From the NCBI GenBank assembly GCA_902385625.1, contig CABMGE010000007.1, positions 1,565 to 65,564 on the forward strand: a stretch of DNA of 64,000 nt. Reading direction: 5' to 3'. Numbering within the stretch: position 1 is the first letter of the stretch; every line of letters begins with the position of its first letter. Positions 1 through 64,000 of the stretch are shown in pieces. The notes beneath the pieces were generated by a model. That model saw only the letters and a list, made by a program, of their open reading frames with translations. It was not told the DNA's origin and searched no databases. This DNA comes from an uncultured archaeon (GTDB taxonomy: Archaea > Nanobdellota > Nanobdellia > Pacearchaeales > GW2011-AR1). Both the position numbers and the translations under genes were made by a program.

Positions 1-1
1 A

Positions 2-637
2 AAGGATGATGGAAATAAATACTATAATCAGGATTATAATCAAATAATTTTTGAAAGAAAAAATTATGATGTTGTAATTGAAAGCATGCAATTAAATCCT
101 GAAGATGGAATTTTATGTGGAGACTATGTTGATGCTACTATTGGACTTAGAAATCAAGGAACGGTAGATGAAAATATAAGAATTAGTCTTGACAGCCCTG
201 GCTTAAAATTAAGCCAGCAATCAGAATGGATAACTGTTGAAAAATATGAGAATGATAATACTGCAAAGAGTAAATTCACTTTCCAGGTTCCAAGAGCCAT
301 ACAATCAGGAAACTATACTGTAAAAGCAAGTTTTACTTTTGTAAACAATAGTGTAATTTCTGAAGAAAGATCAATTAATGTTGAATGCAAGCAGGAAATA
401 ACACAAACAACTCCTGTTGAAACAATAAAACTTGGGCAAAAAGCTCTTCCTGCAATTCCTGTACAAAAGGATAATACTGCAATATTTTTGATAATAAGTT
501 CTATTATGATTACTGCGGTTATGGTAATTTTTGTAGTTGGATTTATTTATAGAAACAAAGCAATGAGAAGAATAGCACTTGAAAGACATGCAAGAAAAGA
601 AATGGAAAGTGCGATTAGAAAGGTTAGAAGAAAATAA
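2..637 (+). CDS. 5'-truncated cell-surface protein with a C-terminal transmembrane anchor and basic tail (CARDB-like extracellular part)
   Basis: The reading frame stays open from the window edge through the annotated ATG at 86. A C-terminal hydrophobic stretch (IFLIISSIMITAVMVIFVVGFIY) is followed by R/K-rich residues. Confidence 0.5.
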   Translation, partial: KDDGNKYYNQDYNQIIFERKNYDVVIESMQLNPEDGILCGDYVDATIGLRNQGTVDENIRISLDSPGLKLSQQSEWITVEKYENDNTAKSKFTFQVPRAIQSGNYTVKASFTFVNNSVISEERSINVECKQEITQTTPVETIKLGQKALPAIPVQKDNTAIFLIISSIMITAVMVIFVVGFIYRNKAMRRIALERHARKEMESAIRKVRRK

Positions 638-734
638 GACTGCAGAATTATCTTAAATAAATTAATCTAATTTTGTTAACATCATCATTGAGATAATACA
701 AATTTTTAAAAAGGATTTTTAATATATAACTAAC

Positions 735-950
735 ATGGATACTACTCAACAAAAACCTGGTAATTTGGAAAAGGGAATAGTTTATACAACTAGTGCATTA
801 TTTTTAGATGTAATTGCAGGAATAGCTTTTACTGGAAAACCTTTTCATGAGGCAATTGGAATTGAATTACCAAGCTATCTTCAAACAACAGAAGATATGA
901 TGATTGGACTTGGAATGGCTTATTCTATTTTAAAAGGATATTATCGATAA
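735..950 (+). CDS. small hypothetical protein
   Basis: 71-aa ORF in an intergenic gap with no recognisable motif. Confidence 0.25.
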   Translation: MDTTQQKPGNLEKGIVYTTSALFLDVIAGIAFTGKPFHEAIGIELPSYLQTTEDMMIGLGMAYSILKGYYR

Positions 951-969
951 AAGTTAAAATCTTTGGATA

Positions 970-2178
970 TTATTTCAATTCAACATTCATCTTATGAAGA
1001 TCTGTTTTTATTGAATTTATAACTTCTCTTTTGTTTTGCTCCATTTTTTCTGATTTCTTTTTTTCCTTTGAGTTTTCCTCTTCGAGATCTGACATTTGCT
1101 GCTTTATTTTTTTAATCTTTTCTTCAAGAGCAAGTATCTTATTTTTTTGTTCACCTGACACATTATAGCTGTTTAGTTCTTTATTTTTTTCAATTATGCC
1201 GTTTATTTTTTTAATTATCAGATGATCATTTTTTCCTGCTTCTTCAAGAAGCCTTACAAGTTTTATTCCATTATCTTTTTCAAATGACTCATTAAAATTA
1301 AGACTGTATTCATTTATTGCATTCATTTTTTTAGGATCATAGTGAAAGACATTTGCAAGTGCCTTAAAATCAATCATTTGCTTTAGTTCATAAAGAGTTT
1401 TTTCAAGTTCTTTTCTTTTGTTTTCTGATTCCTCGTTTGTTTTAATTTCCTCTGCATATTTATCAGAAGTTTTTATTTTTTCTATTTCTTCTTCGCTGTT
1501 TATTTTTTGAACTTCAAGAAGGGATATTTTTTTCATATTATTTAAAACAAGGTCATTTATTTCATCCCTTAAATCTTCAATTTGTTTTGCCTGATCTTTT
1601 TTTGTTTGTACTGAAAAAAGCCTTTCAGAAGAATCAAGAGAATCCTGATTTTCAAGAATTATTGTGTTTAAATCAGTTAAAAACCTGGATATAGAATCTT
1701 TTATTGCACCGAGTTCCTTTCCAATCAAGAATGTTGCTTTTTCATAGTTCATAAATGATCTTTTTTCAAAATCATCTATTATTTTAAGTATTGTTACAGT
1801 AAGTTCATTATCATCAGGTTCAATAGAAGTTAGAGATTCTATCATTCTATCTAGGTTTATTATATATTTTTCAAGGTTATTACTTACAATTAGTTTTGCC
1901 CTTTCATCTGATCTTATCTCTCTTAAATCAACTTTTTCAAGAATGATTGATTTTTCTTCAAGTTCTTTTGTAAACTCTAGAAGCCTTTTTTTAACTATAG
2001 ACTCAAATTCTGCTTTTTTATCCTCTAGTTCCTTTTTTTTATCTTCTATAAATGAATCTAATTCATTTAATGCGATTATTTGCTTTCTTGTATTTGTTTT
2101 TTTCTTCCAAAAATCAAATATTCCCATAAAAATAAAGAATCGCAGAGGTATATAAGAATTTGTGTAGTGATCTTCCAA
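970..2178 (-). CDS. K/E-rich coiled-coil protein, hypothetical
   Basis: 402-aa ORF with strongly biased K/E/L/I composition and heptad-like periodicity. Confidence 0.5.
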   Translation of the reverse strand: MEDHYTNSYIPLRFFIFMGIFDFWKKKTNTRKQIIALNELDSFIEDKKKELEDKKAEFESIVKKRLLEFTKELEEKSIILEKVDLREIRSDERAKLIVSNNLEKYIINLDRMIESLTSIEPDDNELTVTILKIIDDFEKRSFMNYEKATFLIGKELGAIKDSISRFLTDLNTIILENQDSLDSSERLFSVQTKKDQAKQIEDLRDEINDLVLNNMKKISLLEVQKINSEEEIEKIKTSDKYAEEIKTNEESENKRKELEKTLYELKQMIDFKALANVFHYDPKKMNAINEYSLNFNESFEKDNGIKLVRLLEEAGKNDHLIIKKINGIIEKNKELNSYNVSGEQKNKILALEEKIKKIKQQMSDLEEENSKEKKKSEKMEQNKREVINSIKTDLHKMNVELK

Positions 2179-2227
2179 ATTCTTAATAACACCATATTTC
2201 CAGGGAATAAATGTTTATATATTAATT

Positions 2228-3295
2228 TTGGCTGATAAATTAATGAAAAAGGGGTATCTAAATAGAAAGTCACAGGTGACTGTTTTTGTTATACTTGCAA
2301 TTGTTATAGTTATTGGTGTTGGAGCATTTTTATTCTTGAATAATAATAAAACCAATGGAACAAATGAAATCAATGCTCCTGTTTCTGATTATGTTCAATT
2401 ATGCATTGAAAAAACTGTGAATGAGGGTCTAAAGACAATTATGTTCCAGGGAGGATACTATAATTCTCCAGAAAAATCAACTGAGTATTTTTTTACTAAA
2501 ATTCCTTATTATTTTTATCTTGGAGAGGTTAATATTCCTGATAAGAAAACAATTGAAAATGAATTATCAGAGTATATTCAAAATGAACTTCCTTCTTGCA
2601 CTTCAAATCTTAGTGTTTTTGAAAATCAAGGTTATAAAGTTAATTTAGAAAAGCCTGCTGTTAAAACTTCCCTTGGAAAGATAATTAATATGAAAATAAA
2701 ATATCCAATACAAGTATCTTTTGAAGGAAAAACAAGTTATCTTAAGGATTTTAGTTATTCAAAGGAGTTTGATTTTGATAAAATATACAATATAATCAAT
2801 GAATTCTCAGTTGAACATCAGAAAAATCCAGATTTTGTTCCAATTGGTTATTTATCAATACTTGCAAAACAAAATGGATTTAGCTTTAACTTAAACTATA
2901 TCTCTGATGCTGAAGTTGTTTATTCTTTTATTTTTAATGATTTACTAAACAGAAATGAAAGTTTGTTTTATAATTTTGCAGGAAATTATAAATGGGAAAC
3001 TCCAAAACCTCTTGCAAAAGCTGTTCAAATTGAGCCTATTTTATACCAAACTGCTTATGCTGGGAAGGAATTTAATTATCAGGTAAGTGCAAAAGGAGAT
3101 AATCTCCAGTTTTATGACTATACTGGGCTTTTTGATATTGATAGTAATGGAAAAATTAAATTTACTCCAACAGCAGAACAAAGCGGAACTTATGAAATAT
3201 TAATTGAAGCAGAAGATGATTCTGGAAACTCGGATAATTCTATTATGACTCTTCATATAGAAAAAATAACAGAGGAGTTGAATATAACCAAATGA
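2228..3295 (+). CDS. N-terminally membrane-anchored protein with a C-terminal Ig-like (putative-Ig/cadherin-like) domain
   Basis: N-terminal transmembrane segment (VFVILAIVIVIGVGAFLFL). The C-terminal segment ...YQVSAKGDNLQFYDYTG...TYEILIEAEDDSGNSDNS resembles putative-Ig domains. Confidence 0.5.
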   Translation: MADKLMKKGYLNRKSQVTVFVILAIVIVIGVGAFLFLNNNKTNGTNEINAPVSDYVQLCIEKTVNEGLKTIMFQGGYYNSPEKSTEYFFTKIPYYFYLGEVNIPDKKTIENELSEYIQNELPSCTSNLSVFENQGYKVNLEKPAVKTSLGKIINMKIKYPIQVSFEGKTSYLKDFSYSKEFDFDKIYNIINEFSVEHQKNPDFVPIGYLSILAKQNGFSFNLNYISDAEVVYSFIFNDLLNRNESLFYNFAGNYKWETPKPLAKAVQIEPILYQTAYAGKEFNYQVSAKGDNLQFYDYTGLFDIDSNGKIKFTPTAEQSGTYEILIEAEDDSGNSDNSIMTLHIEKITEELNITK

Positions 3296-5985
3296 AAAGA
3301 AAACGAATATTTGCAATCATTATGTTTATTCTAATACTAAATTTATTTTTAATTATAGGCTCTACAGCAGAGGATAAAAAGAATGATCCAAATAAAACCT
3401 TTGAAGAAAAAAAGCAACAACTTAACAATATGGGTTTTGATGTTGGAAAAGGAGGTGTTAATCCTGATAATTTTCAGTTATCTCCTGATAAAAAATCAGT
3501 CACTATATTAAAAAATGGAGCCTCTGAACTTATTGATGTAGCTAAAATTAAGGATAAACTTATAATTAAAATACCTGATGGAGCTATTTTAAAAGATGCA
3601 ACAGGCAATGAATATCATTTACCAAAAGATAATAAGGAATTAACTGTTCTTAATGGAAAAATAATTTCTGATAAAGATATTACACTTGGTTCTGAAAGTA
3701 AAATAAACAATGTTAAAATAAATACTAAAAATGATGAAACTGTTTCTATGAATCAAGATGGAGTAATTAATACAAAGGGAAAAGAAGCAGTTCTTACTGG
3801 AAGTGATGGAAAGATAATTGGAAAAATAAATGGAAGGGCTCAAATACAAGACCCTGGAAGCATTCTTTTAAAATCTGATGAAACAGGTACATCTAAGTTT
3901 ACAAATTATAAAGGAAGTATCTTTGAAGTCAGTTCAAATACTATGATTTATACTAAAGAGTCATCTAAAATAAATTCTGCAAAGGATTTTATAAAATATA
4001 ACGGAGATCTTTTAGTTTCAGTAACAAATCATGAAAATCAGATAAAAATATCTGCAAATGACAAGGATTATGGAAATATAGTTGTTCGTGAATTACCAAG
4101 CTCTGCTTCAGTTAGTTTAGATCTTAAACGCGAAGTGAATGGAAAGTCTTTTGATGTATTATTTCAATTTAGTGAAAAACCTCCTATAGTAAAAGGCAAT
4201 ATTGAAGGGCTTGGAACAAATATTGCAACTTTAACTCGGGAAACAAGTCCAAATGTTTCTCCATTTATGATCTATAATGGTAAAGAAATTAGTGAAAAAG
4301 TTGGAGTAATTGGAAATATGAATGATTTTGGAGGATTATCTAAATTTGATAATCCTGAACTTAAGAAATTATTTGTAGAATCAATGTCTACAAAGTTTTT
4401 TAGTAGTGATATAGAAGGTTTGACAAAGGTTCTTGGCAAAAATTCAGAGTTAGAGGGCTTGATAGTTGATCGGGCACTTAGAACAAATGAGGTTAATAGC
4501 AAGTTTGAAAATTTTAATTCTCTTATGGTAATGGCGAGAAATAATCCTGAAGAACAATTAAAATTAGTAAAAGCTTATGAAGGAGTAGTAGATTATAATC
4601 AAATTAACATAATTATGGGAAATGTTCGGAGTATTAGCAATGTTGGAGGTTATTCTAACCTTGATATTTCTGAAATAGCAAAAAATCCAGGCAAGTACAG
4701 TCAGATTGATAAAGAACTTGATAAACAAATAGATGAAATGAAGAGTTTAATACTAGATAATGTAAAAATTGATGGAGTTCCTGACAATTTTAATCGAATG
4801 TCTGATGAAGAAAGGAAACAGGCCCTGGAAAACTCCAAATTTTATAGCGCAAAGAGCTTAAAGACTGTTCTTGATTATTTACAGGGCAATTCTGAGTTGC
4901 AAGATTTAGTTGCAAAAAATACCAAGCTCTCGGAAAACAATCTTGCACTCGATGAAGGTGGTTTTAGACAACTGATTTCTCTTTCGCAAAATCCTGACCT
5001 TACAAAGCAATTATTATCTCTTGCAACTTACAAAGATCCTTCATCTGGATTTGATACTAAGAAAATGAGTGATATTTATTCAAGTCAGAGTTTTGTAGAT
5101 CTTACAAAAAGCATGGATTCAATTGACAGATGGTCTACTGCTCAAAGTATTTATAGAAATCTGGATATTAATGGAATGGGATATACTGACTCAAATATTA
5201 ATCAAGTTGGAAAAGAGATTATTTCAATAAATGAAGATTATTCTAATAGGCTTGTTGCAGATTCCAAAAGCAAAGTAATTATTGCAACAAATCCTGAGTT
5301 TTCAGATCAAACAAAAGACTTAACCCAGGGAATTATAAAAGCAGGTGTAAAGCAAGAAAATTTAGTTAGCTTTGAAGGTGGAGGAGACTCGATTAAAAAG
5401 ATACTTGATAATATAGAAAACACTAATGATGGGCTTATTTATTTTAATAATCATGGCAATGGAGGTTATCAGGTTCTTGGAAAACCTAATCCTGATGGAA
5501 CTATTTCTCCTGATCAAGAGATAAGTTATAAGCAACTTGGAGACAGTTTAATTAAGTCTGCTGAAAAAAATAATGGAGATTTAAGTAAAGTAACAGTTCT
5601 TCTTGATTCTTGTTATTCTTATGACTTTGCCAAGAATCTTTACAACTACATATCTGAAAATGGCAAGGTAGAGCAAATGCCAGTGGTTGTAACCTCTACA
5701 AATCGCGGCCAAGTTGGATTTTCAGGGCTTGCAAAATCAATTGGAGAGGAAGTAGAATCTGGAAAAGGAATTACTCTGGGTAATATTAATTCAGCAGGTA
5801 AAAAAGTCTTTTCATCTGAAGATATGTCAATATTTGTTCCAACAAAAAAAGGTGTTACTGCTATTGGCTCTTCAAATGACCAGGATAAAACAATTAAATC
5901 CAAACCTAGTTCTTCTTCTACTCCAAGTTATATTCAAGTAAGCCAACTAGACAGTTCAATACAACAGGAGTTGTCATATTCCTAA
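3292..5985 (+). CDS. large secreted protein with a C-terminal clan-CD (caspase/gingipain-like) peptidase-like domain
   Basis: N-terminal signal peptide. The C-terminal region carries a His-Gly ... Cys dyad (NNHGNGG ... LLDSCYSYD) spaced as in clan CD cysteine peptidases. Confidence 0.45.
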   Translation: MKRKRIFAIIMFILILNLFLIIGSTAEDKKNDPNKTFEEKKQQLNNMGFDVGKGGVNPDNFQLSPDKKSVTILKNGASELIDVAKIKDKLIIKIPDGAILKDATGNEYHLPKDNKELTVLNGKIISDKDITLGSESKINNVKINTKNDETVSMNQDGVINTKGKEAVLTGSDGKIIGKINGRAQIQDPGSILLKSDETGTSKFTNYKGSIFEVSSNTMIYTKESSKINSAKDFIKYNGDLLVSVTNHENQIKISANDKDYGNIVVRELPSSASVSLDLKREVNGKSFDVLFQFSEKPPIVKGNIEGLGTNIATLTRETSPNVSPFMIYNGKEISEKVGVIGNMNDFGGLSKFDNPELKKLFVESMSTKFFSSDIEGLTKVLGKNSELEGLIVDRALRTNEVNSKFENFNSLMVMARNNPEEQLKLVKAYEGVVDYNQINIIMGNVRSISNVGGYSNLDISEIAKNPGKYSQIDKELDKQIDEMKSLILDNVKIDGVPDNFNRMSDEERKQALENSKFYSAKSLKTVLDYLQGNSELQDLVAKNTKLSENNLALDEGGFRQLISLSQNPDLTKQLLSLATYKDPSSGFDTKKMSDIYSSQSFVDLTKSMDSIDRWSTAQSIYRNLDINGMGYTDSNINQVGKEIISINEDYSNRLVADSKSKVIIATNPEFSDQTKDLTQGIIKAGVKQENLVSFEGGGDSIKKILDNIENTNDGLIYFNNHGNGGYQVLGKPNPDGTISPDQEISYKQLGDSLIKSAEKNNGDLSKVTVLLDSCYSYDFAKNLYNYISENGKVEQMPVVVTSTNRGQVGFSGLAKSIGEEVESGKGITLGNINSAGKKVFSSEDMSIFVPTKKGVTAIGSSNDQDKTIKSKPSSSSTPSYIQVSQLDSSIQQELSYS

Positions 5986-6022
5986 TTACTATTAATCAAA
6001 AAGGGAAATGGGTTAAACTTCT

Positions 6023-6232
6023 TTAACAATTAACTGATACTCTTTGTTCTTCAATATCTTTTTCAGTTGCTTTGCAAATTTCACAATAGCCAATTTCATG
6101 AATATCTTTTATTTCTAGATTTGCATCGACTTTATGCCTGTAAATCATTACAATCATAACTTCGTTTGTTTCTCTATCTCTAAATGGTGGTTCCTTTAGC
6201 TTTATCTTGCAGTGTGGACATATTCCTAACAT
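6023..6232 (-). CDS. small zinc-ribbon protein
   Basis: 69 aa with CPHC...CEIC, i.e. two CxxC pairs. Confidence 0.4.
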   Translation of the reverse strand: MLGICPHCKIKLKEPPFRDRETNEVMIVMIYRHKVDANLEIKDIHEIGYCEICKATEKDIEEQRVSVNC

Positions 6233-6409
6233 TTTGTTTTTCTCCTGTCTATTTAATTAAAATATCGCTCCCGCGAGATGTCTTTTAGACATTTTGCAAT
6301 TTTTATCAGAAATAAATTCTGCTAAAAATTTTATTTTGAATTTTTTTCTCCTATACATTTAAGTTAAATATCGCTTTGCGAATGTTTATTTGATTTATTT
6401 ATCATGATT

Positions 6410-6706
6410 TTACCCCATAATATGCTCTTCATAATGGTTTAGCATATCCCTGAAAAGCGCTGCGTTTTCATATTCTTCTTTTCCAATTGCTTCGCTTAAC
6501 CGGGATTTTATTTGAGCTCTTATAGTTAATTTTTCCCTTAATTCATTTCTTTCAAATAATATATTTGTTATTGTTTCGAGTTCTGAATCAGTGGATTTTA
6601 CGTTTGAGCTCCATTCATTTTTGAATGCTTTCATGTAATACCATTCAAGTTCGCTTGTATTTTTCTTTTCCAGTTGTTCTTTTGAATATAGTTGTGTCTG
6701 TTCCAT
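6410..6706 (-). CDS. hypothetical protein
   Basis: 98-aa charged ORF with no motif. Confidence 0.4.
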   Translation of the reverse strand: MEQTQLYSKEQLEKKNTSELEWYYMKAFKNEWSSNVKSTDSELETITNILFERNELREKLTIRAQIKSRLSEAIGKEEYENAALFRDMLNHYEEHIMG

Positions 6707-6847
6707 TTCTTTTCTCTTGTTATTTTTATTTTTCTGTTATTTTTTGTTTTTATCCTCGACTTTTTATTAAAAGTATAAGGGAGCTCAAAAGATTTTTCTG
6801 CGTCCCGGGTGGGGGATAGCAGCGAAGTTTTGAGCCGCCTTATAATC

Positions 6848-7255
6848 CTAAATTACTCCCAATCTTTCTGCTTCTTGAGAATATTCTGTATGTTCGAAAT
6901 CGAAATTGAAAAATTCAACAAACTCCTTGAGTACTGTTCTATTTGCATTCATTTTTTTTAAATCTCCAAATACTTTTGCCGTAAAACAATAAGGACAAAC
7001 AGATGCCCTTTTATTCTGACATTTAATACATTTTGTTGAATCAAAGACCCTATCTTCTACTTTTCCGAGGTATTTGTTTAACTTTGGAAGCAGTTCATTT
7101 CTAATATTTGGATAAAGAGTTGACCACGCTTCTATTTCTTGTGTGAGGCATGCAGGACATAATGGATTTGTGACTGCTATGCTACAAACATCGCATAAGA
7201 ATTGCGGTTCAAGACCAAGTGATTTAGTTTTTGTCATGGTAAAAAGAGGATTCAA
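6848..7255 (-). CDS. Cys-rich double zinc-ribbon protein
   Basis: Four CxxC pairs (CDVC, CPAC, CIKC, CPYC). Confidence 0.45.
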   Translation of the reverse strand: MNPLFTMTKTKSLGLEPQFLCDVCSIAVTNPLCPACLTQEIEAWSTLYPNIRNELLPKLNKYLGKVEDRVFDSTKCIKCQNKRASVCPYCFTAKVFGDLKKMNANRTVLKEFVEFFNFDFEHTEYSQEAERLGVI

Positions 7256-7514
7256 GCGCAGAAATAATAATAAGCACTTAAATCAGAAACCCGGTTTTTT
7301 TATAAAAACAAACTGGTTTTGTCGACGCACATCTAATGGTCATTACCTTTACTTGCCAATTATGCAGGTCTAACCTACTTGTTTTCATAGTATATCTAGT
7401 ATCTTCGAGTTTATATATTTTTTGCTCGTCTTATTCATTATCAATCAGTAGCAAAGGTCTATTTTTGAATTTCTAATTATAGTTGTTTTTATTTTAAGTA
7501 AATTAAACTTTAAA

Positions 7515-7596
7515 ACAATTTTAAGCAAGATTTACTCTTGGTAGAAATTGCTAACTGTGCGAAAGCACTTTAAAGTCTCTGCGAAGCAGATTACCC
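7515..7596 (+). repeat. conserved intergenic module X, copy 1
   Basis: About 85% identical over 82 nt to 20385-20466. It contains gtgcGAAAgcac and tctgcGAAgcaga hairpins. Confidence 0.6.
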
Positions 7597-7628
7597 TATA
7601 CTTTGCAAGTATAAACTCGAAAAGATAG

Positions 7629-7658
7629 CTATTTTATTCGAAGTGAATTCGACTAAAA
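7629..7658 (+). repeat. conserved intergenic module Z, copy 1
   Basis: ctattttattcgaagtgaattcgactaaaa. Confidence 0.5.
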
Positions 7659-7774
7659 CAGGAATTAGGATAAATTTATCTTAGATATTTTTTATAAAAA
7701 AGTAATTATTATACTCGAAAATATATTTTATTTTTTAGTAAAGGTTTATAAGGGATAAAAAGTGAATCAAGCTT

Positions 7775-8179
7775 ATGACAGAAATATCAAAACCTGAAAT
7801 AGTGCATTATCCTGTAATAAGAGTTGTGACTCCGCAAGATTGGGAAGGAATAGACTTTCCAAAAATTTGCAGACCTACAAGAACTAGAAAGCATTATGAG
7901 ACACTCGTTTTCAATGGTCATTTCAATCCAAGAGTTTATGGTGTTTTTGCTGATGAACCAATTGAAAGTTTATTTGAATTATTATATAAAAAACAAAATG
8001 AATGGAATCATGCATCTACTAAAAACATTGGAGTTGTTTATAATTCTGAAGAACACAAGAAAAGATTTCCAAAAAGAACTGAACTTGGTTCAATTACAGA
8101 GGCAAGTCCTGAAGATATAGAGAAATTTACAGGTTTTATTGAACAAATCAAGTCTGGAACTTATAACTCTTATCACTAA
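7775..8179 (+). CDS. hypothetical protein
   Basis: 134-aa ORF lying downstream of conserved intergenic modules X and Z. Confidence 0.45.
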   Translation: MTEISKPEIVHYPVIRVVTPQDWEGIDFPKICRPTRTRKHYETLVFNGHFNPRVYGVFADEPIESLFELLYKKQNEWNHASTKNIGVVYNSEEHKKRFPKRTELGSITEASPEDIEKFTGFIEQIKSGTYNSYH

Positions 8180-8181
8180 AA

Positions 8182-9108
8182 CTATTTTTTCTTCTTAGGT
8201 TTTTCTTCTAAGGGCCTGGGTTTTATTCTTCCAACAATATGTTCGCCTTTTCTTTTTAATAATTCTGAAAGAGCAAAGAAGGTTAAAATAGCTCCTGCAA
8301 TTGCTGAGAAAACAATTGCATTGTCTTTAAGTCTTGTTAAAATCGACTTTGTTGTTGAAGAATCAACTTTAGCTTTTTGATCATTATATTCATCATTTGC
8401 AAGTTTGATATTTGCTTTTGCATTTTTTATATCTTCATTTAATAGATTTGAATCAATTGACCTGAGGTAACTTTTTAATTGATCTAGATTGACTTTTGAA
8501 ACATCATAGTTATTATCTTTTTTATCATAGTAATCTGATTCAAGATTCGAATATTTATCCTTTAAATCAGATAATTGCGAAGATAAATTTGCAAGAGTTT
8601 CTTGTTTTTCAGCCTCAACTCTTTGCTGTTCTTCAAGATCTTCTTTTGACTGGCTAAGAACAGTTACATTCTGATAGAAAACATTGTTATCTATTTTTAT
8701 TGTAAGAGTTATATTTCCAGGTTGCTTAAAATTTCCAGTAACAATAATATAATCTCTTGCCTGAAAATCAAGAGTATCTATTGGAACAATATCATAAGTT
8801 GAATAACCTTCTCCAGAAACAATTGCAATCAAGTTTGTTTTTGATTCTTTTTCATTGTTTCTCACACGTATATTTAATTGCACATCTCCTATTTTGAAAG
8901 TATCCGGAACAATTCCTATTAGTGAAACAGATTCGTTTAATTCTGAAGAATTTTTATCATAACCATTTGTATAGTTTGAAGAAGGATATTCAGTGGAATT
9001 ATTATTAATTCCTGTTGAATTATCCGAGATATTTTGAGAAGAAACCAGTATTACTAGAGAAAATAGTAGTAAAACAGCAATTATTCCAGTTAAATATATA
9101 TTTTTCAT
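8182..9108 (-). CDS. surface protein with signal peptide, coiled coil and C-terminal TM anchor
   Basis: N-terminal hydrophobic leader, N-glycosylation-type NxS/T sites, and a C-terminal TM helix followed by a basic tail (KPKKKK). Confidence 0.5.
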   Translation of the reverse strand: MKNIYLTGIIAVLLLFSLVILVSSQNISDNSTGINNNSTEYPSSNYTNGYDKNSSELNESVSLIGIVPDTFKIGDVQLNIRVRNNEKESKTNLIAIVSGEGYSTYDIVPIDTLDFQARDYIIVTGNFKQPGNITLTIKIDNNVFYQNVTVLSQSKEDLEEQQRVEAEKQETLANLSSQLSDLKDKYSNLESDYYDKKDNNYDVSKVNLDQLKSYLRSIDSNLLNEDIKNAKANIKLANDEYNDQKAKVDSSTTKSILTRLKDNAIVFSAIAGAILTFFALSELLKRKGEHIVGRIKPRPLEEKPKKKK

Positions 9109-9158
9109 TAATAGGATTATAATCCTGTGCTTAAAAATATTGCCCCCTGAATATTTCT

Positions 9159-10121
9159 TTAATTAAATAGCTCGCTTAAACTTTCTCCTTCACTAGTCCT
9201 ATAAATTGCTTCTGCAAATAATGGGATAAATGAAATTATCTCAACATTTTTTCCAGGAGTTTCAGGAAGCTTTAAAGTGTCTCCTACAAAAAATAAGTCA
9301 AAACAATCAGTTACTTTTTTTACTCCTTCTGTAAATAATCCATGAGTGCAATAGCCATAAGTTTTTAGTGCTCCTGCATTTTTTGCATATTCACATGCTT
9401 TAATAAGTGTTCCACCAGTGTCTACCATATCGTCAACAATAAAAACATTTTTATCTTTTATATCTCCGAGTATTTTAAAACTTTCAACTTCATTTGCTCT
9501 TTCCCTTGATTTGTAGCCTACAGCAACTTCTGTTATTCCTAGTTTTTTTGCAAAAGCTTTTGCTCTTGGTGCTCCTCCTGCATCTGTAGACATTATAACT
9601 AGATTTTCAAGGATCTTTGGATGATTTTCCTTGAGATGTTTTATAACAACAGGATAAGAGGAAAGATTATCTACTGGAACTGTATAAAATCCATCTATTG
9701 AGGAATTATGAAAATCAATTGTCAAGACTCTGTCTGCATAAAGACTTATAACATCTGCTACAACACTTGCAGAAATAGGAACTCTGGATTCATCTTTTCT
9801 ATCTTGTCTTGAGAACTTAAGATATGGAAACACATTGATTATTTCCTGTGCTGAAGATTTTTTAAGGCCCTGATTAATTAAACATAACTCTAAAAACCAG
9901 TCTGCAGGTCTTGAATTTGGATTGTGTATGAAGTAGCAATTTCTTTTTCTTACATTTAATTCAATTTTTGGTTTTATTTCACCATCTTTGAATCTTTTTA
10001 TATCGATCTTATTTAATTCAAACCCATTATTTCCTTTTTTAAGTTCCTGAGAGATTCCTTTTGCAAATTCCCAACCATAACCTTGTGGGTCTGCAAGGAG
10101 AGCGCATTTATGTACTGGCAT
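9159..10121 (-). CDS. prs: ribose-phosphate pyrophosphokinase (PRPP synthetase)
   Basis: Motifs KRFKDGEI, PYLKFSRQDRK, PISASVVADV, RVLTIDFH and the PRPP-binding loop VFIVDDMVDTGGTL are present. Confidence 0.85.
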   Translation of the reverse strand: MPVHKCALLADPQGYGWEFAKGISQELKKGNNGFELNKIDIKRFKDGEIKPKIELNVRKRNCYFIHNPNSRPADWFLELCLINQGLKKSSAQEIINVFPYLKFSRQDRKDESRVPISASVVADVISLYADRVLTIDFHNSSIDGFYTVPVDNLSSYPVVIKHLKENHPKILENLVIMSTDAGGAPRAKAFAKKLGITEVAVGYKSRERANEVESFKILGDIKDKNVFIVDDMVDTGGTLIKACEYAKNAGALKTYGYCTHGLFTEGVKKVTDCFDLFFVGDTLKLPETPGKNVEIISFIPLFAEAIYRTSEGESLSELFN

Positions 10122-10343
10122 TTTTCACCTTTTTTATGATTTTTATAAAATCAGAGAAATTTTGTGGTTTAAATGGATTACTGTTGTGAAGTATATCTTA
10201 GCTGCTTTATTTGCAGGATTATTCTTTGAAATCAAGGGTGTATTTTTAAAGGTTTGCCTTATACTTAGATAATCTTTAAAAACATGAAAGAATTAGTACT
10301 CTTGTGGTGATGGTTCGCCAGAAGCCTTATTTCTGAGAATATT

Positions 10344-10979
10344 ATGGAAACACTTGAAACTCAGCTTGAAGAAAAATTCGATGAATTTGCACTGATTAAA
10401 AAGCAGAGAGATTCACTTAACCTTTATTTAGGACTTGTTAGAAATCGCGATGAAGAAACTTGGGAACACTCTGTAAGAGTTGGACTTAAGGGAACTGAAG
10501 TTGCAGGGTATACTCATATTATTGAACCAAAGGCTTTGTTTTACTCAGGACTTTTACATGATGTTGGAAAATCATTAGTTGATCCAAAATCCTTGAAAAA
10601 AAAGAAAGATTTTGGCCCAAAAGACATGGAAGAACTAAGAAAACATGTAATGCTGGGATATAAATTACTTAGAGGAATACATGATTTTTCAGCAAGAGTG
10701 CTGTTATTTCATCATTATTTTCAGGAAAATGGATATCCAAGAGCAATTCCTTCAAAAGAAATTGATATTTCAAAAGGAACAAATGTTTTGATATTATATT
10801 GTGGAAGGTTACTTAGCATAGTTGATTTTTACGATGCTGCAAGCAACAGAAAGAACGAGAAGTTTGTTCCTGGTGCAACTGAAATTCCTGATCATGAGAA
10901 AGTCAAGGAGTCTATTTTGAAATTTAATTCAGATCAAAAGTATCTAATTGAACAGTTGTATGAAAAGGGAATTTTTTAA
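10344..10979 (+). CDS. HD-domain phosphohydrolase
   Basis: H...HD motif (LLHDVGK) with downstream His/Asp residues. Confidence 0.7.
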   Translation: METLETQLEEKFDEFALIKKQRDSLNLYLGLVRNRDEETWEHSVRVGLKGTEVAGYTHIIEPKALFYSGLLHDVGKSLVDPKSLKKKKDFGPKDMEELRKHVMLGYKLLRGIHDFSARVLLFHHYFQENGYPRAIPSKEIDISKGTNVLILYCGRLLSIVDFYDAASNRKNEKFVPGATEIPDHEKVKESILKFNSDQKYLIEQLYEKGIF

Positions 10980-11041
10980 AATATCGCTCCCGCGAGGCAA
11001 ATTTGCTATTTTTAGCAAAGTAAATTTGATTAAATGGTTAG

Positions 11042-11956
11042 TTACATTCTCTCCAAAATCTCTATACGCTTTTCAATTGGAGGATGAGTTGAAAATAATC
11101 CTTGTATTTTTCTTTTGAATGGATCTGAAATAAACAATGGAGCAACTGCCTTGTTTATTTTTTGTTTTTCCTGATCTGGAACATGTTCTTTTTCTATTTT
11201 TTTAAGTGCGCCTATAAGTCCTGTTGGAGACCTGATGAATTTAACAGCAGAGGCATCTGCCATATATTCTCTTTTTCTTGAAACAGCAAGTTGAACCAAT
11301 TGAACTACAATTGGAGCAAGAATTGCAAGAATAATTCCAATTACCATGAAAATTGCATTTCCTTTGCTATCATCGTCCCTGTTTCCTGAACTAAACCAAA
11401 GGCTTCTTAAAAATATTTCAGAAACTATTGCTATCATTCCAACAAGTACTGCAACAAGAGTCATAAATCTAATATCATAATTTGCAACATGAGAAAGTTC
11501 ATGGCCTAAAACTCCTTCAAGTTCTTGTTTATCTAATCTTTCAAGAGCACCAGATGTCACACAAATAACTGCATTCTTAGGATCTCTTCCTGATGCAAAT
11601 GCATTTATTTCAGAACTATCCATAACATAGAGTTTTGGCATTGGCATTCCTGAGGCAAGAGTTAATCCTTCGACAGAGTCGTAAAATCCTTTGTGAAGTC
11701 TTCTATCTGCAGGTTTTGCATTAACAGATGCAAGAGCAATATCTGCTGAATAATAGTATCCAACCCATACATAAATTATTGAGATAATTATTGCAGCAAT
11801 CATTATTAGAGTAAAGTAATCAGGACCAAGTGCTAAACCAATTACTGCGCCAAGTACAATAAAAACCATGAAAACAATTAGGATTAAGAAAAAAGATTTC
11901 CATTTATTAGTGGATATTTGATTATAAAATGATATTCTTGGTTCTTGTTTTTTCAT
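11042..11956 (-). CDS. htpX: M48 zinc metalloprotease HtpX
   Basis: HELSHV (HExxH) motif, N-terminal TM helices, length and layout of HtpX. Confidence 0.85.
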   Translation of the reverse strand: MKKQEPRISFYNQISTNKWKSFFLILIVFMVFIVLGAVIGLALGPDYFTLIMIAAIIISIIYVWVGYYYSADIALASVNAKPADRRLHKGFYDSVEGLTLASGMPMPKLYVMDSSEINAFASGRDPKNAVICVTSGALERLDKQELEGVLGHELSHVANYDIRFMTLVAVLVGMIAIVSEIFLRSLWFSSGNRDDDSKGNAIFMVIGIILAILAPIVVQLVQLAVSRKREYMADASAVKFIRSPTGLIGALKKIEKEHVPDQEKQKINKAVAPLFISDPFKRKIQGLFSTHPPIEKRIEILERM

Positions 11957-12025
11957 TTTCTTTATAGATAGTTATAGTATTAATATAATAGAAATTATAT
12001 GATATTTAAGTATTACGAATCAACC

Positions 12026-12382
12026 CTAATTAATCTCTTCAACTTTTGAATGATCGTAAGGAAGTGAATAATAAGGAAATCCCAGATCTGCGATTTTCAT
12101 TGATAGATCAAGTGCAAGATCAGAGAGTTCTTTTGCAGAATTTGCTTCAAGACTTAGGTGATAGGGTTTTTTATGAATGGAAAAAAATCCATTTTTATCC
12201 TTAAAACTAACTGAAGATAGTTCAGGTTTAGTGTGATAAACTGCAAGAACCATTGGAAGATCACTGACTAACTCTGTTATTTTCTCCAGTTCAGGAAAAT
12301 AATGACAACACAAACCCTTTTTTCCTGTTGGTGCACAATCTGTTCCTGCGCACCTTGGATAATAAGATATACTCACCGCCAT
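12026..12382 (-). CDS. hypothetical protein with an N-terminal Cys cluster (CAGTDCAPTGKKGLCC)
   Basis: 118-aa ORF with four Cys in its first 30 residues. Confidence 0.4.
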   Translation of the reverse strand: MAVSISYYPRCAGTDCAPTGKKGLCCHYFPELEKITELVSDLPMVLAVYHTKPELSSVSFKDKNGFFSIHKKPYHLSLEANSAKELSDLALDLSMKIADLGFPYYSLPYDHSKVEEIN

Positions 12383-12436
12383 TTTATTAAGATAAAAAAA
12401 TTTAGTTTATAAGAATTTGTATATCTGATTATTGTA

Positions 12437-12619
12437 TTATCTCGGCTTTATTAAAATATAAACACCTAGAATAAGGCAGATAAGGGCTACAATTGAAGAT
12501 TTATCCGGGATTGGAATAGGAAGCCAGCTAATCAATGCAGATGCTATAAGAATTGTTGCAATTATTTTATTCTCTGAGAATTTTCTTGGTTTCTCGTGTA
12601 TTAGTTCTATTTTTGGCAC
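12437..12619 (-). CDS. small two-helix membrane protein
   Basis: 60-aa hydrophobic ORF. Confidence 0.35.
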   Translation of the reverse strand: MPKIELIHEKPRKFSENKIIATILIASALISWLPIPIPDKSSIVALICLILGVYILIKPR

Positions 12620-12894
12620 TTTGAATTTCCTCCTTTTTTAGATAAATTTTTCAAAAACTTTTATGGTTTTTTGAAAATACCTCTGTCTCTTATATTAAAT
12701 ATAACAATTTGTTCTTTAAAAATATATTGATTAGTATTTGTAATTCAAGTTCTCTATCATTCTTACCAATTAGATTCATTATAGTCTTATTTTTATTTAC
12801 TCACCCCTAATTATTGAGGGAGAGATAAGGAAAAATAAGCGGTATTTTACAAGTAAAAAAATTGTAGGATTAATCTCAGAACAGTTTTGAATAA

Positions 12895-13188
12895 CTATAT
12901 GAACATAAGTGTAATTGTTAATGCAAAAAGCATTATAATAACTACTAAGTTTATTCGGCTCATACTTATGTAAAAAGAATATTTTTTGTCGTTTGGATGA
13001 GAATTATGGAAGATTTGCTTGTAATAAGGAATATCGTCGTAAGTAAATAGGCTATTTTTTATTACTTTGCCGATTTTAGGATACTTTTTTTTAGTATAGT
13101 TATAGAATTTGTATGTAAAAAATAATTCTTCAATGGATACTATTATAACTATAACAAATAGTAACTGAAATAGATTAATATTTTCCAT
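12895..13188 (-). CDS. small membrane protein
   Basis: 97 aa with N- and C-terminal TM helices. A TATA-like element repeated at 13217-13250 lies ~40 bp upstream. Confidence 0.35.
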   Translation of the reverse strand: MENINLFQLLFVIVIIVSIEELFFTYKFYNYTKKKYPKIGKVIKNSLFTYDDIPYYKQIFHNSHPNDKKYSFYISMSRINLVVIIMLFALTITLMFI

Positions 13189-13252
13189 TTTACCTCTTTT
13201 TATAGACTTGATAAGAATCTTCTGTTTAAAAATATATTGATTAAATCTCGAC

Positions 13253-14632
13253 CTAGTTTATCCTTGCAAATTTTTTTGTTTTTTCAATATGGTAGATGCA
13301 ATAATCATTATATCGGAAATCTGTTCCATTAGAATCCATTGAACTTTTACAACCGCCCCTGCAATATACTGCGTATTTGCATGACTTGCAATGTTTTACA
13401 AGTTTTTTAGGTTCTCGGTTATATGAAAAAGCTCCTTTTTTTAGCCATAATTCTTTTAATGGAGTTTTTCTAATGTTTCCTTCTACAAATTTATCATTTT
13501 GTATAGGGCATCCCTTTAAATTACCTTCTGCATCTACAGAACAACCTGAAAGTCCTGCTCCACAACCAGTCCAAAAACTATCTCTTAGATTTAGACTACC
13601 ATAATAACCCATACTGTCTCCTACACTAATATTTGTTATTTCTTTTAGCTCCTCTCTATATTTTGCAATCTTTTTACCAAATTCATAAAATTCTTCTTGT
13701 GAGATGGAGTCTGCTTTACTTAAACATCCTACTGGCAGAGCATAATATAGGTTCCAGGAATTTATCCTATTCTTTTTTATAAAATTTTTTACATTATCAA
13801 GATCGTTAAAATTCTTTTTTGTTATAGAAGTTGTTAGTCCAAAAGGTATCTTATATTTTTTGAAAAGATTAATAGTTTTTAATACTGATTTATAGACTCC
13901 TTTTTTATTTCTAAATTCATCATGAACTTTGCCTATTCCATCTAAACTTATATGGACATTAAATGTTTCTAACTTTTTTAATTTTTTAACTATATCCTCA
14001 TTTATTAGTGTGCCGTTAGTTGTTATTCCGATCTCAATTCCCTTTTTTCTTGCATAGGATAATATTTCAAACCAATCTTTTTTTAAAAAAGGCTCTCCTC
14101 CGGAGATATTTATTACAAAAACTTTTAACCTGGCGCAATCGTCAATAAATCTAAAACATTCCTCTTTTGTCATTTCATTTTTTAATTTAGCTCTTGAAGT
14201 GTTTCCGCAATGAGAACATCGAAGATTACAATTATTTGTGATCAACCAGGATATTTGATTAGGCCCTCTTAAGACAGGAGATATTGAATAATGTTCTTTA
14301 AATTTATAGTCTATAGAACCATTTAGCTTCACTAAACCGGTTTTAGACATAAATGATAGATAATTAAGGGCCATAGGAACAAGTAGGGCATAAGGGACCC
14401 GGGTTTCTTTAGACAATTCAAGAAGTATAGATTTTAATTGTTTTTTCCCATCAATCTTATTCAATAATTTAAAACCTATATTATTTATAAGAATTACTTT
14501 TAAGGTCTCGATATCAAAGATTGTATAACCGAAATCTTCAATCCTATATCTAAAATCGTTTTTTTGAGGTATTATATTCCTTAAATCCCCTAACATAGAA
14601 TTTCCAATAAATTCTGAAATCGCAAGAACCAT
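13253..14632 (-). CDS. radical SAM/SPASM-domain enzyme with a ~125-aa N-terminal extension (AlbA-like RiPP-maturase architecture)
   Basis: CNLRCSHC (CxxxCxxC) at about residue 128, a GGEPFL motif, and a C-terminal Cys-rich SPASM region (CGAG...C...CKSCKYAVYCRGGC). Confidence 0.8.
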   Translation of the reverse strand: MVLAISEFIGNSMLGDLRNIIPQKNDFRYRIEDFGYTIFDIETLKVILINNIGFKLLNKIDGKKQLKSILLELSKETRVPYALLVPMALNYLSFMSKTGLVKLNGSIDYKFKEHYSISPVLRGPNQISWLITNNCNLRCSHCGNTSRAKLKNEMTKEECFRFIDDCARLKVFVINISGGEPFLKKDWFEILSYARKKGIEIGITTNGTLINEDIVKKLKKLETFNVHISLDGIGKVHDEFRNKKGVYKSVLKTINLFKKYKIPFGLTTSITKKNFNDLDNVKNFIKKNRINSWNLYYALPVGCLSKADSISQEEFYEFGKKIAKYREELKEITNISVGDSMGYYGSLNLRDSFWTGCGAGLSGCSVDAEGNLKGCPIQNDKFVEGNIRKTPLKELWLKKGAFSYNREPKKLVKHCKSCKYAVYCRGGCKSSMDSNGTDFRYNDYCIYHIEKTKKFARIN

Positions 14633-14638
14633 TTTTAA

Positions 14639-14785
14639 TTATTGTATTTTAGGTCTGTAATGCGGAGTTCCGTATTTAACAGTAGCATGTAATGCCTGCC
14701 AAACCATTGCTCCAAAAATTGTTAAAAGGAATATAATTATTGCAATAGCAATACCCCAACACCTTTTTTTAACTTCTTTTTTCAT
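14639..14785 (-). CDS. unannotated 48-aa peptide (MKKEVKKRCWGIAIAIIIFLLTIFGAMVWQALHATVKYGTPHYRPKIQ); candidate substrate/precursor or small membrane protein
   Basis: ORF translated by hand on the minus strand. Its stop codon lies 6 nt upstream of the rSAM start codon, so the two genes are tightly coupled. It falls below the ORF-track length cutoff. Confidence 0.35.
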   Translation of the reverse strand: MKKEVKKRCWGIAIAIIIFLLTIFGAMVWQALHATVKYGTPHYRPKIQ

Positions 14786-14801
14786 AATAAGCTAGTAAGT
14801 T

Positions 14802-15437
14802 TTATTCTTCAAAATCAATGCTTGGCATTGCCTTGTTTGATTCAGGAATCTTAAGGAAGTCTTTCTTTTGTCTTCCATAAAGATTGAAAAAGAAAACTCC
14901 TGGGAATTTCTCAGAAGAGTTTTGAAGTTCAAGTACTGAATCATTGTAATATTGTCTTGCATAAGCTACTTTATCTTCTATTGCTGAAAGTTCAGTTTGT
15001 AACTGAAGGAAATTTTCATTTGCCTTAAGATTTGGATAGTTTTCTGCAACTGCGAATAATCTTCCAAGTGCACCTTGCAACTGGTCTCCTGCTTTTACTC
15101 TTTTTGCAACATCTCCACCTTTAAGAAGTGAAGCTCTTGCATTTGTAACTTCTGTGAATATCTTTTTTTCATGCTTTGCATAACCTGAAACAGTTTTAAC
15201 AAGAGCTGGAACAAGGTCTGCTCTTTTCTTTAGTTGAACATCAATTTGAGAAAGTGAATTATCAATTCTGTTTTCAAGAACAACAAATCGGTTATAATAG
15301 TAGATAAATATAAAGGCAATTATTACGACAAGTACTGCAAATATAATCCCTATAATTAAAGCTAGTCCTAGTACCATATTTTTTATAATTAATCTGGATT
15401 TATAAAGGTTTTGAATAAGATTAATGCCTCTTGGCAT
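14802..15437 (-). CDS. lemA: LemA family protein
   Basis: N-terminal TM helix followed by QLKKRADLVPALVKTVSGYAKHEKK and NYPNLKANENF...YARQYYND motifs. Confidence 0.8.
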   Translation of the reverse strand: MPRGINLIQNLYKSRLIIKNMVLGLALIIGIIFAVLVVIIAFIFIYYYNRFVVLENRIDNSLSQIDVQLKKRADLVPALVKTVSGYAKHEKKIFTEVTNARASLLKGGDVAKRVKAGDQLQGALGRLFAVAENYPNLKANENFLQLQTELSAIEDKVAYARQYYNDSVLELQNSSEKFPGVFFFNLYGRQKKDFLKIPESNKAMPSIDFEE

Positions 15438-15482
15438 TAGTTTATGATTATTTATTAATTTTTAATTTCTGAAAGAAAACTC

Positions 15483-16025
15483 TTATTTCTTTATCTCAAA
15501 AACCAACTTTGTTTTGCAAGGAAGTTTTGGTGTTGCTTTTTTGAAAAATGCTCTTACTTTTGGAATATTCTCAGGTCCATTGAAATAAGCTGAAAAAACA
15601 GGCTTTCCTTTTCTTACAACAGCTGTTCTTCCTTCAGGAGTCCCAAATGATTTACTCATTCCTGTCTGGATTCTTTCTCCTTTACTTCCTCCAGAGAAAA
15701 CTCTATTATTTCTAATAATATTATGCGGATAACAATGGCATCTTAAAAAATAAGTTTTTTGAAATATACCGGTCATATCTTTATGCAAAGATTGTCTTAC
15801 TGCTTCAAGAGACAAGTCTCTTATCTGAATATTTTCTTCTGTAGAAAGAATAACTCCTATTTTGTATTTTCCTTGTTCAAAACCCAATGGATCTCCCATA
15901 TTGAATTTAACAATCTTTTGAGGAGGAACTTGTTTTACATAAGAATACTGAGTTTTTTTAGATTTTCTAGTATTTGTTACAGGCTTTCTTTTTGAATATG
16001 CTTTTGCTCGTCTTACTATTGCCAT
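15483..16025 (-). CDS. rpl10e: 50S ribosomal protein uL16 (L10e)
   Basis: Archaeal L10e-like sequence along its length (KAYSKRKPV...FLRCHCYPHN...). Confidence 0.85.
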   Translation of the reverse strand: MAIVRRAKAYSKRKPVTNTRKSKKTQYSYVKQVPPQKIVKFNMGDPLGFEQGKYKIGVILSTEENIQIRDLSLEAVRQSLHKDMTGIFQKTYFLRCHCYPHNIIRNNRVFSGGSKGERIQTGMSKSFGTPEGRTAVVRKGKPVFSAYFNGPENIPKVRAFFKKATPKLPCKTKLVFEIKK

Positions 16026-16026
16026 T

Positions 16027-16284
16027 TTATTTTACCTCTACCTCGGTGTTTCTTGCTTGTCCTGGAAGGCCTTTTTCAAATATAGCTCTTACAAGACCTT
16101 TATTTCCATGAGAATCAGATATTTTTCCTTTGATTTTTTTTCCAGCAGGGCTTGTCCATGTAACTTCTTTTCCTGCAAACTTCTTTGCATCTTCTTTTGA
16201 TTTTGTACCTACGTCTAGTATGAAATGTTTTTCGTGGATTCTTTTAAGTCCTCTTCTAAACTGTATAACTTTTCCTTTTGTCAT
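16027..16284 (-). CDS. rpl35ae: 50S ribosomal protein eL33 (L35Ae)
   Basis: HGNKGLVRAIFEKGLPGQA matches the L35Ae signature. This family is restricted to archaea and eukaryotes. Confidence 0.8.
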   Translation of the reverse strand: MTKGKVIQFRRGLKRIHEKHFILDVGTKSKEDAKKFAGKEVTWTSPAGKKIKGKISDSHGNKGLVRAIFEKGLPGQARNTEVEVK

Positions 16285-16358
16285 TTTTATATATTAATAA
16301 CGATTAATTATAAAATCCTATAGAAAAAGTAGGTTTAAAAAGGTTTTGAATTCACGAT

Positions 16359-16616
16359 TTAAGCAGTTGTAAGCTCTGCATAAATCTGATTGTAATGAAA
16401 TAGGTCTTCTTTTGTTTTTTTAACCAATGCTCGTCTAAACTCAACCAGATCTGGATGTTTCTCAAAACTAAAATTTGGATTAAGAATATCTGTAAAGCTG
16501 CTTACCCCATTATATTCTTCTGCTAGTTTTTCAAGACTATCCTTCTCATTTATAGCGAAGTCTCTGCTTTTTTCAGTATCTCCGTTTTGATAAGATATCG
16601 GTAGTAGGTATTTCAT
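16359..16616 (-). CDS. hypothetical protein
   Basis: 85-aa ORF. Confidence 0.4.
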   Translation of the reverse strand: MKYLLPISYQNGDTEKSRDFAINEKDSLEKLAEEYNGVSSFTDILNPNFSFEKHPDLVEFRRALVKKTKEDLFHYNQIYAELTTA

Positions 16617-16656
16617 TTTATTAGAATAAAATAGCTATTTAAAAATGTTGCGAATG

Positions 16657-17130
16657 TTATTTCAACCGGTCAATTCTTGCATGAAGGCCAATTGTTGCCC
16701 TGTAATTTCTTAGAAATCTTCTTGCTGCTTCATAAACGCAGATATCTGCCATTTTTCTAGATCTTTTTGGATACTCTAGTCTATTTTTTTCAGGACTTAG
16801 TTCAATTGATTTTGAATAATACTTAGACGCTTTATAGAAATACTTGAATGCAGCTCTTGGCTGTGAAAGTGCAACTGAAGCAAGGGCTGCTTTTTCATAA
16901 AAAGTTGCAGATAAAAAATAGTTTGCAGAAGCAGTATTGTTGTTACCGTCGAAATAAATTTCTTTTCCTGATTCCACTGCTCTTTCCAGGCAATATTTTC
17001 CTGCTTCAAGTTCTGAAAATCTTTTAAGTTCAAACTGTTCTTTTGACATTTCTCCTCTCAGTCCAATTCTAAGACTTTTAAATGCAATTTTCTTTTTCTT
17101 TCTTTCTGGAGATTTGGTTTTATTTAGCAT
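16657..17130 (-). CDS. hypothetical protein
   Basis: 157-aa ORF. Confidence 0.4.
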   Translation of the reverse strand: MLNKTKSPERKKKKIAFKSLRIGLRGEMSKEQFELKRFSELEAGKYCLERAVESGKEIYFDGNNNTASANYFLSATFYEKAALASVALSQPRAAFKYFYKASKYYSKSIELSPEKNRLEYPKRSRKMADICVYEAARRFLRNYRATIGLHARIDRLK

Positions 17131-17233
17131 AAATTTTCACACCAAGTTAGGTATTTAAAATTAGTGTTTACTAAAAGTGTTTTAATTATTAATTAAAGTT
17201 AAATAGAGCAATTTCTTCTGTTAAAGTATTAAA

Positions 17234-17305
17234 GCTCCCATAGTTCAGTGGATAGAATGCGACCTTGCGGAGGTTGAGACCGGAGTTCGAATCTTCGTGG
17301 GGGCG
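17234..17305 (+). tRNA. tRNA-Arg (anticodon GCG)
   Basis: Hand-folded cloverleaf: acceptor gctccca/tgggggc, D-stem gttc/gaat, anticodon stem cgacc/ggttg with loop ttGCGga, T-arm cggag-ttcgaat-cttcg, discriminator G. Several G-U pairs; no encoded CCA. Confidence 0.7.
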
Positions 17306-17322
17306 TTTATCCTTAGGGTTAA
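17295..17322 (+). repeat. att-like repeat copy A (tRNA-Arg 3' end plus 17 nt downstream)
   Basis: tcgtgggggcgtttatccttagggttaa recurs at 18411-18439 and 19031-19060. Confidence 0.6.
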
Positions 17323-17332
17323 CAAACACCAC

Positions 17333-18241
17333 TTAAGCGATAATTTGTCTACGAGAACTATTCTTTTGTTTTTTTGAGTTATAAGATTGCAAAATTATAC
17401 CAAATATAATAATTACTAAACCAATGACTGAGGAGATCATAATTTTTTCACCAATTAAAAAATAAATGTAAACAAGAGAAACAAAAGGTGTTAAGAAAAT
17501 AATATTTGATATTTTAGCTGTATCTCCATATTTAAGGGCTAATTGCCAAAATAGGAATGCTAATCCACTAGGAAATATTCCAAGCCAAAGCAAACCTAAT
17601 GTCTCTGATATGTTTATTTTAGGTAAAGTAGAAAAAAAGATTACTGCAATTATAAAATATACAGATGTAAATAAGTAAAAAAGAGTCATTGAAGTTGTTC
17701 TTTCATAATCTTTTTTCTTTGTAATTACAGAAAATAATCCATAACAAATCGCACCTGCGAAAGCAAGAATAACTCCCATTGTATTATTGATTAAATTAAT
17801 ATTGAGGCTTCCCTGAGTTATTACAATGAATACTCCAATAAAACCTAAGGTTATGGCTAGAATTTTTTTAAAACTAAAAGTTTCATATTTAAACAAGATT
17901 GAAAATATCACAATGAACACTGGCCATGTATAGTTTACTATAAATGCTTCTTGAGCAGAAGAAAACATCAATGCGCCATAAAAGAAGACATAATATAGAA
18001 AAATTCCTATAAATCCCATTAATGCAAAATAAGCATAATCTTTAGTTTTATATTTTTTAATAAGATTTAGCTTTTTTTGAAAGATAGTTATTATTAAGAG
18101 AGTTAAGAAAGCAATTATTGATATGAACAAAGATACCTGAATATTATTTAAATTTTTTAACAAGAGTTTTCCCACTGAAGCACTTGAACCCCATAAAACT
18201 ACGGATAATATAACATACAGATATGCCTCTTTCTTTACCAT
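17333..18241 (-). CDS. EamA-like DMT-family transporter
   Basis: About 10 TM helices with duplicated EamA-like halves. Confidence 0.65.
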   Translation of the reverse strand: MVKKEAYLYVILSVVLWGSSASVGKLLLKNLNNIQVSLFISIIAFLTLLIITIFQKKLNLIKKYKTKDYAYFALMGFIGIFLYYVFFYGALMFSSAQEAFIVNYTWPVFIVIFSILFKYETFSFKKILAITLGFIGVFIVITQGSLNINLINNTMGVILAFAGAICYGLFSVITKKKDYERTTSMTLFYLFTSVYFIIAVIFFSTLPKINISETLGLLWLGIFPSGLAFLFWQLALKYGDTAKISNIIFLTPFVSLVYIYFLIGEKIMISSVIGLVIIIFGIILQSYNSKKQKNSSRRQIIA

Positions 18242-18410
18242 ATCAAACCTAATTTAAGTATTATTATAAAACTATTCCTTATTAATTTTCATATGTCGGT
18301 GCCCACCAAGGAGCGTTTTTTCTATTTTTCTTGTTCAAATTTTCAATATTTTTATCCTCGATAAAAATTATTTTAGTTCAAGACTCCTGGGGAGCACTAA
18401 GCGAGATTAC

Positions 18411-18439
18411 TCGTGGGGGGCGTGTGTCCTTAGGATTAA
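18411..18439 (+). repeat. att-like repeat copy B
   Basis: tcgtggggggcgtgtgtccttaggattaa. It sits inside a GC-rich patch that also carries the 11-bp inverted repeat actcgtggggc/gccccacgagt. Confidence 0.55.
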
Positions 18440-18535
18440 TTTAGCAACATAAACCGAATAACTACGAGCCCCACGAGTTCAGATATGTGGCGGGGAGTTG
18501 AACTGGAAAGTTATGTTCTGCGACAGGAAGTTGAA

Positions 18536-18949
18536 CTACTGATCATCTGGATCATAATCTGCCCATATTAAAGAAGAATCAACATCAGTACCAAAACCCA
18601 AATGTGAAGGTAAATATGCATAATCTACTTCGGCTGAAGATGTAACATCATTTCTATTCATTTTTGAAAACATAGAGTCTAATGCTTTTTCTCCGCCTTG
18701 AAAACTATGTAGTTCTCCCCTTTTCTTTATTAATAAAAATTGTTCATCTACAAGTTCATGAATACCTTTTCTTATATAGTGTTCTCTATCATTAGCTAAA
18801 GCTAGTGATGCTGCTGCGACTTGTTGAGATTCAGCTATGGTTTGAAAATTTGGTACAACATGAGCAATTGTTTTTGCTGGAAAACGATGTAGCATATAAT
18901 CTTTAATTGCCTCTTTAACTTGTTGTAAAGTATTTTTATTGTATTCCAT
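18536..18949 (-). CDS. hypothetical protein, locally GC-richer (cassette cargo?)
   Basis: 137-aa ORF whose composition is less AT-biased than its neighbours. Confidence 0.4.
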   Translation of the reverse strand: MEYNKNTLQQVKEAIKDYMLHRFPAKTIAHVVPNFQTIAESQQVAAASLALANDREHYIRKGIHELVDEQFLLIKKRGELHSFQGGEKALDSMFSKMNRNDVTSSAEVDYAYLPSHLGFGTDVDSSLIWADYDPDDQ

Positions 18950-19030
18950 TGCTTTTCAATTAAAATATAGTTTATAACATTTTTGTAACACATTTTATCA
19001 CATTTTTTATCATAATTTTTGTAATACAAA

Positions 19031-19060
19031 TCGTGGGGGCGTTAATCCTTATGGACTTAA
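19031..19060 (+). repeat. att-like repeat copy C
   Basis: tcgtgggggcgttaatccttatggacttaa. Confidence 0.55.
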
Positions 19061-19104
19061 ATCTCCGTTAAATAGAATCAAAATTGTGAATGAAGATGAA
19101 TAAT

Positions 19105-19281
19105 TTATCTTTTTTTCTTTTCATCATACGAAGTATCAATTAAAGCTGTTACAATAAACAGAATTAGGGTAATAGAAGTAATTAAGAGATTGGAGTCATT
19201 TGAAGCAACAACCCAAACAAAAAATGCTCCAAAGATTATTGTAAGCATCCTACAAACAGCGCGGATATAGTTGAATTTCAT
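19105..19281 (-). CDS. unannotated 58-aa small membrane protein
   Basis: Hand-translated as MKFNYIRAVCRMLTIIFGAFFVWVVAS...; it is below the ORF-track cutoff. Confidence 0.25.
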   Translation of the reverse strand: MKFNYIRAVCRMLTIIFGAFFVWVVASNDSNLLITSITLILFIVTALIDTSYDEKKKR

Positions 19282-19351
19282 TTTAAGTTTCCTCTTATTT
19301 ACATTTTGAATTACTTATTTAAATTATGGGGTGTTTAACTAATTATTACTG

Positions 19352-20191
19352 TTATCTTCCAAAAAGTCCACTTAACCATCTAAAAAATTTAGCGATTATA
19401 TTATTACTAGCACATTTATTATCAATACATAAATTACTTGTGCATTCGAAATTATTTTTACATTGAGAACTAGACGATAATTGAAGAGAGAATCCATCTT
19501 GTGAGCAATACTCTTTATTTTTACGATATCCGAATGGGTAACATTTGTTATCATCTTGGCAATTATGTCCGCAAGTATAAACAATTCTATTCACTTGGTC
19601 AATCTCTGGAATTTCTACTGGCTGATTTGTAACCCCTACAACTTTTTCTGTCCCTAAACATCGTCCATCTTCACAACCAAAAGGACAAACATAAATAGCT
19701 TCTCTACTTGTTACATCAACATATCCTTCTTTATCACAAAAATATTCAAACAGGCCTTCTTCTTTACCTGGCTGAGGGACTTGATTATCTTTAACACAAA
19801 TATCTGACATAATTTGATACTCTTTAATTCCATTTTCTATTCTTTGAGCAGATCCCAAAGTCTCGCCTTTTGTATAATAACTTTTTCCCTCATCAGAATC
19901 AATACATTGCTCTTTCTTTTCTCCCTTTATACATGCACCATCTTTACATCCGTTTGCACATTGATAGCCATGTACTCCCAGGCCTTCGATACAAGTTCCT
20001 TCTTGCAATCCTGTATCTGACACACATTCGTCTGTCCATGAACCCTTGTAGTCAGGAGGGCTATTTAGGGTAGTTCCTTTTTCAAAATAATTCCTGCCAT
20101 TATCACTATCATTACACTCTTCAGCAGAAATAAATCCAATAAATAGAGTTATACCTAAAATTAAAGCAATAGCAAATATTCCTCTTTTCAT
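19352..20191 (-). CDS. secreted cysteine-rich protein
   Basis: Signal peptide followed by more than 25 Cys in repeated C-x-C/CxxC patterns. Confidence 0.5.
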   Translation of the reverse strand: MKRGIFAIALILGITLFIGFISAEECNDSDNGRNYFEKGTTLNSPPDYKGSWTDECVSDTGLQEGTCIEGLGVHGYQCANGCKDGACIKGEKKEQCIDSDEGKSYYTKGETLGSAQRIENGIKEYQIMSDICVKDNQVPQPGKEEGLFEYFCDKEGYVDVTSREAIYVCPFGCEDGRCLGTEKVVGVTNQPVEIPEIDQVNRIVYTCGHNCQDDNKCYPFGYRKNKEYCSQDGFSLQLSSSSQCKNNFECTSNLCIDNKCASNNIIAKFFRWLSGLFGR

Positions 20192-20298
20192 GATATCTAG
20201 TGGATTAATATATTTAAAAATCTATTGTCAACTCAGGTCAGAGGAGCACTTAACTGCCTATTTTTGCATAGTTTAACGTTAATTATCTCGCAGGGGCA

Positions 20299-20343
20299 TT
20301 TAATTTAATGTATATATTTTATACATTGAAATGTATAAAATAG
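20299..20343 (+). repeat. conserved intergenic module Y, copy 1
   Basis: ttaatgtatatattttatacattgaaatgtataaaat, with the internal palindrome atgtata...tatacat. Confidence 0.55.
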
Positions 20344-20384
20344 TTATAGACAGTTGTTATTGCTTGAAGTAAATTCAACCAATA

Positions 20385-20466
20385 ACAATTTTTAGCTAAA
20401 TTTACTTTAGATAAAAATTGCTAACTGTTCGAAAGCACTCTAGAGTCATCTGCGAAGCAGATTACC
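20385..20466 (+). repeat. conserved intergenic module X, copy 2
   Basis: See copy 1. It ends 45 nt before the recQ ATG. Confidence 0.6.
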
Positions 20467-20510
20467 TCGTTTTAAATGATGAAAAGTCTTTTAAACATAA
20501 TCTCTGATTA

Positions 20511-22109
20511 ATGAAGATGAATGAGTTACTAAAAAAGTATTTTGGTTATGACGAGTTCAAGCCGATGCAGTTGGACATCATAAAAAATGTACTTTTAAAA
20601 AAAGATGTGATGGTCATAATGCCCACAGGCGGAGGTAAATCAATTTGTTATCAACTACCAGCATTAAAACTAGATGGGCTTACGATAGTCATCTCTCCAT
20701 TAATTTCACTTATGAAAGATCAAGTAGATGGTCTTCAGGCCAACGGAATAGAAGCAGAATTCATAAATTCCTCGCTTCCTTTTGAAGATATCATTGAAAT
20801 TCAAGAAAGGATCCAAAGAAAAGAAATCAAACTATTATATATTGCACCAGAAAGACTTGCTATTGAAAGGTTCAAAATATTTTTAAGCACATTACAAATA
20901 AGCCTTATTGCAGTAGATGAAGCACATTGCATTTCAGAATGGGGGCATGATTTTAGACCTGATTATAGAAATTTAAAATCCTTAAGGATACTTTTTCCAA
21001 ATACACCCATAATGGCGCTTACTGCAACTGCAACAGAAAAAGTAAGATCTGATGTAATAAACCAACTTTCATTAAAAGATCCAAAGATATTCATCTCAAG
21101 TTTTGATCGGAAGAACTTAAAATTAAAAATACTAGAGAAAAAAAAATCTTTTGAAAAAATATTAAAATTATTAAAATCATATAAAGATCAGTCTGCTATC
21201 ATATATTGTTTTTCTAGAAAAGATGCAGAAAAAATTGCAACAGATCTTCGTTACCATGGTCACACAGCACTACCTTACCATGCAGGTTTACCTCCCTTGA
21301 TAAGACAAAGAAATCAGGATATGTTCATCAAGGATAAAGTAGATATCATTGTTGCAACAATAGCATTTGGAATGGGAATTGATAAACCTGATGTAAGACT
21401 TATAATTCATCATACATTTCCAAAAACCCTTGAAGGTTATTATCAGGAGATAGGAAGGGCAGGCCGAGATGGACTTTCAAGTGATTGTGTTTTATTTTAT
21501 ACGCCTGTCGACAAAAAAAAGCATGATTTTTTCATTGATAAACTTCAAGATGTGGATTCTAAAAATAAAGCAAGAAATAAATTACGCGCAGTAATGAATT
21601 ATTGTGAGGATGAAAATTGCAGAAGAAAACACCTTTTAAGATATTTTGGAGAAGATTTTTTACAAGATAACTGCCAGGCATGTGATTTTTGTCTTGGTGA
21701 AATAGGTTTATTAACCGAAAGAAAAGAGCTAGAAGAATCACCTATTAAAAAGATCAATGATATATTTGACAAAGGAATAACACAATATGACGTGGTTTTA
21801 TTTGAAAAACTAAAAGTATTAAGGAAAGAAATAGCTGCTGAAAGAAATGTCCCTCCGTTTGTAATATTTGGAGATGTTTCGCTTAGAGAAATGGCATATT
21901 ATTCACCAAAGACAGAACGTATGTTTTTGAAGATTAAAGGAGTTGGAGAACAAAAACTAAAAGATTTTGGATCCAGATTCTTAGAGGTCATAAAAACTCA
22001 TGATAAAGAAAGACATAAATCCCTGGATACCAATCCCAAGGATAAACCATTAAGTGACACAGAAGAAATTCAAAGACAGATAAGAGAATTAATGAAAAAG
22101 AAGGGATAA
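20511..22109 (+). CDS. recQ: ATP-dependent DNA helicase RecQ
   Basis: MPTGGGKS Walker A, DEAH box, RecQ zinc-binding Cys cluster, and a C-terminal HRDC-like region. Confidence 0.85.
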   Translation: MKMNELLKKYFGYDEFKPMQLDIIKNVLLKKDVMVIMPTGGGKSICYQLPALKLDGLTIVISPLISLMKDQVDGLQANGIEAEFINSSLPFEDIIEIQERIQRKEIKLLYIAPERLAIERFKIFLSTLQISLIAVDEAHCISEWGHDFRPDYRNLKSLRILFPNTPIMALTATATEKVRSDVINQLSLKDPKIFISSFDRKNLKLKILEKKKSFEKILKLLKSYKDQSAIIYCFSRKDAEKIATDLRYHGHTALPYHAGLPPLIRQRNQDMFIKDKVDIIVATIAFGMGIDKPDVRLIIHHTFPKTLEGYYQEIGRAGRDGLSSDCVLFYTPVDKKKHDFFIDKLQDVDSKNKARNKLRAVMNYCEDENCRRKHLLRYFGEDFLQDNCQACDFCLGEIGLLTERKELEESPIKKINDIFDKGITQYDVVLFEKLKVLRKEIAAERNVPPFVIFGDVSLREMAYYSPKTERMFLKIKGVGEQKLKDFGSRFLEVIKTHDKERHKSLDTNPKDKPLSDTEEIQRQIRELMKKKG

Positions 22110-22172
22110 TATCTTAAATCAGATAATTAATTTGAAACTACATTTTATAAATCCCAATATCCTGGCTTAATC

Positions 22173-22832
22173 ATGAAGCTGAAAAAGAGGGTAAGGGATT
22201 TCAAGAAATATTATGAAAATAATTTATGGGTTTCAATAGCAATAGTAATTCTACTTATTTTATCTTTGGGACTAATTGAACATTATGCAGGAAGGCTCTT
22301 AATTTGTAAATGTGGTTATGTTTCGTTATGGTATAACAATGCAAATGGCCCTGGAAATTCGCAGCATTTGTTTGATTGGTACAGTTTCAGCCATATTATT
22401 CATGGAATAATATTTTTTGCAATACTTTCCCTGCTCTTCAAAAAAATGCCACTCAGAACAAAATTAATAATAGCAGTCATAATAGAATGCGCCTGGGAAG
22501 GTCTAGAAAATTCTCCTATAATCATCAATAGATACAGAACAGCAACTTTTTCTTTAGATTACTATGGGGATAGTATCATAAATTCTATCTTTGATGTAAT
22601 TTCAATGATTGTTGGATTTATACTTGCATTTAAGCTCAAAAAATGGCATATAGTTGCAATGGTAATTTTCATGGAATTATTTACATTATATATGATAAGG
22701 GACAATTTAACACTAAATATTATTAATCTTATTTATCCAACTGAATTAATAAAAAATTGGCAATCTGCAGCAGTTCCTTTAAAAGAAGTAATAAAAATAA
22801 CAATTTTTAACAAACTCTTTCTTCCACTTTAG
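22173..22832 (+). CDS. polytopic membrane protein, hypothetical
   Basis: 219 aa with about 5 TM helices. Confidence 0.4.
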   Translation: MKLKKRVRDFKKYYENNLWVSIAIVILLILSLGLIEHYAGRLLICKCGYVSLWYNNANGPGNSQHLFDWYSFSHIIHGIIFFAILSLLFKKMPLRTKLIIAVIIECAWEGLENSPIIINRYRTATFSLDYYGDSIINSIFDVISMIVGFILAFKLKKWHIVAMVIFMELFTLYMIRDNLTLNIINLIYPTELIKNWQSAAVPLKEVIKITIFNKLFLPL

Positions 22833-23093
22833 TTAAATAAATCATTACTTAGTTGTTGATTATCTCCTAGTACGGATTAAAAGATAATCAATAAAAACTC
22901 ATCCAAAAGAAAAATAAACCTATAAGAAAGATTATTGATCCCCCCATCACGTATTCCCAAATAAGAACCTATAATTGGTTGTATAACATATCTTAAGTTT
23001 GAAGGTTCTGCAAAAAATTCCATCATTAAACTGTTAAGTTTTTTATTTTAATATACTCTAGTTGTATAAAAAATAATACATAATAAGTAATCT

Positions 23094-23633
23094 TTATTCT
23101 TTATTCTTTATCTTTTGCATAAGTCCTAGCATACCTTTTAAAATATCCTCGGGTGTTGGAGGATTTCCAGGTATTTTCATATCAACAGGCAAGACCTTTT
23201 CAACTGAGCCTACAACTGCATAACTATCTTTGAATATTCCTGTACCGCATGCATCATCTCCAAGCGCAATTACAAATTTTGGCGATGGAGCTGCTTCATA
23301 AGTCTTTTTTAATGCTTCAAGCATGTTTAAGGCAACAGGACCTGTAACAAGGATTATATCGGCATGACGCGGAGAAGCAACAAAATTTATTCCAAAGCGT
23401 TCTATATCATAATAAGGTGTTGTGAGATTCACAAGTTCAATTTCAGGAGAATTATCGCTTCCAGTGTCAACAAGTCTTATAGAAATACTTTTTCCAAAGA
23501 TTTTATCCACTTCTTTTTTGAGTTTAAGTCCTAATTCTTCAAACTCTTTATCTTTAAATTTAAAACTTTCTGTTTTTCTCTTAAATAGATTTGATATTGG
23601 AATTGCCATTTTATTATAAATCATTTCCCTCAT
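23094..23633 (-). CDS. NuoB/hydrogenase-small-subunit-like protein lacking the Fe-S ligand cysteines
   Basis: SPRHADIILVTGPV and PVDMKIPGNPPTPE align with NuoB. The GxCCxxE, GxCA and PGCPP positions read GSDNS, GDDAC and PGNPP. Confidence 0.65.
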   Translation of the reverse strand: MREMIYNKMAIPISNLFKRKTESFKFKDKEFEELGLKLKKEVDKIFGKSISIRLVDTGSDNSPEIELVNLTTPYYDIERFGINFVASPRHADIILVTGPVALNMLEALKKTYEAAPSPKFVIALGDDACGTGIFKDSYAVVGSVEKVLPVDMKIPGNPPTPEDILKGMLGLMQKIKNKE

Positions 23634-25173
23634 ATGAAAGATTCATGCTTTTGTTTATTAAAGGAAAATCAGGTACAATATTGCCAATAACAGCAGGTTC
23701 AATAGCATACCAATTGCAAAAAGAAGCAGTTCTTATTTTATATCTATCAATTTTTTTATTTTTTATAACTACAAAATGCAAATTTTGTCCTCTGGAAGAC
23801 TCGACAATTGAAAAAGAATATCCGTCAGTTATTTTATAATCAGAAGATATATTTCCGGATGGGATTGAATTTATTACTTCCTTAATTATTCTGGCTGAAT
23901 CTTTTATAGTATCTGCCTTTATTAAAAAACGAGCAAGAACATCTCCTTTGTCCATAACTCTATCTGAAGGTACTATTTTTTCATATAATGCATAGGGATG
24001 CTTTACTCTTACATCGTTATTTATTCCAGAGGCTCTTGCAAGTGGACCGCTAAGATTCATTGGACCAATTAACTCTTTTTTTACAATCCCAGTAGTTTCA
24101 AAACGATCTGATACAAAATAAGAGTTTAGTATGGTATTTACATTTGTTGTAAACTCCTTTGTGAATTTATGAAGATAATCTGATAATTCTTTAAGAACAA
24201 TTGGAGAAACATCACTTGAAACACCGCCAATTTTTAGACTGCCTTTATAAAATCTGGATTTGCTAATAGCTTCATTCCATCTCATTATTTCTTCTCTAAA
24301 TATGAAAAAAGGACTCGAACCAGCTGGATATGCAATATCTACTATCATTCCTGAAAGATCTCCAAGCAAAGAATAGATTCTCTCCATTTCTGCAAATAAA
24401 ACCCTTAGGTGTACTGCTCTTTGCGGCACACGAATCTTGCATATTTTTTCAATTGCATTACAATATGCAAGAGAATTTGCAACACTTTCATCACCGCAAA
24501 TTGATTCTGAAATTAGCAGTCCTTCTTCAGGAGTTTTTCCTTCAGACAATTTTTCAACTCCACGATGTTTCCAAAAATGGCGTATCTCAAGGTTGAAAAT
24601 TGTCTCCCCAATAACACTAAATCTGAAATGACCTGGTGCAATTATTCCTGCATGAACAGGGCCTACGGGTATTTGATAAATTCCTTCTCCTTTTACTTCA
24701 CGAAAAACATATTCTTCTGACTCAGAAATCTTTTTTTTAACTGGTATTTTTGAATTTTTAAATGATTTTAGCAATGGATGGAATTTTTCAGGATAGATTT
24801 CGTGCAAAAATAATCTTCTTGTGTCGCAAGTAGAATCAAAAATTACTCCAAATCCATCTTTTATTTCACGTTCATACAAATAGGCAGTAGGAAATAAAGA
24901 AAATATTGAAATATTTGAGGTTTTAGCATGAGTTTTTACAATTAAAATCTCTTTATATTCTTCATTATCAAAAACATAAAATAAATCAATTCCACGAGAG
25001 TTATCAAAATTGTCAGCAGCAAACATACTGATTAGATTAAATTTTTTATTTTTTAGTGCTTCAACTAACTTGAATACATTTTCTTCAGATATCAAATAAA
25101 TTTCATCTGGATTATTTACAATAGTCTTAATTTTTGTAAATTCTTTTTTTAGTTCGTGAATAAATTTTTCCAT
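23614..25173 (-). CDS. fused NuoC-NuoD / hydrogenase large-subunit-like protein without NiFe ligands
   Basis: NuoC-like N-terminus followed by a NuoD/HycE-like core. The N-terminal RxCGxC motif reads ICGDES, and there is no C-terminal DPCxxC. Confidence 0.7.
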   Translation of the reverse strand: MEKFIHELKKEFTKIKTIVNNPDEIYLISEENVFKLVEALKNKKFNLISMFAADNFDNSRGIDLFYVFDNEEYKEILIVKTHAKTSNISIFSLFPTAYLYEREIKDGFGVIFDSTCDTRRLFLHEIYPEKFHPLLKSFKNSKIPVKKKISESEEYVFREVKGEGIYQIPVGPVHAGIIAPGHFRFSVIGETIFNLEIRHFWKHRGVEKLSEGKTPEEGLLISESICGDESVANSLAYCNAIEKICKIRVPQRAVHLRVLFAEMERIYSLLGDLSGMIVDIAYPAGSSPFFIFREEIMRWNEAISKSRFYKGSLKIGGVSSDVSPIVLKELSDYLHKFTKEFTTNVNTILNSYFVSDRFETTGIVKKELIGPMNLSGPLARASGINNDVRVKHPYALYEKIVPSDRVMDKGDVLARFLIKADTIKDSARIIKEVINSIPSGNISSDYKITDGYSFSIVESSRGQNLHFVVIKNKKIDRYKIRTASFCNWYAIEPAVIGNIVPDFPLINKSMNLSYEGNDL

Positions 25174-25174
25174 A

Positions 25175-26620
25175 TTAATTTCCTGTGAGTTTTAAGGTTA
25201 TAATTTTAAGTAGATTTTGTAGTCCCTGGGGGAAATAAACTCCCAAAATAAATAAAATAACAATTAAAATAATTATTGGAATTTTCATGCTTAAATATAT
25301 TCGGTATTTTTCTATTTTTTCTTTTCCCTGGAATGTAGTTAGATTAATAATAAGCCAGATGAATGATCCTGCAGCAACAAAAAGGAAAAAAAGAACTAAA
25401 AGACATAATAACAATGAACTTTGTGCAAGCGAAGTCAAGATATAAAATTTAGGGAAGAAAATTGGAAAAAGAGGTGTTCCGATTATTGCAATACTTCCAA
25501 TAATTAGTCCAAAACAAGCAAGAGGCTGCAATTTTAAAATATCCTTTATATTTCCGGCTTTCATGCTTCCTGACTGCCTGTGAATAATACCTGCTGAAAA
25601 GAATAATAATGCTTTTACAAGTGCATGTGCTAAAATATAATACAAAACCCAGAACATGTTTCCAAGGGCAATTCCAATGAGCATGAATCCCATATTTTCC
25701 ACACTTGAATAAGCGATTAGTTTTTTCAAATTGGTTCTGACAAGCATGCTTAAGCTTGCAACTGCCACAGTTAGAATTCCGAATATCATCAAAATAATTG
25801 ATGCAGCAGGACCCATGCTAGTTGGAGCAATTAGAACATACATTCGGATTATTGCATAGATACCAATATTTAGTACAACTCCTGAGAGTAATGCGCTAAC
25901 ATCTGAAGCTGCTTTTGAGTGCGATGGAGGAAGCCAGGTGTGGAAAGGAACTATGCCTGATTTTGCAGCAAAGCCAATAAACATGAAAATAAATGAAAAA
26001 AATAACAGTTGCGGAGAGATCTGCTGAGATATTGAAAACAATACATCCCAATTCAGGGTTGAAACTCCATTAACACTTTTACTTGCAGCAAAAAGAAAAA
26101 TAAGTCCAATAAATGAAAATAGCATTGCTGTAGAGGTTATAAAAACATATTTCATTGCTGCGACAATATTTTCCTTTGCATTAAGTGTTACAATAAGAGT
26201 TGCTGAAAGTATTGTAGTTATTTCTGCAAATATCCATAATAGAGCCAAATTATTTGAACTAAATACCAGAACCATGCTAAACAATAAAAAATTATAACTT
26301 AGGTAAAACAATTTTATATTTGTCTTATTAAATTCTTTTTCATGTATAAGGGATTTTATATATCCCTCTGCATAAATTGCAGCGAGTAAGAAAATTATTC
26401 CTGCGATTAAAATCTCATAAATACTAAATGCATCAAGCATCAGATAATTGTTTTTTAATACTGAAATAGGTAAATTAAATCTCAAAAGTAAATATGAATA
26501 TATCAGGATAATACTTAATGAATGAAGCACGGTTACATAATTCATTGTCTTACGAGACCTCGAAAATAATACTATTAAGGACACTGCCAAGAGTATAATT
26601 ATTATAATTGCAAGTATCAT
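25175..26620 (-). CDS. NuoN/MrpD/HyfF-like antiporter-type membrane subunit
   Basis: About 14 TM helices with the characteristic central conserved region. Confidence 0.7.
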   Translation of the reverse strand: MILAIIIIILLAVSLIVLFSRSRKTMNYVTVLHSLSIILIYSYLLLRFNLPISVLKNNYLMLDAFSIYEILIAGIIFLLAAIYAEGYIKSLIHEKEFNKTNIKLFYLSYNFLLFSMVLVFSSNNLALLWIFAEITTILSATLIVTLNAKENIVAAMKYVFITSTAMLFSFIGLIFLFAASKSVNGVSTLNWDVLFSISQQISPQLLFFSFIFMFIGFAAKSGIVPFHTWLPPSHSKAASDVSALLSGVVLNIGIYAIIRMYVLIAPTSMGPAASIILMIFGILTVAVASLSMLVRTNLKKLIAYSSVENMGFMLIGIALGNMFWVLYYILAHALVKALLFFSAGIIHRQSGSMKAGNIKDILKLQPLACFGLIIGSIAIIGTPLFPIFFPKFYILTSLAQSSLLLCLLVLFFLFVAAGSFIWLIINLTTFQGKEKIEKYRIYLSMKIPIIILIVILFILGVYFPQGLQNLLKIITLKLTGN

Positions 26621-27303
26621 TTTTTAGCCCTCCTATTAAACCAATTATGGAAAGGATTTAATTTTTTATGGAATTCTTCCATAGATGAATCCATACCAAA
26701 GCCCAGTATGCAAGTAATTGCAACTAAAACTAGCAGGTCCATAAGAACCATCATTTCAATTAAAAGAGGCATCTCTCCAATAAAAAGGCTTAAGAGCACA
26801 ACTCCATTTTCCATAACTAAATACCCAATTATTTTAACTATTATTTTTCTTCTACTAAAAATAATCATAAATCCAATCATTACAAGAGAAAATCCAATTA
26901 TAACTCCAAAATAATAAAGTGAACTAAGCCCTAAATAATCTTTTATTTTTGAGAAAATAAAAAAACTGAAAATAATTATTAGCAGACTAACAAATATAGA
27001 TGATACTGGTTTTAGATAATGATATTCTATATCTGTAAATATTTTCATATGCCATTTGGTCCATCTCAGTAATATTGGAATAAGGACTGACTTGGAAATT
27101 ATTGTAAGGGCTGCTGCAAATAAGAAGGTATAGTTTCCTTCAGATAAAAAAAACAAGATCGCAATAAACGAAAGTACAAGTGAGTGCAAAGAATAAACAT
27201 TTATTAAAGAGACTAAATTCCTTCGAGAAATAATAATTGTTGTAAGTATTACTAGCAGTACAAGTGATATTTTTAACAATTCATCGATTAAAACAGGATT
27301 CAT
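26617..27303 (-). CDS. HyfE-like small membrane subunit
   Basis: Polytopic 228-aa protein at the position HyfE occupies in hyf operon order. Confidence 0.5.
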   Translation of the reverse strand: MNPVLIDELLKISLVLLVILTTIIISRRNLVSLINVYSLHSLVLSFIAILFFLSEGNYTFLFAAALTIISKSVLIPILLRWTKWHMKIFTDIEYHYLKPVSSIFVSLLIIIFSFFIFSKIKDYLGLSSLYYFGVIIGFSLVMIGFMIIFSRRKIIVKIIGYLVMENGVVLLSLFIGEMPLLIEMMVLMDLLVLVAITCILGFGMDSSMEEFHKKLNPFHNWFNRRAKK

Positions 27304-28232
27304 AGCAACATCTCCATCATAAGTGTAATTAACGAAAGTAAAAAAGCTATTGCAAAAATGATTGGAAGCCTAAATAACCTGGATTTTGCAATAAATGATT
27401 CTATTATTCCAATGCTTATTGCAAGAATTATACTTTTAATTAAAAAGGCAATTAAAGAGGTTCCAATTCCGATAAGAGATAAAGGCAGATTAAATCCTAT
27501 TGGAAAAAATAGATTAATAATTATTGCCATAAGTAATACTTGTTTTACTCCTGAAGATAATTCCATTAGTGCAAGATTTTTTCCTGACTGCTCAAGAATC
27601 ATTGCTTCATGAACCATTGTAAGTTCCAGATGTGTTTCAGGATTATCAATAGGTATTCTTGCAGTCTCAGTTAAAAGAACAATTATAAGCGGAATTAAGA
27701 GTAACCACAAAGAAGCATGAACAAGGCCTACTGATGTAGCCCCAAATATTTCAAAAAAATTGACACTGTTATAAACAAATGCCAGAGTTGCAAAAATTAT
27801 TATTACTATTGGCTCAATTATTGATGAGATACTCATTTCTCTTGAACTTCCCATTCCACCAAAAGTACTTCCTGCATCAAGACCAGCAAGAGCCATAAAA
27901 AACTTGGCAAGAGCTAGAATATAGAGGAAAAGTATTATATTACCAAAGCCAAAATAATTATCAGGTATAAATAGCAGAGGTACAAATAATATTGCAACTA
28001 TACTGCAGATAATATTAATATAAGGAGCTACCCTCATTATAAAAGAGGAGTTAGTTGAATAAATACTCTCTTTTTTGAAGAGTTTTAATAAATTATAATA
28101 TGCCTGAAATAATTTCGGGCCTTTTCTTCCTTGAAATAATGCCTTGACTTTTTTTATGAGTGATATATAAAAAGGAGCCAGGATAAGAACCACTAGTATA
28201 TTGACTATTGCAAATAAAAAAAAGCTAATCAT
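27300..28232 (-). CDS. NuoH/HyfC-like membrane subunit
   Basis: About 8 TM helices with NuoH-like loops. Confidence 0.7.
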   Translation of the reverse strand: MISFFLFAIVNILVVLILAPFYISLIKKVKALFQGRKGPKLFQAYYNLLKLFKKESIYSTNSSFIMRVAPYINIICSIVAILFVPLLFIPDNYFGFGNIILFLYILALAKFFMALAGLDAGSTFGGMGSSREMSISSIIEPIVIIIFATLAFVYNSVNFFEIFGATSVGLVHASLWLLLIPLIIVLLTETARIPIDNPETHLELTMVHEAMILEQSGKNLALMELSSGVKQVLLMAIIINLFFPIGFNLPLSLIGIGTSLIAFLIKSIILAISIGIIESFIAKSRLFRLPIIFAIAFLLSLITLMMEMLL

Positions 28233-30175
28233 CTTATAACCACCCCTACAATTATGAGTAATGCCAAAATAGTCAAGAAAATATATAAAATAAATGAATC
28301 TAAATCAATTTTATTCTGTATTTTGTATAGTTTTTCTGAAATATAGTGAACCATTTTTAGTGGTGGAAGATATAAGTATTCCTCGAAAAATTTAATTAAA
28401 CTTAAACTTGCTTGACCCTCTTTAAATATAACTCCTTTTGAATCATAAAATGTAGGCTTATTTATTTTTTTTGGTTGATAAATACTTGAAAAAATTGTAA
28501 CAATAGGTTCAGAAAATCCAGATGCAGTATATTCCATTTTGCTATTCTGCGAATTTATACCACAACCCCATGTTTCACTTACACGTGAATGTTTATTCCC
28601 AATGTTTCTTATAATTAGGTAAGCAATAACCCCAATTATAAATGTTCCAATTGAAATCCATAATAAATTAGGCAGATCAAAAGAAACTCCTGCTTTCTCT
28701 CCAATAAAATTTAAGATCTGGAATGAAAATACACCAATAACCATGCAAAGTATTGCAAGTATAGCCGGACCAACTAACATAAATTTGTCTGCTTCTTTTG
28801 CTTCTTTTGCTTCTTTTGAACGTGGAACAGCTAAAAAAACAATTCCAAATGCTTTTACAAAACATGCTGCCGCAAGAGCACTTGTAAGTGCGAATAATGA
28901 CATAGAAATCATTAAAATTAGTTTAATTAATGGCGAAGATATAGAATTTGATTTGAAAAATACCTGGAATATCATTAGTTCACTTACAAATCCATTGAAA
29001 GGTGGAAGTGCGCTAATTGAAATTGCTCCAATTAAAAATAATAAAGAGGTATATTTCATATTTTTTACAAGTCCACCCATTTTTTCTATATTTTTTGTAT
29101 GAGTAGCATTGACAACAGAACCAGCAGTCATGAAAAGCAAGCTTTTGAATAAAGAATGATTAAATGCATGAAAGAGTCCAGCAAAAAGTGCTACCAGGGC
29201 AATAGCTGGAAGAGAATAATAAGTAAATATCATGTACAAACCAATGCTTATTAGAATTATTCCAATATTTTCTATGCTACTATATGCAAGTAATCGTTTA
29301 AGATCTTGTTCTTTTAAAGCATAGATTATTCCAAGTAATGCAGAAATAGTTCCAAAAATTAGAATTGCAATTCCCCACCATAATTGCTGCTGTGAAATAA
29401 TGAAAAGAAATCTTATAAGGCCATAAATTGCGACTTTTATCATGACTCCTGACATTAATGCTGAAATTGAGGAAGGACTTGCAGGATGAGCATATGAAAG
29501 CCATTTATGAAAAGGAACCATTCCAGCTTTAGTTCCAAATCCAATAGCTAGAGTAATAAACAAAATTGAGGAAAGAAAAGGAGAAAGGGAAGTATTTGTA
29601 AAATCAAGAGTGCCTGTGTTGATATAGATTAAAATAAATGAGAAAATAAGGAAAATAGTACCTAATTGAGTCATCACAAAATAAAATATTCCTGCTTTTT
29701 TTGTTTCTTCTTTTTCATAATCAAAAAGCACGAGTAAAAATGAAGAAATAGACATAAGTTCCCAGAAGAATAAAAATCCAAGAAGATTATGTGAAATTAC
29801 AACAAACATCATAGATAATATAAAAAGAGCCATAAGAGAGACTAAAAAATTCCTTTTTTTCACACTTTCAAAATGTTCCGCATATGAAATAGAGTATATA
29901 GAAACGCAAAATCCAACTATGCTTATGATTATTATAAAAAAAGCAGCCAGAGAATCAATAAGCATTGAAAAAGCTGTTCCAGATACAAAAATTTGAAAAC
30001 TAATGTCTTTTCCTAAAAGGACTTGTAAAGAGAGAAATATTGAGATAAGGCAGGCAAGCATGATGAGTATAAGAGAGATCTTTCTCAGAGAAGAATGTTT
30101 CAGTTTGAGTCCAATTAAGGGAATAACAATTGAAAGTAATAATATCAAGAACACAGCTGTAATTAATAATACCAT
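28229..30175 (-). CDS. NuoL/MrpA/HyfB-like antiporter-type membrane subunit
   Basis: 648-aa polytopic protein of the NuoL family. It contains an in-frame KEAKEAKEA 9-bp repeat at 28791-28817. Confidence 0.75.
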   Translation of the reverse strand: MVLLITAVFLILLLSIVIPLIGLKLKHSSLRKISLILIMLACLISIFLSLQVLLGKDISFQIFVSGTAFSMLIDSLAAFFIIIISIVGFCVSIYSISYAEHFESVKKRNFLVSLMALFILSMMFVVISHNLLGFLFFWELMSISSFLLVLFDYEKEETKKAGIFYFVMTQLGTIFLIFSFILIYINTGTLDFTNTSLSPFLSSILFITLAIGFGTKAGMVPFHKWLSYAHPASPSSISALMSGVMIKVAIYGLIRFLFIISQQQLWWGIAILIFGTISALLGIIYALKEQDLKRLLAYSSIENIGIILISIGLYMIFTYYSLPAIALVALFAGLFHAFNHSLFKSLLFMTAGSVVNATHTKNIEKMGGLVKNMKYTSLLFLIGAISISALPPFNGFVSELMIFQVFFKSNSISSPLIKLILMISMSLFALTSALAAACFVKAFGIVFLAVPRSKEAKEAKEADKFMLVGPAILAILCMVIGVFSFQILNFIGEKAGVSFDLPNLLWISIGTFIIGVIAYLIIRNIGNKHSRVSETWGCGINSQNSKMEYTASGFSEPIVTIFSSIYQPKKINKPTFYDSKGVIFKEGQASLSLIKFFEEYLYLPPLKMVHYISEKLYKIQNKIDLDSFILYIFLTILALLIIVGVVIR

Positions 30176-30380
30176 CTTTAATTTACAGAAAAATTAGATT
30201 CTCCGCCTCACATAAATAAAATCATAAAGTTTCATAAGTTGTCAGAATCGATTTTATTTAAAAAGCTTTTGGTAAATTTTTAGAAAACTTTAAAAATAGA
30301 CTTCAAAATTTAGATAAAATTCCATTCTTAGTTTGTAAGAATTGACTTGAAGTTAAAATATCTCTGAAAGTGTGAATTTA

Positions 30381-31346
30381 TTAAAGAATCCAGTTAAAAA
30401 GATATCCTGTAAAAATAATTCCGGCTGTAACAATTGCCACATAAATAATCAAAAGCCTTATTTTCAAAACTTTTCTGAGTATTATTATTTCAGGCAGTGA
30501 TAATGCAACAACCGCCATCATAAATGCAAGCGCAGTACCCAGAGGAAGACCTTTTTCAATTAACGAACTTATAATAGGTATAATTCCCGCAGCATTAGAA
30601 TAAAGAGGCACACCAATTAAAACTGCAATGGGTACGGCAAACCAATTACCTTTTCCGGCTATTTTGGTGAGAAGATTTTCCGGAGCATAGCCATGAATAA
30701 AAGCTCCGATAGCAATACCTATTAAAACATAAGGGAAGACCCTTCTAATTATTGATTTAACTTCTTGATATGCTTCTTTAGCTCTTTCTTTTTGTGTTTT
30801 CTTTTCCAATTTTAAATTTTTTTTGATTTTGATCTTATAAACATAATCTTCAACATACTTTTCTAAATGCATTTTTCCAAGTATAAATCCTGCAAAAACT
30901 GAAATTATCCATCCTGAAGCAATATATAAAAGAGCAACTTTCCAGCCAAATAATCCCCAGAGAAGAGCTGCTGCAACTTCGTTGATTAAGGGAGCAGCGA
31001 TAAGATATGAGAAGGTTACTCCTAATGGAACTCCGGATTCAACAAAGCCAATAAATAAAGGGACTGCTGAACATGAACAAAAGGGGGTAAATATTCCAAT
31101 AGTTGAAGCAGTCATATTTCCGAAAATCTCAAATTTTTTTGAAAGAATCTTTTTAACTTTTTCAGGAGCCAAATATGTTCTGATGTAAGAAACTATAAAA
31201 ATAATAACTGCAAGTAGAATAAATATCTTAATGCTGTCATAAATAAAAAAGTTTATTGCTTCTCCTAATATGCTTACTTGTTTTAAACTAAATATAGAAT
31301 AAACTAACCAATTTACAAATATCTGAACAGGGTAGAATAAATCCAT
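30381..31346 (-). CDS. DUF318/ArsP-like permease
   Basis: Conserved TPFCSCS motif and about 8 TM helices. Confidence 0.6.
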   Translation of the reverse strand: MDLFYPVQIFVNWLVYSIFSLKQVSILGEAINFFIYDSIKIFILLAVIIFIVSYIRTYLAPEKVKKILSKKFEIFGNMTASTIGIFTPFCSCSAVPLFIGFVESGVPLGVTFSYLIAAPLINEVAAALLWGLFGWKVALLYIASGWIISVFAGFILGKMHLEKYVEDYVYKIKIKKNLKLEKKTQKERAKEAYQEVKSIIRRVFPYVLIGIAIGAFIHGYAPENLLTKIAGKGNWFAVPIAVLIGVPLYSNAAGIIPIISSLIEKGLPLGTALAFMMAVVALSLPEIIILRKVLKIRLLIIYVAIVTAGIIFTGYLFNWIL

Positions 31347-31347
31347 T

Positions 31348-31593
31348 TTATGTAAATTTTCTTGGTTTTAATAGCCTCTTTATTTCTTCTGAAGTCAATA
31401 CCTTACCGTACGAAACTACTTTTTCATCGATTACCAACGCAGGTGTAGACATTACACCATATTCCATTATCTTTGCTATGTCTGTAACTTTCTCTATATT
31501 TACTTTTATCTTCTTTTCATTAACTGCTTTTTTTACATTTGCCTCAAGAATTTTGCAGTTTGGGCACCCAGATCCTAAAACTTTAATTCTCAT
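31348..31593 (-). CDS. thioredoxin-fold redox-active disulfide protein 2-like
   Basis: 81 aa with the GCPNC motif; typically a partner of DUF318 permeases. Confidence 0.65.
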   Translation of the reverse strand: MRIKVLGSGCPNCKILEANVKKAVNEKKIKVNIEKVTDIAKIMEYGVMSTPALVIDEKVVSYGKVLTSEEIKRLLKPRKFT

Positions 31594-31868
31594 TTCTTCT
31601 CATCCAATAATTTAATTAGTTTAGATATACGAATATCATTAATTTTATAAAAAATCTTTTTTCCTTCCCTTCTTGACCTAAGAACTCCTGCTTTTTCTAA
31701 ATTTCCCAAATGAATCGAAACAGTTGATTGAGTTCTTTTTACATGAGGGAATATTTCACATACACATTTTTCTCCGTCTACAAGAAATTTAACAATTCTT
31801 AGTCTTGTTTCATCTGCTAATGATTTTAAGATGTCTATTTCTGCCATTAACATATTGATATATATCAA
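31590..31868 (-). CDS. ArsR/SmtB-family HTH transcriptional regulator
   Basis: ArsR-type winged HTH (LADETRLRIVKFL...CVCEI). Confidence 0.7.
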   Translation of the reverse strand: MIYINMLMAEIDILKSLADETRLRIVKFLVDGEKCVCEIFPHVKRTQSTVSIHLGNLEKAGVLRSRREGKKIFYKINDIRISKLIKLLDEKK

Positions 31869-31976
31869 TATATAAATATTTGGGTATATATCTAAAAGCT
31901 GTTCTGTTCAGAGTTTATTCATGGATTAATTTTAAGTTATCAAATAATTTATAAATCTCTTATTTTTCTTGACTTT

Positions 31977-32384
31977 ATGAAAAAGAAAATAATTATTTTA
32001 GGCATATTACTAGTTTTAATATTTTCAGTATTAATAGGCCTTTTTATTACAATTCAAGAAACTAGTAAAAATGAAATTCGTGAAGAAGATAATGAGGACA
32101 TAGAAATTAGTTTTAGGAATTTAGTTGAAACTGCTTATCCTGATTTTAAAGATTTTGAAAACCAAGAAAGTTTTGCAGGAAAAAAAGTTAAATTTGAGAA
32201 CTTAGATGGAGATAGATATTATGTATATATGGTTTTAGGAAGTGGTTTACCAATTGCAGAAGCTACTTGTTTTCGAGTTGATCGCGCTGGCAGAGTATTT
32301 AAAATCGGAGTATTCCCAGATTTTCTTGACTCATATTTAGGCTACCGCGACATTGATCCAAAAAATTGCAAGGGAATAAAATAA
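31977..32384 (+). CDS. membrane-anchored hypothetical protein
   Basis: 135 aa with an N-terminal TM helix. Confidence 0.4.
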   Translation: MKKKIIILGILLVLIFSVLIGLFITIQETSKNEIREEDNEDIEISFRNLVETAYPDFKDFENQESFAGKKVKFENLDGDRYYVYMVLGSGLPIAEATCFRVDRAGRVFKIGVFPDFLDSYLGYRDIDPKNCKGIK

Positions 32385-32392
32385 TAAGACTA

Positions 32393-32803
32393 TTATCTCT
32401 TTTTCCCACAACTATTACAATAACCTTTATGAACACAGATAATGCCTTGGCATTTAGAACAAGTCCATTTTATAGCCTCATTTTTAACAAATTTCCTGAT
32501 TCCTGATGATTTGATATTTTCAAGATTTTCAATCATGCTCATATTATATTTGGTCCTATACCTTTTATCCAAATGTTTTAACTTATCGCAGGGAAAAATT
32601 TTACATTCAAAACAAAACCTTGCCTTTCCTTTTTGAAAAACTTTACAATTTTTAATTTTGCAATTCAAGCAACTTTTAGACTTATTGTTATTTTCTTGCC
32701 TGCAACCAGGACATTTATTTTTCTCTCTTAAATAAGCCATGCAAATGCCACAATCCATTCCACAAGGGGCAATGAGTTTTGAATTAAAATTTGTCTTATT
32801 CAT
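32393..32803 (-). CDS. Cys-rich (about 20 Cys) zinc-finger-like protein
   Basis: Multiple CxxC motifs. Confidence 0.4.
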   Translation of the reverse strand: MNKTNFNSKLIAPCGMDCGICMAYLREKNKCPGCRQENNNKSKSCLNCKIKNCKVFQKGKARFCFECKIFPCDKLKHLDKRYRTKYNMSMIENLENIKSSGIRKFVKNEAIKWTCSKCQGIICVHKGYCNSCGKKR

Positions 32804-32854
32804 TATTTTAGAAGCATATTAAGGTATAAATGTTTTACTTTACAAAATCAAATC

Positions 32855-33796
32855 TTAATTTGCTTTCTTTTCATATGAAGCATCAATATATCCTTCTTTT
32901 TCATAAGAATCCATAAAACCTTGATATAAATTTTCAGTTGTCTCTTCAGGACCAGGGTCTCCTCTGAGTTTTAAGCATGCGAAATGCAATGTTTTAAAGA
33001 GAAGTCCATCAATTTCTGCTTGTCTTTTGAAATATCCTGCAATTTCTGAGGTTTGTTTTTTTGAAAGCTTAGGTTCTTCCCAATTTGCAACAAGCCATGA
33101 CCAGTCACCCTTAAACCCTCTTTTTAATTGATTCCAGGCCTTATCAGTATAATAACTATGGATACTATTTCTTGTATCTGAGAGCTTAAGTAAAGTTCCT
33201 TCTCGATTAAGGTATTTGCAACATTTTTTAAACATTTCATCCAAAGATTTTGCTCGCATATCCATTTGAATCGCAATATTTGCAGCAACTTCAATATGAG
33301 GAATTATATCTTTATCAAAATATTTAAGTTTTAAATCTCCTGTTTGTTTAAAATGTATATAATGATCTTCATGTTCACGAACTACTACATCTAATGGATT
33401 TTCTGTTGTGAATGCTCTTTTGAATAAACTTCTTTTATCTTGATAAGTTCCAACAGCATAAGCAATTGACTCCGCATCATAGAAATCCAAAACCATTGGT
33501 TTTGATTTTTTGTTAAAAATCGCTTCAAAACCCTTGGAAACATTTTCGAGTGTTACTTTAATTTTAGGGTCATCAATTTTTTCTAGAATTCCCTTGATAT
33601 TATTCAGCGGCTCAACAACATTTTTCTTTTTTTGCCTACTGAGTTCATAATTCGCGTGGTTTGCATGATCCACATAATCAATCATGGTTTCAACTAAATT
33701 CCTAACTTCGGTTTCAGTTCCAAGACTTTTAACTAAATCATCTTTTCTTAGTCCTGAATAAAACAAAATTTTTGCATTATCAAATGTTGTTTCCAT
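32855..33796 (-). CDS. hypothetical protein
   Basis: 313-aa ORF. Confidence 0.4.
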   Translation of the reverse strand: METTFDNAKILFYSGLRKDDLVKSLGTETEVRNLVETMIDYVDHANHANYELSRQKKKNVVEPLNNIKGILEKIDDPKIKVTLENVSKGFEAIFNKKSKPMVLDFYDAESIAYAVGTYQDKRSLFKRAFTTENPLDVVVREHEDHYIHFKQTGDLKLKYFDKDIIPHIEVAANIAIQMDMRAKSLDEMFKKCCKYLNREGTLLKLSDTRNSIHSYYTDKAWNQLKRGFKGDWSWLVANWEEPKLSKKQTSEIAGYFKRQAEIDGLLFKTLHFACLKLRGDPGPEETTENLYQGFMDSYEKEGYIDASYEKKAN

Positions 33797-33909
33797 AATA
33801 GATTTAAAATCTTAAAATATAACCCTTTATAATTATTGCCATTCAAAAACAATTTGGTCGCCAAAATAAAACAACATTCTTTTTTATATTTTAGAGACTA
33901 ATTATATAA

Positions 33910-34059
33910 ATGAAAACTAAATTTTCTTGCGATGATGGATTTATGGTTGAAGGAGAAGAGAATGAAGTACGCTTAGCTGCGTATATTCATATGGCAATGA
34001 ATCATCCTGAACTTGGAATAAGTCAGGACGATATGAAACAACATATGCAGAATATGTAA
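33910..34059 (+). CDS. unannotated 49-aa ORF (MKTKFSCDDGFMVEGEENEVRLAAYIHMAMNHPELG...)
   Basis: Hand-translated. It lies immediately upstream of the peptide array. Confidence 0.2.
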   Translation: MKTKFSCDDGFMVEGEENEVRLAAYIHMAMNHPELGISQDDMKQHMQNM

Positions 34060-34247
34060 TTCTCCTAAATTAATAATTAAATCAATATATGGAAAAGCAG
34101 ATATTTGTCCAGATAGTTTATACTTTTTCTGCAAAAACCTGATAGTTGTCAATTAAAAAACTACTAGATTTTATATATTTTATTCTCTATAATATATGCA
34201 TTATTTTTATTTAGATTTTTATTTTCAAGCTTAGAATCGCGGATTAA

Positions 34248-34380
34248 TTGTCTGTTAAAAACTACAATATTTTATATATTTCTTTTACTTAAAAGATATA
34301 TCTTCTTGGTAAGTTTTTTTTGCGTTATAAATTCCAGATGTGACTTCTTAAATGATTACCAAGAAAATTCTAAATAGACA
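34248..34380 (+). promoter_or_regulatory. leader-repeat copy U0 (promoter plus conserved 5' leader, no downstream CDS)
   Basis: Shares the aaaactacaatattttatatatttc TATA region and the cttggtaa...ttaccaagaaaattctaaata leader, then diverges and encodes only a 6-codon ORF. Confidence 0.45.
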
Positions 34381-34481
34381 TATGGGAGTAATTAAGATAT
34401 AAACACTGCCATTTAATCTACTCGCGGCAGTTCGCAATTGATACTCCCTATGCGTCAAAAGCCGAGATAAAAAGTTTTGGA

Positions 34482-34527
34482 TTGGGTTGCTGTAATTTGC
34501 ATTTTAACCTCAAGGGAAGCAACCCAA
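34482..34527 (+). terminator. GGGTTGC hairpin H0
   Basis: ttgggttgct paired with agcaacccaa, a 26-nt loop, followed by a T-rich run. Confidence 0.4.
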
Positions 34528-34576
34528 TTTTAATTTAAAGAATTATATTTCATATAAAGTATAAAAAAAGTTAAAA

Positions 34577-34743
34577 ATTGTCTTCTTAAAAACTACAATA
34601 TTTTATATATTTCATTTCATTATATAATACATCTTCTTGGTACCTTAAGTTATTCTTTTATCAATTTTAGATTTGACTTCTTTTAAGCTGTTACTTCTCT
34701 AGATTACCAAGAAAATTCTAAATAAACACACAGGAGGTAAAAA
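34577..34743 (+). promoter_or_regulatory. leader-repeat U1 (promoter, conserved 5' UTR with inverted repeat, strong SD)
   Basis: Conserved block ending ...aaataaacacacaggaggtaaaaaATG. Confidence 0.5.
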
Positions 34744-35193
34744 ATGAGAACTGAAATTTTATCAATGGTTCTACTTGCAAGTATACTACTTATGAGTGTA
34801 CTTGGCACTAGTATGATATCTGCTCTAGGAACTAGTGACTATAACGTAGGGGTTGGTGGCGCAGGTGCTCCTAGTTATTCTAGCGAGTCTGTGCAAAGTG
34901 CTAGTCAACAAAGTACAAGCATTGCAAGTCAACCAATGCAAAGTCCATATGAGGGCAGTCAACCTATGGAAAATCCATGTGATCAAGGAATGCAGCAAAC
35001 CCCTAATCAAGGAGTTCAACTGAGTCCTAATCAAGGAATTCAAATGAGTCCTAATTTAGGAGTTGGACAGCAAAGTCCTTATGATTCAGGAATGCAACAG
35101 AGTCCTTATGATCAGGGTATGAATGGTGCTTCTAGTCAAACTACCAGCAGCACATACTACTCTTATTCTAGTCAAAGCCAAAGCGCTTATTAG
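34744..35193 (+). CDS. secreted S/Q/P/Y-rich low-complexity protein (array paralog 1)
   Basis: Signal peptide MRTEILSMVLLASILLMSVLG shared with the other paralogs. The mature part carries repeated QSPYD/QGMQ units. Confidence 0.55.
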   Translation: MRTEILSMVLLASILLMSVLGTSMISALGTSDYNVGVGGAGAPSYSSESVQSASQQSTSIASQPMQSPYEGSQPMENPCDQGMQQTPNQGVQLSPNQGIQMSPNLGVGQQSPYDSGMQQSPYDQGMNGASSQTTSSTYYSYSSQSQSAY

Positions 35194-35210
35194 ATAAGTG
35201 GCTGATTTAA

Positions 35211-35263
35211 TGGGTTGCTGTAATTTGCATTTTAACATAAAAAAGCAACCCAATTTTAATTTA
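35211..35263 (+). terminator. GGGTTGC hairpin H1
   Basis: tgggttgct paired with agcaaccca, with a loop nearly identical to H0. Confidence 0.4.
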
Positions 35264-35371
35264 AAAAATATATCTTATAGGAAGTATAAAATAGATAGAA
35301 AGTTATTTTCAAGTGAAGTGAATTCATCAAAAATAATAAGATTTTTATTTAGACAGAATGATTATAATCGA

Positions 35372-35521
35372 ATTGTCTTCTTAAAAACTACTCTATTTTA
35401 TATATTTCATTTCATTATATAATACATCTTCTTGGTAAGTTTTCCGTTATAAAATTTTTAGATTTGACTTCTTTTATGCATTACCAAGAAAATTCTAAAT
35501 AAACACACAGGAGGTAAAAAA
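35372..35521 (+). promoter_or_regulatory. leader-repeat U2
   Basis: Conserved block as in U1. Confidence 0.5.
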
Positions 35522-35734
35522 ATGAGAATTGTAAATTTTTCAATATTATTACTTGCAAGTCTACTTGCGATAGGTTCAATAAACATTGCAAGTGTTTCTG
35601 CAGGATATAATTATGGAAACTATGGACATGGAGGCTATGGAGGACATGGTTATTATCCGGGTCATTATGGAGGATATGGACATGGAGGCTATGGAGGACA
35701 TGGCTATAGTGGTTATGGACACGGTTATAGATAA
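35522..35734 (+). CDS. secreted Gly/Tyr/His-rich peptide (array paralog 2)
   Basis: Shared signal peptide; the mature sequence is GYNYGNYGHGGYGGHGYYPGHYGGYGHGGYGGHGYSGYGHGYR. Confidence 0.55.
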   Translation: MRIVNFSILLLASLLAIGSINIASVSAGYNYGNYGHGGYGGHGYYPGHYGGYGHGGYGGHGYSGYGHGYR

Positions 35735-35763
35735 AAAGAGAATAATAGTTTCCTTAATTCTAA

Positions 35764-35809
35764 AATTAAGCTGTATGAAAAATATTTTTTTATATAATGC
35801 AGCTTAATT
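35764..35809 (+). terminator. alternative hairpin after paralog 2
   Basis: aattaagctgtat paired with atgcagcttaatt (12/13 bp) around an AT-rich loop. Confidence 0.35.
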
Positions 35810-35870
35810 TTTAAAAATCATTATATTCATTGGCTTAAAGATTCTTGGTAAAAGTTTTTTCTTTAGGAGA

Positions 35871-35934
35871 TTAACTTTTTTTAAGCCATTTTTTAGACAT
35901 CAAGAAAAATTAAATAAACACAGGAGGTAAAAAA
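35871..35934 (+). promoter_or_regulatory. leader-repeat U3 (diverged; retains ...caagaaaaattaaataaacacaggaggtaaaaaaATG)
   Basis: Partial similarity to U1, U2 and U4. Confidence 0.4.
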
Positions 35935-36222
35935 ATGAGAACTGCAATTTTTTCACTAGTGTTACTTACAAGCATACTGCTACTAGGTACATTTGGCATT
36001 AGCATAGTTTCTGCATATCCTTATGGAGGAATGCATAGCGGATGGGGAGGAATGCATGGTGGCTGGGGCGGACATGGTTTCGGTGATCGAGATGACTTTA
36101 GATTTAGATCATTTGGATTTAGGCCGTCCTTTGATCGCGACGACTTTAGATTTAGATCATTTGGATTTAACCCATTCTTTGATCGAGATGACTTTGCATA
36201 CAGACCTTATTGGGGTTGGTAA
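35935..36222 (+). CDS. secreted Gly/Trp/His plus DRDDFRFRSFGF-repeat peptide (array paralog 3)
   Basis: Shared signal peptide and a 48-nt internal tandem repeat (about 2.5 copies). Confidence 0.55.
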   Translation: MRTAIFSLVLLTSILLLGTFGISIVSAYPYGGMHSGWGGMHGGWGGHGFGDRDDFRFRSFGFRPSFDRDDFRFRSFGFNPFFDRDDFAYRPYWGW

Positions 36223-36285
36223 TATTAATCCCACAAACCAGGTTAGTATATAATTAACTAGTTGATTAAACCTAATTGGGTTGTT

Positions 36286-36318
36286 ATTTTAATTCATTTA
36301 AGATTTGAGCAACCCAAA
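36286..36318 (+). terminator. GGGTTGC hairpin H3
   Basis: ttgggttg paired with caacccaa around a 26-nt loop. Confidence 0.4.
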
Positions 36319-36380
36319 TTTATATTTTAGAACTCGCAAGTTTTTACAAAAGCATAATACTTTATCAAATAAAGTAATAA

Positions 36381-36529
36381 ATTGTCTTCTTAAAAACTAC
36401 AATATTTTATATATTTCATTTTCTTATATAATACATCTTCTTGGTAAGTTTTCCGTTATAAAATTTTAGATTTGACTTCTTTTAGGTATTACCAAGAAAA
36501 TTCTAAATAAACACACAGGAGGTAAAAAA
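36381..36529 (+). promoter_or_regulatory. leader-repeat U4
   Basis: Conserved block as in U1 and U2. Confidence 0.5.
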
Positions 36530-36769
36530 ATGAGAGCTGCAATTTTTTCAATAGTGCTACTTGCAAGCATATTAATGCTTGGAACATTAAGTGTTGCCAT
36601 GGTTTCTGCTTGGGGAGTATCTTCATATGGAATGTATGGTGGTTATTATCCTTACAGCGGTCTTTATTACAATAATTTCTACAGACCATATGCATGGGGT
36701 AGTTTCTATCGACCATATTATTATAGCAACTTCTATCGCCCATGGGGATGGAATATGTATGGATGGTAG
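36530..36769 (+). CDS. secreted Tyr/Trp/Gly-rich FYRPY-repeat peptide (array paralog 4)
   Basis: Shared signal peptide and three 9-aa FYRPYxxxx repeats. Confidence 0.55.
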   Translation: MRAAIFSIVLLASILMLGTLSVAMVSAWGVSSYGMYGGYYPYSGLYYNNFYRPYAWGSFYRPYYYSNFYRPWGWNMYGW

Positions 36770-36907
36770 TATGCCCAATACAATGATGTAAGAACTTTTC
36801 AAAGATAGTTTTAATCTATCTTGAGGTATATATTTTATACTTTCGTATAAAATAGGTAAAAATTACTATCTAAAATGTCATTTTTTACGAAGTAAAAAAT
36901 TATCTTA

Positions 36908-36950
36908 TTGGGTTGCAAGCCTAGTTTGTTTTAAATTTAAAGCAACCCAA
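36908..36950 (+). terminator. GGGTTGC hairpin H4
   Basis: ttgggttgc paired with gcaacccaa around a 25-nt loop. Confidence 0.4.
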
Positions 36951-36973
36951 ATTTATATTTTAGCAAACCAGGA

Positions 36974-37216
36974 CTAGAACATTCCTTTTATTTTTTCTAA
37001 AACAGATCTTTCTTTTTTTCTTCTCATCCCGTTTATTATTTCAGAAGTAACTGCTCCGGCTATTGCGCCTACTGCAGCAGCGATTATAATTGAGGCATAG
37101 GGATGTTCTTTTATTACATCTTCTGTTTTTTCCTTTACATCACTTAGTCTTTCTTCTGAAGAATTCCAAATATCCTTTGCTTTTTCTTTTAATCCCCTGT
37201 TTTTTTTAGCTGGCAT
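36974..37216 (-). CDS. ElaB/YqjD-like (DUF883-like) small C-terminally anchored protein
   Basis: Charged N-terminus followed by EHPYASIIIAAAVGAIAGAV, a C-terminal TM segment. Confidence 0.35.
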   Translation of the reverse strand: MPAKKNRGLKEKAKDIWNSSEERLSDVKEKTEDVIKEHPYASIIIAAAVGAIAGAVTSEIINGMRRKKERSVLEKIKGMF

Positions 37217-37237
37217 TTTATATATTTATCCTCCCTT

Positions 37238-37525
37238 TTAAACTAATTTTACAATGATTCCAATGATTAGGAACATTATACCCATTATTAAAAATGAAAC
37301 TGATTTACCCAAATGAACATATTCAATTAAGAAAAAAACTGCAGATAAAACCAAAAATAAAATCGAAATAAATATTATAAGAATAGCAATCAGTTCTTTT
37401 ATTATCTGTCTTTTTATTTTATTAATTCTTATTTCAATATTTCTGCATAACTCTTCTTCGAGTTGCTTTAAAAATCTTTGAACACTTGTTGAAAGGCTTT
37501 CTTTGATGTAATCTAGTATTCCCAT
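37238..37525 (-). CDS. small two-TM membrane protein (YqjE-like?)
   Basis: 95 aa, with a 4-nt gap... adjacent to the ElaB-like gene. Confidence 0.3.
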   Translation of the reverse strand: MGILDYIKESLSTSVQRFLKQLEEELCRNIEIRINKIKRQIIKELIAILIIFISILFLVLSAVFFLIEYVHLGKSVSFLIMGIMFLIIGIIVKLV

Positions 37526-37656
37526 TGTTAATTTAATGATTGTCTAATTTTTAAACATCCCTGTTTACTAAAATATATTAATATAATATAGAGATTGGAG
37601 TAATGTTATTGTTAATATTCTTTTTAGATTTATATAAATAATTTGTCTTGTTTTAT

Positions 37657-37707
37657 ACAACAAAGATTTAAATTAAATTTTTAATGTATAATTTTATACA
37701 TGAATGT
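37657..37707 (+). repeat. conserved intergenic module Y, copy 2
   Basis: ttaatgtataattttatacatgaatgtataaaatt. Confidence 0.55.
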
Positions 37708-37716
37708 ATAAAATTA

Positions 37717-37746
37717 GATGTGATAACTATTTTATTCGAAATCAAT
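37717..37746 (+). repeat. conserved intergenic module Z, copy 2
   Basis: ctattttattcgaaatcaattcgcctaaaa. Confidence 0.5.
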
Positions 37747-37805
37747 TCGCCTAAAATAGATATTCTCTAGTATTTTTTATATTTTATGTTGACTTCAATC
37801 TTAAA

Positions 37806-38018
37806 ATGGCAAAATATGGAAAAGCTGCTCAAAAAAGTGTAAAAAAAGCAGTACATAAATACAAGAAAGGAAAATTGAAAAGTGGAAAAAGTGGGAAAAA
37901 AGTTAAGAATCGAAAACAAGCTGTTGCAATTGGTCTTTCTGAGGCAAGAAAAAAAGGTGCAAAAGTTCCAACTAAGAAATATATGTCTTTTTTAAATATA
38001 TTTTCTTTTAATCGTTAA
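37806..38018 (+). CDS. small lysine-rich basic protein
   Basis: MAKYGKAAQKSVKKAVHKYKKGKLKSGKSGKKVKNRKQAVAIGLSEARKKGAKVP. Conserved modules Y and Z lie upstream. Confidence 0.35.
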   Translation: MAKYGKAAQKSVKKAVHKYKKGKLKSGKSGKKVKNRKQAVAIGLSEARKKGAKVPTKKYMSFLNIFSFNR

Positions 38019-38997
38019 TTTTTTTAAGGTCTCTTAAAAATTCAATAAAAAAACTCAAAACCATAGGGCCTATAAGAAAACCAAAAAATCCGAAGATTGG
38101 AATCCCTCCTAAAACTCCAAGTAAAATTATTATCGGATGTATCGAAGATTTTTTTGCAACAATTGTCGGCGCAATAAAGTGATCCACAAGTACAGTCATT
38201 AATAATCCGGTGATTAATATAATGCCTGCTGAAACCAATGAATTGTTTATCAGGTTAAAAATAAATACAGGGATCCACACAATTGAAGGACCAAGCATAG
38301 GGATAAAAGCAAATAGAGCGATTAAAAAAGCGAGCAAAAAATAACCATTTAATCCTGCAAGTTTAAATCCTACGAATGCAATTGTAAAATCAATTATTGC
38401 AATTAAGAAATAGCCGTAAAAAATATTTTTAGTTGTTTTTCCAACCCTGCTCATAATTTCATCCTTATTCTTTAATGGAAATATTTCTTTTAAAATAACA
38501 ATAAAATTATTCCATTCAAACAATAAGAAAAATGTCAGAAATACTATAATTATCAAATGGACAATAAATAAAGGGATGTCTTTTGCAACAGATACACTAA
38601 ACAATAAAATAAATTCATTTATTTTTTCACTAAACTGTCCATAATAATTTCCATGAGGAATTCCAATTTTTTCTGCATAACCGGATATAGAACTTGTAAA
38701 TCTAATCAAGCTATCTTTATTCAGATACTGTGAAGCTTCATTTGTTAGAGAGAATGCTACTGAAGAGCCGATTACCAGGATGATTATAAAGACTGCAAGA
38801 ATTATAAGTATTGCAGAAAGTTTTTTATTTATATGCCGAGATAAATAATTTTGTATTGGAAGAAGAAGGTAGGTAATTATAAAAGACGAGAGTATTGCAG
38901 TTAGAAAATCTTTTACAATAAAATAAGAAATTAAGCCCAGTATTAATACTGCTACAAACAAATAAATTTTTTCTTCTTTTGTATTTAGATTTGCCAT
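38008..38997 (-). CDS. AI-2E (UPF0118/PerM) family transporter
   Basis: About 8 TM helices; length and topology fit the family. Confidence 0.55.
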   Translation of the reverse strand: MANLNTKEEKIYLFVAVLILGLISYFIVKDFLTAILSSFIITYLLLPIQNYLSRHINKKLSAILIILAVFIIILVIGSSVAFSLTNEASQYLNKDSLIRFTSSISGYAEKIGIPHGNYYGQFSEKINEFILLFSVSVAKDIPLFIVHLIIIVFLTFFLLFEWNNFIVILKEIFPLKNKDEIMSRVGKTTKNIFYGYFLIAIIDFTIAFVGFKLAGLNGYFLLAFLIALFAFIPMLGPSIVWIPVFIFNLINNSLVSAGIILITGLLMTVLVDHFIAPTIVAKKSSIHPIIILLGVLGGIPIFGFFGFLIGPMVLSFFIEFLRDLKKIND

Positions 38998-39605
38998 TTT
39001 TGAAAAGTTGGCGCTTTAGACAGGTAAATTCAGGAGATTATTTTTTTAAAATGAGATTAGTCAAAAAAAAACAACACGATTATATAAAGAAAAGCGACTT
39101 ATTTTTTTCTATGGATAAAGTTGTTCACTTCGAGATACCTGTAGAAGATATTGAAAGAGCAAAAAGTTTCTACAGGACTACTTTTGGCTGGGAAATCATA
39201 GGTATTCCAGAAATGGATTATAATTTTGTTCATACTTGCCAGACTGATGAGGATGGAATGATTAGTGAGAAAGGGGCCATCAATGGAGGCATTAGGAAAA
39301 AAAATGAGATAATAAAGTCTCCTGTAATTACAATTAATGTTTCAGACATTAATGAAGCATTATTTTTAATTGAAAAAAATGGTGGAAAAATGATAATTAA
39401 AAACAAAGTTGGAAACATTGGATTTTCAGCATATTTTGAAGATACTGAAGGAAATGTAATTGGACTTTGGCAATCAATTCCAATACAAGAGATTTTAGAT
39501 GCGAGTGTTCAGGAGGATATAGATATCCTTGGACAAAATATTCATGAAGAAAAGTTAGAAAATGAAAAAACAGAAGAAAAGAAAGTTCTTTTAAATGAAA
39601 TATAA
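38979..39605 (+). CDS. VOC (glyoxalase/bleomycin-resistance) family protein; true start probably 39113 (MDKVVHF...)
   Basis: VVHFEIPVEDIERAKSFYRTTFGWE ... GNVIGLWQ fits the betaalphabetabetabeta VOC module. Confidence 0.55.
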   Translation: MYLDLPFLKSWRFRQVNSGDYFFKMRLVKKKQHDYIKKSDLFFSMDKVVHFEIPVEDIERAKSFYRTTFGWEIIGIPEMDYNFVHTCQTDEDGMISEKGAINGGIRKKNEIIKSPVITINVSDINEALFLIEKNGGKMIIKNKVGNIGFSAYFEDTEGNVIGLWQSIPIQEILDASVQEDIDILGQNIHEEKLENEKTEEKKVLLNEI

Positions 39606-39612
39606 ATAACTT

Positions 39613-40107
39613 TTAATCGTCATCATTTCTAGATCTGGTTGGAGGGCTTTGTTTTATTGAAGATGTTTTATTCCCAATTTCTGAAACAGTTAGATTTGTA
39701 TTTAAATCTCCAATAAAATAAGCATCAAGAAGAGAATTTGCATTTGCTGAATGAGGACTTCCGCGATTTCCCTTAGTATCATATAATTCAGTTGCATCTT
39801 TTCCACAGCCTGAAACTATTGTTGAGTAACCTCCGGGATGAGAACCAATATATGAGGTTATATCATAAACTTTATTGTTAATAATCATCCAGCAATCAGT
39901 TGCTTTGTTATGTTTTTCTATTTCTTGCAATGTTAAACCTATTGTATCTGATAAACTTCCATTTTCCTGAATCTGAGATCCTGGCCTGGAGATTAAATTT
40001 GAGGAATTATTTTTATTGGCTATTAAAAAACCGGTAATAAAGAGTGCCACTAAAAAAGCCCAGGCGATAAAAATTCCTGTATAAAAAATTGCTTTTGTTA
40101 GTTTCAT
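39613..40107 (-). CDS. membrane-anchored cytochrome b5-like heme-binding protein
   Basis: HNKATDCWMIINNKVYDIT...HPGG motif. Its start overlaps the next gene by 4 nt. Confidence 0.6.
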   Translation of the reverse strand: MKLTKAIFYTGIFIAWAFLVALFITGFLIANKNNSSNLISRPGSQIQENGSLSDTIGLTLQEIEKHNKATDCWMIINNKVYDITSYIGSHPGGYSTIVSGCGKDATELYDTKGNRGSPHSANANSLLDAYFIGDLNTNLTVSEIGNKTSSIKQSPPTRSRNDDD

Positions 40108-41420
40108 AATCCAAATTCCTCAGTTATTATATTTTTCTTATTTATTCCAAATGAGATTAATTGTTTTTTAATTGAATTCATCATATTTGGAGGACCACAT
40201 ATAAAAATTTTGCTGTTACTTAAGTATTTGGAGTTATTCTTTATATATTCTAAATTTAAAAGGCCGCTTTTTTCAGATATAAACGGATAAATGTTTAATT
40301 TTTTAGTTTTTGAAATTTTATTTGAGATTTCTTTTAATTCTTTTAAAAATACGCATTCTTTTTCAGTTTTTACAGAATAATACAGATCGATATTATCCCC
40401 ATCAAAAGAACCTGGGCTGTCATCAATTGACCGAATCATTGAAATAAAGGGGGTAATCCCTATTCCCCCTGAAATAAAAATGTAATTGTTTGAATGATGA
40501 TTAACAAATGAGAATTTTCCAAATGGACCTTCCAGTTTTACTTTACTTCCCACTTTTACATTCTTAAGGTTTGCAGTATAGTCTCCAAGATCTTTTATTG
40601 AAAAAATAATATCTTTTTTATTTGGAGAAGAGCAGATTGTAAATGGATGAGGCTCGTTTGTAGTTATATCTGACTCAATTGACAAGAATGCAAATTGACC
40701 TGGAATATAATTAAGAGGTTTATCTTTTGTTTCAAGAGTTATTTCGGTTAGATTTCCAATTTGTTTTATTGATTTTACAGTGTATTCGTATCTCTTCACG
40801 AATTTTTTCCAAAAAAGAGTTCTGTATGAAAAAGAACCGATTCCGATTATAATAAATAAAACCATGTAACTTTTAAGAAAAATACTTCGAGAAACATCGC
40901 TTGAAATTAATAATACATGAAGACTTGCAAGAATATATGAAAATCCAAGAAGCTTGTGGTTAAATTTCCAGGTTTGGTATTTGAATTTTGAAATAAATGT
41001 CAGGATCAAAAATAATTCCATTGAAAACAATGCAAAATTTCCAAGTGTTATTGCTAAATTACTGATCTGCAGAAGAAACTTTGCAGCAACAACTATTGAA
41101 CTTGTTATAAACTGGCTTGCTAAAAATAGCGGATGAAAAAGCAGAAGCAAGAAAGATATAATTCCTATATTGTGATGGGCTTTGTAAGTCTTATCAAGTC
41201 CAAAAAACAATTTTTCTGTAAATTTTAATCTTGTATTTAATAATAAAGTTATAGAAAACAAAACCATTCCACAAAGACCTAAAATTTTTCCAATACTTCT
41301 CATTGAATTTGAAAAATTGGAAAATGATACAGAGTCACCAGGGAAAATCAGTAAATAGAGTACTGGAATTATTGCAAGAATAAATACCCATAGATACCCT
41401 GTTTTTTTAAAGAAATCCAT
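40104..41420 (-). CDS. ferric-reductase/NOX-family transmembrane flavocytochrome (FAD/NAD-binding)
   Basis: His-containing TM domain, HPFTICSSP (FAD-binding motif) and GGIGITPFISMI (NAD-binding motif). Confidence 0.65.
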   Translation of the reverse strand: MDFFKKTGYLWVFILAIIPVLYLLIFPGDSVSFSNFSNSMRSIGKILGLCGMVLFSITLLLNTRLKFTEKLFFGLDKTYKAHHNIGIISFLLLLFHPLFLASQFITSSIVVAAKFLLQISNLAITLGNFALFSMELFLILTFISKFKYQTWKFNHKLLGFSYILASLHVLLISSDVSRSIFLKSYMVLFIIIGIGSFSYRTLFWKKFVKRYEYTVKSIKQIGNLTEITLETKDKPLNYIPGQFAFLSIESDITTNEPHPFTICSSPNKKDIIFSIKDLGDYTANLKNVKVGSKVKLEGPFGKFSFVNHHSNNYIFISGGIGITPFISMIRSIDDSPGSFDGDNIDLYYSVKTEKECVFLKELKEISNKISKTKKLNIYPFISEKSGLLNLEYIKNNSKYLSNSKIFICGPPNMMNSIKKQLISFGINKKNIITEEFGL

Positions 41421-41493
41421 AATATTATCTATAAATTCATGTTTTAAAAGCTTATGAATTTATATTTCCTATAGAAAATCCGAGTTCTTTATT

Positions 41494-42000
41494 TTAAGCT
41501 ACTGACTTTAGAAATTCTTCCATTGATCCATTTGGAAGTATTACTGCATTATACAGTTGATCTCTAATATAATCTGCACATCTTGATGCAGGAATTGATT
41601 CTCCATTTAAGTTCTCTTTTAACTTTATTGCATTTTTTATTGCTTCTAGATCAGATTCTACTAAAATTTGCTCGCCGATTAGATAATTAGCAATATTTCT
41701 AAATTCTTGATCAGCATGAATCATTAAATCATCATATTTTGAACATACTTTTCCAACTGTCAGATTATGATCTAAATTATTGTCTGACTTATCACCCTCG
41801 CCTGGAACTATTGAAGTATAAAAAAGAAGATCTGCTATATATTCTGCAGCTGTTTTTTCCTGGCCAGATTCTATTGCAGTGATTAAATCACCATCAATTA
41901 GTCTTTCTCCGACTATATCATGACCGATACGTGAAAAAAGTCCTTTAACCGACCTTATATCAACTTCATTTTTAAGTAAGTCTGAAAGTGTTTTTGCCAT
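41494..42000 (-). CDS. hypothetical protein
   Basis: 168-aa ORF. Confidence 0.4.
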   Translation of the reverse strand: MAKTLSDLLKNEVDIRSVKGLFSRIGHDIVGERLIDGDLITAIESGQEKTAAEYIADLLFYTSIVPGEGDKSDNNLDHNLTVGKVCSKYDDLMIHADQEFRNIANYLIGEQILVESDLEAIKNAIKLKENLNGESIPASRCADYIRDQLYNAVILPNGSMEEFLKSVA

Positions 42001-42074
42001 ATTTAGATGAATTCTTAGAAGTTTATAAAGCTTTTGCTATGTAGTTACTTTAAAGTGATACTAGATAAGGCCTA

Positions 42075-42656
42075 TTAATGATTTTCACAAATATACACAA
42101 TTGTGAGAGGAGGTATGTTTCTAAAAACAACCCTTGATTTAACCGAAGAGAAATATTGTTTTAACAAATCTCCTTCTGGAAAATACTTGTATTGTATGTA
42201 TCTTTGGGCTTCTTTTGAGGCATTTAAAATACTATGAACAACATTTTTTGGCATGGAGGTTAAAGGCAGACCTGAAACAATACAGTCAAAATCCTGGATG
42301 TAATCCTGAAAATTTTCTGCACTCTCCCCAATAATTGTAAGCCTGGAGTCTTCAATTTGTATTAGATGCTCGAGAAGTCTTGGATTATTTTCAAATGCAG
42401 TGAGCCTCACTGCTTCTTCTTTTAGTTCATTTAAAATAGCTTTTGTGACTGGCCCTGCACCTGCGCCAAGTTCAACGATATTATATCCTACAACCTGTTT
42501 TGCAACTGCTTTTGCAAGATATTTTGAACTTTGAAACGGAGTTCCTAACTGCTTTCTATTTCTCACAAATTCTTTTACAAAATCTCCATTTGAATTTCTC
42601 TTTTTCATGAGTATATTAAAGAGAATTAAAATATATATAAGTTTTGAATTGACCAA
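42075..42656 (-). CDS. SAM-dependent methyltransferase (KsgA/Erm-like motif I)
   Basis: The IVELGAGAGPVTKAIL motif. Confidence 0.5.
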   Translation of the reverse strand: MVNSKLIYILILFNILMKKRNSNGDFVKEFVRNRKQLGTPFQSSKYLAKAVAKQVVGYNIVELGAGAGPVTKAILNELKEEAVRLTAFENNPRLLEHLIQIEDSRLTIIGESAENFQDYIQDFDCIVSGLPLTSMPKNVVHSILNASKEAQRYIQYKYFPEGDLLKQYFSSVKSRVVFRNIPPLTIVYICENH

Positions 42657-43293
42657 TCATAAAAAACTTTATAAAGGATATTATTTTAAAGTGGTAACTA
42701 TGACTGAACCACAAAACCCGAAATCTGAAGAAAAAGAAAGTATTTGGGATCGAGATATAGGAGAATTTTTTGAAAATGCAGGCTTGATAATTTACAATAA
42801 TGGTTCTAGAGTTTATGGAGCTGTTTCTGAAATTAGTTCGAATGCATATAATCGAAGTGTAAATTTTATATCAGAATATGGAAGAACAATTGGAAGAACT
42901 AGTGTCAAAGTTGCAGCTTTTGGTTTAATTGGATATGTTGGAATAAAAGGAGGATCATTTATTGCAAATTATAGACTCGCTGATCTTCCAAATCAAAATC
43001 AAGTTGTTTCTACTGTTTTAAAACAAGTTAAGGGAACTGAATATGGTTCTGTTGTTCAAAAAAACAGCACTCAAACAGTATTTCAAAAACAAAAAGATGG
43101 CAAGTTTAGAAAGCTTGATGATTTAAAAGATGATGAATTAAAAACACTTGCAGGAAGCAAAGAAGAAATAAAAAAATTAGAAGAAGAAAGGGACAAAGAA
43201 GTAAAAGCAATAAAAGAAAGCTATGATTCAAAAGTAAAAGATATAAGGGGCTCATATGAAAAACTGGAGGAAAAGGCAAACACTTTAAATTAA
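42607..43293 (+). CDS. hypothetical protein (likely start at the internal Met, MTEPQNP)
   Basis: ORF with a K/E-rich C-terminus. Confidence 0.4.
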   Translation: MSILKRIKIYISFELTNHKKLYKGYYFKVVTMTEPQNPKSEEKESIWDRDIGEFFENAGLIIYNNGSRVYGAVSEISSNAYNRSVNFISEYGRTIGRTSVKVAAFGLIGYVGIKGGSFIANYRLADLPNQNQVVSTVLKQVKGTEYGSVVQKNSTQTVFQKQKDGKFRKLDDLKDDELKTLAGSKEEIKKLEEERDKEVKAIKESYDSKVKDIRGSYEKLEEKANTLN

Positions 43294-43294
43294 A

Positions 43295-43705
43295 ATGAAA
43301 TTTTATTGTTCAACTAAAACTTTTTGCATAGGTCTTGCAGTTCTTGGAGTTGGAGCCTTATATGGGAACTTTAAAACTTCAAGAGATATTTATTCCTCTG
43401 CACCAAAGGCTTCGGCACCTGTAAAACTTTTAGAGGGAAAAATTGATTCTAATGACTCTTTAGATTTAGTTGTTAGACTTGAAAATAAACATGATGAAAT
43501 AATGCTTAATTGCGAAGGAAAATATGTTAATGCAAGAAATGAAATGACTGATCAGTTAAAAAAAGCAGAAGAAGAGTATAATGCAAATATTAATAATAAA
43601 CAAAAAGCTCATCAAAAAAGTGTAACTGAAAAAACAAGAGAGTATAATTCTAAAAAAGCTGGAATAGAAAAGAAATATAGCGATATAGAAAGAGAACTTA
43701 GATAA
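43295..43705 (+). CDS. hypothetical coiled-coil protein
   Basis: 136 aa, separated from the previous gene by a 1-nt gap. Confidence 0.4.
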   Translation: MKFYCSTKTFCIGLAVLGVGALYGNFKTSRDIYSSAPKASAPVKLLEGKIDSNDSLDLVVRLENKHDEIMLNCEGKYVNARNEMTDQLKKAEEEYNANINNKQKAHQKSVTEKTREYNSKKAGIEKKYSDIERELR

Positions 43706-43724
43706 CACGGTTTAGAAGATTGTT

Positions 43725-44069
43725 TTACTCTAAAAAAATATATCCCTGATCTTCCTTTGAATATTTTAATTTTAATAGCCCATAAATAAAACTATTAATA
43801 GAAGTCAAATAACACAAATAAGGACCAATCTTATCTAGAGCATAAGAAGACTTTTTATCCATATTGTCCTTTAGCCTTCCAAGAAAATTATCATCATAAA
43901 ATTTCTTATTTTCTAAAGGGTGCTTCAAGCATTCCTGATTAATTCTTACAATGTCTACTGCAAACTTTGCTGCAGAGAATAATCTATTGCTGTGATAAAC
44001 CAGATCTTCAAAATCATCTGCCTCTTCTCTTTCAACTACTTTTTCAAGGGAAATTAAACCTTGCATCAA
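43725..44069 (-). CDS. hypothetical protein
   Basis: 114-aa ORF. Confidence 0.35.
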   Translation of the reverse strand: MMQGLISLEKVVEREEADDFEDLVYHSNRLFSAAKFAVDIVRINQECLKHPLENKKFYDDNFLGRLKDNMDKKSSYALDKIGPYLCYLTSINSFIYGLLKLKYSKEDQGYIFLE

Positions 44070-44124
44070 GGATTAGAATCTTAACTGTTTAAAAGGATTA
44101 TTGAAATGAAATGAAACAGAATTA

Positions 44125-45945
44125 TTACAAATTTATATCAAAGTCACCAAGTTCGGACTTTAATAATTTCATCATATTATTATCAATTTTTACTCTGCTG
44201 CCTTTATGTTCTGCAAGAGTTTCATTTAGTTCATTAATATTTGAATCTTCTATTTTATCAGTTATTTTTTTAACGTTATTTTCAATAACTAAAAATGAAG
44301 GTTTTGTCAGGAATAATTCAGCATGTTTATTGTCAAAACTCAATACTATTTTTGTTTTCTCCAAAAGTCCTAATTCTTTTCTTTGAGCATATTCAATCAA
44401 ACCTTCTATCAAATAAACAGAGTCTTTTCTAAGTGTCTCAAACGCGTATTTTGTAGGAGCTTTTTTTGTTTTATATTCTCTTTTTATATTTACAAGTTCA
44501 TTTAATGTGTGCAAGAACTTCGGATTTGCCTTTCCTTTATTTACAAGGTCTTTTTCATATTCTTTTATTAATTCAGTTTCTTCTTTATCTCCAAAAATAG
44601 CCTTAAGCATTTTGAAAGTGTTTGAATATATATCCTCAACAGTCTTTTTCTGCATTTCTTTTTCAATATCTTCTCTTAATTCTTTTAATCTTTTTAAATA
44701 ATCATCAGAATCTTTCAATAGTTTGTCTACTTCTTTTCCGGTTACTTCTTTTACTTTTCCATGTTCGTAACCTTTGTAGTACTTTATTGCGATTTCCTCT
44801 AAAATATCTGCGTATTTTTTCTCAAGCATTTTTTCCTTTTCAACAAATATCCTTTTCATTTCCTTTACTGTTTCATAAACATTTGTTGGAGGCAAACCAT
44901 ATAACATAAGCATTGCCTGGCTTGGAGTTATGACTCCCCAATAAATATCTCCAATAACAATATCCAAAAGTCTTCTTTTAACAATATCTTGAGTTTTATC
45001 TCCCATTGACATGAACATATCAATAGATTCTGGAGAGGGTTTTATTTTACCCATTCTTAGCAGTAGTTTCCAAGGTAAGAATCCTCCACGATCATATAAT
45101 GGGACTCCGTCTCTTAGGAATGTATAGAATATTGGGTTTGCATCTTTTACTCCTTCCCAGAATTCAGTTAAAAGATAAACCTGTGGAGAAAGCTTGTTTT
45201 TTACTCCTGCAAGTTCTTCTGCTTGCATAACATAAGAATAGATAATATTTCTAAGTTTTTCCTTTAGTTCTAGTCTTGGCATTCTTTTAACATCTGTATC
45301 ATCAATTATAATATAAACATCAACATCACTTGTCTTTACTACTTCTCCACGAACTAAACTTCCTCCTACAACATAGGAGTAAACATATTTTTCAAATTTC
45401 TTTAAACATAATGATTTGTGTATTTGAGCAACTCTGAGAGCTCCTAAAATTCCCTTGTCATGAAGTGGAAAAGCCATTCCAATTGCTTCAATTATATTAT
45501 ATTTTGAATCAAGGCATATTTCCCATAAGTCTTTTTCCAAAAATAAGTTTAACCAGATTTTTTGTTCTGAATCTTTTATTCTCTTAATAATATCTGCTTT
45601 GATTTCATTGAATTCTTTTTCTTTGTCTCCCTCGATAATTACAAGAAGATGCATTGGCTTATTTTTTCTTTCTTCTTCACTAAGTTCATTTTCTTCATCA
45701 AACATATCTGCTGCTTGAGGAGGAATTATTCCAATCGCACTTACACATTTGTGTTTTCCTACAATATCTTTTTTAAGAGCTTCAAGTTTTTCCCTTACTT
45801 TTTGCATTTCTTTTTCTTCTTTTGGAGTTGGAGCACCAGGCACATTTCCTTTAATATCTGCTGTTTGATATCTTGAATTATCAAGAGTCATTTCTGCTTT
45901 TTCAGCATTAGAATTCTTTTCTTCTTTATTATTTTCTTTTGCCAT
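44125..45945 (-). CDS. large protein with a Pol-beta-type nucleotidyltransferase motif
   Basis: GGSLVRGEVVKTSDVDVYIIIDD matches the GS-x9-13-DxD pattern. Confidence 0.5.
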   Translation of the reverse strand: MAKENNKEEKNSNAEKAEMTLDNSRYQTADIKGNVPGAPTPKEEKEMQKVREKLEALKKDIVGKHKCVSAIGIIPPQAADMFDEENELSEEERKNKPMHLLVIIEGDKEKEFNEIKADIIKRIKDSEQKIWLNLFLEKDLWEICLDSKYNIIEAIGMAFPLHDKGILGALRVAQIHKSLCLKKFEKYVYSYVVGGSLVRGEVVKTSDVDVYIIIDDTDVKRMPRLELKEKLRNIIYSYVMQAEELAGVKNKLSPQVYLLTEFWEGVKDANPIFYTFLRDGVPLYDRGGFLPWKLLLRMGKIKPSPESIDMFMSMGDKTQDIVKRRLLDIVIGDIYWGVITPSQAMLMLYGLPPTNVYETVKEMKRIFVEKEKMLEKKYADILEEIAIKYYKGYEHGKVKEVTGKEVDKLLKDSDDYLKRLKELREDIEKEMQKKTVEDIYSNTFKMLKAIFGDKEETELIKEYEKDLVNKGKANPKFLHTLNELVNIKREYKTKKAPTKYAFETLRKDSVYLIEGLIEYAQRKELGLLEKTKIVLSFDNKHAELFLTKPSFLVIENNVKKITDKIEDSNINELNETLAEHKGSRVKIDNNMMKLLKSELGDFDINL

Positions 45946-46000
45946 TTTGTTTTTATATTTAATCTAAAAAATGTGTATATTTAAAGCTATCTTTACAATG

Positions 46001-47302
46001 TTACCTTTGGGGTGCATATGATTGTGCTTGTATTCTTGCATTGTCTACAAAACCCAGAGGAGTCCAAAATCCTGTTAAAAGTGTTGAATCAATAACTGTT
46101 CTTCCGGAATTATCATATCTTACTCCTCTTTTACTAAATTCTTCAATTGCTCTTGCAACTGGATTTGCACAATACCTGAGTTCTGAAACAAGACCTGAAC
46201 CTAGATTACCTTCTGAATCAAAATTATACCTTTGCTGTTGCATCCATCCCAGTATTCTTGCTTTATCAATTGCAACTTCACTTACCAAGTCAAATTTCTT
46301 TTTTTGGACTTCAGGATCATTATATTCTCCCATACTTTTATCAGCAAGAACACATATAGTGTAATAAGTTATATTTCTTTTATATTCTTCTAATTGTTCT
46401 GTATCTTTTGCTTCCTGATAAATTCCATCAAATTTATGTTCTATTCCAAGCGCTTTTTGAGTTTCAGGAGAATTTTTTAAATCTTCTAAAAGTCTGTTTT
46501 CATAGAATTGTGCTACTGATTCTCTAGTGGATGAGTTTAAATCTGAATTATGTTTTAAAATATAAGGAAATTTAGATAATCTTGTTATTACATAGTTTAA
46601 TGCATGACCCATTCCTTCGTGGCCATAAAGTTCAATTAATTCTTTGTCCCTGATATGTAAAGTTCCATCTTCTTTTGAAAAACAAATTCTTGGAATACTT
46701 ATTGCGAGATTATTAGTAAGTGGATGAAAATAAGATCTATCTTGTGTTGTTGGAACTGCACTTATTTCCCTTAAGAATCCTCCAATACTTGTGAGTCCTT
46801 GCAAAAATTTTCCTATTGTTTTATGATACCTTTGAATATGCGCTCCTGCAAATTCTTCTGCTTGTCTTCTCACTCCAGGTATATCTGAAGGCACTGCAAG
46901 TTCATATCCTTCAATATCTCTTGAATGAAATAATCTTTCTATTGCATCTGTTGTTTTTTCCTTAGTTGTTTCAAGCCAAGGCCTGAGGGAAGTAATATCT
47001 TCTTTTGGAATTCCTAAAATGTTTATAACTGTATCAAAATCATAAAGTCTTCCACTAGCCTGATGTTCTAAATAAGCTCCTTCTCCATGTAGTCTTCTTT
47101 TTAACTCTGACTGTACAACTTCTTCTTCATTTTTAGGCTGTACTTCTGGAATGCTTTTTGCGAGATTTTGCATTGATTCTGCGAGCTTTAAGGCTTCTTT
47201 TGTGGGAGTTATACTGTATTTATTACTAAATTTTCCAATTCTATCGAGATTTTTTATTAAAAGTTCTGTTTCTTTTAGTTTTTCTTCAAGATTTATTTCC
47301 AT
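46001..47302 (-). CDS. hypothetical protein (HEGMGH motif, possible metallohydrolase)
   Basis: 433-aa ORF. Confidence 0.4.
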   Translation of the reverse strand: MEINLEEKLKETELLIKNLDRIGKFSNKYSITPTKEALKLAESMQNLAKSIPEVQPKNEEEVVQSELKRRLHGEGAYLEHQASGRLYDFDTVINILGIPKEDITSLRPWLETTKEKTTDAIERLFHSRDIEGYELAVPSDIPGVRRQAEEFAGAHIQRYHKTIGKFLQGLTSIGGFLREISAVPTTQDRSYFHPLTNNLAISIPRICFSKEDGTLHIRDKELIELYGHEGMGHALNYVITRLSKFPYILKHNSDLNSSTRESVAQFYENRLLEDLKNSPETQKALGIEHKFDGIYQEAKDTEQLEEYKRNITYYTICVLADKSMGEYNDPEVQKKKFDLVSEVAIDKARILGWMQQQRYNFDSEGNLGSGLVSELRYCANPVARAIEEFSKRGVRYDNSGRTVIDSTLLTGFWTPLGFVDNARIQAQSYAPQR

Positions 47303-47418
47303 GTATTTTTGTACTTTCTAGACTTTTTAAAGCTTATTATTGTAATAACTTGATAATAGTAACAAATAGTAAGCTTTATAAAATCCCACTGAGTAGGATA
47401 AAATAGTACAGTTTAGGG

Positions 47419-47940
47419 GTGAAGGAAAATGAAATGCAAAGTCAGACAATTGAAGATTATGTATCATCCGGAGATATAGTTCCTTCTAGTGGGGAATTTG
47501 TTGCCTTAAAAGATAATCGAAGTATTGTTAGAAAATGTTTAGAGGCATATTTCGAACCTAAATCATTTGAAAAATGGCAAAATGGAAGAGTTTATGAGTG
47601 GCTCGGAATAAAATATTTTCAAAAAGCCTATCTTGCAACTTTTGGAAAAATTGCCAATCCTTCTGGAAAATGGATTGATGACAAATCAACTGAATCACTT
47701 AAGTCTTATATTGCTGGAACAAGAGCACTTGAACTTGCTCATATTGGACTTGCAGGATTTTTTTTAGCAGGAGACTTAATTATTGCTTCAAATTCTGAAA
47801 ATAACAATAGTTTAGGTGGATTTCTTCGTGGATGTGCTGTTAATCTTGCAATTAATCTCTATCCAATAATTCTTCAAAGATATAACAGAACAAGAGTTCA
47901 AACTGTTCTGGATAACAAATATGGAGGAGAAAATGACTGA
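47419..47940 (+). CDS. hypothetical protein, first gene of the kinase operon
   Basis: 173 aa; its stop overlaps the next gene. Confidence 0.4.
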   Translation: MKENEMQSQTIEDYVSSGDIVPSSGEFVALKDNRSIVRKCLEAYFEPKSFEKWQNGRVYEWLGIKYFQKAYLATFGKIANPSGKWIDDKSTESLKSYIAGTRALELAHIGLAGFFLAGDLIIASNSENNNSLGGFLRGCAVNLAINLYPIILQRYNRTRVQTVLDNKYGGEND

Positions 47941-48541
47941 AAATAACCCAATAGAACTTAGGGGACATCATTTGTCCTTATTTGCTGATTATTATTTTAG
48001 AAATAAATGCAGAACCGATAGTGCAGATTCTAAAGTTATACAAGCAAAAGGAAAATACAAACTAACTGACTTGCTAACTAATGAACCTATATTCTCAGAT
48101 TCACAACAAAATGAAGGCAACTATGAATCGGATTTTATATCAAGAAAATACAGCCCTGCGATTCGAAAACATATGAGTGAGCTTTGGCAAAAATTAATAG
48201 ATGAACCTGAGACAAAAGTAAAACTGGTTGAAGGATTTGATAACATCTGCATGTTTGCTGGGGGGAAAAAATGTCCAAGGTATGAAGAGAGTTCATGTGG
48301 CCCTGAAGGTTATGCTGATGATATATTAACAATTGCAGAACTCCAATTAGAAACTGGAAAAACATATAGTTCCAAGGAAATAATCTCAAGAATTGTTGAT
48401 TACAGAAAACAAACAGGATTTATCAGTCCAAAAGAAAAGTTTCTTAAATTACTACTTGAATTTAATTTTGAGGATAGTAGTTCTGAAGAGGATATTAGTG
48501 ATGAAGAAATTGATAGGATAATGAATGGAGAAAAACAATGA
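47921..48541 (+). CDS. hypothetical protein
   Basis: 206 aa; ATGA overlap with the next gene. Confidence 0.4.
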   Translation: MEEKMTENNPIELRGHHLSLFADYYFRNKCRTDSADSKVIQAKGKYKLTDLLTNEPIFSDSQQNEGNYESDFISRKYSPAIRKHMSELWQKLIDEPETKVKLVEGFDNICMFAGGKKCPRYEESSCGPEGYADDILTIAELQLETGKTYSSKEIISRIVDYRKQTGFISPKEKFLKLLLEFNFEDSSSEEDISDEEIDRIMNGEKQ

Positions 48542-49365
48542 AATCCCAAATAATTTTACCGAGTGTAACTCTTTGCGCAATTGTAAGAGATGAAAAAATA
48601 AATCCTGCAGGAGGAATTGAAGATTTCTTACATTGCACCATGCCTTTTGTTGGTGCAGGAGTTATAGTTGACACTGGAAGTATTGATGGAACAAGGGAAA
48701 TACTTGAAGATTCAAAAAGAAAATATTCAAATTTAAGTATATATGATCGTAAATTTAGGGGTTTTGCACAAGCAAGAAATTATTCACTCTCAAAAGTACA
48801 AACACCTTGGGTTCTTGTTCTTGATGCTGATGAAAGACTAAGTCAAGAAGATTTTGAAAAAATAAAAAATGAAATAGCGAGTCCAGAAAAATATATGACA
48901 GAATATCGTAAAGATATTTTTGGATTTGAATTAGGATTATTTAATATCTATACTAATGATACTGAAAGATCTTGTGATATACTTAATCCAAGAATTTTTA
49001 GAAGTGACTGTAATTTTTGTTTTTCTAATAATCACGGCAGACGTTCTGAATATCTGTATGAAAATCAAGGTCTAAAAAGTTTATTTCCTACTTTACTAGG
49101 TCTTAATAGAAATGAAGTTTGCTTTAGATATTCAGGATACACAGAGATTTCAGTAAAACAATTTAGAACAGATGAAAATGGACAAACTGTAAAAGAAGTA
49201 CATTGGAATAAAATTCTTAAGAAACATATTGGAAGAATTCCTTCTCCTTCTAAAACAAAGGGTTTTTTTTATTGGAAAAAACTTAATCCTCAAAGACTAA
49301 ACTATCATTTTGGACCTGAAAGTTATGAATTTAAAGTTTCTCAAGAACAAGGAGTGTCTGCATAA
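48538..49365 (+). CDS. family-2 glycosyltransferase-like protein
   Basis: IVDTGSIDGT and LVLDADERL (DxD) motifs. Confidence 0.55.
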   Translation: MKSQIILPSVTLCAIVRDEKINPAGGIEDFLHCTMPFVGAGVIVDTGSIDGTREILEDSKRKYSNLSIYDRKFRGFAQARNYSLSKVQTPWVLVLDADERLSQEDFEKIKNEIASPEKYMTEYRKDIFGFELGLFNIYTNDTERSCDILNPRIFRSDCNFCFSNNHGRRSEYLYENQGLKSLFPTLLGLNRNEVCFRYSGYTEISVKQFRTDENGQTVKEVHWNKILKKHIGRIPSPSKTKGFFYWKKLNPQRLNYHFGPESYEFKVSQEQGVSA

Positions 49366-49518
49366 TGAAATCAAAAATTTCAATTACAGTTGACAAAGAA
49401 ATTCTGGATTTAATTGAAAATCTTACTGAATCTGGAAGATTTAGGAACAGAAGCCATGTTATTGAATATAGTATTAAGAAGTTTGTGAATGAAAACAACA
49501 AGGAGGAAGTAAAATGAT
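49366..49518 (+). CDS. unannotated 50-aa ribbon-helix-helix (CopG-like) protein
   Basis: MKSKISITVDKEILDLIENLTESGRFRNRSHVIEYSIKKF follows the beta-alpha-alpha RHH pattern. Its end overlaps the first kinase start (ATGA). Confidence 0.5.
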
Positions 49519-51340
49519 AGCGAGAGCAATATCACCTGAACTTGAAATAACACTTAATGCTGACGAATTATCTCAATTAAAAAGCAGAGGATATGAAGCA
49601 TTGCAAAAACTTGGAGAAGGTGCAACAAGAGATGCATATCTTGTCAGGTATACTCAAGGAAATGTTTCAAAACTAAGAGTCGTTAAGATACCAAAACTCG
49701 AAGTTGGAACTTTTATGTCCAAAGTTAATCGAAAGAAAAGAGATATTGATGCACAGGAAACAGATATTTCCAATAAATTACAGCACCCAAATGTTGCTGA
49801 AATTGTGGATAGTTTCAAACTCAATGGAAGAACAATTAATGTAGAGGCATTTTATGAAAAAGGAAGCGATCTTGAAACAATGGTCATACAGTCAGGACCT
49901 GTAAAGGATGAAGCTAGATTTGATAAAATTGCAGACCAGATTTTAGAGGGTGCATGTTATATTGAAGAAAAAGGATTTTTGCACAGAGATTATAAACCAT
50001 CAAATATAATTATCACTTCTTCAGGAGAAATAAAAATATCAGATCTGCAGCTCGCATGTCCTAGAAAAGAAGTACTTGAAAGCTCTGTTCCGACCAGAGG
50101 AGGAATGCCTTTTACAGATTCAGCTTTATTTTTTGGAATGTTTACTGGAAAACCCTACAAAGCAAATCCTGCAACAGAAGTTTATTCACTTGGTGCAAGT
50201 CTTTTATATGTACTCTCTGGAGAAAAATTTGATTATAAAATTGTTGAAGATCCAGAAGGTCGCGAGGTTATTGTTAATGATGAAAAATACAAAGTAAAAC
50301 TAATTGACTCTAATGGAGAAATGGATATGAATAAGTTTAATCTAATGCTTCATGAAAATAAACTAAAGAAAATGCTAGAAAAGGTTCCTAAACGATACAG
50401 GGCCATGATATTTGATTGTTTGTCAGTTGCTCCCCATAGAAAAATACATAATATTCTAGACTTAAGAGAAAGATTTAGGGAAACAAGGTCTCCAGTATTT
50501 CTTGAAGAATTCAAAAAAGGACTTCGGGCAATACCGATTACACTTGCAGCTGTTGGAACAATTACAGGAGCAATATTAATTGGTTATTATTTTCCAAGAG
50601 AAGAGACTCCTACTTTTGCAGAACTAATTGAAAAAGATAAGTATAGCCAGTTTAGTTTGGAAAAAATTGCAACTGGAACTGATAGAGATAACATGAGAAA
50701 AAGAGTTCTTTTATCCCCATATTTAGATGATGCAAAAAAAAGACTTCCTGAAATTGAAGAAAGAATTCCAAAGAAATTCTTATGGGGTTTTAAAGATGCC
50801 GAACTTATGGGAAAAAGACTAATGCTCTCATGGATTAGATCATGTTATTTAAACCAGGATGAAGCAAATAAATTTTATGAAAGTGAAGAGAAAAAATTAG
50901 AAAAAAGAGTTACATCAGTATTTGTTCCTGAAAAATTCATTACTACAAGGCAGATTAAGCATAGATTTCCAGGAAGCAGCTATCATGCAGACGATGATGG
51001 TATTTTTAGCGGAGTAATATATTTAAAACAGTTGATGAAACAAAATTCCAATGTTGCTGATTTATTTGCACATTATTTTTGTTCTGAAATTGATATAAAT
51101 AGCGCAATTTTGAATACAAGCAGTTCACAATATCTTCCTTATTCTGCTGAAGGAGTCCAACCAGGATATAATCAAGGATTAAATGAAACACAAAGAAAAC
51201 TTGTCAATACTGCACTTGCGCTTTATTTAATAACTGATGAAAAAGGCGAAATTCACTGGGATAAAGAATTTCTTTATGACTACGGTGAAAGAGCAAGAGT
51301 TTATGAGATGACACAGGGAGGCAGGTTTCCTGAATGGTAA
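49514..51340 (+). CDS. transmembrane eukaryotic-like Ser/Thr protein kinase 1 (DFG replaced by DLQ)
   Basis: GEGATRDAY G-loop, VVKIPK lysine, HRDYKPSNIII catalytic loop, and a TM segment near residue 345. Confidence 0.7.
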   Translation: MIARAISPELEITLNADELSQLKSRGYEALQKLGEGATRDAYLVRYTQGNVSKLRVVKIPKLEVGTFMSKVNRKKRDIDAQETDISNKLQHPNVAEIVDSFKLNGRTINVEAFYEKGSDLETMVIQSGPVKDEARFDKIADQILEGACYIEEKGFLHRDYKPSNIIITSSGEIKISDLQLACPRKEVLESSVPTRGGMPFTDSALFFGMFTGKPYKANPATEVYSLGASLLYVLSGEKFDYKIVEDPEGREVIVNDEKYKVKLIDSNGEMDMNKFNLMLHENKLKKMLEKVPKRYRAMIFDCLSVAPHRKIHNILDLRERFRETRSPVFLEEFKKGLRAIPITLAAVGTITGAILIGYYFPREETPTFAELIEKDKYSQFSLEKIATGTDRDNMRKRVLLSPYLDDAKKRLPEIEERIPKKFLWGFKDAELMGKRLMLSWIRSCYLNQDEANKFYESEEKKLEKRVTSVFVPEKFITTRQIKHRFPGSSYHADDDGIFSGVIYLKQLMKQNSNVADLFAHYFCSEIDINSAILNTSSSQYLPYSAEGVQPGYNQGLNETQRKLVNTALALYLITDEKGEIHWDKEFLYDYGERARVYEMTQGGRFPEW

Positions 51341-53076
51341 AAATGGCAGAACAAACTTCAACATTTATAGAATTTTTAAAAGAAAAACTTGGAAAAGAAC
51401 CTACATGGTATGATTATATGAAATTACTAAATGAAGAAATAGCAACTGTTCGAGACAGATTTGGGGAGCTTAAATATGGAGTTCCAAATATTGAACTTGA
51501 ACTAAAAATTGCTCTTGCAGGATTTTCTCCAACTGGAAGAGATATTGGAAATGGCAGATATGGTATTGTAAGTGAATATCTGGATAAATCAGGAAATTTA
51601 TGGGGAATAAAAAGGCTTATTTCAGATGAAGATGCAAAAAAAAGAAGAGAACAGAGAGGAATAACTGAACAGACAATGCTTGAAAAAGAAGCAATTTCAC
51701 TTGAAGCTTGCCAGCATAACATAGTTCCAAGAATTGTTGGTGATGGATTTATTGCAATGCCTTTATTTCCTAATGATTTAGAACAAATTCTTGAAGATGG
51801 AAAACCACTTGAAACAAAAAAGGCAATCCAGATATCAAAAAATATTCTTCATGGACTTGGTTATGCACATAAAGAATTAAGAAGAGTTCATTCAGACCTA
51901 AAGCCAGATAATATTCTACTTGATAAAAATGGAATTGCTTATATTACTGATTTTGGAATCTCAAGCGAAGCATCAATTTCAAGACAAAGTAAAGATCCAA
52001 GGGATAATTTTGGTTTTTTATATACAAGTTCTCCTGAAAGATTTCAAGAAGGAAACCATATGAATGAGAAATCAGATGTCTGGGCAGCTGGTGCTTTAAT
52101 TGGAAGACTTGTAACTGGAAAATATCCTCTTGAAAAATTAATTAATGGTTCTTCAAATCCAAAACAAAGAATAAATGAATCTACTCAAACAGAGACAAGT
52201 AGTATGCTTGAATCCTATTTTTCGCAGGTTCCAAGATGGTTAAATAGTGTTTTAAGAAAAGCTCTTTCATATGATCCAAATACAAGATTTGCAGATGCAA
52301 GTGAAATGGAACAGGCTTTTTTAAATGCAGAGGAAAATTTTATAAGTTCAAGTTCAAGACTCACAAAATGGGTTATTGGAACAATAGTTTCACTATCATT
52401 ATTAGGATCTATTACAGGCCTTTCAATTTATGAATCTAAATCAAAAAGACTTGAAGATCAGGTTCAAACACAAGAGCAAAAAATTGAATTAGGTGAAAAA
52501 ATAAAGATAATCAATTTATATTTGCAGAAGAAGGAAAATAATGTATCAATAAATCATCAAGTTACAACAAGAACAGAACATGCAGAAGAAGGAAAACTAC
52601 TTGGATATTTGGAAAGATTTGAAGATGAAAGAACAGCTTTTGCTGCATATATTAATCCAAGAGCAGTCTTTGCTGCAATAAAACTTGCAAATAGCGAAAG
52701 ATATGCAAAAATTGGAGAAACTCTTTGCAAAATTGATCCAAAATCATTTTATGAACTAGAAAGCAATGTTTCATATTGGAGATTTCCAGAGTCTCCTGTT
52801 TCATATGTTTGCATTGAAGAAAAAAGAAAACAAAATAAAGATGATGTTAAACTTGAATTCAAGTCTCTTGAAAGAGATTATTTGATAATGCAAAAACTTG
52901 AAGAGTGGTATAAACAAAGAAACAAGACTTATGAAGAAAAAAATGGAATTGGAATGTCCTGGCAATCATTTTATTCTTCGCTTGATGATTCTGACAGAAG
53001 AACATATGATGATCTTTTAAATTTGAGAGAAAGATTCTATCAAACTAAAATAAATGGAGGAAAAAATGGAAAGTAA
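51334..53076 (+). CDS. transmembrane Ser/Thr protein kinase 2 (alternative start 51343)
   Basis: HSDLKPDNILL and ITDFGIS motifs, and a TM segment near residue 345. Confidence 0.75.
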   Translation: MVKMAEQTSTFIEFLKEKLGKEPTWYDYMKLLNEEIATVRDRFGELKYGVPNIELELKIALAGFSPTGRDIGNGRYGIVSEYLDKSGNLWGIKRLISDEDAKKRREQRGITEQTMLEKEAISLEACQHNIVPRIVGDGFIAMPLFPNDLEQILEDGKPLETKKAIQISKNILHGLGYAHKELRRVHSDLKPDNILLDKNGIAYITDFGISSEASISRQSKDPRDNFGFLYTSSPERFQEGNHMNEKSDVWAAGALIGRLVTGKYPLEKLINGSSNPKQRINESTQTETSSMLESYFSQVPRWLNSVLRKALSYDPNTRFADASEMEQAFLNAEENFISSSSRLTKWVIGTIVSLSLLGSITGLSIYESKSKRLEDQVQTQEQKIELGEKIKIINLYLQKKENNVSINHQVTTRTEHAEEGKLLGYLERFEDERTAFAAYINPRAVFAAIKLANSERYAKIGETLCKIDPKSFYELESNVSYWRFPESPVSYVCIEEKRKQNKDDVKLEFKSLERDYLIMQKLEEWYKQRNKTYEEKNGIGMSWQSFYSSLDDSDRRTYDDLLNLRERFYQTKINGGKNGK

Positions 53077-55603
53077 AGACCCTGAAATGACTGATGAAGA
53101 GTGGAAGGAGTATCAAGATGCAATGAGAAATGAATACAAAAGGGATTTTGATCAATGGTTCCATTCTGGAGAACTAGATTCTTTAACAAACCAGGAAATA
53201 CTCTATAAACTTGCAACACAAGGAGGAACTATTGGAGATCCTATTGAAATAATAAATCACGAGGGAGTTTTTGAAAAAGATGTAGCAGAATGGAGAAAAC
53301 AGAATATAGAACAAAGCAAAAAAAGAGTTTTTGCAGCTTTTGAAGATTCGGTTCGAGAATTTAGAGATGAATCTCTTCCTGACCATACACTTCAAATTAT
53401 TGATGATCCGAAAAATCCTGAGCATAGAGTATTTGGAATCTTGCCTGAACAAGATCCTGAAAAAATATTCAGAAGAAGTGGATTTATTTCTATTGGAGGA
53501 GGAATAATGATTCCATTAGTTCCAAATACACCTGAACAATATCAGGAACTCGTATCAAAAGTTCTTGGAGACAAATACTTCAATATAGAACTTGCTTCCC
53601 AGGGAGCTCAGTCTTTAATTTTTAAAGGAAATTTTGCAGGTCCTGAAGGAAGACTCAGATCCATAAAAGTAGATAAAACAAAATTTGAAAGCTCAAATGC
53701 ACAAAAACTTGCAGACAAAGGTTATGGAACAAAAAGACATATTGAAACTCTTTCAACACTCCCTGATGCAGAAGATCATCATATTGTAGGACTTATAGAT
53801 TATTTTGACCTCACAAAAGATCATGGAGTTGCAATTTCAGTGCATCAGCACATAGAAGGCAAAACACTGGAAAAATTAATTTCTGAAGAAGGAAAGCTAT
53901 CGAGTACAAAAGTAAAGCAAATCTTTTCAGGAGTTTTAGACGCTGTTACTTATTATACAGGGGAAGGCTATGTTCATCGTGATTTAAATCCTGCAAATAT
54001 TCTTGTGAGGCCTAACTCTGAAGCATTTATCCTGGATTTTTGCAATTCTGGAAAAAGAGAGAAGCTTGAAGAAAAAGTACTTCCTACTGCTGGAGCCAGA
54101 AGAGTTATGGATCCTCTTTTAATTGAAAGAATTACAGGAGAGAAAAGAGCATATTCAGAATCTTCAGAAGTTTATTCACTTGGTCAGAATTTGTATTTTG
54201 CTTTAACTGGAAAATATTTTGCTTATGTTGATCCTGAAGAAGGAACAATAAAAAATGCAGAAACTGAAGAATCTTATTTAGATGAATCTGGAAAAATTAA
54301 TACTAAAAAATATCAAGAAAGTTTATACAAGGCAATAAACGATATCCACGGAGTTTCAAGAAGTTTTAAAAAATTAATTGGAAAATCCCTAAGTCTTGAA
54401 GATAAGACTAGATATAAAACAGTAGATGAATTTACAAAAGACTTTAAGAAAAAAGTCGGATTTGAAGATCCTGAATCTACAGAAAAAACAAAAAATCAAC
54501 TGTTTAATCGAAGAAGTTTAATAGGAATTCTTGCTGGAACAACAATTCTAGGATCTATTGGAGCTTTTGGGCTTGTTAAAGGTATTATGGATTCTAATGA
54601 TTTACAAGTACAGCAACTTGAAACTAAGATTGCAGAAGCTGAAAAATATGAAGTAGTTCCTGGCTGGGATGGTTTTACCCTTGGAGTTAATAATAATCTT
54701 TCAGAATTAAATCCAATTATTACTAAAGAAATCAAAGGAGATAAAAATAAATCACTTGAATATTTGTTCTATCCGGATCGCGGACTTGTTCCTTCATTTT
54801 TTACACTTAACAGAGGAGACACTATAACAATTTATCCAAAAGCCAAACAAGTTCCAAGATCTGGAAATAAAGAATATTTGGCTTTGCCTTCTTTTCCAGG
54901 ACAAGCTTATTTTGAAGGATGGGAACCGATTAAATTCTCTGTCGCAAATATTTCTAATGATCCAAGTCAGTATACTGACCATTATCCTGCTTTTAATATA
55001 TCTAGTCTAACTGTTCCAAAAGACATGCCTGATGGAGTCTATAATCTAATTATTGAATATTATGCATATGGAAATGAAGAAGAAAAGTATGGAAAAACTG
55101 CTTTGTCAACTGTCAAGTTTAGATATCCTGAAAAAGTTCTTTCAAGAAAAAGATTTCCGGTTGTAGTTGGAAATCCTGAATCTAAAATGCAGATAAGCAT
55201 GCTAAGAGTTAATTCATGTGAAGATCATGTTGGATTTGGAAAAGTTTATGATAATGTTTTCAAAAGTGTTGATACGGATGTTATAGACAGACTTGATATT
55301 TCTTTGATCGGAAAAGGTTTACTAAAATCAAATAAAAAATCAGAAGAATACTTTAATCCAAGTGGATCAGGACTTTGGCTTCCTTATCCAAACAAAGAGA
55401 GAAATGAACTCCTACAAATAGCTGCATACCATAATGGAAAAATTGCTACATTTGGTTATTTTCCAATTAAAACAGTCAATTATGGAAGAAGAAATGGAAA
55501 TCCTGATGGAGAATTATTGTATAACTGGAAATGGGATTTTTATGGTCCTGACCATGCTGAAAAACTAGTTGAATATAGGAAAGAATTATTTAAACAAAAA
55601 TAA
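53066..55603 (+). CDS. transmembrane Ser/Thr protein kinase 3 with a ~330-aa extracytoplasmic C-terminal domain
   Basis: VHRDLNPANILV and LDFCNSG motifs, a TM helix LIGILAGTTILGSIGAFGLV, and a GGAGGA Shine-Dalgarno sequence before the 53066 ATG. Confidence 0.7.
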   Translation: MESKDPEMTDEEWKEYQDAMRNEYKRDFDQWFHSGELDSLTNQEILYKLATQGGTIGDPIEIINHEGVFEKDVAEWRKQNIEQSKKRVFAAFEDSVREFRDESLPDHTLQIIDDPKNPEHRVFGILPEQDPEKIFRRSGFISIGGGIMIPLVPNTPEQYQELVSKVLGDKYFNIELASQGAQSLIFKGNFAGPEGRLRSIKVDKTKFESSNAQKLADKGYGTKRHIETLSTLPDAEDHHIVGLIDYFDLTKDHGVAISVHQHIEGKTLEKLISEEGKLSSTKVKQIFSGVLDAVTYYTGEGYVHRDLNPANILVRPNSEAFILDFCNSGKREKLEEKVLPTAGARRVMDPLLIERITGEKRAYSESSEVYSLGQNLYFALTGKYFAYVDPEEGTIKNAETEESYLDESGKINTKKYQESLYKAINDIHGVSRSFKKLIGKSLSLEDKTRYKTVDEFTKDFKKKVGFEDPESTEKTKNQLFNRRSLIGILAGTTILGSIGAFGLVKGIMDSNDLQVQQLETKIAEAEKYEVVPGWDGFTLGVNNNLSELNPIITKEIKGDKNKSLEYLFYPDRGLVPSFFTLNRGDTITIYPKAKQVPRSGNKEYLALPSFPGQAYFEGWEPIKFSVANISNDPSQYTDHYPAFNISSLTVPKDMPDGVYNLIIEYYAYGNEEEKYGKTALSTVKFRYPEKVLSRKRFPVVVGNPESKMQISMLRVNSCEDHVGFGKVYDNVFKSVDTDVIDRLDISLIGKGLLKSNKKSEEYFNPSGSGLWLPYPNKERNELLQIAAYHNGKIATFGYFPIKTVNYGRRNGNPDGELLYNWKWDFYGPDHAEKLVEYRKELFKQK

Positions 55604-55688
55604 AAAGTTGCTTTTGTCTTAAGTGAATTAAGCTAAAAACAATTTTTAGACAAATTAATTTGGATAAAAATTACCTATTTCTTGCTAT

Positions 55689-56567
55689 TTAAACTGAAAT
55701 AGCCAGAAGATAATTATTCATTCTAATTATTGTCTCATTTATTTCATAGAGATAGAAACTAATTAGATCCTTGTTATCAATCAACTTCTTAATATGTTCA
55801 TATTTTTTAGCGAGTTTTAAGGAATCTTCTCGATTAAATTTGAATAAAAGGTCTTTAAACATATTTACAAAAGATCTTAATTCCTTTATTATTGGCAATA
55901 TTTCTTTAGGATATTTTTTTGTTTCTTTGAGTTCTCTTGCGATTTTCTTGTATATATCTCCTGTTTCTTCAAGGTGCGAGATTATTGAATATATCTGAGG
56001 AGTTTTATTATACTCAGTATATCCTTTTTTATTTAAAATTCTAAGAGAGAAGTTAACAAATTTATTTATACTTGTATCTGTTTCAATTACAGGATCCATA
56101 CTTTGTTTTTTATCAATTGCAATTTCAAGTTCTTCGGCCATAGAGTCAATTATTAAAAAAATCCTTCTTATTATGTCATCAATATTTTGATCTGATACTC
56201 CTGTAATATCTCTTACAGTAAAACTTTTTTGTGATTGCTTTATTATTTCAAATCCAATAAGTTCATTAATAACTCTTTTTTGAAAATCTTTTACTTCATC
56301 AGGTTCTGAAAAATTTATTTCAAGTTCATCATAACCTTTTATATAAAGAGAAATAAGAGTTCTGTTAACTAGTATTCCGAGGCCAGAAACATTAATTACA
56401 GCTTTTGATTTTTCTTTTGAAATCTTTTCATTACTTATGATTATTTGATTATCTTTTTCTTCAATATCTATTTCATCCCCTTTATCCAGATTATTTTTTC
56501 TTACCCATTTAGACGGCAGGCTAATCATCATTGTCGCTGCTCCTTGCTTTACAATTTTACGTTTCAT
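55689..56567 (-). CDS. AbrB/MazE-type DNA-binding domain protein with a PhoU-like C-terminal region
   Basis: N-terminal swapped-hairpin motif MISLPSKWVRKNNLDKGDEIDIE. Confidence 0.45.
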   Translation of the reverse strand: MKRKIVKQGAATMMISLPSKWVRKNNLDKGDEIDIEEKDNQIIISNEKISKEKSKAVINVSGLGILVNRTLISLYIKGYDELEINFSEPDEVKDFQKRVINELIGFEIIKQSQKSFTVRDITGVSDQNIDDIIRRIFLIIDSMAEELEIAIDKKQSMDPVIETDTSINKFVNFSLRILNKKGYTEYNKTPQIYSIISHLEETGDIYKKIARELKETKKYPKEILPIIKELRSFVNMFKDLLFKFNREDSLKLAKKYEHIKKLIDNKDLISFYLYEINETIIRMNNYLLAISV

Positions 56568-56682
56568 GTTAATTCTTATTACAGGAACTATTTAAACTTT
56601 TCTACTAAGTATATACATTTATACTAATATATATAGTATAATAAAAATGTTTAAATCTAATTTTTATGATATCTACTAACTA

Positions 56683-57081
56683 ATGACAACAAATAAAGAG
56701 AAACTCAAGGGAAAGATGATGAAAAAAATAAAAAAAATGATAGAGACAATAGTAATAAGCATGAAAGCCAGACGGATAAATCCGCTTGAGGCAGTAAGGC
56801 AAATAGAAGCAGCAATAGGCGGAATTACTGCTGTAAATTACAGAAAAGGTCTAACAATTCAAAATCATACAAGAAGAGAAAGTATAGACACTAGAGGACT
56901 TAGTAAAAAAGAATCAAAGATGGTTGATGAACTTGCAACACTTGCTTATTTACAAGCTCAAAGAAATGGAAGTAGAACCCCTGGCGAAGTTCATCTTGAC
57001 CATGGACTTAGTTCTAAGCATTATGCAAAACAATTCAAAGAATATGCAGGAGGGCTTGTAGAAAAATACGCAACTCCTTAA
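56683..57081 (+). CDS. hypothetical protein (operon gene 1)
   Basis: 132 aa; 1-nt gap to the next gene. Confidence 0.4.
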   Translation: MTTNKEKLKGKMMKKIKKMIETIVISMKARRINPLEAVRQIEAAIGGITAVNYRKGLTIQNHTRRESIDTRGLSKKESKMVDELATLAYLQAQRNGSRTPGEVHLDHGLSSKHYAKQFKEYAGGLVEKYATP

Positions 57082-57082
57082 A

Positions 57083-57358
57083 ATGGGATTTAGATATATT
57101 AGTTATAATGAAATAGAGCCTGAAGAAGCCAAGTATAACTTGGTAGGGCTTGATAGTGGAACTTATTTTGTGCCACTTTTTGAAGGAGATGTTGCTTCTG
57201 GGAATAAGAGAGAAAGACCAACAATTGCATTTAGACAAATAAGAGAAATATACAGTGAAGAAAGAGGAACTGGTTACCTGACTGTTTCTGTAAAAAATCC
57301 TAAAACACTTGAACAAATTTCCTTGCAAATGGCAAAGGATGCAATGGAGGATGAATAA
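57083..57358 (+). CDS. hypothetical protein (operon gene 2)
   Basis: 91 aa. Confidence 0.4.
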   Translation: MGFRYISYNEIEPEEAKYNLVGLDSGTYFVPLFEGDVASGNKRERPTIAFRQIREIYSEERGTGYLTVSVKNPKTLEQISLQMAKDAMEDE

Positions 57359-57359
57359 A

Positions 57360-57914
57360 ATGACAACAGGACTGCAAAAATATCAGGATTTAGTAACTGA
57401 AAACTGGACAAGATTTTCTGAAATACATACTCCTGAATCATGGTTTGTTTCACCTGATGTTTATTATACTGATAGTTTAAAAAAATTAAAAAAACAGTCA
57501 ATTAACGAAGTTTTAGGAGAAGAAATTATTACTCCAAAAGCAGTTGCACTTACTGGAATTCGAGACTTGGGATTATTTGTTCCAGGAATACTTGTTTCTG
57601 AAGGCGGAGGAGTTAAACTCGAACTTGAGAGCCAGGTTTTATCACTCATGACATATGCTCCTAAAAAAATAGAACTTCCTTCAGACCGAGGCATAAAAAG
57701 ACATTATCTTTTTTTACTCAGTGAAAAATCCTATGATAAGGAAAGATTATCTGCAACACAAGAGAAAAATCTTTCCAGATTTGTAGAAAAAGCAATTGAT
57801 TGTTCTATACTTTTCAAATCTAAAAGATTTCTTCAGGATTATGAATCTATTTCAGCAGCTATTCGAAAAAATGCAGATAAATATTCAAGAGAATTACAAG
57901 GAGCATTTAGGTAA
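57360..57914 (+). CDS. hypothetical protein (operon gene 3; start moved to the first ATG after the upstream stop)
   Basis: The ORF-track start at 57309 overlaps the previous gene. The ATG at 57360 follows the TAA directly. Confidence 0.4.
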   Translation: MTTGLQKYQDLVTENWTRFSEIHTPESWFVSPDVYYTDSLKKLKKQSINEVLGEEIITPKAVALTGIRDLGLFVPGILVSEGGGVKLELESQVLSLMTYAPKKIELPSDRGIKRHYLFLLSEKSYDKERLSATQEKNLSRFVEKAIDCSILFKSKRFLQDYESISAAIRKNADKYSRELQGAFR

Positions 57915-57915
57915 A

Positions 57916-58587
57916 ATGACTGAAGAAAATTCCACAACACCGCAAGAAAAACAATATTTTGAATTGGAAAAAAACTGGAATGAAGAATTAAGAGACTGGT
58001 ATAAAAAAGGAGAAAGATCAATGGAACAAATATCAAGAGAAACAGGAATTCCAAGACCTACACTTCGCGATTATATTGCCGGTGCAATAACTGACCTTGA
58101 TCGAGTTTCAGGTGAAAGAAGAATGCAGCTTTACAATCTAACTGGCCTTGAATTTTTTAAAGTTGAAGAAGGTTATGAAAAGAAGCCAAACCTGGTTCCT
58201 GGAAGAAAGAAAAAGAGATCCAAGATAGTTATTGAAAATAAAAATACAAGAAAAAAAGAAAGTATTATAATCCAAAATAATCTGACAGGAATTCAAAAAC
58301 TTGAAGCAGGACTTTTAAAATGCCAAGAGTATAAACCAAGTTATGAAAAAAGAGCAGATGCTGTAATGGAGTTACTTGATGTCTTGGCAGAAGAAATTGA
58401 TTATTACAGAAGTGCTAGTTCGAATGAAAGAAGTGTTCTTGTTGATAGACTTAAAAAAGATCCTGAAAGCTTTTCATATGTTACGCAGATTTTGAATGTT
58501 ATTTACCAAGGAAAGCAAATGGATGCATGGATGATGATGATTGAAGCTCCAAGCAAGATAAAAAGAATAAGAAGGGAGAGACAATGA
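57916..58587 (+). CDS. HTH-containing protein (operon gene 4)
   Basis: SMEQISRETGIPRPTLRDYIAG resembles a helix-turn-helix. The ATG at 57916 sits 1 nt after the upstream stop. Confidence 0.4.
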   Translation: MTEENSTTPQEKQYFELEKNWNEELRDWYKKGERSMEQISRETGIPRPTLRDYIAGAITDLDRVSGERRMQLYNLTGLEFFKVEEGYEKKPNLVPGRKKKRSKIVIENKNTRKKESIIIQNNLTGIQKLEAGLLKCQEYKPSYEKRADAVMELLDVLAEEIDYYRSASSNERSVLVDRLKKDPESFSYVTQILNVIYQGKQMDAWMMMIEAPSKIKRIRRERQ

Positions 58588-60188
58588 CGCCTGATAATTA
58601 TGTTCGTTTTCATGAGCAAGGACAGGGAAGAGCATTAATTGAACTTGCACGAGCATATCATCCACGAAGTGCAATTCGAGAACTAGTTACAAACAGCTTA
58701 GATGACAGAGTAAAAAAAGGTGTTACTGAAAATATCTATCTTACACTTGATCCTTATCAAAAAAGGATTGTTGTTTTTGATAATGGAAATGGAATTGCAG
58801 AGGAAAAATTATTTTCTCTTGCGACAAGTGTTGGTTTTTCAACTAAAGCAGGACAAGTTGATATGAGGGGTGAAAAAGCCCTTGGACTTCTTGCATTTGG
58901 TTCAATTGGAGATGTTATGCACATTATTACAAGGCCTTATGGAAGTGCTCAAAAAAATTATGGATATACTAGATGGGAGATAGATGATTCAAAGCACAGA
59001 ATACCCTTTGTAAATCAAGAACTTAGTCCTGATCAGGTAGAAGATTCATTTGGATCTTTTTCATATGGAACAAAGGTTGTAATTGACAGAGTTAATTCCC
59101 ATATATTTGAAAAAGTCTTAACTCCTGCAAATTTAAAAGATGGACTCAGATCACTTTACAATCCAGCGCTTAGAAAAGGAATTGCTAAAATTTATGTTGG
59201 AAAATATGATAAAAGATCAAAAAAAGTCAAATTTGAAGAGATAAAAGCTATAGAGTATGAAAAAGAATCTTCTCTTCTTTTAATAGATCAGACATTACAG
59301 ATTCCAATTAAAAATGAGGAGCAACCTGGAAATCTAGAAGTTTTATTATTTATTGATCCTGAAGCTTCGAGAGACAAGGTAGCAGTTTGCTCTAAAGATG
59401 TTCAGGTTTATGAATCAATAACTGAACTTACAGAATTTGCAAAACATCCGGTTTGGAGTTCTGGAAAAGTAACAGGTTATATCAATGATCATTTTAATAA
59501 ATTAATTCTTGGAAGAGATGGAATTGACAGAACAAGAAATGCATTCAAATCATGGTACTCAACTCTCGAAGAGATTGCTGAAAAACTCAGGCCAATTGTT
59601 GAAGAGAATAAGAAAAAAGGCAAAAAAGTAAAAGAACAAAAATATATTCAAGAGGCATTCAGAGCCCTTTCTGATGTATGGAGAGACCTTAGAAAAGAGG
59701 ACTCAGAAGAAGATTATATTGTAAATCCTGAAGGAGAAGAAATTATAAAGGTTAGAGAAGAAGAAAGAAAAGAAAGCGAGAAAAAAGGGAGCGAACATGA
59801 AAAATCAAAGGAAAAAGTTGTCAATCATGACAAAGAAGGAGAAAAAACAATAAGAGTTTCCAGAAAAAAAGTTCCTTTTGCATGCCCACTTCCACTTGAA
59901 TTTTCACAGCATGAAATGCATCTTAGAAGCAGATATGAACATCAGTTAGGAAGACTTTACATTAATTCACTACATCCAGACTATCAAGCAAGAGTTGATT
60001 TAACAGATCCTTCTCCATTTATCAGATATAATGTAGAAATACTTGCAAAAGAAGCTTCTAGTAATGAAATAAGAAAAATGAGTGAATCAAGAAGGCTAAT
60101 TGGAAATCCGAATGAAATAGTTGAAATGGCTATGCAAAGAGAAGAACAACTAAGATTCCTTGCACTTGAAAGACTTGGAATTATCTAA
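58584..60188 (+). CDS. GHKL-superfamily ATPase domain protein (operon gene 5)
   Basis: N-box ELVTNSLDD, G1-box VFDNGNGI, and a G2-like GLLAFGSIG. It has an ATGA overlap with gene 4. Confidence 0.6.
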   Translation: MTPDNYVRFHEQGQGRALIELARAYHPRSAIRELVTNSLDDRVKKGVTENIYLTLDPYQKRIVVFDNGNGIAEEKLFSLATSVGFSTKAGQVDMRGEKALGLLAFGSIGDVMHIITRPYGSAQKNYGYTRWEIDDSKHRIPFVNQELSPDQVEDSFGSFSYGTKVVIDRVNSHIFEKVLTPANLKDGLRSLYNPALRKGIAKIYVGKYDKRSKKVKFEEIKAIEYEKESSLLLIDQTLQIPIKNEEQPGNLEVLLFIDPEASRDKVAVCSKDVQVYESITELTEFAKHPVWSSGKVTGYINDHFNKLILGRDGIDRTRNAFKSWYSTLEEIAEKLRPIVEENKKKGKKVKEQKYIQEAFRALSDVWRDLRKEDSEEDYIVNPEGEEIIKVREEERKESEKKGSEHEKSKEKVVNHDKEGEKTIRVSRKKVPFACPLPLEFSQHEMHLRSRYEHQLGRLYINSLHPDYQARVDLTDPSPFIRYNVEILAKEASSNEIRKMSESRRLIGNPNEIVEMAMQREEQLRFLALERLGII

Positions 60189-60225
60189 TCATAGTTTAGG
60201 GGTGTATTGTAAGGAGGCAAATAAA

Positions 60226-60807
60226 ATGACAAGAAAATATAATACAAAAGCAGTTCAAAAACCACTCTCAGAAGTAGTTGCTGAAAGAAGGGGATTTTAT
60301 GAAAAAAGAATAGGAAAAGCTTTTGATTCTGTTTATGCAAGTGGAAATTTCCAATATATAGAGAAATTTGAAAATGTTATTCTTGGAATTACCCAAAGAG
60401 CAGTACAAGGAAATCTTGAAGGCATTGTCATAAAACCACTGGACTCTGCAATTGTAGTTGCAACTCAAGCAACTGGAAAACCAGTTTTAACAAAAGAAAC
60501 TTATGCAACTGCCAGGGGATCTGGAATGACAAATGAGCAGATAAAAAAAGCTTATAGGATTGAAAATAAGTTTTCTCTTGGAGGTTTTACTTCAGCTTAT
60601 GAAAAGAAAAAGAAAGTTCAAGAAGCAAAAGACCCAAGACCAAAGCTTACATATCAGCTTTTTGTTGCTGCAAGAGATGCTGGAGTTACTAACAAACAGA
60701 TAATACAACAGTACAAAAGAGAGTATCCAAGGCAAGTTAATGTTTTTAGCATGGAATATGTAAAAGCTAAACGAGCTGCAGCAAGTCCTACACCTCAAAC
60801 TCAATAG
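60226..60807 (+). CDS. hypothetical protein with an internal duplicated motif (operon gene 6)
   Basis: AAGGAGG Shine-Dalgarno sequence 8 nt upstream. The repeats ARGSGMTNEQIKKAY and ARDAGVTNKQIIQQY match each other. Confidence 0.45.
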   Translation: MTRKYNTKAVQKPLSEVVAERRGFYEKRIGKAFDSVYASGNFQYIEKFENVILGITQRAVQGNLEGIVIKPLDSAIVVATQATGKPVLTKETYATARGSGMTNEQIKKAYRIENKFSLGGFTSAYEKKKKVQEAKDPRPKLTYQLFVAARDAGVTNKQIIQQYKREYPRQVNVFSMEYVKAKRAAASPTPQTQ

Positions 60808-60981
60808 ATAAATATTTTTTATTTTTTTATTTTTTTTAAAAATCAATTTTTTTCTGAATGTTGTCTGTTTTAAGACAGCCTAGGTATTTAATAGTTAACG
60901 GCGTTAACTCTTTGTTTTTACAATTTTTTATAGATATGCCCCATTTTGGGGCAATATCTGTATGAAAAAGTCCTTGTGTTT

Positions 60982-61003
60982 ATCCACACCTTTTGGTGTG
61001 GAT
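60982..61003 (+). terminator. perfect 8-bp-stem hairpin (atccacac cttttg gtgtggat) followed by a T-run
   Basis: Palindrome read directly from the sequence. It lies between the six-gene operon and the sugar cluster. Confidence 0.4.
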
Positions 61004-61040
61004 TTAAATTTTCAGGGATAAAAAAATAAAATATCTACAA

Positions 61041-61670
61041 ATGACCATGAATATACTCGCTATTGGTGCTCATCCAGATGATGTTGAACTAGGTTGTGGT
61101 GGAACTATTTCCAAACACCTTTTAATCGGAGATGTAGTTTATGTTCTTATCCTCACTAATGGTGAAAAAGGAAATCATGACCTAAATAAACAAGAATGTT
61201 TTAATTCTCTTGAAAAACTTGGAATAAACAGGTCAAATGTACTTTTTGGCAATTTTTCTGATGGATTTGTTGTGTCAGACCAAAAACTTATTGATTTTAT
61301 GGAAAAGAAAATTAATGAACTGAATATTGAAAGAGTATATTGCCATTATCCCTATGACAGACATCAGGATCACAGAAACAGCAGTACTGCAGCATCTTCT
61401 GCAGCAAGAAAAATACCAACTCTCCTTCTTTACCAAGGTCCTTCTACTTCTGTTGACTTTGAGCCGCATTATTTTATAGATATATCTCCGGAAATGCTAA
61501 GTAAGAAAATTAATGCACTAAGCTGCTATGAAAGCCAGACAAAAAAGAATATTATAAATCTGGAATGGGTAAGAAGCCTTGCAGTAATAAATGGAATGAG
61601 AGTATACACCAAATATGCTGAAGCATTTGCACTAAATCATATGGTTGAAGGAGGAGGAAAAAATGTCTGA
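61041..61670 (+). CDS. PIG-L/LmbE-family N-acetylglucosaminyl deacetylase
   Basis: AHPDDVELGCGGT (HPDDxE) motif with downstream His/Asp. Confidence 0.8.
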   Translation: MTMNILAIGAHPDDVELGCGGTISKHLLIGDVVYVLILTNGEKGNHDLNKQECFNSLEKLGINRSNVLFGNFSDGFVVSDQKLIDFMEKKINELNIERVYCHYPYDRHQDHRNSSTAASSAARKIPTLLLYQGPSTSVDFEPHYFIDISPEMLSKKINALSCYESQTKKNIINLEWVRSLAVINGMRVYTKYAEAFALNHMVEGGGKNV

Positions 61671-62421
61671 AGTAATTGTTTCATGTCATCAGCCAAATTT
61701 CATGCCCTATCTGGGATTTTTTGATAAAATGAAAAAATCAGACATATTTGTAATCAGAGATGAAGTTCTTTTTACTGATTCAGATTATCATCATAGAAAC
61801 AGAATAAGAATTAATGGACATGATAATTATAATGATCCTCAATTTAAGTGGATAACTATTCCGGTAAATAAAATCAATGATCACATAATGCATGTATCTA
61901 TAAAAAAAGATGCAAAAATAAAAAATAAACCCTGGAAACAATCAATACTGCATGATATTGAATCAAATTATAGAAATACTCCTTTATTTTCCAGACTTTT
62001 TCCAAGTATAAAACAGATTTTTGAAGAAGATGATGATGAAAGTCTTATATCAATTAATATGAAGATTATTCATTTAATCAAGGAATTATTTGGAATTAAT
62101 ACAAAAATAATGTTTGCAAGTGAACTGGGTCTTAAATCAGAACATTATGAAAAGACAGATGCTTCAGTTGATCTTGCAAATATATGCAAACAGCTCAATG
62201 CAGATGTATATTTATCAGGATCAGGTGGAAGAAATTATCTTAATCTGGATAAATTTGATGAATATGGGATAGAAGTCAGGTTTCATGACTTTTCACATCC
62301 ATTGTACAGACAAAATTATCCTGGATTTTTACCAAACATGTCTGCTATTGATTATTTGTTCTGCACAGGTAATCTTGCTATTGAAAATAAAATGATTTTA
62401 ACACATGGAACTTATAATTGA
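61657..62421 (+). CDS. WbqC-like family protein
   Basis: N-terminal CHQPNFMPYLGFFDK signature. Confidence 0.6.
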   Translation, partial: EKMSEVIVSCHQPNFMPYLGFFDKMKKSDIFVIRDEVLFTDSDYHHRNRIRINGHDNYNDPQFKWITIPVNKINDHIMHVSIKKDAKIKNKPWKQSILHDIESNYRNTPLFSRLFPSIKQIFEEDDDESLISINMKIIHLIKELFGINTKIMFASELGLKSEHYEKTDASVDLANICKQLNADVYLSGSGGRNYLNLDKFDEYGIEVRFHDFSHPLYRQNYPGFLPNMSAIDYLFCTGNLAIENKMILTHGTYN

Positions 62422-63913
62422 ACCTTTAACAAAAGAACATCTTGAAAAAAGAATAAATGATTTGTTTGAACTGGAAAGTGACTGGACACGAGTAGGTGAA
62501 ACTTCATGGAATCATGAAAGTTTCAATCTGGAACTTCCTGGAAAATGGGAATTGAGCTTGTTTGCTTCTCTTGATCAAAAAATAGTTGGATATGCGATTG
62601 CATCTTACGAAGGAAATATTGCAAGATTAAACAAACTAGTAGTTGATAATAACTTTAGAAGAATGGGGATTGCCACAAGATTATGGGAGTCTATTCTTAA
62701 AAAATGCAGAGAAATTGGGGCCCATAGCCTTGAATTTAAAGTTCTTATGGATAATTATTCTGCAATAGAATTTTATAAAAATAAAAAATGCATAATCAAT
62801 GGAACATCCCAAGGTACTGATGGAAAAGACAGGCATAATGTTAGATATGTATTCAAGACTGAAATAATAAGACACTCCAGACCTACGATTGAGGAAGACG
62901 ATGCAAAAGCAGTATATGATATTCTCAAAAGTGGAAACATTAATACAAAAGAAATTGTCAGTGAATTTACAGGAAAATTTACAAACTTTGTAGGCAAAAG
63001 ATTTGGTGCTGCAACTAACAGTGGAACAAGCGCGCTTTACCTTGCACTCAGAGTTCTTGATATTTCAGAAGGTGATGAAGTAATTATTCCTTCTTATGTT
63101 TGCGAATCTGTACTAAATGCAGTAACTTATTCAAAAGCAACTCCTGTAATTGCAGATATTAATCCAGACTATAATCTTTCTTTTGAAGATACTCAAAAAA
63201 AAATAAATCCTAAAACAAAGGCAATAATACTTCCACATATGTTTGGTAGTCCTTCAAGTGAAACAGAAGAATTTGTGAAACTTGGTATTCCAATTATTGA
63301 AGATTGTGCTACGTCTGTTGGTGCAGAACATAATAATCAAAAAGTTGGAAGTTTTGGAAATATTTCAATATTTTCATTTTATGCTACAAAAGTTATAACC
63401 ACTGGAATGGGCGGGATGCTTGCAACAGATGACCCTGATGTCACAGAAAGGGTAAATGATTTACTCAAACATGATAATCGAACTGAGCTTGGTGAAAATT
63501 ATAATTATGGAATGAATGATGTTCAGGCAGCACTTGGAATTACACAATTAAACAAGATTGATTATTTTATTGATAAAAGAAAAGAAATAGCCGAGATATA
63601 TGGATTATTACTAAAGGACTCTAAGTTTTCACTTCCAAATAATTCTGAAAATATTTTCTTTAGATATATTATAAAAACAGATAATGCTGAAAAATTAATA
63701 GAAAATTTAAGGAGCAGAGGAATTGAAGCTTCAAGACCGGTTTTTATTCCTCTTCATAGATATCTTAAACTTCCTGATTTAGATTTTCCAAATACAGTCA
63801 GTGCATATAATGAATCTGTTTCAATACCAATATATCCTACAATGACCAAACAAGAGATCTATGATACTGTAGGAATCATGCTAAACTCAGAAAGTAATGG
63901 AGGTTTAGAATGA
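62405..63913 (+). CDS. fused GNAT N-acetyltransferase / DegT-DnrJ-EryC1 PLP-dependent sugar aminotransferase
   Basis: Residues 1-150 form a GNAT domain (RRMGIATRLW). The remainder is DegT-like (GTSALYLAL ... ATKVITTGMGGML). Confidence 0.75.
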   Translation: MELIIEPLTKEHLEKRINDLFELESDWTRVGETSWNHESFNLELPGKWELSLFASLDQKIVGYAIASYEGNIARLNKLVVDNNFRRMGIATRLWESILKKCREIGAHSLEFKVLMDNYSAIEFYKNKKCIINGTSQGTDGKDRHNVRYVFKTEIIRHSRPTIEEDDAKAVYDILKSGNINTKEIVSEFTGKFTNFVGKRFGAATNSGTSALYLALRVLDISEGDEVIIPSYVCESVLNAVTYSKATPVIADINPDYNLSFEDTQKKINPKTKAIILPHMFGSPSSETEEFVKLGIPIIEDCATSVGAEHNNQKVGSFGNISIFSFYATKVITTGMGGMLATDDPDVTERVNDLLKHDNRTELGENYNYGMNDVQAALGITQLNKIDYFIDKRKEIAEIYGLLLKDSKFSLPNNSENIFFRYIIKTDNAEKLIENLRSRGIEASRPVFIPLHRYLKLPDLDFPNTVSAYNESVSIPIYPTMTKQEIYDTVGIMLNSESNGGLE

Positions 63914-64000
63914 AAGGCATTATTTTTTTAATAATATTACTTTTAACACCACTTGCTTTGGCAGCGGATCAGACAGCAACTATTTACTCGGGTAAATCGG
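63911..64000 (+). CDS. 3'-truncated secreted protein
   Basis: Signal-peptide-like N-terminus running to the window end. Confidence 0.3.

Follow-up and report, generated by a model that had tools for sequence, protein, structure and literature searches.

The window analyzed here is a 64,000-nucleotide stretch of a contig from an uncultured archaeon, and all of the features described below lie on its minus strand. A gene for a 459-aa radical SAM/SPASM enzyme (positions 13253 to 14632) is preceded by a gene for a 48-aa membrane peptide (14639 to 14785), the stop codon of which is separated from the enzyme ATG by exactly 6 nt (ttaaaa), as the initial annotation had stated. That annotation regarded the small open reading frame (ORF) as unannotated; it is indeed absent from the ORF track but already has an entry in the public record, as "Uncharacterised protein [uncultured archaeon]" (P0121). 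The peptide starts with MKKEVKKR, continues with a predicted transmembrane (TM) helix at residues 10 to 28 (14702 to 14758; Kyte-Doolittle score of 2.59 in a 19-residue window), and ends in QALHATVKYGTPHYRPKIQ. Residues 38 to 45 (14651 to 14674) form the motif YGTPHYRP, which is followed by K-I-Q and the stop codon. On the basis of the ORF and its homologous tails, we propose the peptide as a substrate of the enzyme and the motif, given its conservation, as the site of modification and/or recognition.

A LemA-family gene (14802 to 15437; Pfam LemA, E value of 2e-52) lies 16 nt upstream of the peptide gene and is probably on the same transcript. We rejected it as a conserved partner because it is beside the two-gene module only in the closest relative (L001). 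On the other side of the module, the window encodes two small membrane proteins of 97 and 60 aa, a Cys-rich 118-aa ORF (12026 to 12382), and, 1.3 kb downstream, an HtpX-type M48 protease. The initial annotation had included the two small membrane proteins and the 118-aa protein in one RiPP-like locus, pointing to an N-terminal CAGTDCAPTGKKGLCC cluster in the last of these and to a promoter-like 22-mer repeat. The cluster is present in the sequence, and the repeated element is real, but the exact match is a 19-mer (TAATCAATATATTTTTAAA), with one copy upstream of the 60-aa gene (12715 to 12733) and the other between the enzyme stop codon and the 97-aa gene (13225 to 13243). These are its only two matches in the window, even with 3 mismatches, and they sit inside a ~33-nt block of similarity upstream of the 60-aa and 97-aa genes. 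Neither copy is part of the module; the one at 13225 to 13243 suggests that a new transcription unit starts there. A sigma-70 promoter scan was discarded as evidence, since it gave as many matches as shuffled sequence would and since the source is archaeal. The wider locus did not hold up: the 97-, 60-, and 118-aa proteins match no Pfam family and have their own promoter-like repeat, and neither they nor HtpX have homologs in any related locus, for which reason we rejected all four genes as parts of the module.

The enzyme belongs to the radical SAM superfamily and, within it, to the SPASM subfamily. The cysteines of its radical SAM [4Fe-4S] cluster (C135, C139, and C142), read from the sequence in the segment CNLRCSHC (14207 to 14230), are invariant in 43 full-length orthologs (41 to 100% identity); the initial annotation had recognized this CxxxCxxC motif but misplaced it at about residue 128, behind an extension that spans ~125 to 130 aa. 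Pfam Radical_SAM (PF04055) matches residues 130 to 284 (E value of 7e-29), and a partial TIM barrel is modeled by AlphaFold with high confidence. Pfam SPASM (PF13186) matches residues 357 to 419 at 25.4 bits, above its cutoff of 21.5, and the full seven-Cys motif, C357-x12-G370-x4-C375...C415-x2-C418-x5-C424-x3-C428...C445 (13298 to 13564), agrees with the C-terminal SPASM Cys cluster noted earlier. C357, C375, C415, C418, C424, and C428 are invariant in the 43 orthologs, and conservation is at least 90% for C445 and C303. The AlphaFold model of the whole enzyme (pLDDT of 90.5) places a helix, three strands, three helices, the barrel, and the SPASM domain in that order. Its top PDB fold match is SuiB, over the full length (463 columns), and the alignments of its sequence profile with CteB and SuiB extend across their RRE regions.

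The N-terminal domain (14333 to 14629) is predicted, from the models and from Foldseek searches, to be an RRE/PqqD-like winged helix-turn-helix, with a helix at residues 2 to 19 followed, between residues 22 and 100, by three strands (27 to 31, 36 to 40, and 46 to 49) and three helices (51 to 59, 66 to 77, and 81 to 98). These elements were modeled with a pLDDT of 88 to 96, and the model of the isolated domain has them in the same order as that of the whole protein. The top Foldseek matches of the isolated domain were TbiB1 (TM score of 0.74), PqqD, McbB, CteB, the PbtF RRE, and lasso-peptide B1; target TM scores were 0.64 to 0.74 for free-standing RRE chains, E values were modest (3.8e-3), and several of the matched RREs were solved with a leader peptide bound. 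Pfam PqqD (PF05402) stayed below its gathering score for the window enzyme (14.2 versus 23.4 bits) and gave subthreshold matches in 6 of 32 orthologs (best E value of 0.0068), and a profile of the N terminus found nothing significant among PDB sequences. The assignment therefore rests on fold and not on sequence: according to a confident AlphaFold model, the enzyme N terminus folds as a RiPP recognition element. The HMM search that the initial annotation had proposed thus remained subthreshold while the model yielded an RRE-like fold, and the lack of such a fold, named there as grounds for giving up the idea, was not what was found. The fold also bears out the claim that, in its series of RRE, radical SAM, and SPASM domains, the enzyme is built like peptide maturases and not like anSME, which is without the N-terminal domain.

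Flanking DNA was readable for 19 orthologous loci, with enzyme identities of 41 to 79%, and in all 19 (17 nonredundant) a tail gene, encoding a protein with the same C-terminal tail, adjoins the enzyme gene, the spacing in most loci ranging from a 4-nt overlap to a 6-nt gap. Duplicate tail genes, tandem or flanking, occur in L001, L025 (one copy on each side of the enzyme gene), and L098 (two copies, both downstream of it). A search for the pattern YG.P..RP over the six-frame translation of the window and 100 fetched loci (1.2 million residues) found 20 matches (18 nonredundant) versus the 0.34 expected by composition. Every match is the extreme C terminus of a TM protein adjoining an ortholog of the enzyme; none occurred in ~80 loci with nonorthologous radical SAM genes or elsewhere in the window. 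As motif and linkage are far above chance, the 48-aa ORF is a real gene, which upholds its initial description as a real, conserved, and translationally coupled partner; the absence of the peptide next to orthologous enzymes, which would have spoken against that description, was seen in none of the 19 loci. One criterion of a RiPP locus is a linked precursor that is made ribosomally and has a conserved region; a gene of this kind is present beside the enzyme gene in 19 of 19 loci. For another such criterion, export, leader removal, and release of a mature peptide, no protease or transporter conserved beside the module was found in any related locus. The remaining neighbors differ between loci, and nothing else recurs.

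The tail family is rare. A tail profile retrieved 29 members, all ending in the tail, from 1.84 billion representative proteins and 15 matches, all ending in the motif, from 5.8 billion proteins, and a single-peptide search of the latter set with the 48-aa peptide found only the peptide itself. A contig scan with the enzyme sequence alone found only distant radical SAM genes.

These observations bear on a reading without any functional link, in which a housekeeping SPASM enzyme (AhbD-NirJ-like, anSME-like, or a pterin methyltransferase) happens to sit beside an unrelated or spurious small ORF. Such a reading could draw on the NCBI name of the enzyme ("7,8-dihydro-6-hydroxymethylpterin dimethyltransferase"), on its best PDB sequence match, which is anSME, and on its best NCBIfam scores, which include NirJ1, AhbD, and NirJ2. 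However, the enzyme reaches the cutoff of no NCBIfam equivalog (best score of 177 bits versus cutoffs of 265 to 725), and none of the curated families fits it. The AhbD, NirJ, and anSME matches all start after residue 120 and leave the N-terminal RRE uncovered, and heme, sulfatase, pterin, ahb, or nir genes flank none of the related loci. With the invariant motif in 19 of 19 loci, the linkage statistics effectively refute this reading, which we regard as highly improbable. AhbC/AhbD/NirJ identity in particular was rejected on scores of 139 to 173 bits versus 500 to 650, in addition to the restriction of the matches to the core and SPASM domain and the lack of ahb and nir genes.

The family ends in Y-G-[TVA]-P-x-[YHF]-R-P-[KR]-x(1-4)-stop, and the consensus of the last 11 to 14 residues is [TK]-Y-G-T-P-x-[YHF]-R-P-[KR]-[VI]-x. 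All 49 distinct sequences share Y, G, P, R, and the second P; T occurs in 44, Y/H/F at +5 in 48, and K/R at +8 in 44, always with 2 to 5 residues between the motif and the stop. One further, divergent member has RT in place of RP. As the second aromatic residue is once Ala and the second Pro once Thr, some motif positions are nonessential; Thr(+2) was rejected as an essential target, being Val or Ala in 5 of the 49 sequences. The 49 tails have no conserved Cys. The Trp and His of the aromatic-rich C terminus stressed in the initial annotation are not conserved, the invariant residues being Y, G, P, and R.

Apart from the tail itself, the partner proteins have no conserved part. Those encoded beside orthologs are 39 to 186 aa long, with about one to five TM helices, and in all 50 members examined the last helix ends 1 to 19 (mostly 7 to 12) residues before the motif. 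The initial annotation had weighed a crosslinking substrate against a membrane helix; the data indicate a TM anchor together with a conserved 11-residue tail, so that the two are not alternatives. Enzymes at least 60% identical to that of the window have single-TM partners of 42 to 59 aa ending in VKYGTP[HNS]YRPK, and the clade at 44 to 51% identity has mostly longer, multi-TM partners (78 to 186 aa) ending in STYGTPI[YHF]RPK. Enzyme clade and partner type thus covary, which we count in favor of an enzyme-substrate module. On average, the last helix has equal numbers of K/R residues on either side (2.9 versus 3.0). The 2-, 3-, and 5-TM members have K/R-rich loops on the side opposite to the tail, and these multispan members, together with a zinc ribbon-TM-tail fusion (P0134), suggest that the tail comes to face the outside of the cell.

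The short members (42 to 59 aa) resemble signal peptides, with a K/R-rich start, a hydrophobic core, and small residues (S/T/A/G/M) before the motif. Hence, the module could belong to a classical secreted RiPP, in which the basic N terminus and the helix form a leader or signal sequence, signal peptidase or a different membrane protease cuts the helix off after modification, and the modified peptide thus set free, ~12 to 14 residues long (TVKYGTPHYRPKIQ), acts as a signal or toxin; the RiPP maturase architecture of the enzyme and the HtpX-type protease in the window would fit. However, the many members with two to five TM helices or an N-terminal zinc ribbon are not leader-like, the hydrophobic stretch of ~19 to 21 residues has the length of a TM helix and is longer than typical signal-peptide cores, HtpX was not found in the related loci, and those loci have no conserved protease or exporter. 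We consider this explanation unlikely.

Since RREs are binding modules and the tail is the sole conserved part of otherwise unrelated membrane proteins, as a docking motif would be, the tail might instead bind the RRE and recruit or regulate the enzyme at the membrane, with another molecule (a lipid, cofactor precursor, or protein) as the target. In its radical SAM core, the enzyme resembles enzymes that do not act on peptides (AhbD/NirJ, heme; GDGT-MAS, lipid) to about the same degree. On the other hand, in every characterized RRE-radical SAM-SPASM enzyme known to us (SuiB, CteB, PqqD/E, and MftB/C), the RRE-bound partner is the substrate. Further, predicted multispan topologies and the zinc-ribbon fusion put the tail outside the cell, beyond the reach of a cytoplasmic enzyme, no alternative candidate substrate gene is conserved nearby, and the tandem or flanking duplication of tail genes is typical of precursor peptides. 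A pure docking role therefore appears quite improbable.

The reading that we favor, with somewhat better than even confidence, is a module of two genes, for an enzyme and its substrate, in which the C-terminal tail of a membrane-anchored protein is modified. The architecture, fold, conservation, and gene linkage are shown by the data; from linkage and architecture, we infer the substrate status of the tail. The small gene would encode the anchored protein, which has a single TM helix in the window and as many as about five in relatives, and the next, translationally coupled gene would encode a cytoplasmic enzyme with an N-terminal RRE and a two-cluster SPASM domain. The RRE may capture the tail or the juxtamembrane segment, whereupon the enzyme would cleave SAM reductively, abstract a hydrogen atom from a tail residue, and modify the tail oxidatively, most likely by crosslinking the invariant Tyr within the same molecule. 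RrrB joins the Arg gamma-carbon to the Tyr ortho-carbon at the precursor C terminus (PMC9389541), and WprB makes Trp-Arg crosslinks (PMC11851443); by analogy, the Tyr could be joined to the invariant Arg six positions further on, although a Tyr-Arg crosslink in the tail is our guess. As the last TM helix lies within ~20 residues of the C terminus, it could insert only after translation ends, which would leave a cytoplasmic window for modification; with an outward-facing tail, the enzyme would have to act ahead of insertion. The modified protein most likely remains membrane tethered.

Several points count against this reading: the subthreshold PqqD matches and modest Foldseek E values of the N-terminal domain, the equal K/R counts around the last helix, and the substitutions at some motif positions. 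In addition, the tail, being the sole conserved element, would have to serve as both recognition element and core, which is unusual for RRE-dependent systems.

A more specific version of the favored reading, which we put forward only tentatively, is a kind of posttranslational modification system not recognized before: the cytoplasmic RRE-radical SAM-SPASM enzyme would crosslink the extreme C-terminal tail (e.g., Tyr-Arg) of membrane proteins resembling tail-anchored ones before insertion of the last helix, so that a rigid, modified peptide would be displayed, permanently tethered, on the outer face of the membrane of small-genome (DPANN-type) archaea as a never-released "membrane-anchored RiPP." If so, the displayed peptide could help the archaea to attach to or recognize a host, or it could be a redox group derived from Tyr and bound to the membrane.

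Radical SAM/SPASM maturases that carry recognition elements have contributed much of the new chemistry of peptides. To our knowledge, nearly all of those studied are bacterial, and their substrates are soluble leader-core precursors, which undergo cleavage and export. In the present case, an enzyme of this architecture is linked to an 11-residue tail on integral membrane proteins of very different sizes, with neither protease nor exporter, in small-genome archaea with limited biosynthetic capacity. We found no description of the tail motif or of membrane-anchored radical SAM substrates in the searchable open-access literature, and the evidence points to an undescribed peptide modification system with a membrane-anchored substrate, unlike known precursors. 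If the tail is the substrate, it would represent a new precursor family, probably with a new crosslink, and would imply that enzymes of the RiPP type are able to modify membrane proteins in place, in a compact two-gene system directly testable in Escherichia coli. The module may also indicate a surface feature that matters in the interaction of these episymbiotic archaea with their hosts.

Among known systems, anSME and QhpD are SPASM enzymes that modify a protein, rather than a natural-product precursor, in the cytoplasm before export. anSME gives the best PDB sequence match to the core and SPASM domain (E value of 7e-26, with an alignment running through the SPASM domain), and its target motif, C/S-x-P-x-R, loosely resembles G-T-P-x-x-R. 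However, that match begins at residue 133, short of the RRE, the position of the modified Cys/Ser is an invariant Gly in the tail, and the Arg spacing differs. We rejected anSME identity because of the RRE, a TIGR03942 score of 87 versus 349 bits, and the lack of a nearby sulfatase gene. CteB, AlbA, and SkfB share the architecture of RRE, radical SAM, and SPASM or twitch domains, and CteB and SkfB rank high among the matches of the enzyme in sequence and structure, but their substrates need Cys donors. The "AlbA-like" label of the initial annotation therefore applies to architecture and not to chemistry: with no conserved tail Cys and with sactipeptide and thioether NCBIfam models far below cutoff (StsB, 113 versus 625 bits; SkfB, 79 versus 300; PapB, 101 versus 340), sactipeptide maturase (sactionine) chemistry was excluded. 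PqqE/PqqD and MftC/MftB are likewise radical SAM/SPASM systems with a PqqD-type RRE, and their target is a Tyr within a short C-terminal motif that is conserved. The enzyme has one of its best NCBIfam matches with MftC, but the score of 159 bits is below the cutoff of 265, PqqE scores 78 versus 381 bits, and the tail has neither the Glu partner of PQQ (E-x3-Y) nor the C-terminal Val-Tyr of mycofactocin (GVY); on these grounds, we rejected both identities. PQQ and mycofactocin accessory or pathway genes are absent from the loci.

The closest likeness in whole-length structure is to SuiB/StrB, which form the Lys-Trp crosslink of streptide. They have the same three parts (an RRE at the N terminus, the radical SAM barrel, and a SPASM domain that holds two auxiliary clusters), the profile alignment with SuiB starts at residue 24, and in both cases a small, adjacent, coencoded peptide has a short conserved motif near its C terminus, although here its role as substrate is putative. 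SuiB is only ~15% identical to the window enzyme, which scores 125 bits against a cutoff of 650 with the NCBIfam model of the SuiB-related WgkB. Streptide precursors are soluble, and their export or cleavage falls to a dedicated transporter from the same operon, whereas the partner here is an integral membrane protein with no conserved transporter and a tail motif without a Trp or Lys pair. RrrB and WprB, which come from streptococci and Xenorhabdus, also act on soluble precursors, and the enzyme matches none of their sequence models at the family level. Their aromatic ring-Arg crosslinks near the precursor C terminus (PMC9389541 and PMC11851443) offer a possible chemical analogy for a tail whose invariant Tyr and Arg are six residues apart.

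In this AT-rich uncultured archaeon, the gene for the 459-aa radical SAM/SPASM enzyme (13253-14632) lies in a run of genes, all on the minus strand, that begins with LemA (14802-15437; Pfam E value of 2e-52) and continues, after a 16-nt gap, with a 48-aa ORF (14639-14785) encoding the tail peptide and then with the enzyme gene. Past the enzyme come genes for a 97-aa membrane protein (12895-13188), a 60-aa membrane protein (12437-12619), a 118-aa Cys-rich protein (12026-12382), and, last in this order, an HtpX-type M48 protease (11042-11956). Both enzyme and peptide are present in NCBI on a 91.6-kb contig, the peptide labeled "Uncharacterised protein". The name that the enzyme carries there (record P0001), "7,8-dihydro-6-hydroxymethylpterin dimethyltransferase", found no backing in domain, fold, or context analysis. 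Elsewhere in the window, a tRNA-Arg(GCG) gene at 17234-17305 (+) is the sole tRNA, and a spurious 47-aa ORF (17189-17332) overlaps it on the opposite strand.

Orthologous loci were gathered in two ways, by looking up the contigs of homologs and by scanning metagenomes with an ortholog alignment. In every such locus with a readable flank, a gene whose product ends in the same tail abuts the enzyme gene, and the small upstream ORF proposed in the initial annotation is thereby borne out as a real partner gene. The tail gene usually stops at the enzyme start codon or shares 4 nt with the enzyme gene: the junction is a 4-nt ATGA overlap in the related loci L003, L100, L101, and L104, and the spacing is 0 to 3 nt in L001, L002, L097, L103, and L105. 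The window spacing is 6 nt (14633-14638), with no recognizable Shine-Dalgarno sequence at the junction. In L098 (Thermoplasmatota), the enzyme gene precedes both tail copies, and in L025 the copies flank it, one per side. When 1.2 million six-frame residues were scanned with the pattern YG.P..RP, 20 occurrences were found versus 0.34 expected, all of them at enzyme-adjacent tail positions. Moreover, enzyme clade and tail type covary: close relatives of the window enzyme are partnered by a short peptide with a single transmembrane (TM) helix ending in VKYGTP, and orthologs with 44 to 51% identity to it are partnered mostly by a longer multi-TM protein ending in STYGTPI.

The window peptide ends in ...TVKYGTPHYRPKIQ, and the two tandem copies of its closest relative, L001, end in ...TVKYGTPSYRPKINN and ...STKYGTPIYRPKINN. 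The tail in L002 (...MVKYGTPHYRPQVE) belongs to a gene missed by annotators, and those in L003 (...GTYGVPLHRPNQK) and L100 (...ATYGTPTHRPKVK) are carried by a 186-aa 5-TM protein and a 166-aa protein, respectively; the most divergent loci are L104 (tail ...VMYGAPVYRTRLE) and the GC-rich L105 (tail ...AYGAPVHRPRLAASG). Across 49 distinct sequences from proteins of 38 to 186 aa, the Y, G, P, R, and P of the tail are invariant, T is kept in 44, the second aromatic residue is one of Y, H, and F in 48, K or R follows RP in 44, and the stop codon comes 2 to 5 residues beyond RP. The distance from the end of the hydrophobic helix to the tail Tyr is 1 to 19 residues, mostly 7 to 12, and there is no conservation N-terminal to the last hydrophobic helix. 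A tail profile found 15 proteins among 5.8 billion and 29 representatives (clusters at 50% identity) among 1.84 billion, all motif terminated. The family is thus rare and is concentrated in DPANN-type archaea, together with single contigs labeled Thermoplasmatota and Patescibacteria.

The enzyme retains the radical SAM cysteines that the initial annotation had recognized and placed slightly too early (they are C135, C139, and C142), as well as a complete SPASM signature (C357-x12-G-x4-C375, C415-x2-C-x5-C-x3-C428, and C445) that is kept across 43 orthologs. None of the curated NCBIfam models reached its cutoff. The top score was that of the nif11-class peptide maturase (177 bits versus a cutoff of 725), with NirJ1, AhbD, NirJ2, and the GDL-motif maturase as other leading sub-cutoff matches and MftC at 159 bits (cutoff, 265); the anSME, PqqE, SkfB, StsB, PapB, and WgkB models were all far under threshold. 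A profile of the 43 orthologs matched the PDB sequences of anSME, SkfB, CteB, SuiB, and PqqE, and the alignments to CteB and SuiB reach into the N-terminal domains of both. AlphaFold predicts the structure with confidence (pLDDT, 90.5; pTM, 0.89), placing a helix (2-19) and a domain of three strands and three helices (22-100) before the barrel and the SPASM domain; Foldseek searches with the whole model returned SuiB first, aligned along the entire length, then SkfB, PqqE, and anSME, with TigE further down. Modeled in isolation (pLDDT, 88), the N-terminal domain has fold matches almost exclusively to RiPP recognition elements (RREs), including TbiB1 with bound leader (TM score, 0.74; root mean square deviation, 3.1 Å), PqqD, McbB, CteB, the PbtF RRE, and lasso-peptide B1. 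Sequence support is weak, as Pfam PqqD is subthreshold at the enzyme N terminus and a profile of that region alone matched no PDB sequence, and so it is by its predicted fold that we assign this domain as an RRE. The enzyme is therefore a member of the radical SAM superfamily, of its SPASM subfamily, and, judged by fold, of the RRE-bearing group, and of none of the curated equivalog families tested. In L002, a second, distinct radical SAM/SPASM gene (462 aa; L002:1-1278) is found 3.7 kb upstream of the module.

The RRE-radical SAM-SPASM architecture, the tight translational coupling, the universal co-occurrence and covariation, and the invariant tail are together consistent with the tail being modified as the substrate of the enzyme; alternatively, the tail might be a docking site only. 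If the tail is modified, the Tyr ring could be cross-linked to the Arg side chain, a tentative and rather doubtful proposal for which there are nevertheless direct precedents: RrrB joins the Arg gamma carbon to the ortho carbon of Tyr at the precursor C terminus (PMC9389541), and WprB joins Trp-C5 to the Arg gamma carbon (PMC11851443). The tail Thr and second aromatic residue are replaceable in the alignment and hence unlikely to be essential reaction partners. Thioether chemistry was ruled out, the tail having no Cys, as was a PQQ or mycofactocin logic, the tail having neither Glu nor a C-terminal Tyr. Both YG[TVA] and [YHF]RP would presumably also match the aromatic-x-x signature known from three-residue cyclophanes. 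The sequence features described in the initial annotation were thus confirmed, and its RiPP-like reading is supported in part: its core, an enzyme with a conserved peptide partner, is retained, and its AlbA-like chemistry is dropped for want of a tail Cys.

As to topology, Lys and Arg are balanced around the last helix (2.9 versus 3.0) and permit no orientation call for single-span members. In 2-TM members, an acidic N terminus and a K/R-rich loop point to a tail on the outer face, the K/R-rich loops of 3-TM and 5-TM members alternate in a matching pattern, and a zinc ribbon-TM-tail fusion (P0134; L103:244-498), with an N-terminal CPKCG...CKNCG, points to a cytoplasmic N terminus and a tail outside. 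We therefore consider it likely that the tail faces outward. A 47-aa ribbon-helix-helix-like ORF precedes the fusion gene. The last helix lies within about 20 residues of the C terminus and so would be inserted only once translation is complete, which would give a cytoplasmic enzyme the time between these two events to modify the tail. A precedent for timing of this kind is anSME, which acts on sulfatases prior to export. The tail might later be released by cleavage; nevertheless, because many carriers are multi-TM proteins and no protease is conserved at the loci, we favor a modified product that stays tethered to the membrane.

The initial annotation had extended the locus to the small downstream genes. 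The 97-aa, 60-aa, and 118-aa proteins have no homolog at any related locus, which argues against that extension, nor does HtpX, and the three have no Pfam match. The 118-aa protein, with an N-terminal CAGTDCAPTGKKGLCC cluster and no NCBIfam match either, appears to be an orphan unlinked to the module. LemA adjoins the module only in the window and in L001 (4082-4657), and PRPP synthetase (window 9159-10121; L001:1954-2916) is syntenic with it only in the same two. Among the neighbors at other loci are DNA polymerase B, RNase J, a NUDIX hydrolase, an opposite-strand alpha/beta hydrolase, and toxin-antitoxin genes, and no protease or transporter is conserved beside the module at the related loci. 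As nothing else recurs there, the module is two genes.

An exact 19-mer, TAATCAATATATTTTTAAA, occurs twice on the minus strand (12715-12733 and 13225-13243), in front of the 60-aa and 97-aa genes, each copy within about 33 nt of similar sequence; the 64-kb window has no further copies. The repeat probably serves both genes as an archaeal TATA-type promoter or regulator site, and its position after the enzyme stop codon suggests that the genes downstream are transcribed separately from the enzyme gene. The module and the three orphan genes lie between LemA and the HtpX-type protease, whose genes are often adjacent in other genomes, an arrangement consistent with insertion. In L098 (5414-6748), paralogous single-TM proteins of about 145 aa are encoded after the two tail peptides, one after each (5587-6024 and 6311-6748). 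Just past its helix, the first of them carries EPFHRP, which is reminiscent of the tail motif; this protein might be an additional component of the system or represent another kind of substrate. The Patescibacteria-labeled L097 (GCA_043807255.1) shares with the Nanoarchaeota-labeled L099 and L101 the order tail gene, enzyme, and opposite-strand alpha/beta hydrolase, reflecting either misbinning or interdomain transfer among co-occurring ultrasmall organisms.

No description of this system was found in the full text of the open-access papers and bioRxiv preprints that were searched, and the enzyme-tail family is apparently undescribed. The module works like the RRE-dependent radical SAM/SPASM peptide maturases of the SuiB/StrB, RrrB, and CteB class. 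It differs from every described case found in having no leader-type conservation, protease, or exporter and in that its putative substrate, a C-terminal tail, is carried by integral membrane proteins that vary in architecture, which makes the family a clean, testable pair of enzyme and putative substrate with an unusual membrane anchoring.

Follow-up and report, generated by a model that had tools for sequence, protein, structure and literature searches.

A tandem array of paralogous genes for small, putatively secreted low-complexity peptides on an archaeal contig

Conopeptides, the antimicrobial peptides of frog skin, mussel MgCRP-I and the vertebrate SCPP cluster come from paralogous genes arranged in tandem or in clusters; the signal region of these genes, in some cases together with the 5' UTR, is far better conserved than the mature peptide (PMC4558851, PMC7900195, PMC13128954, PMC9122587). 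These eukaryotic genes are exon-structured, and their products are mostly Cys-rich folded peptides. Secreted products of low complexity include the squid beak proteins HBP-1 and HBP-2, disordered Gly/His/Tyr-rich sequences with GHGxY-type repeats; four tandem GHGLY or five GHGxY suffice for the pH-triggered coacervation of 20-25-mers (PMC6884462). The mussel proteins of the multi-variant Mfp-3 family are small (~5-7 kDa) secreted adhesive peptides with a signal peptide, rich in Gly, Tyr, Asn, Arg and Trp, the function of which needs Tyr-to-DOPA hydroxylation and Lys/Arg. Glycine/histidine-rich antimicrobial peptides are represented by the shepherins I and II, which are released from a plant polyprotein precursor, and also by the armadillidins. 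Shepherin I binds Zn(II) and Cu(II) and forms Zn-induced antifungal fibrils (PMC10698721).

The window analysed here, meaning the whole 64 kb stretch of DNA, contains a tandem array of four plus-strand ORFs (P1 to P4; 149, 70, 95 and 79 aa) and one decayed unit, U0 (Table 1). The positions of the ORFs match exactly those given in an earlier note on this DNA, and its description of paralogous tandem genes for small secreted low-complexity peptides, with a common promoter/leader/signal module and a 3' hairpin, is supported. As read from the DNA, one unit of the array is made up of a BRE/TATA promoter, a long 5' leader, a Shine-Dalgarno (SD) sequence, a signal peptide, a short low-complexity mature peptide and a hairpin. 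The signal region is conserved over the mature part, as in the eukaryotic families; unlike these, the array is archaeal, has its own promoter and putative terminator for each unit, and encodes low-complexity repeats with one Cys in total. The family is known from one contig, and no second strain or close relative was found in any collection searched. The contig has a GC content of ~30%. Its source is an uncultured archaeon, probably DPANN/Woesearchaeota-like, a placement based on one protein with 65% identity to a MAG labelled Woesearchaeota and on AI-2E relatives at 35-40%.

Table 1. Positions of the array features in the 64 kb window
Feature	Position	Strand	Details
Promoter-only partial copy	34133-34184	+	BRE/TATA-like AAAACTACTAGATTTTATATAT at 34157-34178
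U0, decayed unit	34245-34543	+	BRE/TATA 34258-34279
U0 leader stem arms	34303-34312 and 34356-34365	+	
U0 hairpin, intact	34484-34525	+	nearly identical to U1 hairpin
U1 promoter and 5' leader	34576-34743	+	BRE/TATA 34589-34610
U1 stem arms	34634-34643 and 34704-34713	+	GGAGGT 34733-34738
P1 gene	34744-35193	+	149 aa; signal peptide 34744-34824, ..ISA
U1 3' hairpin	35212-35251	+	GGGTTGC..GCAACCC and T-rich tract; -14.9 kcal/mol, z = -2.6
U2 promoter and 5' leader	35371-35521	+	BRE/TATA 35384-35405
U2 stem arms	35429-35438 and 35481-35490	+	GGAGGT 35510-35515
P2 gene	35522-35734	+	70 aa; signal peptide 35522-35602
P2 3' hairpin	35762-35811	+	different sequence, AAAATTAAGCTGTAT / ATGCAGCTTAATTTT; -15.5 kcal/mol, z = -4.35
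U3 5' leader, diverged copy	35834-35934	+	
U3 stem arms	35842-35849 and 35899-35906	+	GGAGGT 35923-35928
P3 gene	35935-36222	+	95 aa; VVB77830.1; signal peptide 35935-36015
U3 3' hairpin	36278-36315	+	GGGTTGT..GCAACCC and T-rich tract; -15.6 kcal/mol, z = -4.1
U4 promoter and 5' leader	36380-36529	+	BRE/TATA 36393-36414
U4 stem arms	36438-36447 and 36489-36498	+	GGAGGT 36518-36523
P4 gene	36530-36769	+	79 aa; VVB77831.1; signal peptide 36530-36610
U4 3' hairpin	36910-36948	+	GGGTTGC..GCAACCC and T-rich tract; -13.6 kcal/mol, z = -2.3

Within the 64 kb window, the signal peptides, leader, SD and hairpin of the array are confined to it. AAAACTACAATATTTTATATAT was matched five times in the window at up to 3 mismatches, always within the array (expected 0.02), and ACCAAGAAAATTCTAAATAAACAC and ACAGGAGGTAAAAAAATG four times each, likewise all within the array; none of 100 shuffles reached any of these counts. 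These motif scans bear out, for the 64 kb window, the claim that the common upstream block is not a ubiquitous promoter. The same ~150-nt block was said to precede each gene, which does not hold for P3: its promoter region has diverged, the block is reduced to stem arms, spacer and SD-ATG part, and a different TATA-like box (~35785-35798) is located in the loop and 3' arm of the P2 hairpin. U0 is confirmed as a leader and hairpin without an ORF; its SD is degraded, the start ATG has become ATA, a remnant of the signal-coding sequence is left, and ~400 nt of CDS are deleted. The promoter-only copy is followed by neither leader nor ORF.

The TATA motifs of the array lie 106-147 nt upstream of the ATG, whereas those of other ORFs in the window cluster at 21-40 nt, and the 5' leaders are unusually long (~80-115 nt). 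All four genes are preceded by a perfect AGGAGGT. The strength of the SD, which had been pointed out before, is exceptional: a perfect GGAGGT stands before 4/4 array genes, whereas a scan of 55 ORFs in the window with an ATG start and a length of 120 aa or more, P1 included, found it before just one. The leader contains a conserved long-range stem of 9-10 bp that is kept in all five units, with one G-C turned into G-U in U3. Leaders are more alike than the signal-coding DNA (97% vs 69% identity for P2/P4), and where leaders have diverged, islands of identity remain at the stem arms (70-100%) and at the SD-ATG block (100%), against 42-59% in the loop; the SD-ATG block of U3 is identical to those of U2 and U4 at 19/19 positions, whereas its loop is ~42% identical. 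Because compensatory substitutions in the leader stem were not found and whole leaders are not folded more stably than shuffles (z = -0.8 to +1.4), the high leader identity could partly reflect gene conversion or recent duplication. The leader stem and the 3' hairpin may have a role at the RNA level.

The four signal peptides are each exactly 27 aa long and have an N-terminal MR, a hydrophobic core and [V/I]-S-A at residues 25-27. They are predicted to be of the Sec type, with V/I-S-A as the signal-peptidase-I site. The consensus proposed earlier describes P3 and P4 best, whereas P1 (MRTEILSMVLLASILLMS) and P2 (MRIVNFSILLLASLLAIG) deviate from it. Substitutions tend to spare codon position 2, and hydrophobicity is thereby preserved; the signal-coding sequences of P3 and P4 differ 9, 1 and 8 times at codon positions 1, 2 and 3, respectively. 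AlphaFold2 models of both proteins start with an N-terminal helix (block-mean pLDDT of ~94-97 over the first 20 residues). The array peptides are anticipated to be secreted and cleaved.

At the other end of the units, the GGGTTG..CAACCC hairpin has four matches in the window, all within the array (expected 0.01; 0/100 shuffles reach this count). This agrees with the placement of a GGGTTGC...GCAACCC hairpin after most genes in the earlier note, but P2 is followed by a different hairpin. The U4 hairpin is found 140 nt beyond the stop codon of P4. The z-scores of the 3' hairpins range from -2.3 to -4.35, and their T-rich tails occur on the plus strand only. Loops of 20-28 nt and tracts of T3-T4 are weak for classical terminators, and the hairpins may act as terminators or as stabilisers. 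Since an imperfect inverted repeat ends each unit, the units could also be regarded as integron-like mobile cassettes with the hairpins as recombination sites; alternatively, the conserved N-terminus and variable core resemble RiPP precursor families, with the N-terminus as a leader recognised by a maturase, and a radical SAM/SPASM gene is present in the window (13253-14632). Both readings are extremely unlikely. Every unit carries a separate promoter, and the hairpins, by their orientation and T-tails, match the 3' ends of plus-strand transcripts. Neither an integrase nor a recombinase turned up in the 64 kb window, and the locus is not similar to plasmids, phages or viral contigs, so that the term cassette, taken to mean units that move or can be exchanged, is not supported. 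The N-terminus is a canonical hydrophobic Sec signal and not a RiPP leader, and the radical SAM gene lies 20 kb off on the other strand, with unrelated genes between. These observations largely refute both readings. Neither an immunity gene nor an exporter, maturase or recombinase adjoins the array.

The mature part of P1 (122 aa) is rich in S/Q/G/P and acidic (pI 4.05), with three QSPY[DE] and three [ST]PN[QL]G repeats. Mature P2 consists of 46.5% Gly, 28% Tyr and 14% His, in GHG.Y / G[YH]G repeats (GHGxY / GYGGH) that include three GHG.Y and three GHGY motifs in 43 residues. In P3 (68 aa), a G/W/H/M block is followed by 2.3 copies of a 48-nt (16-aa) DRDDFRFRSFGF unit, and DRDDF occurs three times; P4 (52 aa) contains 29% Tyr, 10% Trp and three FYRP[YW] motifs. 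These repeats are present as previously described, but the mature regions are not wholly unrelated, in contrast to what had been proposed: P2, P3 and P4 are weakly similar in-frame just past the cleavage site (HGG[YW]GGHG, GM[HY]GG, GYYP) and differ mainly by separate internal repeat expansions. Recent internal repeats comprise the 48-nt unit, at 87% identity over its 2.3 copies, and a 24-nt unit at 93%. The peptide masses range from 4.5 to 12.7 kDa. Together, K, I, E, L and V make up 1.2% of the mature P2-P4 peptides vs 41.7% of the window proteins, Lys is absent from the 285 mature residues of P1-P4 (background, 9.2%), and 79% of P2, P3 and P4 is G/Y/W/H/F/R/P. The GC content of the mature-coding DNA is 38-45% vs 30% for the window; the mature composition opposes the AT mutational bias of the genome. 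The AlphaFold2 models of mature P3 and P4 are mostly below ~50 pLDDT (10-residue block means, 41-61), and the array peptides are predicted to be intrinsically disordered.

A very unlikely interpretation is that these are young orphan ORFs with little or no function, in which a duplicated strong promoter/leader/signal module drives junk that was made by slippage and is decaying like U0. Homologues were found nowhere searched, U0 is already a pseudogene, a promoter-only fragment is present, and recent internal repeats dominate the mature regions. Against this, all four ORFs are intact, with identical signal length, the cleavage motif and hydrophobicity-preserving substitutions; the composition runs strongly against the AT bias, without Lys or Ile-type codons and at the elevated GC content given above; the SD-ATG block is fully conserved even in the diverged U3; and an unrelated, GC-rich organism has an analogous array.

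That array (locus L001, Logan SRR31761932) was the one exception in otherwise negative searches. Pfam, NCBIfam, PHROGs, Rfam and PDB yielded no above-threshold match, consistent with the view that the peptides belong to no described family; genome and metagenome searches found no family, and among 5.8 billion and 1.84 billion proteins no relatives were found except one weak look-alike, P0002. It is the sole detectable sequence relative of P3, with an E-value of 4e-4 to 1e-3 and a Smith-Waterman score of 138 vs 52.7 +/- 10 for shuffles, and is collinear with it over the signal peptide, a WGG..GGWGG block, HGF, three (F)DRDDF motifs and a C-terminal WGW; it has His-rich spacers where P3 has RFRSFGF spacers. 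At this E-value, the likeness may be the result of convergence. Directly upstream of P0002 lies a second W/G/H/D/F-rich ORF, and a conserved 3' hairpin block follows both. L001 is a second, independent locus with the layout of the array, comprising at least two tandem secreted W/G/H/D/F-rich peptide ORFs, each with a conserved 3' hairpin. The array and L001 have signal peptides and hairpins of unrelated sequence. At 56% GC, and with PanD and CofE of bacterial type as neighbours, the contig of L001 differs from that of the array and is probably bacterial.

The explanation that we tentatively prefer, at somewhat less than even confidence, is that the locus encodes highly expressed, secreted, self-associating adhesive or matrix peptides, a function that we infer, from lineage-specific tandem duplicated chromosomal units. 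Tandem duplication of whole expression units would have been followed by conservation of the promoter, the leader, the RBS and the signal, and the mature parts would have diverged via slippage-type amplification of different short repeat units. The peptides, presumably of high abundance, would be exported and self-associate outside the cell as a 'sticker-rich' material held by aromatic stacking, cation-pi and His-Tyr contacts, and possibly metal bridges. This material may form an adhesive, cement, matrix or surface coat and may attach the cells to surfaces, to partners or to a host. P1 (S/Q/P-rich, acidic, 7% aromatic) fits the aromatic-sticker description poorly. P2 shares with the HBPs a secreted, disordered Gly/His/Tyr-rich sequence with GHGxY-type repeats and is, by analogy, a candidate for self-coacervation. 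The HBPs are animal proteins of ~15 kDa with extra GAGFA/GHGLH modules, their position x is Leu, Val or Pro, whereas it is Gly or Tyr in P2, and no sequence homology between them and P2 was detected. P4 is similar in composition to Mfp-3, and P2 matches the Pfam Mfp-3 profile (PF04202) with E = 0.033 and 15 bits, below the gathering score of 22; in contrast to Mfp-3, the array peptides lack Lys and there is no evident tyrosinase. The squid beak and mussel resemblances are compositional.

P2 (GYNYGNYGHGGYGGHGY...) also resembles shepherin I (GYGGHGGHGGH...), both being short secreted Gly/His/Tyr peptides without regular structure, and tandem genes in which the signal is conserved and the mature peptide divergent are the classical signature of toxin and antimicrobial families (PMC4558851, PMC7900195, PMC13128954). 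P2 (pI 8.2) and P4 (pI 9.2) are mildly basic. Like eukaryotic glycine-rich antimicrobial peptides, the Sec-exported products could act on competitors or on the membrane or wall of a host and have diversified in an arms race, which we consider rather unlikely. They are not amphipathic and have no Lys and between one and nine Arg, P3 is neutral, P1 is acidic, and neither an immunity gene nor a transporter is nearby. The likeness to shepherin is compositional only, with no antimicrobial family match in Pfam/NCBIfam; the Tyr content of P2 is far above that of shepherin, P1, P3 and P4 are unlike the shepherins, and the array genes are not polyprotein precursors. Unusually strong expression signals suit a bulk material better than a toxin. 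The evidence favours an adhesive or structural role over an antimicrobial one. The same signals would give stoichiometric amounts, not the catalytic or signalling amounts expected of diffusible effector peptides acting on a partner or host cell, as in a dialogue between a DPANN episymbiont and its host. Such signalling would suit the small secreted products of a probable DPANN-like archaeon, the lineage-specific, fast-diverging family, and the three Ser/Thr kinases and other signalling genes in the window; it is improbable, as low-complexity repeats of 43-122 aa differ from known prokaryotic signalling peptides and genes for a receptor or for processing do not adjoin the array.

Another unlikely alternative to adhesive or matrix peptides is that the products bind metals outside the cell or in the pseudo-periplasm, as buffers, scavengers or detoxifiers of Zn, Ni, Cu or Fe. 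Six of the 43 residues of P2 are His, P3 contains GMH/GHG motifs and nine Asp, P0002 and its neighbour bear HHH and HHHH tracts, shepherin I binds Zn(II)/Cu(II) (PMC10698721), and an ArsP-type permease and a ferric-reductase / cytochrome b5 pair are located near the array. However, these genes lie on the opposite strand, at a distance of 3-5 kb. His is missing from P4 and P1 and is not conserved between P3 and P0002, where R/S of P3 aligns with H of P0002, and Cys motifs are absent; metal binding is therefore not a family-wide property. In favour of metal binding is also P0010, a weak profile hit, which is a Spy/CpxP/ZraP-type heavy-metal-resistance protein (PF13801, PF07813) and carries the tract GYGMGYGPGYG..GGYGHG after its signal peptide. 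Together with the PEGA-domain proteins P0011 and P0012, it belongs to bacterial envelope proteins with a (G-Y-G-H-G)n-type tract directly after the signal peptide, whose matches are not significant (E = 0.09-6). In these proteins the tract is appended to a folded domain (LTXXQ/Metal_resist or PEGA), whereas in the array the low-complexity peptide constitutes the entire product.

The four array genes are consecutive open reading frames on one strand at exactly the coordinates given in the earlier note (see table), and the near-identical signal peptide described there was found in all of them as a signal-like stretch of 27 residues. Each stretch has an MR N-terminus and a hydrophobic core of approximately 18–20 residues, and closes with V/I-S-A at positions 25–27. 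Substrates of Sec and signal peptidase I are defined by a tripartite signal, that is, a positively charged n-region, an h-region of about 10–20 hydrophobic residues and a c-region whose −3 and −1 residues are small, and this arrangement is present in 4 of 4 peptides. AlphaFold2 models of P3 and P4 display a helix from residue 2 to approximately residue 30, with block-mean pLDDT values of 94–97 over the first 20 residues. Secretion through Sec, with cleavage after residue 27, is predicted on these grounds. An archaeal type IV pilin (class III) signal, in which [KR]-G or A closes a short charged N-terminus immediately ahead of the h-region and cleavage takes place there, was rejected, as no [KR]G motif precedes the h-region (MRTAIFS..); the motif is found instead in small ORFs next to orthologues of the adjoining AI-2E transporter in related contigs (MNEKRGQELSIGT.., MVTKRGFELPW..). 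A six-frame translation of the window contains the signal-peptide core [VLI]LL[AT]S[IL]L in these four genes only. Substitutions within the signal peptides spare codon position 2 (9, 1 and 8 differences at positions 1, 2 and 3 between P3 and P4), the pattern left by selection for hydrophobicity and one that confirms that this frame is translated.

Positions of the array, its neighbours and the features compared with it
Feature	Sequence	Position	Strand	Description
rSAM/SPASM gene	window	13253-14632	-	only such gene in the window
Hydrogenase cluster	window	23094-30175	-	group-4 membrane-bound [NiFe]-hydrogenase / Mrp-antiporter-like complex
Promoter-only copy	window	34133-34184		BRE/TATA copy (2 mismatches) upstream of U0; no leader or ORF behind
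U0	window	34245-34543		decayed unit
P1 ORF	window	34744-35193	+	149 aa
P2 ORF	window	35522-35734	+	70 aa
P3 ORF (VVB77830.1)	window	35935-36222	+	95 aa
P4 ORF (VVB77831.1)	window	36530-36769	+	79 aa
P4 long 3' UTR	window	36826-36893		two small AT-rich hairpins before the conserved GGGTTGC hairpin
Downstream genes	window	36974-38018		DUF883/ElaB-like small membrane protein (80 aa) and 95-aa TM protein, both convergent
DUF6496 protein	window	within 36974-38018	+	70 aa, very basic; on the array's strand, ahead of the AI-2E transporter
Heme protein and flavoprotein genes	window	39613-41420	-	cytochrome b5-like protein adjoining ferric-reductase/NOX-like membrane flavoprotein
Kinase genes	window	49514-55603	+	three consecutive large Ser/Thr protein kinases (608, 580 and 849 aa)
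Partial ORF	L001	1-174		3' end; W/G/H/D/F-rich
P0002 ORF	L001	455-757		100 aa
Conserved block after each L001 ORF	L001	within 1-860		~80 nt, strong GC hairpin
Pilin-like/pilus region	L008	10949-17472		equivalents in L011 and L013

The non-coding elements of the units are confined to the array within the 64 kb window, and on that scale do not represent the ubiquitous promoter that the earlier note had named as grounds for abandoning its reading. The BRE/TATA-like 22-mer has five matches at up to three mismatches (0.02 expected), the 24-mer ACCAAGAAAATTCTAAATAAACAC four (none expected), the SD-start block four and GGGTTG..CAACCC four (0.01 expected), all of them inside the array. The statement that every gene lies behind the same upstream block applies to the other units and fails for P3, in which only the stretch between the 5' stem arm and the ATG survives and the TATA-like box is a different one. 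Similarly, the GGGTTGC..GCAACCC hairpin follows most genes as described, the exception being P2, which ends in a different, equally stable hairpin. The predicted energies of the 3' hairpins range from −13.6 to −18.6 kcal/mol (z = −2.3 to −4.35), and a T-rich tail is found on the + strand side only. The two additional small hairpins in the 3' UTR of P4, identified by eye, are TTTTATAC-TTTC-GTATAAAA and TTTTTTAC-GAA-GTAAAAAA.

The BRE/TATA-like promoter is positioned 106–147 nt upstream of the array ATGs. Strict TATA motifs before other ORFs of the window lie 21–40 nt from the ATG in 5 of 10 occurrences, a small sample; this spacing fits mostly leaderless or short-leader mRNAs, and the leaders of the array are, therefore, unusually long. 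The leader is bracketed by the inverted repeat TTCTTGGTAA ... TTACCAAGAA, for which a stem of 9–10 bp is predicted in 5 of 5 units, and its elements follow in the order TTCTTGGTAA..TTACCAAGAA..AGGAGGTAAAAAAATG. Among diverged units, the loop is 42–59% identical, the stem arms 70–100% and the SD-ATG block 100%. The only stem change that still pairs is a G-C to G-U replacement in U3, where a terminal pair of the stem is lost as well (A-U to A-C), and no compensatory double change occurs across the five units. Folding of the whole leader is no better than that of shuffled sequences, and a search of Rfam with both strands of positions 34100-37000 yielded no covariance-model match to leader or hairpin at E ≤ 1 (at gathering score, the whole window contains a single tRNA). 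Because Rfam matches, covariation and favourable folding are all lacking, we describe the leader stem as a conserved inverted repeat and only infer a role at the RNA level. If transcripts begin approximately 25 nt past the first TATA, their extreme 5' end would be formed by the 5' arm, an arrangement typical of 5'-terminal stabiliser stems.

The strong SD that had been claimed proved to be a perfect AGGAGGT located 7–8 nt before the ATG of the array units. Such a sequence is rare in the window: among 55 scanned ORFs that start with ATG and encode 120 aa or more, P1 being one of them, a single one is preceded by the full GGAGGT and 15 by any SD-like core. Over the 60 nt upstream, P2 and P4 are 97% identical, as opposed to 69% over their signal-coding DNA, implying that the expression module is under stronger constraint than the protein or has been homogenised by gene conversion. 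The degenerate fifth unit reported in the earlier note, with leader and hairpin and no peptide, is a decayed copy. U0 aligns with U1 across the promoter and leader, and again across the hairpin, and has lost the SD, the ATG (changed to ATA) and approximately 400 nt of coding sequence. The promoter-only copy upstream of U0 is probably a remnant of a further unit.

After the predicted cleavage, P1, P2, P3 and P4 comprise 122, 43, 68 and 52 residues, with pI values of 4.05, 8.2, 7.0 and 9.2, respectively. The reported repeats, QSPY[DE] (three copies), G[YH]G/GHGxY, DRDDF (three) and FYRP[YW] (three), were all located. Lysine is absent from the four mature peptides (background 9.2%). The residues Lys, Ile, Glu, Leu and Val together account for 1.2% of P2–P4, 10.7% of P1 and 41.7% of the window proteins, and Gly, Tyr, Trp, His, Phe, Arg and Pro for 79% of P2–P4 versus 25% of the background; P1, which is S/Q/P-rich, is the outlier of the family. 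The DNA encoding the mature parts has a GC content of 38–45% in a window of 30.4%, so that the composition runs against mutational bias, which argues for selection on composition. A view of the genes as decaying orphan ORFs could invoke the decay of U0 beside them; set against this selection and the codon pattern of the signal peptides, it appears quite improbable. In single-sequence AlphaFold2 models, the mature parts of P3 and P4 are mostly of low confidence (means of 41–61 over 10-residue blocks), consistent with intrinsic disorder.

The mature regions are not wholly unrelated, as had been supposed. The best local DNA matches between P2, P3 and P4 all keep the reading frame and fall shortly past the cleavage site; one encodes HGG[YW]GGHG (25 nt, 84% identity, z = 3.0) and others encode GM[HY]GG and GYYP. 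Each gene has, in addition, its own set of recent internal tandem repeats, such as a 48-nt unit present 2.3 times at 87% identity or a 24-nt unit at 93%. The family looks as if a Gly/aromatic-rich ancestor had been duplicated and the copies had then diverged through slippage, and does not resemble a set of inserted foreign cassettes. Tandem paralogues that combine a conserved signal with divergent mature peptides are already well known from eukaryotic families of antimicrobial peptides, toxins and SCPPs.

The term 'cassette', in the sense of an exchangeable or mobile unit, is not supported here. Integron cassettes are promoterless ORFs that end in attC (R''/L''..L'/R') and lie beside an intI tyrosine recombinase with attI/Pc. 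The array units are each equipped with a BRE/TATA promoter and leader of their own, the annotated ORFs of the window yielded no integrase domain, and the hairpin arms GGGTTGC/GCAACCC lack the GTTRRRY core of attC. A mobile-element origin was likewise rejected, since blastn revealed no similarity to plasmids or phages, nor was any found to viral contigs, and the window contains no recombinase. The flanks of the array encode no recombinase, exporter, immunity protein or peptide-modifying enzyme. RiPP precursors have a non-secretory leader and a co-located maturase (rSAM/SPASM, LanM or YcaO), usually with an exporter or protease in the cluster; here the N-terminus is a Sec-type signal, and no maturase is encoded among the genes adjoining the array. 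The only rSAM/SPASM protein of the window is a possible peptide maturase, and its gene was left unlinked to the array because the two are about 20 kb apart with unrelated genes between them. That the array consists of RiPP precursors or mobile cassettes is, on balance, extremely unlikely.

Class II bacteriocins and archaeocins combine a double-glycine or Sec leader with an immunity gene and/or ABC exporter and a cationic amphipathic mature peptide. This identity was discarded, as no immunity or ABC genes adjoin the array and the mature peptides are non-amphipathic, Lys-free and of pI 4.05–9.19. Antimicrobial peptides rich in Gly, His and Tyr, of the shepherin type (PMC10698721), resemble P2 in composition; given the non-amphipathic mature parts, we consider an antimicrobial role improbable.

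Membership in a described family was not supported, in line with the view of the earlier note. Searches of all four peptides against Pfam, NCBIfam and PHROGs gave nothing above threshold, mature P2 and mature P3 had no match in a sequence search of the PDB, and Rfam and the large protein collections agree. The sole hint in Pfam is a match of P2 to mussel foot protein 3 (PF04202; E = 0.033), P1, P3 and P4 having none; at 15 bits, below the gathering threshold of 22 bits, P2 was not accepted as an Mfp-3 member. A word-indexed search of 5.8 billion proteins with P3 alone retrieved P3 itself and one look-alike, P0002, and an exhaustive phmmer search of 1.84 billion representatives returned these two and two spurious eukaryotic repeat proteins only. 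The DNA pattern of the leader/SD/start block is absent from GTDB representative genomes and JGI metagenomes, the back-translated signal peptide gave no confirmed relative in metagenomes and viral contigs, and the literature search for archaeal or DPANN equivalents found nothing relevant. No described prokaryotic, in particular archaeal, counterpart was found, and no family membership can be claimed.

A profile of the four peptides, searched against the 5.8 billion proteins, recovered only P3 and P4 themselves and non-significant compositional matches, namely bacterial proteins, Spy/ZraP-like or with PEGA domains, in which a GYGHG tract follows the signal peptide. Metal binding would accord with the His content of P2 and with the Spy/ZraP-like protein among these matches; as P1 and P4 have no His, this function would not extend to the whole family, and it seems slightly less probable still than an antimicrobial one. 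In the PEGA-domain proteins P0011 and P0012, the signal peptide leads straight into a long (G-Y-G-H-G)n tract, and a similar tract is present in P0010, a Spy/ZraP-like metal-resistance protein. Tracts of the (G-Y-G-H-G)n type may be a recurrent envelope module.

P0002 is encoded on L001, a 2.6 kb contig (2575 bp, 56% GC; Logan SRR31761932) whose other genes encode CofE, a bacterial-type PanD and a NUDIX protein, and which probably derives from a bacterium unrelated to the host of the window. Past its signal peptide, P0002 reads WGGQGGWGG..HGF..(F)DRDDF x3..HWGW and is collinear with mature P3. Aligned by Smith-Waterman, the two score 138, compared with 52.7 ± 10 for 2000 shuffles (z = 8.5, a value inflated by internal repeats), and the database E-values are 1.3e-3 (5.8 billion proteins) and 4.2e-4 (1.84 billion). 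P3 and P0002 may be provisionally grouped, with modest statistical support, as 'WGG-FDRDDF-WGW' secreted peptides, defined by a signal peptide, a W/G-rich block, at least three [F]DRDDF repeats and a C-terminal WGW, as both share the four features in order; P1, P2 and P4 fall outside this definition. Both ORFs on L001 are followed by the conserved block, whose hairpins (AAAGGCGCGGC..GCCGCGCCTTT) have predicted energies of −28.3 and −23.9 kcal/mol. L001, a second and independent locus, thus has the organisation of the array, with tandem paralogous genes for secreted aromatic/Gly-rich peptides, each with a conserved 3' hairpin. The shared organisation, of which L001 is the single instance, may reflect distant homology, horizontal transfer or convergence, and hints that arrays of short low-complexity secreted peptides may be under-annotated in general.

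We hold the structural and genetic description of the array with high confidence. As to its function, on the simplest account the units would be high-output expression cassettes in which a strong promoter, a 5' stem, a rare perfect SD and a 3' hairpin act together, and Sec and signal peptidase I would export small disordered peptides in bulk. The chemistry of the peptides would be that of self-associating materials, with Tyr/Trp/Phe 'stickers', Gly/Ser/Asn spacers, Arg/Asp/His and no Lys or aliphatics. The GHGxY-type motif drives the coacervation of squid beak peptides as short as 20–25 residues (PMC6884462), and the GHGxY-type repeats of P2 match it. Taken as a whole, the proposal that the peptides are exported in bulk, self-associate and form an extracellular adhesive, matrix or coat, plausibly for attachment to a surface or partner, is one we put forward tentatively, at somewhat less than even chances. 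Secretion of such small products would also suit diffusible effectors; this alternative ranks a little below metal binding, as a rather improbable one. Gly/aromatic-rich secreted adhesives and antimicrobial peptides are already known in animals and plants.

A broader reading, which we regard as unlikely, is that this archaeon and the probably bacterial L001 locus represent an unrecognised class of prokaryotic extracellular material in both domains. Its members would be tandem families of very small 'sticker' peptides, rich in aromatic residues and Gly and free of Lys, whose bulk export would depend on dedicated high-output units that combine a structured 5' leader with a perfect SD, a Sec signal and a stabilising hairpin at the 3' end. 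Once outside the cell, the peptides would form a glue or matrix by phase separation or assembly, for which pH or metal might be the trigger, and in a DPANN-type archaeon this material could be the physical adhesive of symbiont-host contact. With such short, low-complexity ORFs, genes of this kind would systematically escape gene callers and homology searches.

Knowledge of what uncultured DPANN-like archaea secrete, and of how they stick to partners or surfaces, is very limited. The locus, known from the sequence of a single contig, is real, unusual and directly testable, and offers a clean, compact candidate of four strongly signalled genes; as the products have only 43–122 residues, chemical synthesis and direct testing are feasible. 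Should the condensate or glue proposal be correct, the biology of mussel foot and squid beak would extend to archaea, and a minimal sequence set would be available for biomaterial design. The conserved module that joins promoter, structured leader, perfect SD and signal peptide might also serve in AT-rich archaea as a cassette for secretion at high expression.

The database entries for the proteins of the window, P3 and P4 among them, name the source as 'uncultured archaeon' and belong to a contig of 91.5 kb whose proteins include VVB77826–VVB77835; each protein checked forms a singleton cluster. The NuoL-like subunit of the hydrogenase cluster is 65% identical to a protein of a MAG labelled Candidatus Woesearchaeota, in which no array was found. 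The AI-2E transporter by the array has best relatives of 35–40% identity, none above 40%, on archaeal contigs of 29–33% GC, several of them from 0.1-µm-filtered groundwater. Judged from these data, the host is an archaeon that is deeply branching, apparently anaerobic and probably DPANN-like, with no close sequenced relatives. The contigs carrying these relatives (L008–L014) encode no low-complexity secreted peptides at the equivalent position, which is occupied by small ORFs with class III (pilin-like) signals and a pilus-type operon that encodes a T2SSE ATPase. In L008 and in the equivalent regions of L011 and L013, the opposite flank of the AI-2E gene encodes a prepilin peptidase (Peptidase_A24). 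The neighbours of the array itself are a 49-aa ORF, a 313-aa unknown protein, DUF883, the 95-aa TM protein, DUF6496 and the AI-2E transporter.

The remaining genes of the window are chromosomal housekeeping and energy genes, encoding ribosomal protein L10e, PRPP synthase, HtpX and RecQ, together with the group-4 membrane-bound [NiFe]-hydrogenase/Mrp-like cluster, three Ser/Thr kinases and glycosyltransferases. The hydrogenase cluster encodes a fused 30 kDa/49 kDa/NiFe large subunit, the NuoL-like subunit, which is annotated as FpoL, and a 'hydrogenase membrane subunit' (NF006427) that scores above its cutoff; energy conservation of the [NiFe]-hydrogenase type would be notable if the host is truly of DPANN type. 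The ferric-reductase/NOX-like flavoprotein contains Ferric_reduct, FAD_binding_8 and NAD_binding domains, and its gene adjoins that of a heme-binding protein, an unusual pairing for an apparently anaerobic archaeon.

Follow-up and report, generated by a model that had tools for sequence, protein, structure and literature searches.

A rare, uncharacterised DPANN module conserving an HTH protein, a GHKL ATPase and a basic repeat protein

ATPases that couple a GHKL domain to an S5-type domain form a class that takes in MutL, Hsp90, MORC and the paraMORCs. The paraMORCs and restriction-associated GHKL proteins (Iyer, Abhiman & Aravind 2008, PMC2292703), which include the N-terminal GHKL domain of BbrUII/HgiDII as well as MzaB, are among the closest known systems to the locus described here. 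A second point of reference is the CapK/CapS pair, which joins CapK, an HTH-STAS-GHKL protein belonging to the small anti-sigma-kinase type, to the STAS-wHTH protein CapS (PMC13373217). Here, we describe a locus within a 64,000-nt stretch of archaeal DNA (the window) that centers on an ATPase of the MutL/Hsp90/MORC class.

The locus comprises six plus-strand open reading frames, g1 to g6, spanning 56683-60807. Both the open reading frame list and direct reading of the sequence place all six where the initial annotation had put them, and the junctions bear out the co-oriented, tightly coupled operon that it described. The g1/g2, g2/g3, and g3/g4 junctions each read TAAaATG, leaving a 1-nt gap; g4 and g5 overlap by ATGA (58584-58587); and the 37-nt spacer between g5 and g6 contains the previously noted AAGGAGG (60211-60217, plus strand), a Shine-Dalgarno-like motif 8 nt ahead of the ATG at 60226. 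Weaker motifs of this type lie upstream of g3 (GGAGGA), g4 (AAGGAGC), and g5 (GGGAG). Direct reading found nothing comparable ahead of g1, and a TTTAAAT box about 30 nt upstream of this gene fits a leaderless archaeal transcript. Spacing as tight as that of the operon (-25 to +5 nt) is found for 21 of the 50 same-strand neighbor pairs in the window, and three of the seven same-strand pairs with a gap of exactly 1 nt are those of g1-g4. Because tight junctions are common in this genome, the coupling is the mark of an ordinary operon and nothing exceptional.

The initial annotation went further and proposed an obligately co-expressed module. As a set, however, the six genes are not conserved: the full six-gene order was found in no other genome, and only g4-g5-g6 recurs. 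This core trio is found in the same order in about 20 distinct loci, including every complete DPANN locus examined except that of the closest relative, while g1, g2, and g3 fall outside the conserved unit. Across four archaeal GHKL subgroups, g4 lies directly upstream of g5 in nearly all loci, and in the DPANN subgroup g6 always comes next after g5. The g4-g5 pair also extends to mid- and high-GC contigs (L055, L057, L073, L080/81, L095, L101, and L102), some of them bacterial (Planctomycetota); the g4 matches in L101 and L102 (5.7e-33 and 7.3e-37) align over both domains. We take g4-g5-g6 to be the probable functional unit, with g4-g5 as its putative ancient core. In the closest relative (L015/L016/L020), g5 is 81% identical, g4 is replaced by an unrelated 99-amino-acid (aa) protein, only g5-g6 is shared with the window at the DNA level, and an integrase-like N-terminal fragment lies downstream. 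The family is rare: a search of 1.84 billion protein clusters yields just 197 g4 representatives.

The largest product, g5 (534 aa; 58584..60188, plus strand), carries a GHKL ATPase domain (residues 1-170) and an Hsp90-M/S5-like middle domain (about 200-315), followed by a long coiled-coil helix (319-373), a disordered linker (373-428), and a conserved C-terminal domain (436-530) that matches nothing known. A match to the Pfam family HATPase_c_3 (E 9e-11; 42.3 bits versus a cutoff of 25) confirms the Bergerat-fold assignment made from the sequence motifs. Structural searches with the AlphaFold2 (AF2) model (pLDDT 81.8) returned the Hsp90 N and M domains (Foldseek E 1e-15) and SMCHD1 (2e-13). 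Across 63 diverse members, the ATPase residues E33, N37, D66xGxG70, G96-E-K98, and G162-T163 are invariant, as are R311 in the middle domain and R448-S449/N461/H464/D466/Y467 in the C-terminal domain. With all ATP-binding and hydrolysis motifs intact, the ATPase looks active. On direct reading, motif III (RGEKALG) resembles the FRGEAL of MutL. The N-domain of the BbrUII/HgiDII restriction enzymes is matched at E 1e-9 to 2e-13 by four of the five g4-partnered, bacterial-type g5 members scanned, with weaker affinity in the remaining family members scanned; similarity to the PADLOC REase_II, MzaB, and TmtA models is likewise confined to the GHKL part of these proteins. Nothing reached threshold for Topo VI-B, MutL, HtpG, MORC, or CapK/CapS. 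Clear homology to a housekeeping complex, which had been named as grounds for rejecting a novel module, was not seen, the MutL, Topo VI-B, and HtpG models falling far under their cutoffs.

Its upstream partner, g4 (223 aa; 57916..58587, plus strand), consists of an Xre-type HTH (about residues 21-76), a disordered basic linker, and an all-helical C-terminal domain (about 125-212). The HTH is below threshold in Pfam (HTH_3, E 0.0045; 17.4 bits versus a cutoff of 23), and the AF2 model, of only moderate confidence as a whole (pLDDT 62.8), has a confident five-helix segment at residues 21-76 (pLDDT of about 84). This segment, together with a precomputed PF13560 match on the homologue P0037, supports the HTH suspected from the sequence. 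The C-terminal helical domain is novel and highly conserved (alignment A2), and g4 is a putative DNA-binding adaptor of g5. The third member of the unit, g6 (193 aa; 60226..60807, plus strand), pairs a conserved N-terminal domain (about residues 1-75) with two basic repeats of about 45 aa (alignment A3; consensus RP.LT..qY.kARd.GMTNeqI...F). A repeat HMM counts one to five tandem copies in homologues; g6 matches no Pfam family, and only faint HTH_68/SinI-type hints were seen.

The remaining genes are accessory. Both g1 (132 aa; 56683..57081, plus strand) and g3 (184 aa; 57360..57914, plus strand) are lineage restricted. The only homologue of g1 (L030:170-556; 50% identity, E 1e-42) heads a comparable plus-strand run upstream of the L030 g4-g5-g6 genes; because the alignment with it starts at residue 11, the true start may be Met-12 or Met-13. 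For g3, conservation is limited to the C-terminal part and to the closest relative, L015/L016/L020 (jackhmmer 2e-33), and hhalign found no significant similarity to the cluster 11 protein that lies upstream of g5 in expanded operons. The orphan g2 (91 aa; 57083..57358, plus strand) has no homologue in about 100 related loci, jackhmmer searches included, and its fit in the operon is the one argument for its being a real gene. Neither g1 nor g2 matches a family in Pfam, PADLOC, NCBIfam, or PHROGs.

Upstream, as previously proposed, lies an AbrB(SpoVT)/PhoU-type regulator gene (55689..56567, minus strand), divergent from the operon, whose homologue in L001 has MazE_antitoxin/PhoU Pfam matches. 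Genes of this family (cluster 4/6) adjoin the module in the window, L001, L014/L032, and L007/L023, four lineages in all, and the protein is a possible regulator of the operon. Within the divergent promoter region, an inverted repeat, TTATACTA-N7-TAGTATAA (56619..56641), is a candidate operator; it occurs nowhere else in the window, and no match arose in 100 shuffles. A search upstream of the module at other loci turned up no equivalent palindrome. Downstream of the g6 stop codon, direct reading reveals a T-rich tract (60815..60854, plus strand), probably an archaeal oligo-T terminator marking the operon end, in keeping with the general pattern of archaeal termination. Beyond it, folding predicts a cluster of four hairpins (60860..61003, plus strand) in a strongly structured 156-nt stretch (MFE -52 kcal/mol, z = -6.6). 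The last of these (60982-61003), flagged earlier as a strong palindrome, is real, with nine perfect pairs and a 4-nt loop, and is unique in the window. The cluster matches no Rfam family and has no conserved counterpart in L015, with which DNA similarity stops at about 60839.

What might such a module do? We tentatively favor a paraMORC-like accessory clamp, driven by ATP and targeted to DNA, that would act in conflict or foreign-DNA silencing, a reading to which we give somewhat less than an even chance. Here, g5 would be the motor, a GHKL+S5-class clamp that works as a dimer and is operated by ATP, and g4 the adaptor, its HTH on DNA and its helical C-terminal domain docked on g5. We infer that in DPANN archaea g6 would contact DNA at a second point, with its N-terminal domain part of the complex and its one to five basic repeats on nucleic acid; g1-g3 would be additions specific to a lineage and transcribed together with the core. 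A role in genetic conflict would be the likeliest, the module sensing foreign or mobile DNA, clamping it, or silencing it, and a similar role has been proposed for the restriction-associated paraMORCs (PMC2292703).

Core conservation, intact ATPase motifs, restriction/MutL-type GHKL affinity, and patchy rarity all speak for the clamp, as do conflict-type neighbors at some loci: an N6/N4 methyltransferase and a faint NucS-like protein (L104), a Mu-like capsid gene and an integrase (L102), PIN and ParE/RelB pairs (L101), and a HepT/MNT pair (L017). Flanking genes differ from locus to locus, and the accessory genes vary, as does the g6 repeat number, a variability typical of conflict systems. The defense or mobile-element role suggested initially remains a plausible hypothesis. 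Counting against the clamp, no nuclease, TIR, toxin, or other effector is recognizable in g4-g5-g6, and collections of phage, plasmid, and viral sequences, IMG/VR contigs included, yielded no homologue. The six proteins match no PADLOC model, and the earlier statement that they fit no described system holds across PADLOC, Pfam, NCBIfam, and PHROGs. Most DPANN loci lie among ordinary genes and outside any recognizable defense island.

The less likely but most serious alternative casts g4-g5-g6 as a resident factor of chromatin or transcription, a MORC/SMCHD1-like ATPase that compacts DNA or regulates genes of the host chromosome, rather than as an immune system. The missing effector, two putative DNA-binding partners (g4 and g6), the SMCHD1 ATPase module among the best structural matches, and retention in small DPANN genomes all suit it. 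Such a factor might respond to neighboring Ser/Thr-kinase and AbrB/PhoU signaling genes, a context kept upstream in the window, L001, and L014/L032 even though g5 is only about 45% identical, which looks like long-term chromosomal residence and argues against the clamp; PhoU, FHA, and response-regulator genes also lie near a Planctomycetota homologue. However, this link is restricted to about 4 of about 20 lineages and may reflect no more than synteny, contexts are otherwise variable, the family is patchy as well as very rare, the closest relative has another protein in place of g4, and no operator motif is shared upstream of the module across loci.

We consider it improbable that g5 is a chaperone standing in for Hsp90, with g4 and g6 as co-chaperones or regulators. 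Archaea, to our knowledge, generally lack Hsp90, the top Foldseek matches are full-length Hsp90/TRAP1/GRP94 N and M domains over about 400 aligned columns, and the bacterial L101 carries HSP20-Lon-g4-g5 on one strand; yet this heat-shock context is a single case, the NCBIfam models for HtpG and HSP90 reach 12-27 bits where their cutoffs are 371-455, and topoisomerase, rIIA, and SMCHD1 GHKLs match almost as well. The MutL-like motif III, an obligatory HTH partner, the basic repeats of g6, and the rarity of the family also sit badly with a general chaperone. Slightly less credible still is a CapK/CapS-like kinase/repressor pair, in which g5 modifies g4 upon a signal such as DNA damage and switches on adjacent cargo (g1-g3, g6, or variable neighbors). 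CapK/CapS is a precedent for adjacent HTH and GHKL proteins conserved as a pair beside variable genes (PMC13373217), but g5, at 534 aa, combines its GHKL with a transducer-like domain, the predicted all-helical g4 C-terminal domain has no STAS, and at many loci unrelated genes surround the trio, leaving no consistent cargo. That g5 is a housekeeping Topo VI-B or MutL enzyme is scarcely conceivable: an identical protein (P0001) is named "Type 2 DNA topoisomerase 6 subunit B" at NCBI and the best PDB sequence matches are Topo VI-B and MLH1 (E 1.5e-4 to 8e-4, only the first ~100 residues), but membership in either family is refuted by scores far below cutoffs (TIGR01052 top6b, 24.3 bits versus 380.7; PRK04184, 27.7 versus 274; TIGR00585 mutL, 24.3 versus 180), the operon has no Top6A/Toprim partner, direct reading shows no MutL endonuclease motif, and the C-terminal half is unrelated to both.

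Set beside the described systems, g5 shares with Topo VI-B the GHKL fold of its first ~100 residues, but it falls short of the two curated models more than 10-fold and about 10-fold in bit score, respectively, with no curated match past this point and no Top6A. The CapK/CapS pair likewise joins adjacent GHKL and HTH proteins (PMC13373217), whereas g4-g5 lacks STAS and has a GHKL of another class. Hsp90/HtpG/TRAP1 and SMCHD1 are the best structural matches to the g5 ATPase and middle domains, and g5 likely shares their dimeric-clamp logic; identity is only 12-16%, curated HSP90 models score below cutoff, and the C-terminal region, motif III, and DNA-binding-type partners differ. The MORC-specific motif is absent from g5. 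The module differs from the paraMORCs and restriction-associated GHKLs in having no helicase, methylase, or nuclease, in its dedicated Xre-HTH partner and, in DPANN, tandem-repeat protein, and in scores far below cutoffs (e.g., 49.7 bits versus 550). Yet it is to these that bacterial g5 members show the best subthreshold affinity among curated models, and one locus adjoins a DNA methyltransferase. Like the paraMORCs, g5 has an N-terminal GHKL domain with all ATP motifs, a conserved basic residue in the transducer-type domain that follows, a family-specific C-terminal extension, and a sporadic distribution over bacteria and archaea.

The six + strand genes g1 to g6 (56683-57081, 57083-57358, 57360-57914, 57916-58587, 58584-60188 and 60226-60807) are all present as the initial annotation described them, and the coupled operon that it proposed is real. 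Direct reading of the sequence places a TAAaATG junction at g1/g2, g2/g3 and g3/g4 and an ATGA overlap between g4 and g5, followed by a 37-nt spacer between g5 and g6 in which AAGGAGG lies 8 nt 5' of the g6 start codon. Motifs resembling GGAGG are likewise present ahead of g3, g4 and g5. The upstream sequence of g1 carries no such motif and has a TTTAAAT box ~30 nt 5' of the gene, a combination that suggests a leaderless transcript. A T-rich tract lies 3' of g6. Because such packing is common in the genome, we regard g1 to g6 as a normal compact operon with no statistical oddity: equally tight spacing is found in 21 of the window's 50 same-strand neighbour pairs, and a 1-nt gap in seven of these 50, three of them in the operon itself.

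The window (G+C ~30%) has a gene content that looks chromosomal for a small archaeon, with ribosomal-protein-like genes, a RecQ-like helicase, an Mrp-like membrane complex and one tRNA. At 34744-36222 (+), several small ORFs combine a signal-peptide-like N-terminus with a low-complexity tail rich in Gly, His, Tyr and Trp, e.g., GGYGGHGYYPGHYG and GGMHSGWGGMHGGWGGHGFG. Upstream of the operon, an AbrB/PhoU gene (55689-56567, - strand) is divergent from g1, and directly upstream of it lie three tandem paralogous genes (49514-55603, +; 608, 580 and 849 aa) that cluster with a protein bearing Pkinase/RIO1 Pfam matches from L001, one of the related loci that we fetched. The divergent promoter region contains an inverted repeat, TTATACTA-N7-TAGTATAA (56619-56641), which occurs once in the window and was matched in 0 of 100 shuffles; as a shared operator 5' of the module, it has no counterpart at the other loci compared. 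Within the 230-nt spacer 3' of g6 are four consecutive hairpins (60860-61003; minimum free energy -52 kcal/mol, z -6.6). This cluster is single-copy, is not conserved in the closest relative and matches no Rfam family; it may represent a terminator array or a small RNA.

Among the six proteins, only g5 (534 aa) exceeds a curated cut-off, its match to Pfam HATPase_c_3 reaching 42.3 bits where 25 are required. We judged membership of the GHKL ATPases by motifs I (ExxxN), II (DxGxG), III (G-rich) and IV (GT) together with a Bergerat fold, and the initial assignment of g5 to this group is borne out by the Pfam match, the invariant motifs and an AlphaFold2 (AF2) model (pLDDT 81.8) that matches GHKL structures. 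Across 63 diverse family members, the residues of the ATP motifs (E33, N37, D66xGxG70, G96-E-K, G101 and G162-T163) are invariant, and D40, G298, G310-R311 and, in the C-terminal domain, R448-S449, N461, H464, D466, Y467 and Y482 are invariant or nearly so. Given these conserved catalytic residues, g5 should bind and hydrolyze ATP. R311 is a candidate basic finger of the transducer domain, by analogy with MutL, GyrB and Hsp90 (PMC2292703). In the AF2 model, a GHKL domain (residues 1-170) is followed by an α/β middle domain (~200-315), a 55-residue helix, a disordered linker, which carries a PPGPG motif in most homologues, and a small β/α C-terminal domain. The best PDB folds in a Foldseek search are the N and M domains of the Hsp90 family (E 1e-15), with ~400 aligned columns and a query-normalized TM of 0.44 against Hsc82, Hsp90 and TRAP1; the SMCHD1 ATPase module is likewise among the best matches, and viral rIIA, Hsp90 and topoisomerase GHKLs give similar fold scores. 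A profile of the C-terminal domain matched nothing significant in the PDB.

Public databases contain proteins identical to g4 and g5, both from a 91.6-kb contig of an uncultured archaeon. The one identical to g5 is named "Type 2 DNA topoisomerase 6 subunit B," an identity that would entail a curated score over the full length (GHKL, H2TH and transducer) and a Top6A (Toprim/5Y-CAP) subunit, usually encoded by an adjacent gene. The curated Top6B models give only 24.3 bits against 380.7 (TIGR01052) and 27.7 against 274 (PRK04184), covering residues 30-103 alone, and no Top6A/Toprim partner is matched by Pfam in g1 to g4 or g6 or found in ~20 related loci. Since scores of 24 to 28 bits fall so far short of cut-offs of 274 to 381, the public name reads too much into the GHKL domain; it is wrong for g5 and could lead surveys of where Topo VI occurs astray. 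Clear homology to a housekeeping complex, MutL-like or chaperone, which the initial annotation had named as speaking against its reading, was likewise not found, as the curated cut-offs were missed. For MutL, TIGR00585 reaches 24.3 bits against 180 over residues 27-76 only, and the g5 C-terminal profile finds no MutL dimerization/endonuclease domain in the PDB; by reading, motif III of g5 (RGEKALG) resembles FRGEAL of MutL. For Hsp90/HtpG, PRK14083 gives 12.9 bits against 455, with bacterial relatives of g5 reaching at most 26.9 bits, and the likeness of the N-terminal ATPase and middle domains is one of fold only, common to SMCHD1, rIIA and type II topoisomerase GHKLs. The matches of the curated Top6B, MutL and HSP90 models to g5 are all confined to ~residues 27-118.

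The remaining core proteins are more divergent. In g4 (223 aa), an HTH segment confidently modelled as helical (residues 21-76) is joined by a basic, disordered linker to a C-terminal domain that is helical and highly conserved. Its HTH_3 score (17.4 bits, E 0.0045) is below the cut-off of 23, and PF13560 is matched by one g4 homologue, P0037. Taking a five-helix Xre/cI-type DNA-binding domain as the criterion for an Xre-type protein, we find four to five short helices in the segment (AF2 pLDDT ~84) and a weak profile match to the Xre-type "LexA" repressor 2kpj (E 0.04); the g4 profile has no significant match in the PDB. No g4-g5 fusion, sought as evidence of interaction, is present among the best 150 matches listed to the g4 profile. 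Some distant matches to this profile carry five to eight tandem copies of the N-terminal HTH segment (P0125, 861 aa; P0189, 632 aa; P0174, 549 aa; and others), which suggests that other proteins, too, contain the g4 HTH in repeat arrays. g6 (193 aa) opens with a conserved N-terminal domain, after which a basic repeat of ~45 aa, RP.LT..qY.kARd.GMTNeqI..kF, is present in two copies in the window and one to five among homologues; its HTH-type hints are faint.

To place these genes in a wider context, we clustered ORFs across ~100 fetched loci. g5 has ~30 close cluster representatives, and every one with a named source comes from a Pacearchaeota, Woesearchaeota or Nanoarchaeota MAG; a metagenome scan recovered 273 relatives. 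The order g4-g5-g6 is kept in ~20 distinct DPANN loci. The g4-g5 pair also occurs in three other low-G+C GHKL subgroups and in several mid- or high-G+C loci (L055, L057, L073, L080/81, L095, L101 and L102), with both g4 domains aligning in L101 (5.7e-33) and L102 (7.3e-37). The high-G+C members have relatives assigned by name to Planctomycetota, and one large high-G+C GHKL subgroup is standalone, with no detectable g4. The g4 family is rare: an exhaustive HMMER search of 1.84 billion 50%-identity clusters yielded 197 representatives at E ≤ 1e-3 and 18 at E ≤ 1e-30.

The outer genes are shared far less widely. g1 is 50% identical to a protein that heads an equivalent gene run at L030, where the small ORFs show no homology to g2 or g3; g2 has no homologue among the ~100 loci; and g3 is kept only in the closest relative (L015/L016/L020). 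There, g5 is 81% identical, DNA similarity to the window is limited to g5-g6, and g4 gives way (~250-550) to an unrelated protein of 99 aa, part of which is hydrophobic and resembles a transmembrane segment. Downstream of its g6, an ORF (3133-3726) with sub-threshold phage-integrase N-terminal SAM-like matches occupies the position of a PIG-L gene in the window. Two lineages (L001 5681-13844 and L014 6273-12285, the latter grouped with L032) have expanded operons of ~8 to 10 coupled genes, in which additional unknown genes lie among g5, a long g6 with three to five repeats, and g4, in an order unlike that of the compact trio. The extra proteins (L001 and L014) have no Pfam matches, and the gene upstream of g5 in these operons, which shares a few motifs with g3 by eye, is not significantly related to it (hhalign E 0.49). 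Because g1 and g3 are each narrowly shared, g2 is an orphan and the closest relative shares g5-g6, the full set of six genes elaborates, in a lineage-specific way, on a conserved core. Thus, the proposal that all six genes constitute one module holds for the operon and not for the conserved unit, which comprises only two to three genes, g4-g5(-g6), and is a distinct GHKL+S5 ATPase module.

The flanks of the module vary widely, from GluRS/Elp3/gyrB to acetyltransferases/MscS/SET to pilin-like genes. Individual loci have a methyltransferase and a faint NucS-like protein adjoining the g4-g5 pair (L104), a Mu-like capsid gene and an integrase (L102), PIN and ParE/RelB pairs (L101) or a HepT/MNT pair (L017). 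At least five lineages encode, no more than a few kb from the module, a conserved ~460-510-aa protein without a Pfam match (L017 3421-4791, L049 4752-6254, L003 2436-3935, L013 13322-14818 and L025 810-2348), often paired with a divergent ~110-127-aa protein; the window has no homologue of either. Pfam searches of the variable neighbours returned only HEAT repeats, a pilin/discoidin protein, a nucleotidyltransferase domain and a sugar-isomerase/AP-endonuclease-type TIM-barrel domain, none functionally informative. No relatives that would point to a viral or plasmid origin were found in IMG/VR, INPHARED phages or PLSDB plasmids, the last two queried with both archaeal and bacterial sequences. 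The sole PHROGs match is phrog_6203, a GHKL family without known function, and BFVD fold matches are to generic GHKLs (rIIA, Hsp90 and topoisomerases). Consistent with the view that the gene set fits no described system, a PADLOC-DB v2 scan of the six proteins gave no match better than E 0.0058 (generic HTH, mad1), and nothing in NCBIfam, PHROGs or PADLOC exceeded threshold for any of g1 to g6; more distant GHKL relatives match the PADLOC models REase_II, TmtA and MzaB over the GHKL segment only.

GHKL+S5 ATPases, which include MutL, gyrase/Topo VI-B, Hsp90 and MORC, are ATP-driven clamps. The best-supported model of the module is a DNA-directed GHKL clamp in which g4 would serve as an HTH adaptor directing g5 to DNA and g6, in DPANN archaea, as a putative tandem-repeat DNA binder. 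We tentatively favour a role in conflict or foreign-DNA control because of the rarity and patchiness of the module, its variable accessory genes and its occasional restriction-modification, toxin-antitoxin or prophage neighbours. A host chromatin or regulatory role is still in play: the module has no recognizable effector, and its synteny with upstream protein kinase(s) and a divergent AbrB/PhoU gene is conserved among the window, L001 and L014/L032 at just ~45% g5 identity, with kinase paralogues preceding the module in L001 and L014/L032 and the AbrB/PhoU gene lying downstream of it in L007/L023. This kept context suggests stable residence or a regulatory link. The lack of relatives in IMG/VR, INPHARED and PLSDB and the heat-shock setting of one bacterial locus also weigh against the conflict reading. 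A chaperone role for g5 draws only on its Hsp90 fold rank and on one bacterial locus, the sole heat-shock context found, where HSP20, Lon protease, a 152-aa g4 homologue and the GHKL gene lie in a row on one strand (L101 3693-8623).

DPANN archaea have reduced genomes that retain few accessory systems, and their biology is hard to probe. To our knowledge, prokaryotic MORC-like members come almost solely from predicted restriction-modification contexts. The module is a distinct, compact version, with a dedicated HTH partner and no nuclease, concentrated in DPANN archaea. Were it a host nucleoid factor, it would be relevant to DPANN chromosome organization; were it to act on foreign DNA, it would add a nuclease-free mechanism to the known prokaryotic immune systems and offer a simple prokaryotic model for MORC/SMCHD1-type silencing.

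Among described systems, the recently reported pair of CapK, an HTH-STAS-GHKL kinase of the anti-sigma type, and CapS, a STAS-wHTH protein (PMC13373217), is an instructive analogy with a different domain architecture: the g4 C-terminal domain is predicted to be all-helical with no STAS, and g5 has a large transducer-type domain and neither HTH nor STAS. The GhXhhpXXRhl motif is specific to MORCs and unites their prokaryotic and eukaryotic members (PMC2292703). By reading, it is absent from the g5 family, whose alignment shows GEKALGLLAFGSLG..MHIISR in this region, and MORC3 is a weak PDB match to g5 (E 1e-3, residues 26-101). The nearest kind are the restriction-associated paraMORCs, a loose grouping defined by a GHKL domain, an S5-type domain in which a basic residue is conserved and a C-terminal extension peculiar to the family. 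g4-g5(-g6) differs from them in lacking the MORC motif and their methylase, helicase and nuclease partners; of the paraMORC neighbourhood (methylases, SF-II helicases and endonucleases), a methyltransferase lies beside the pair in L104 only and in none of the DPANN loci. We entertain one further reading, which we consider rather unlikely: that g4-g5(-g6) is an unrecognized class of GHKL machine, DNA-directed and nuclease-free, with which ultra-small DPANN archaea and a few bacteria silence or exclude foreign DNA or remodel the nucleoid. The HTH adaptor and the tandem-repeat DNA binder would then load a MutL/Hsp90-like ATP clamp onto DNA, and the module would correspond in function to the MORC/SMCHD1 silencing of eukaryotes, as a prokaryotic version that needs no restriction-modification partner.
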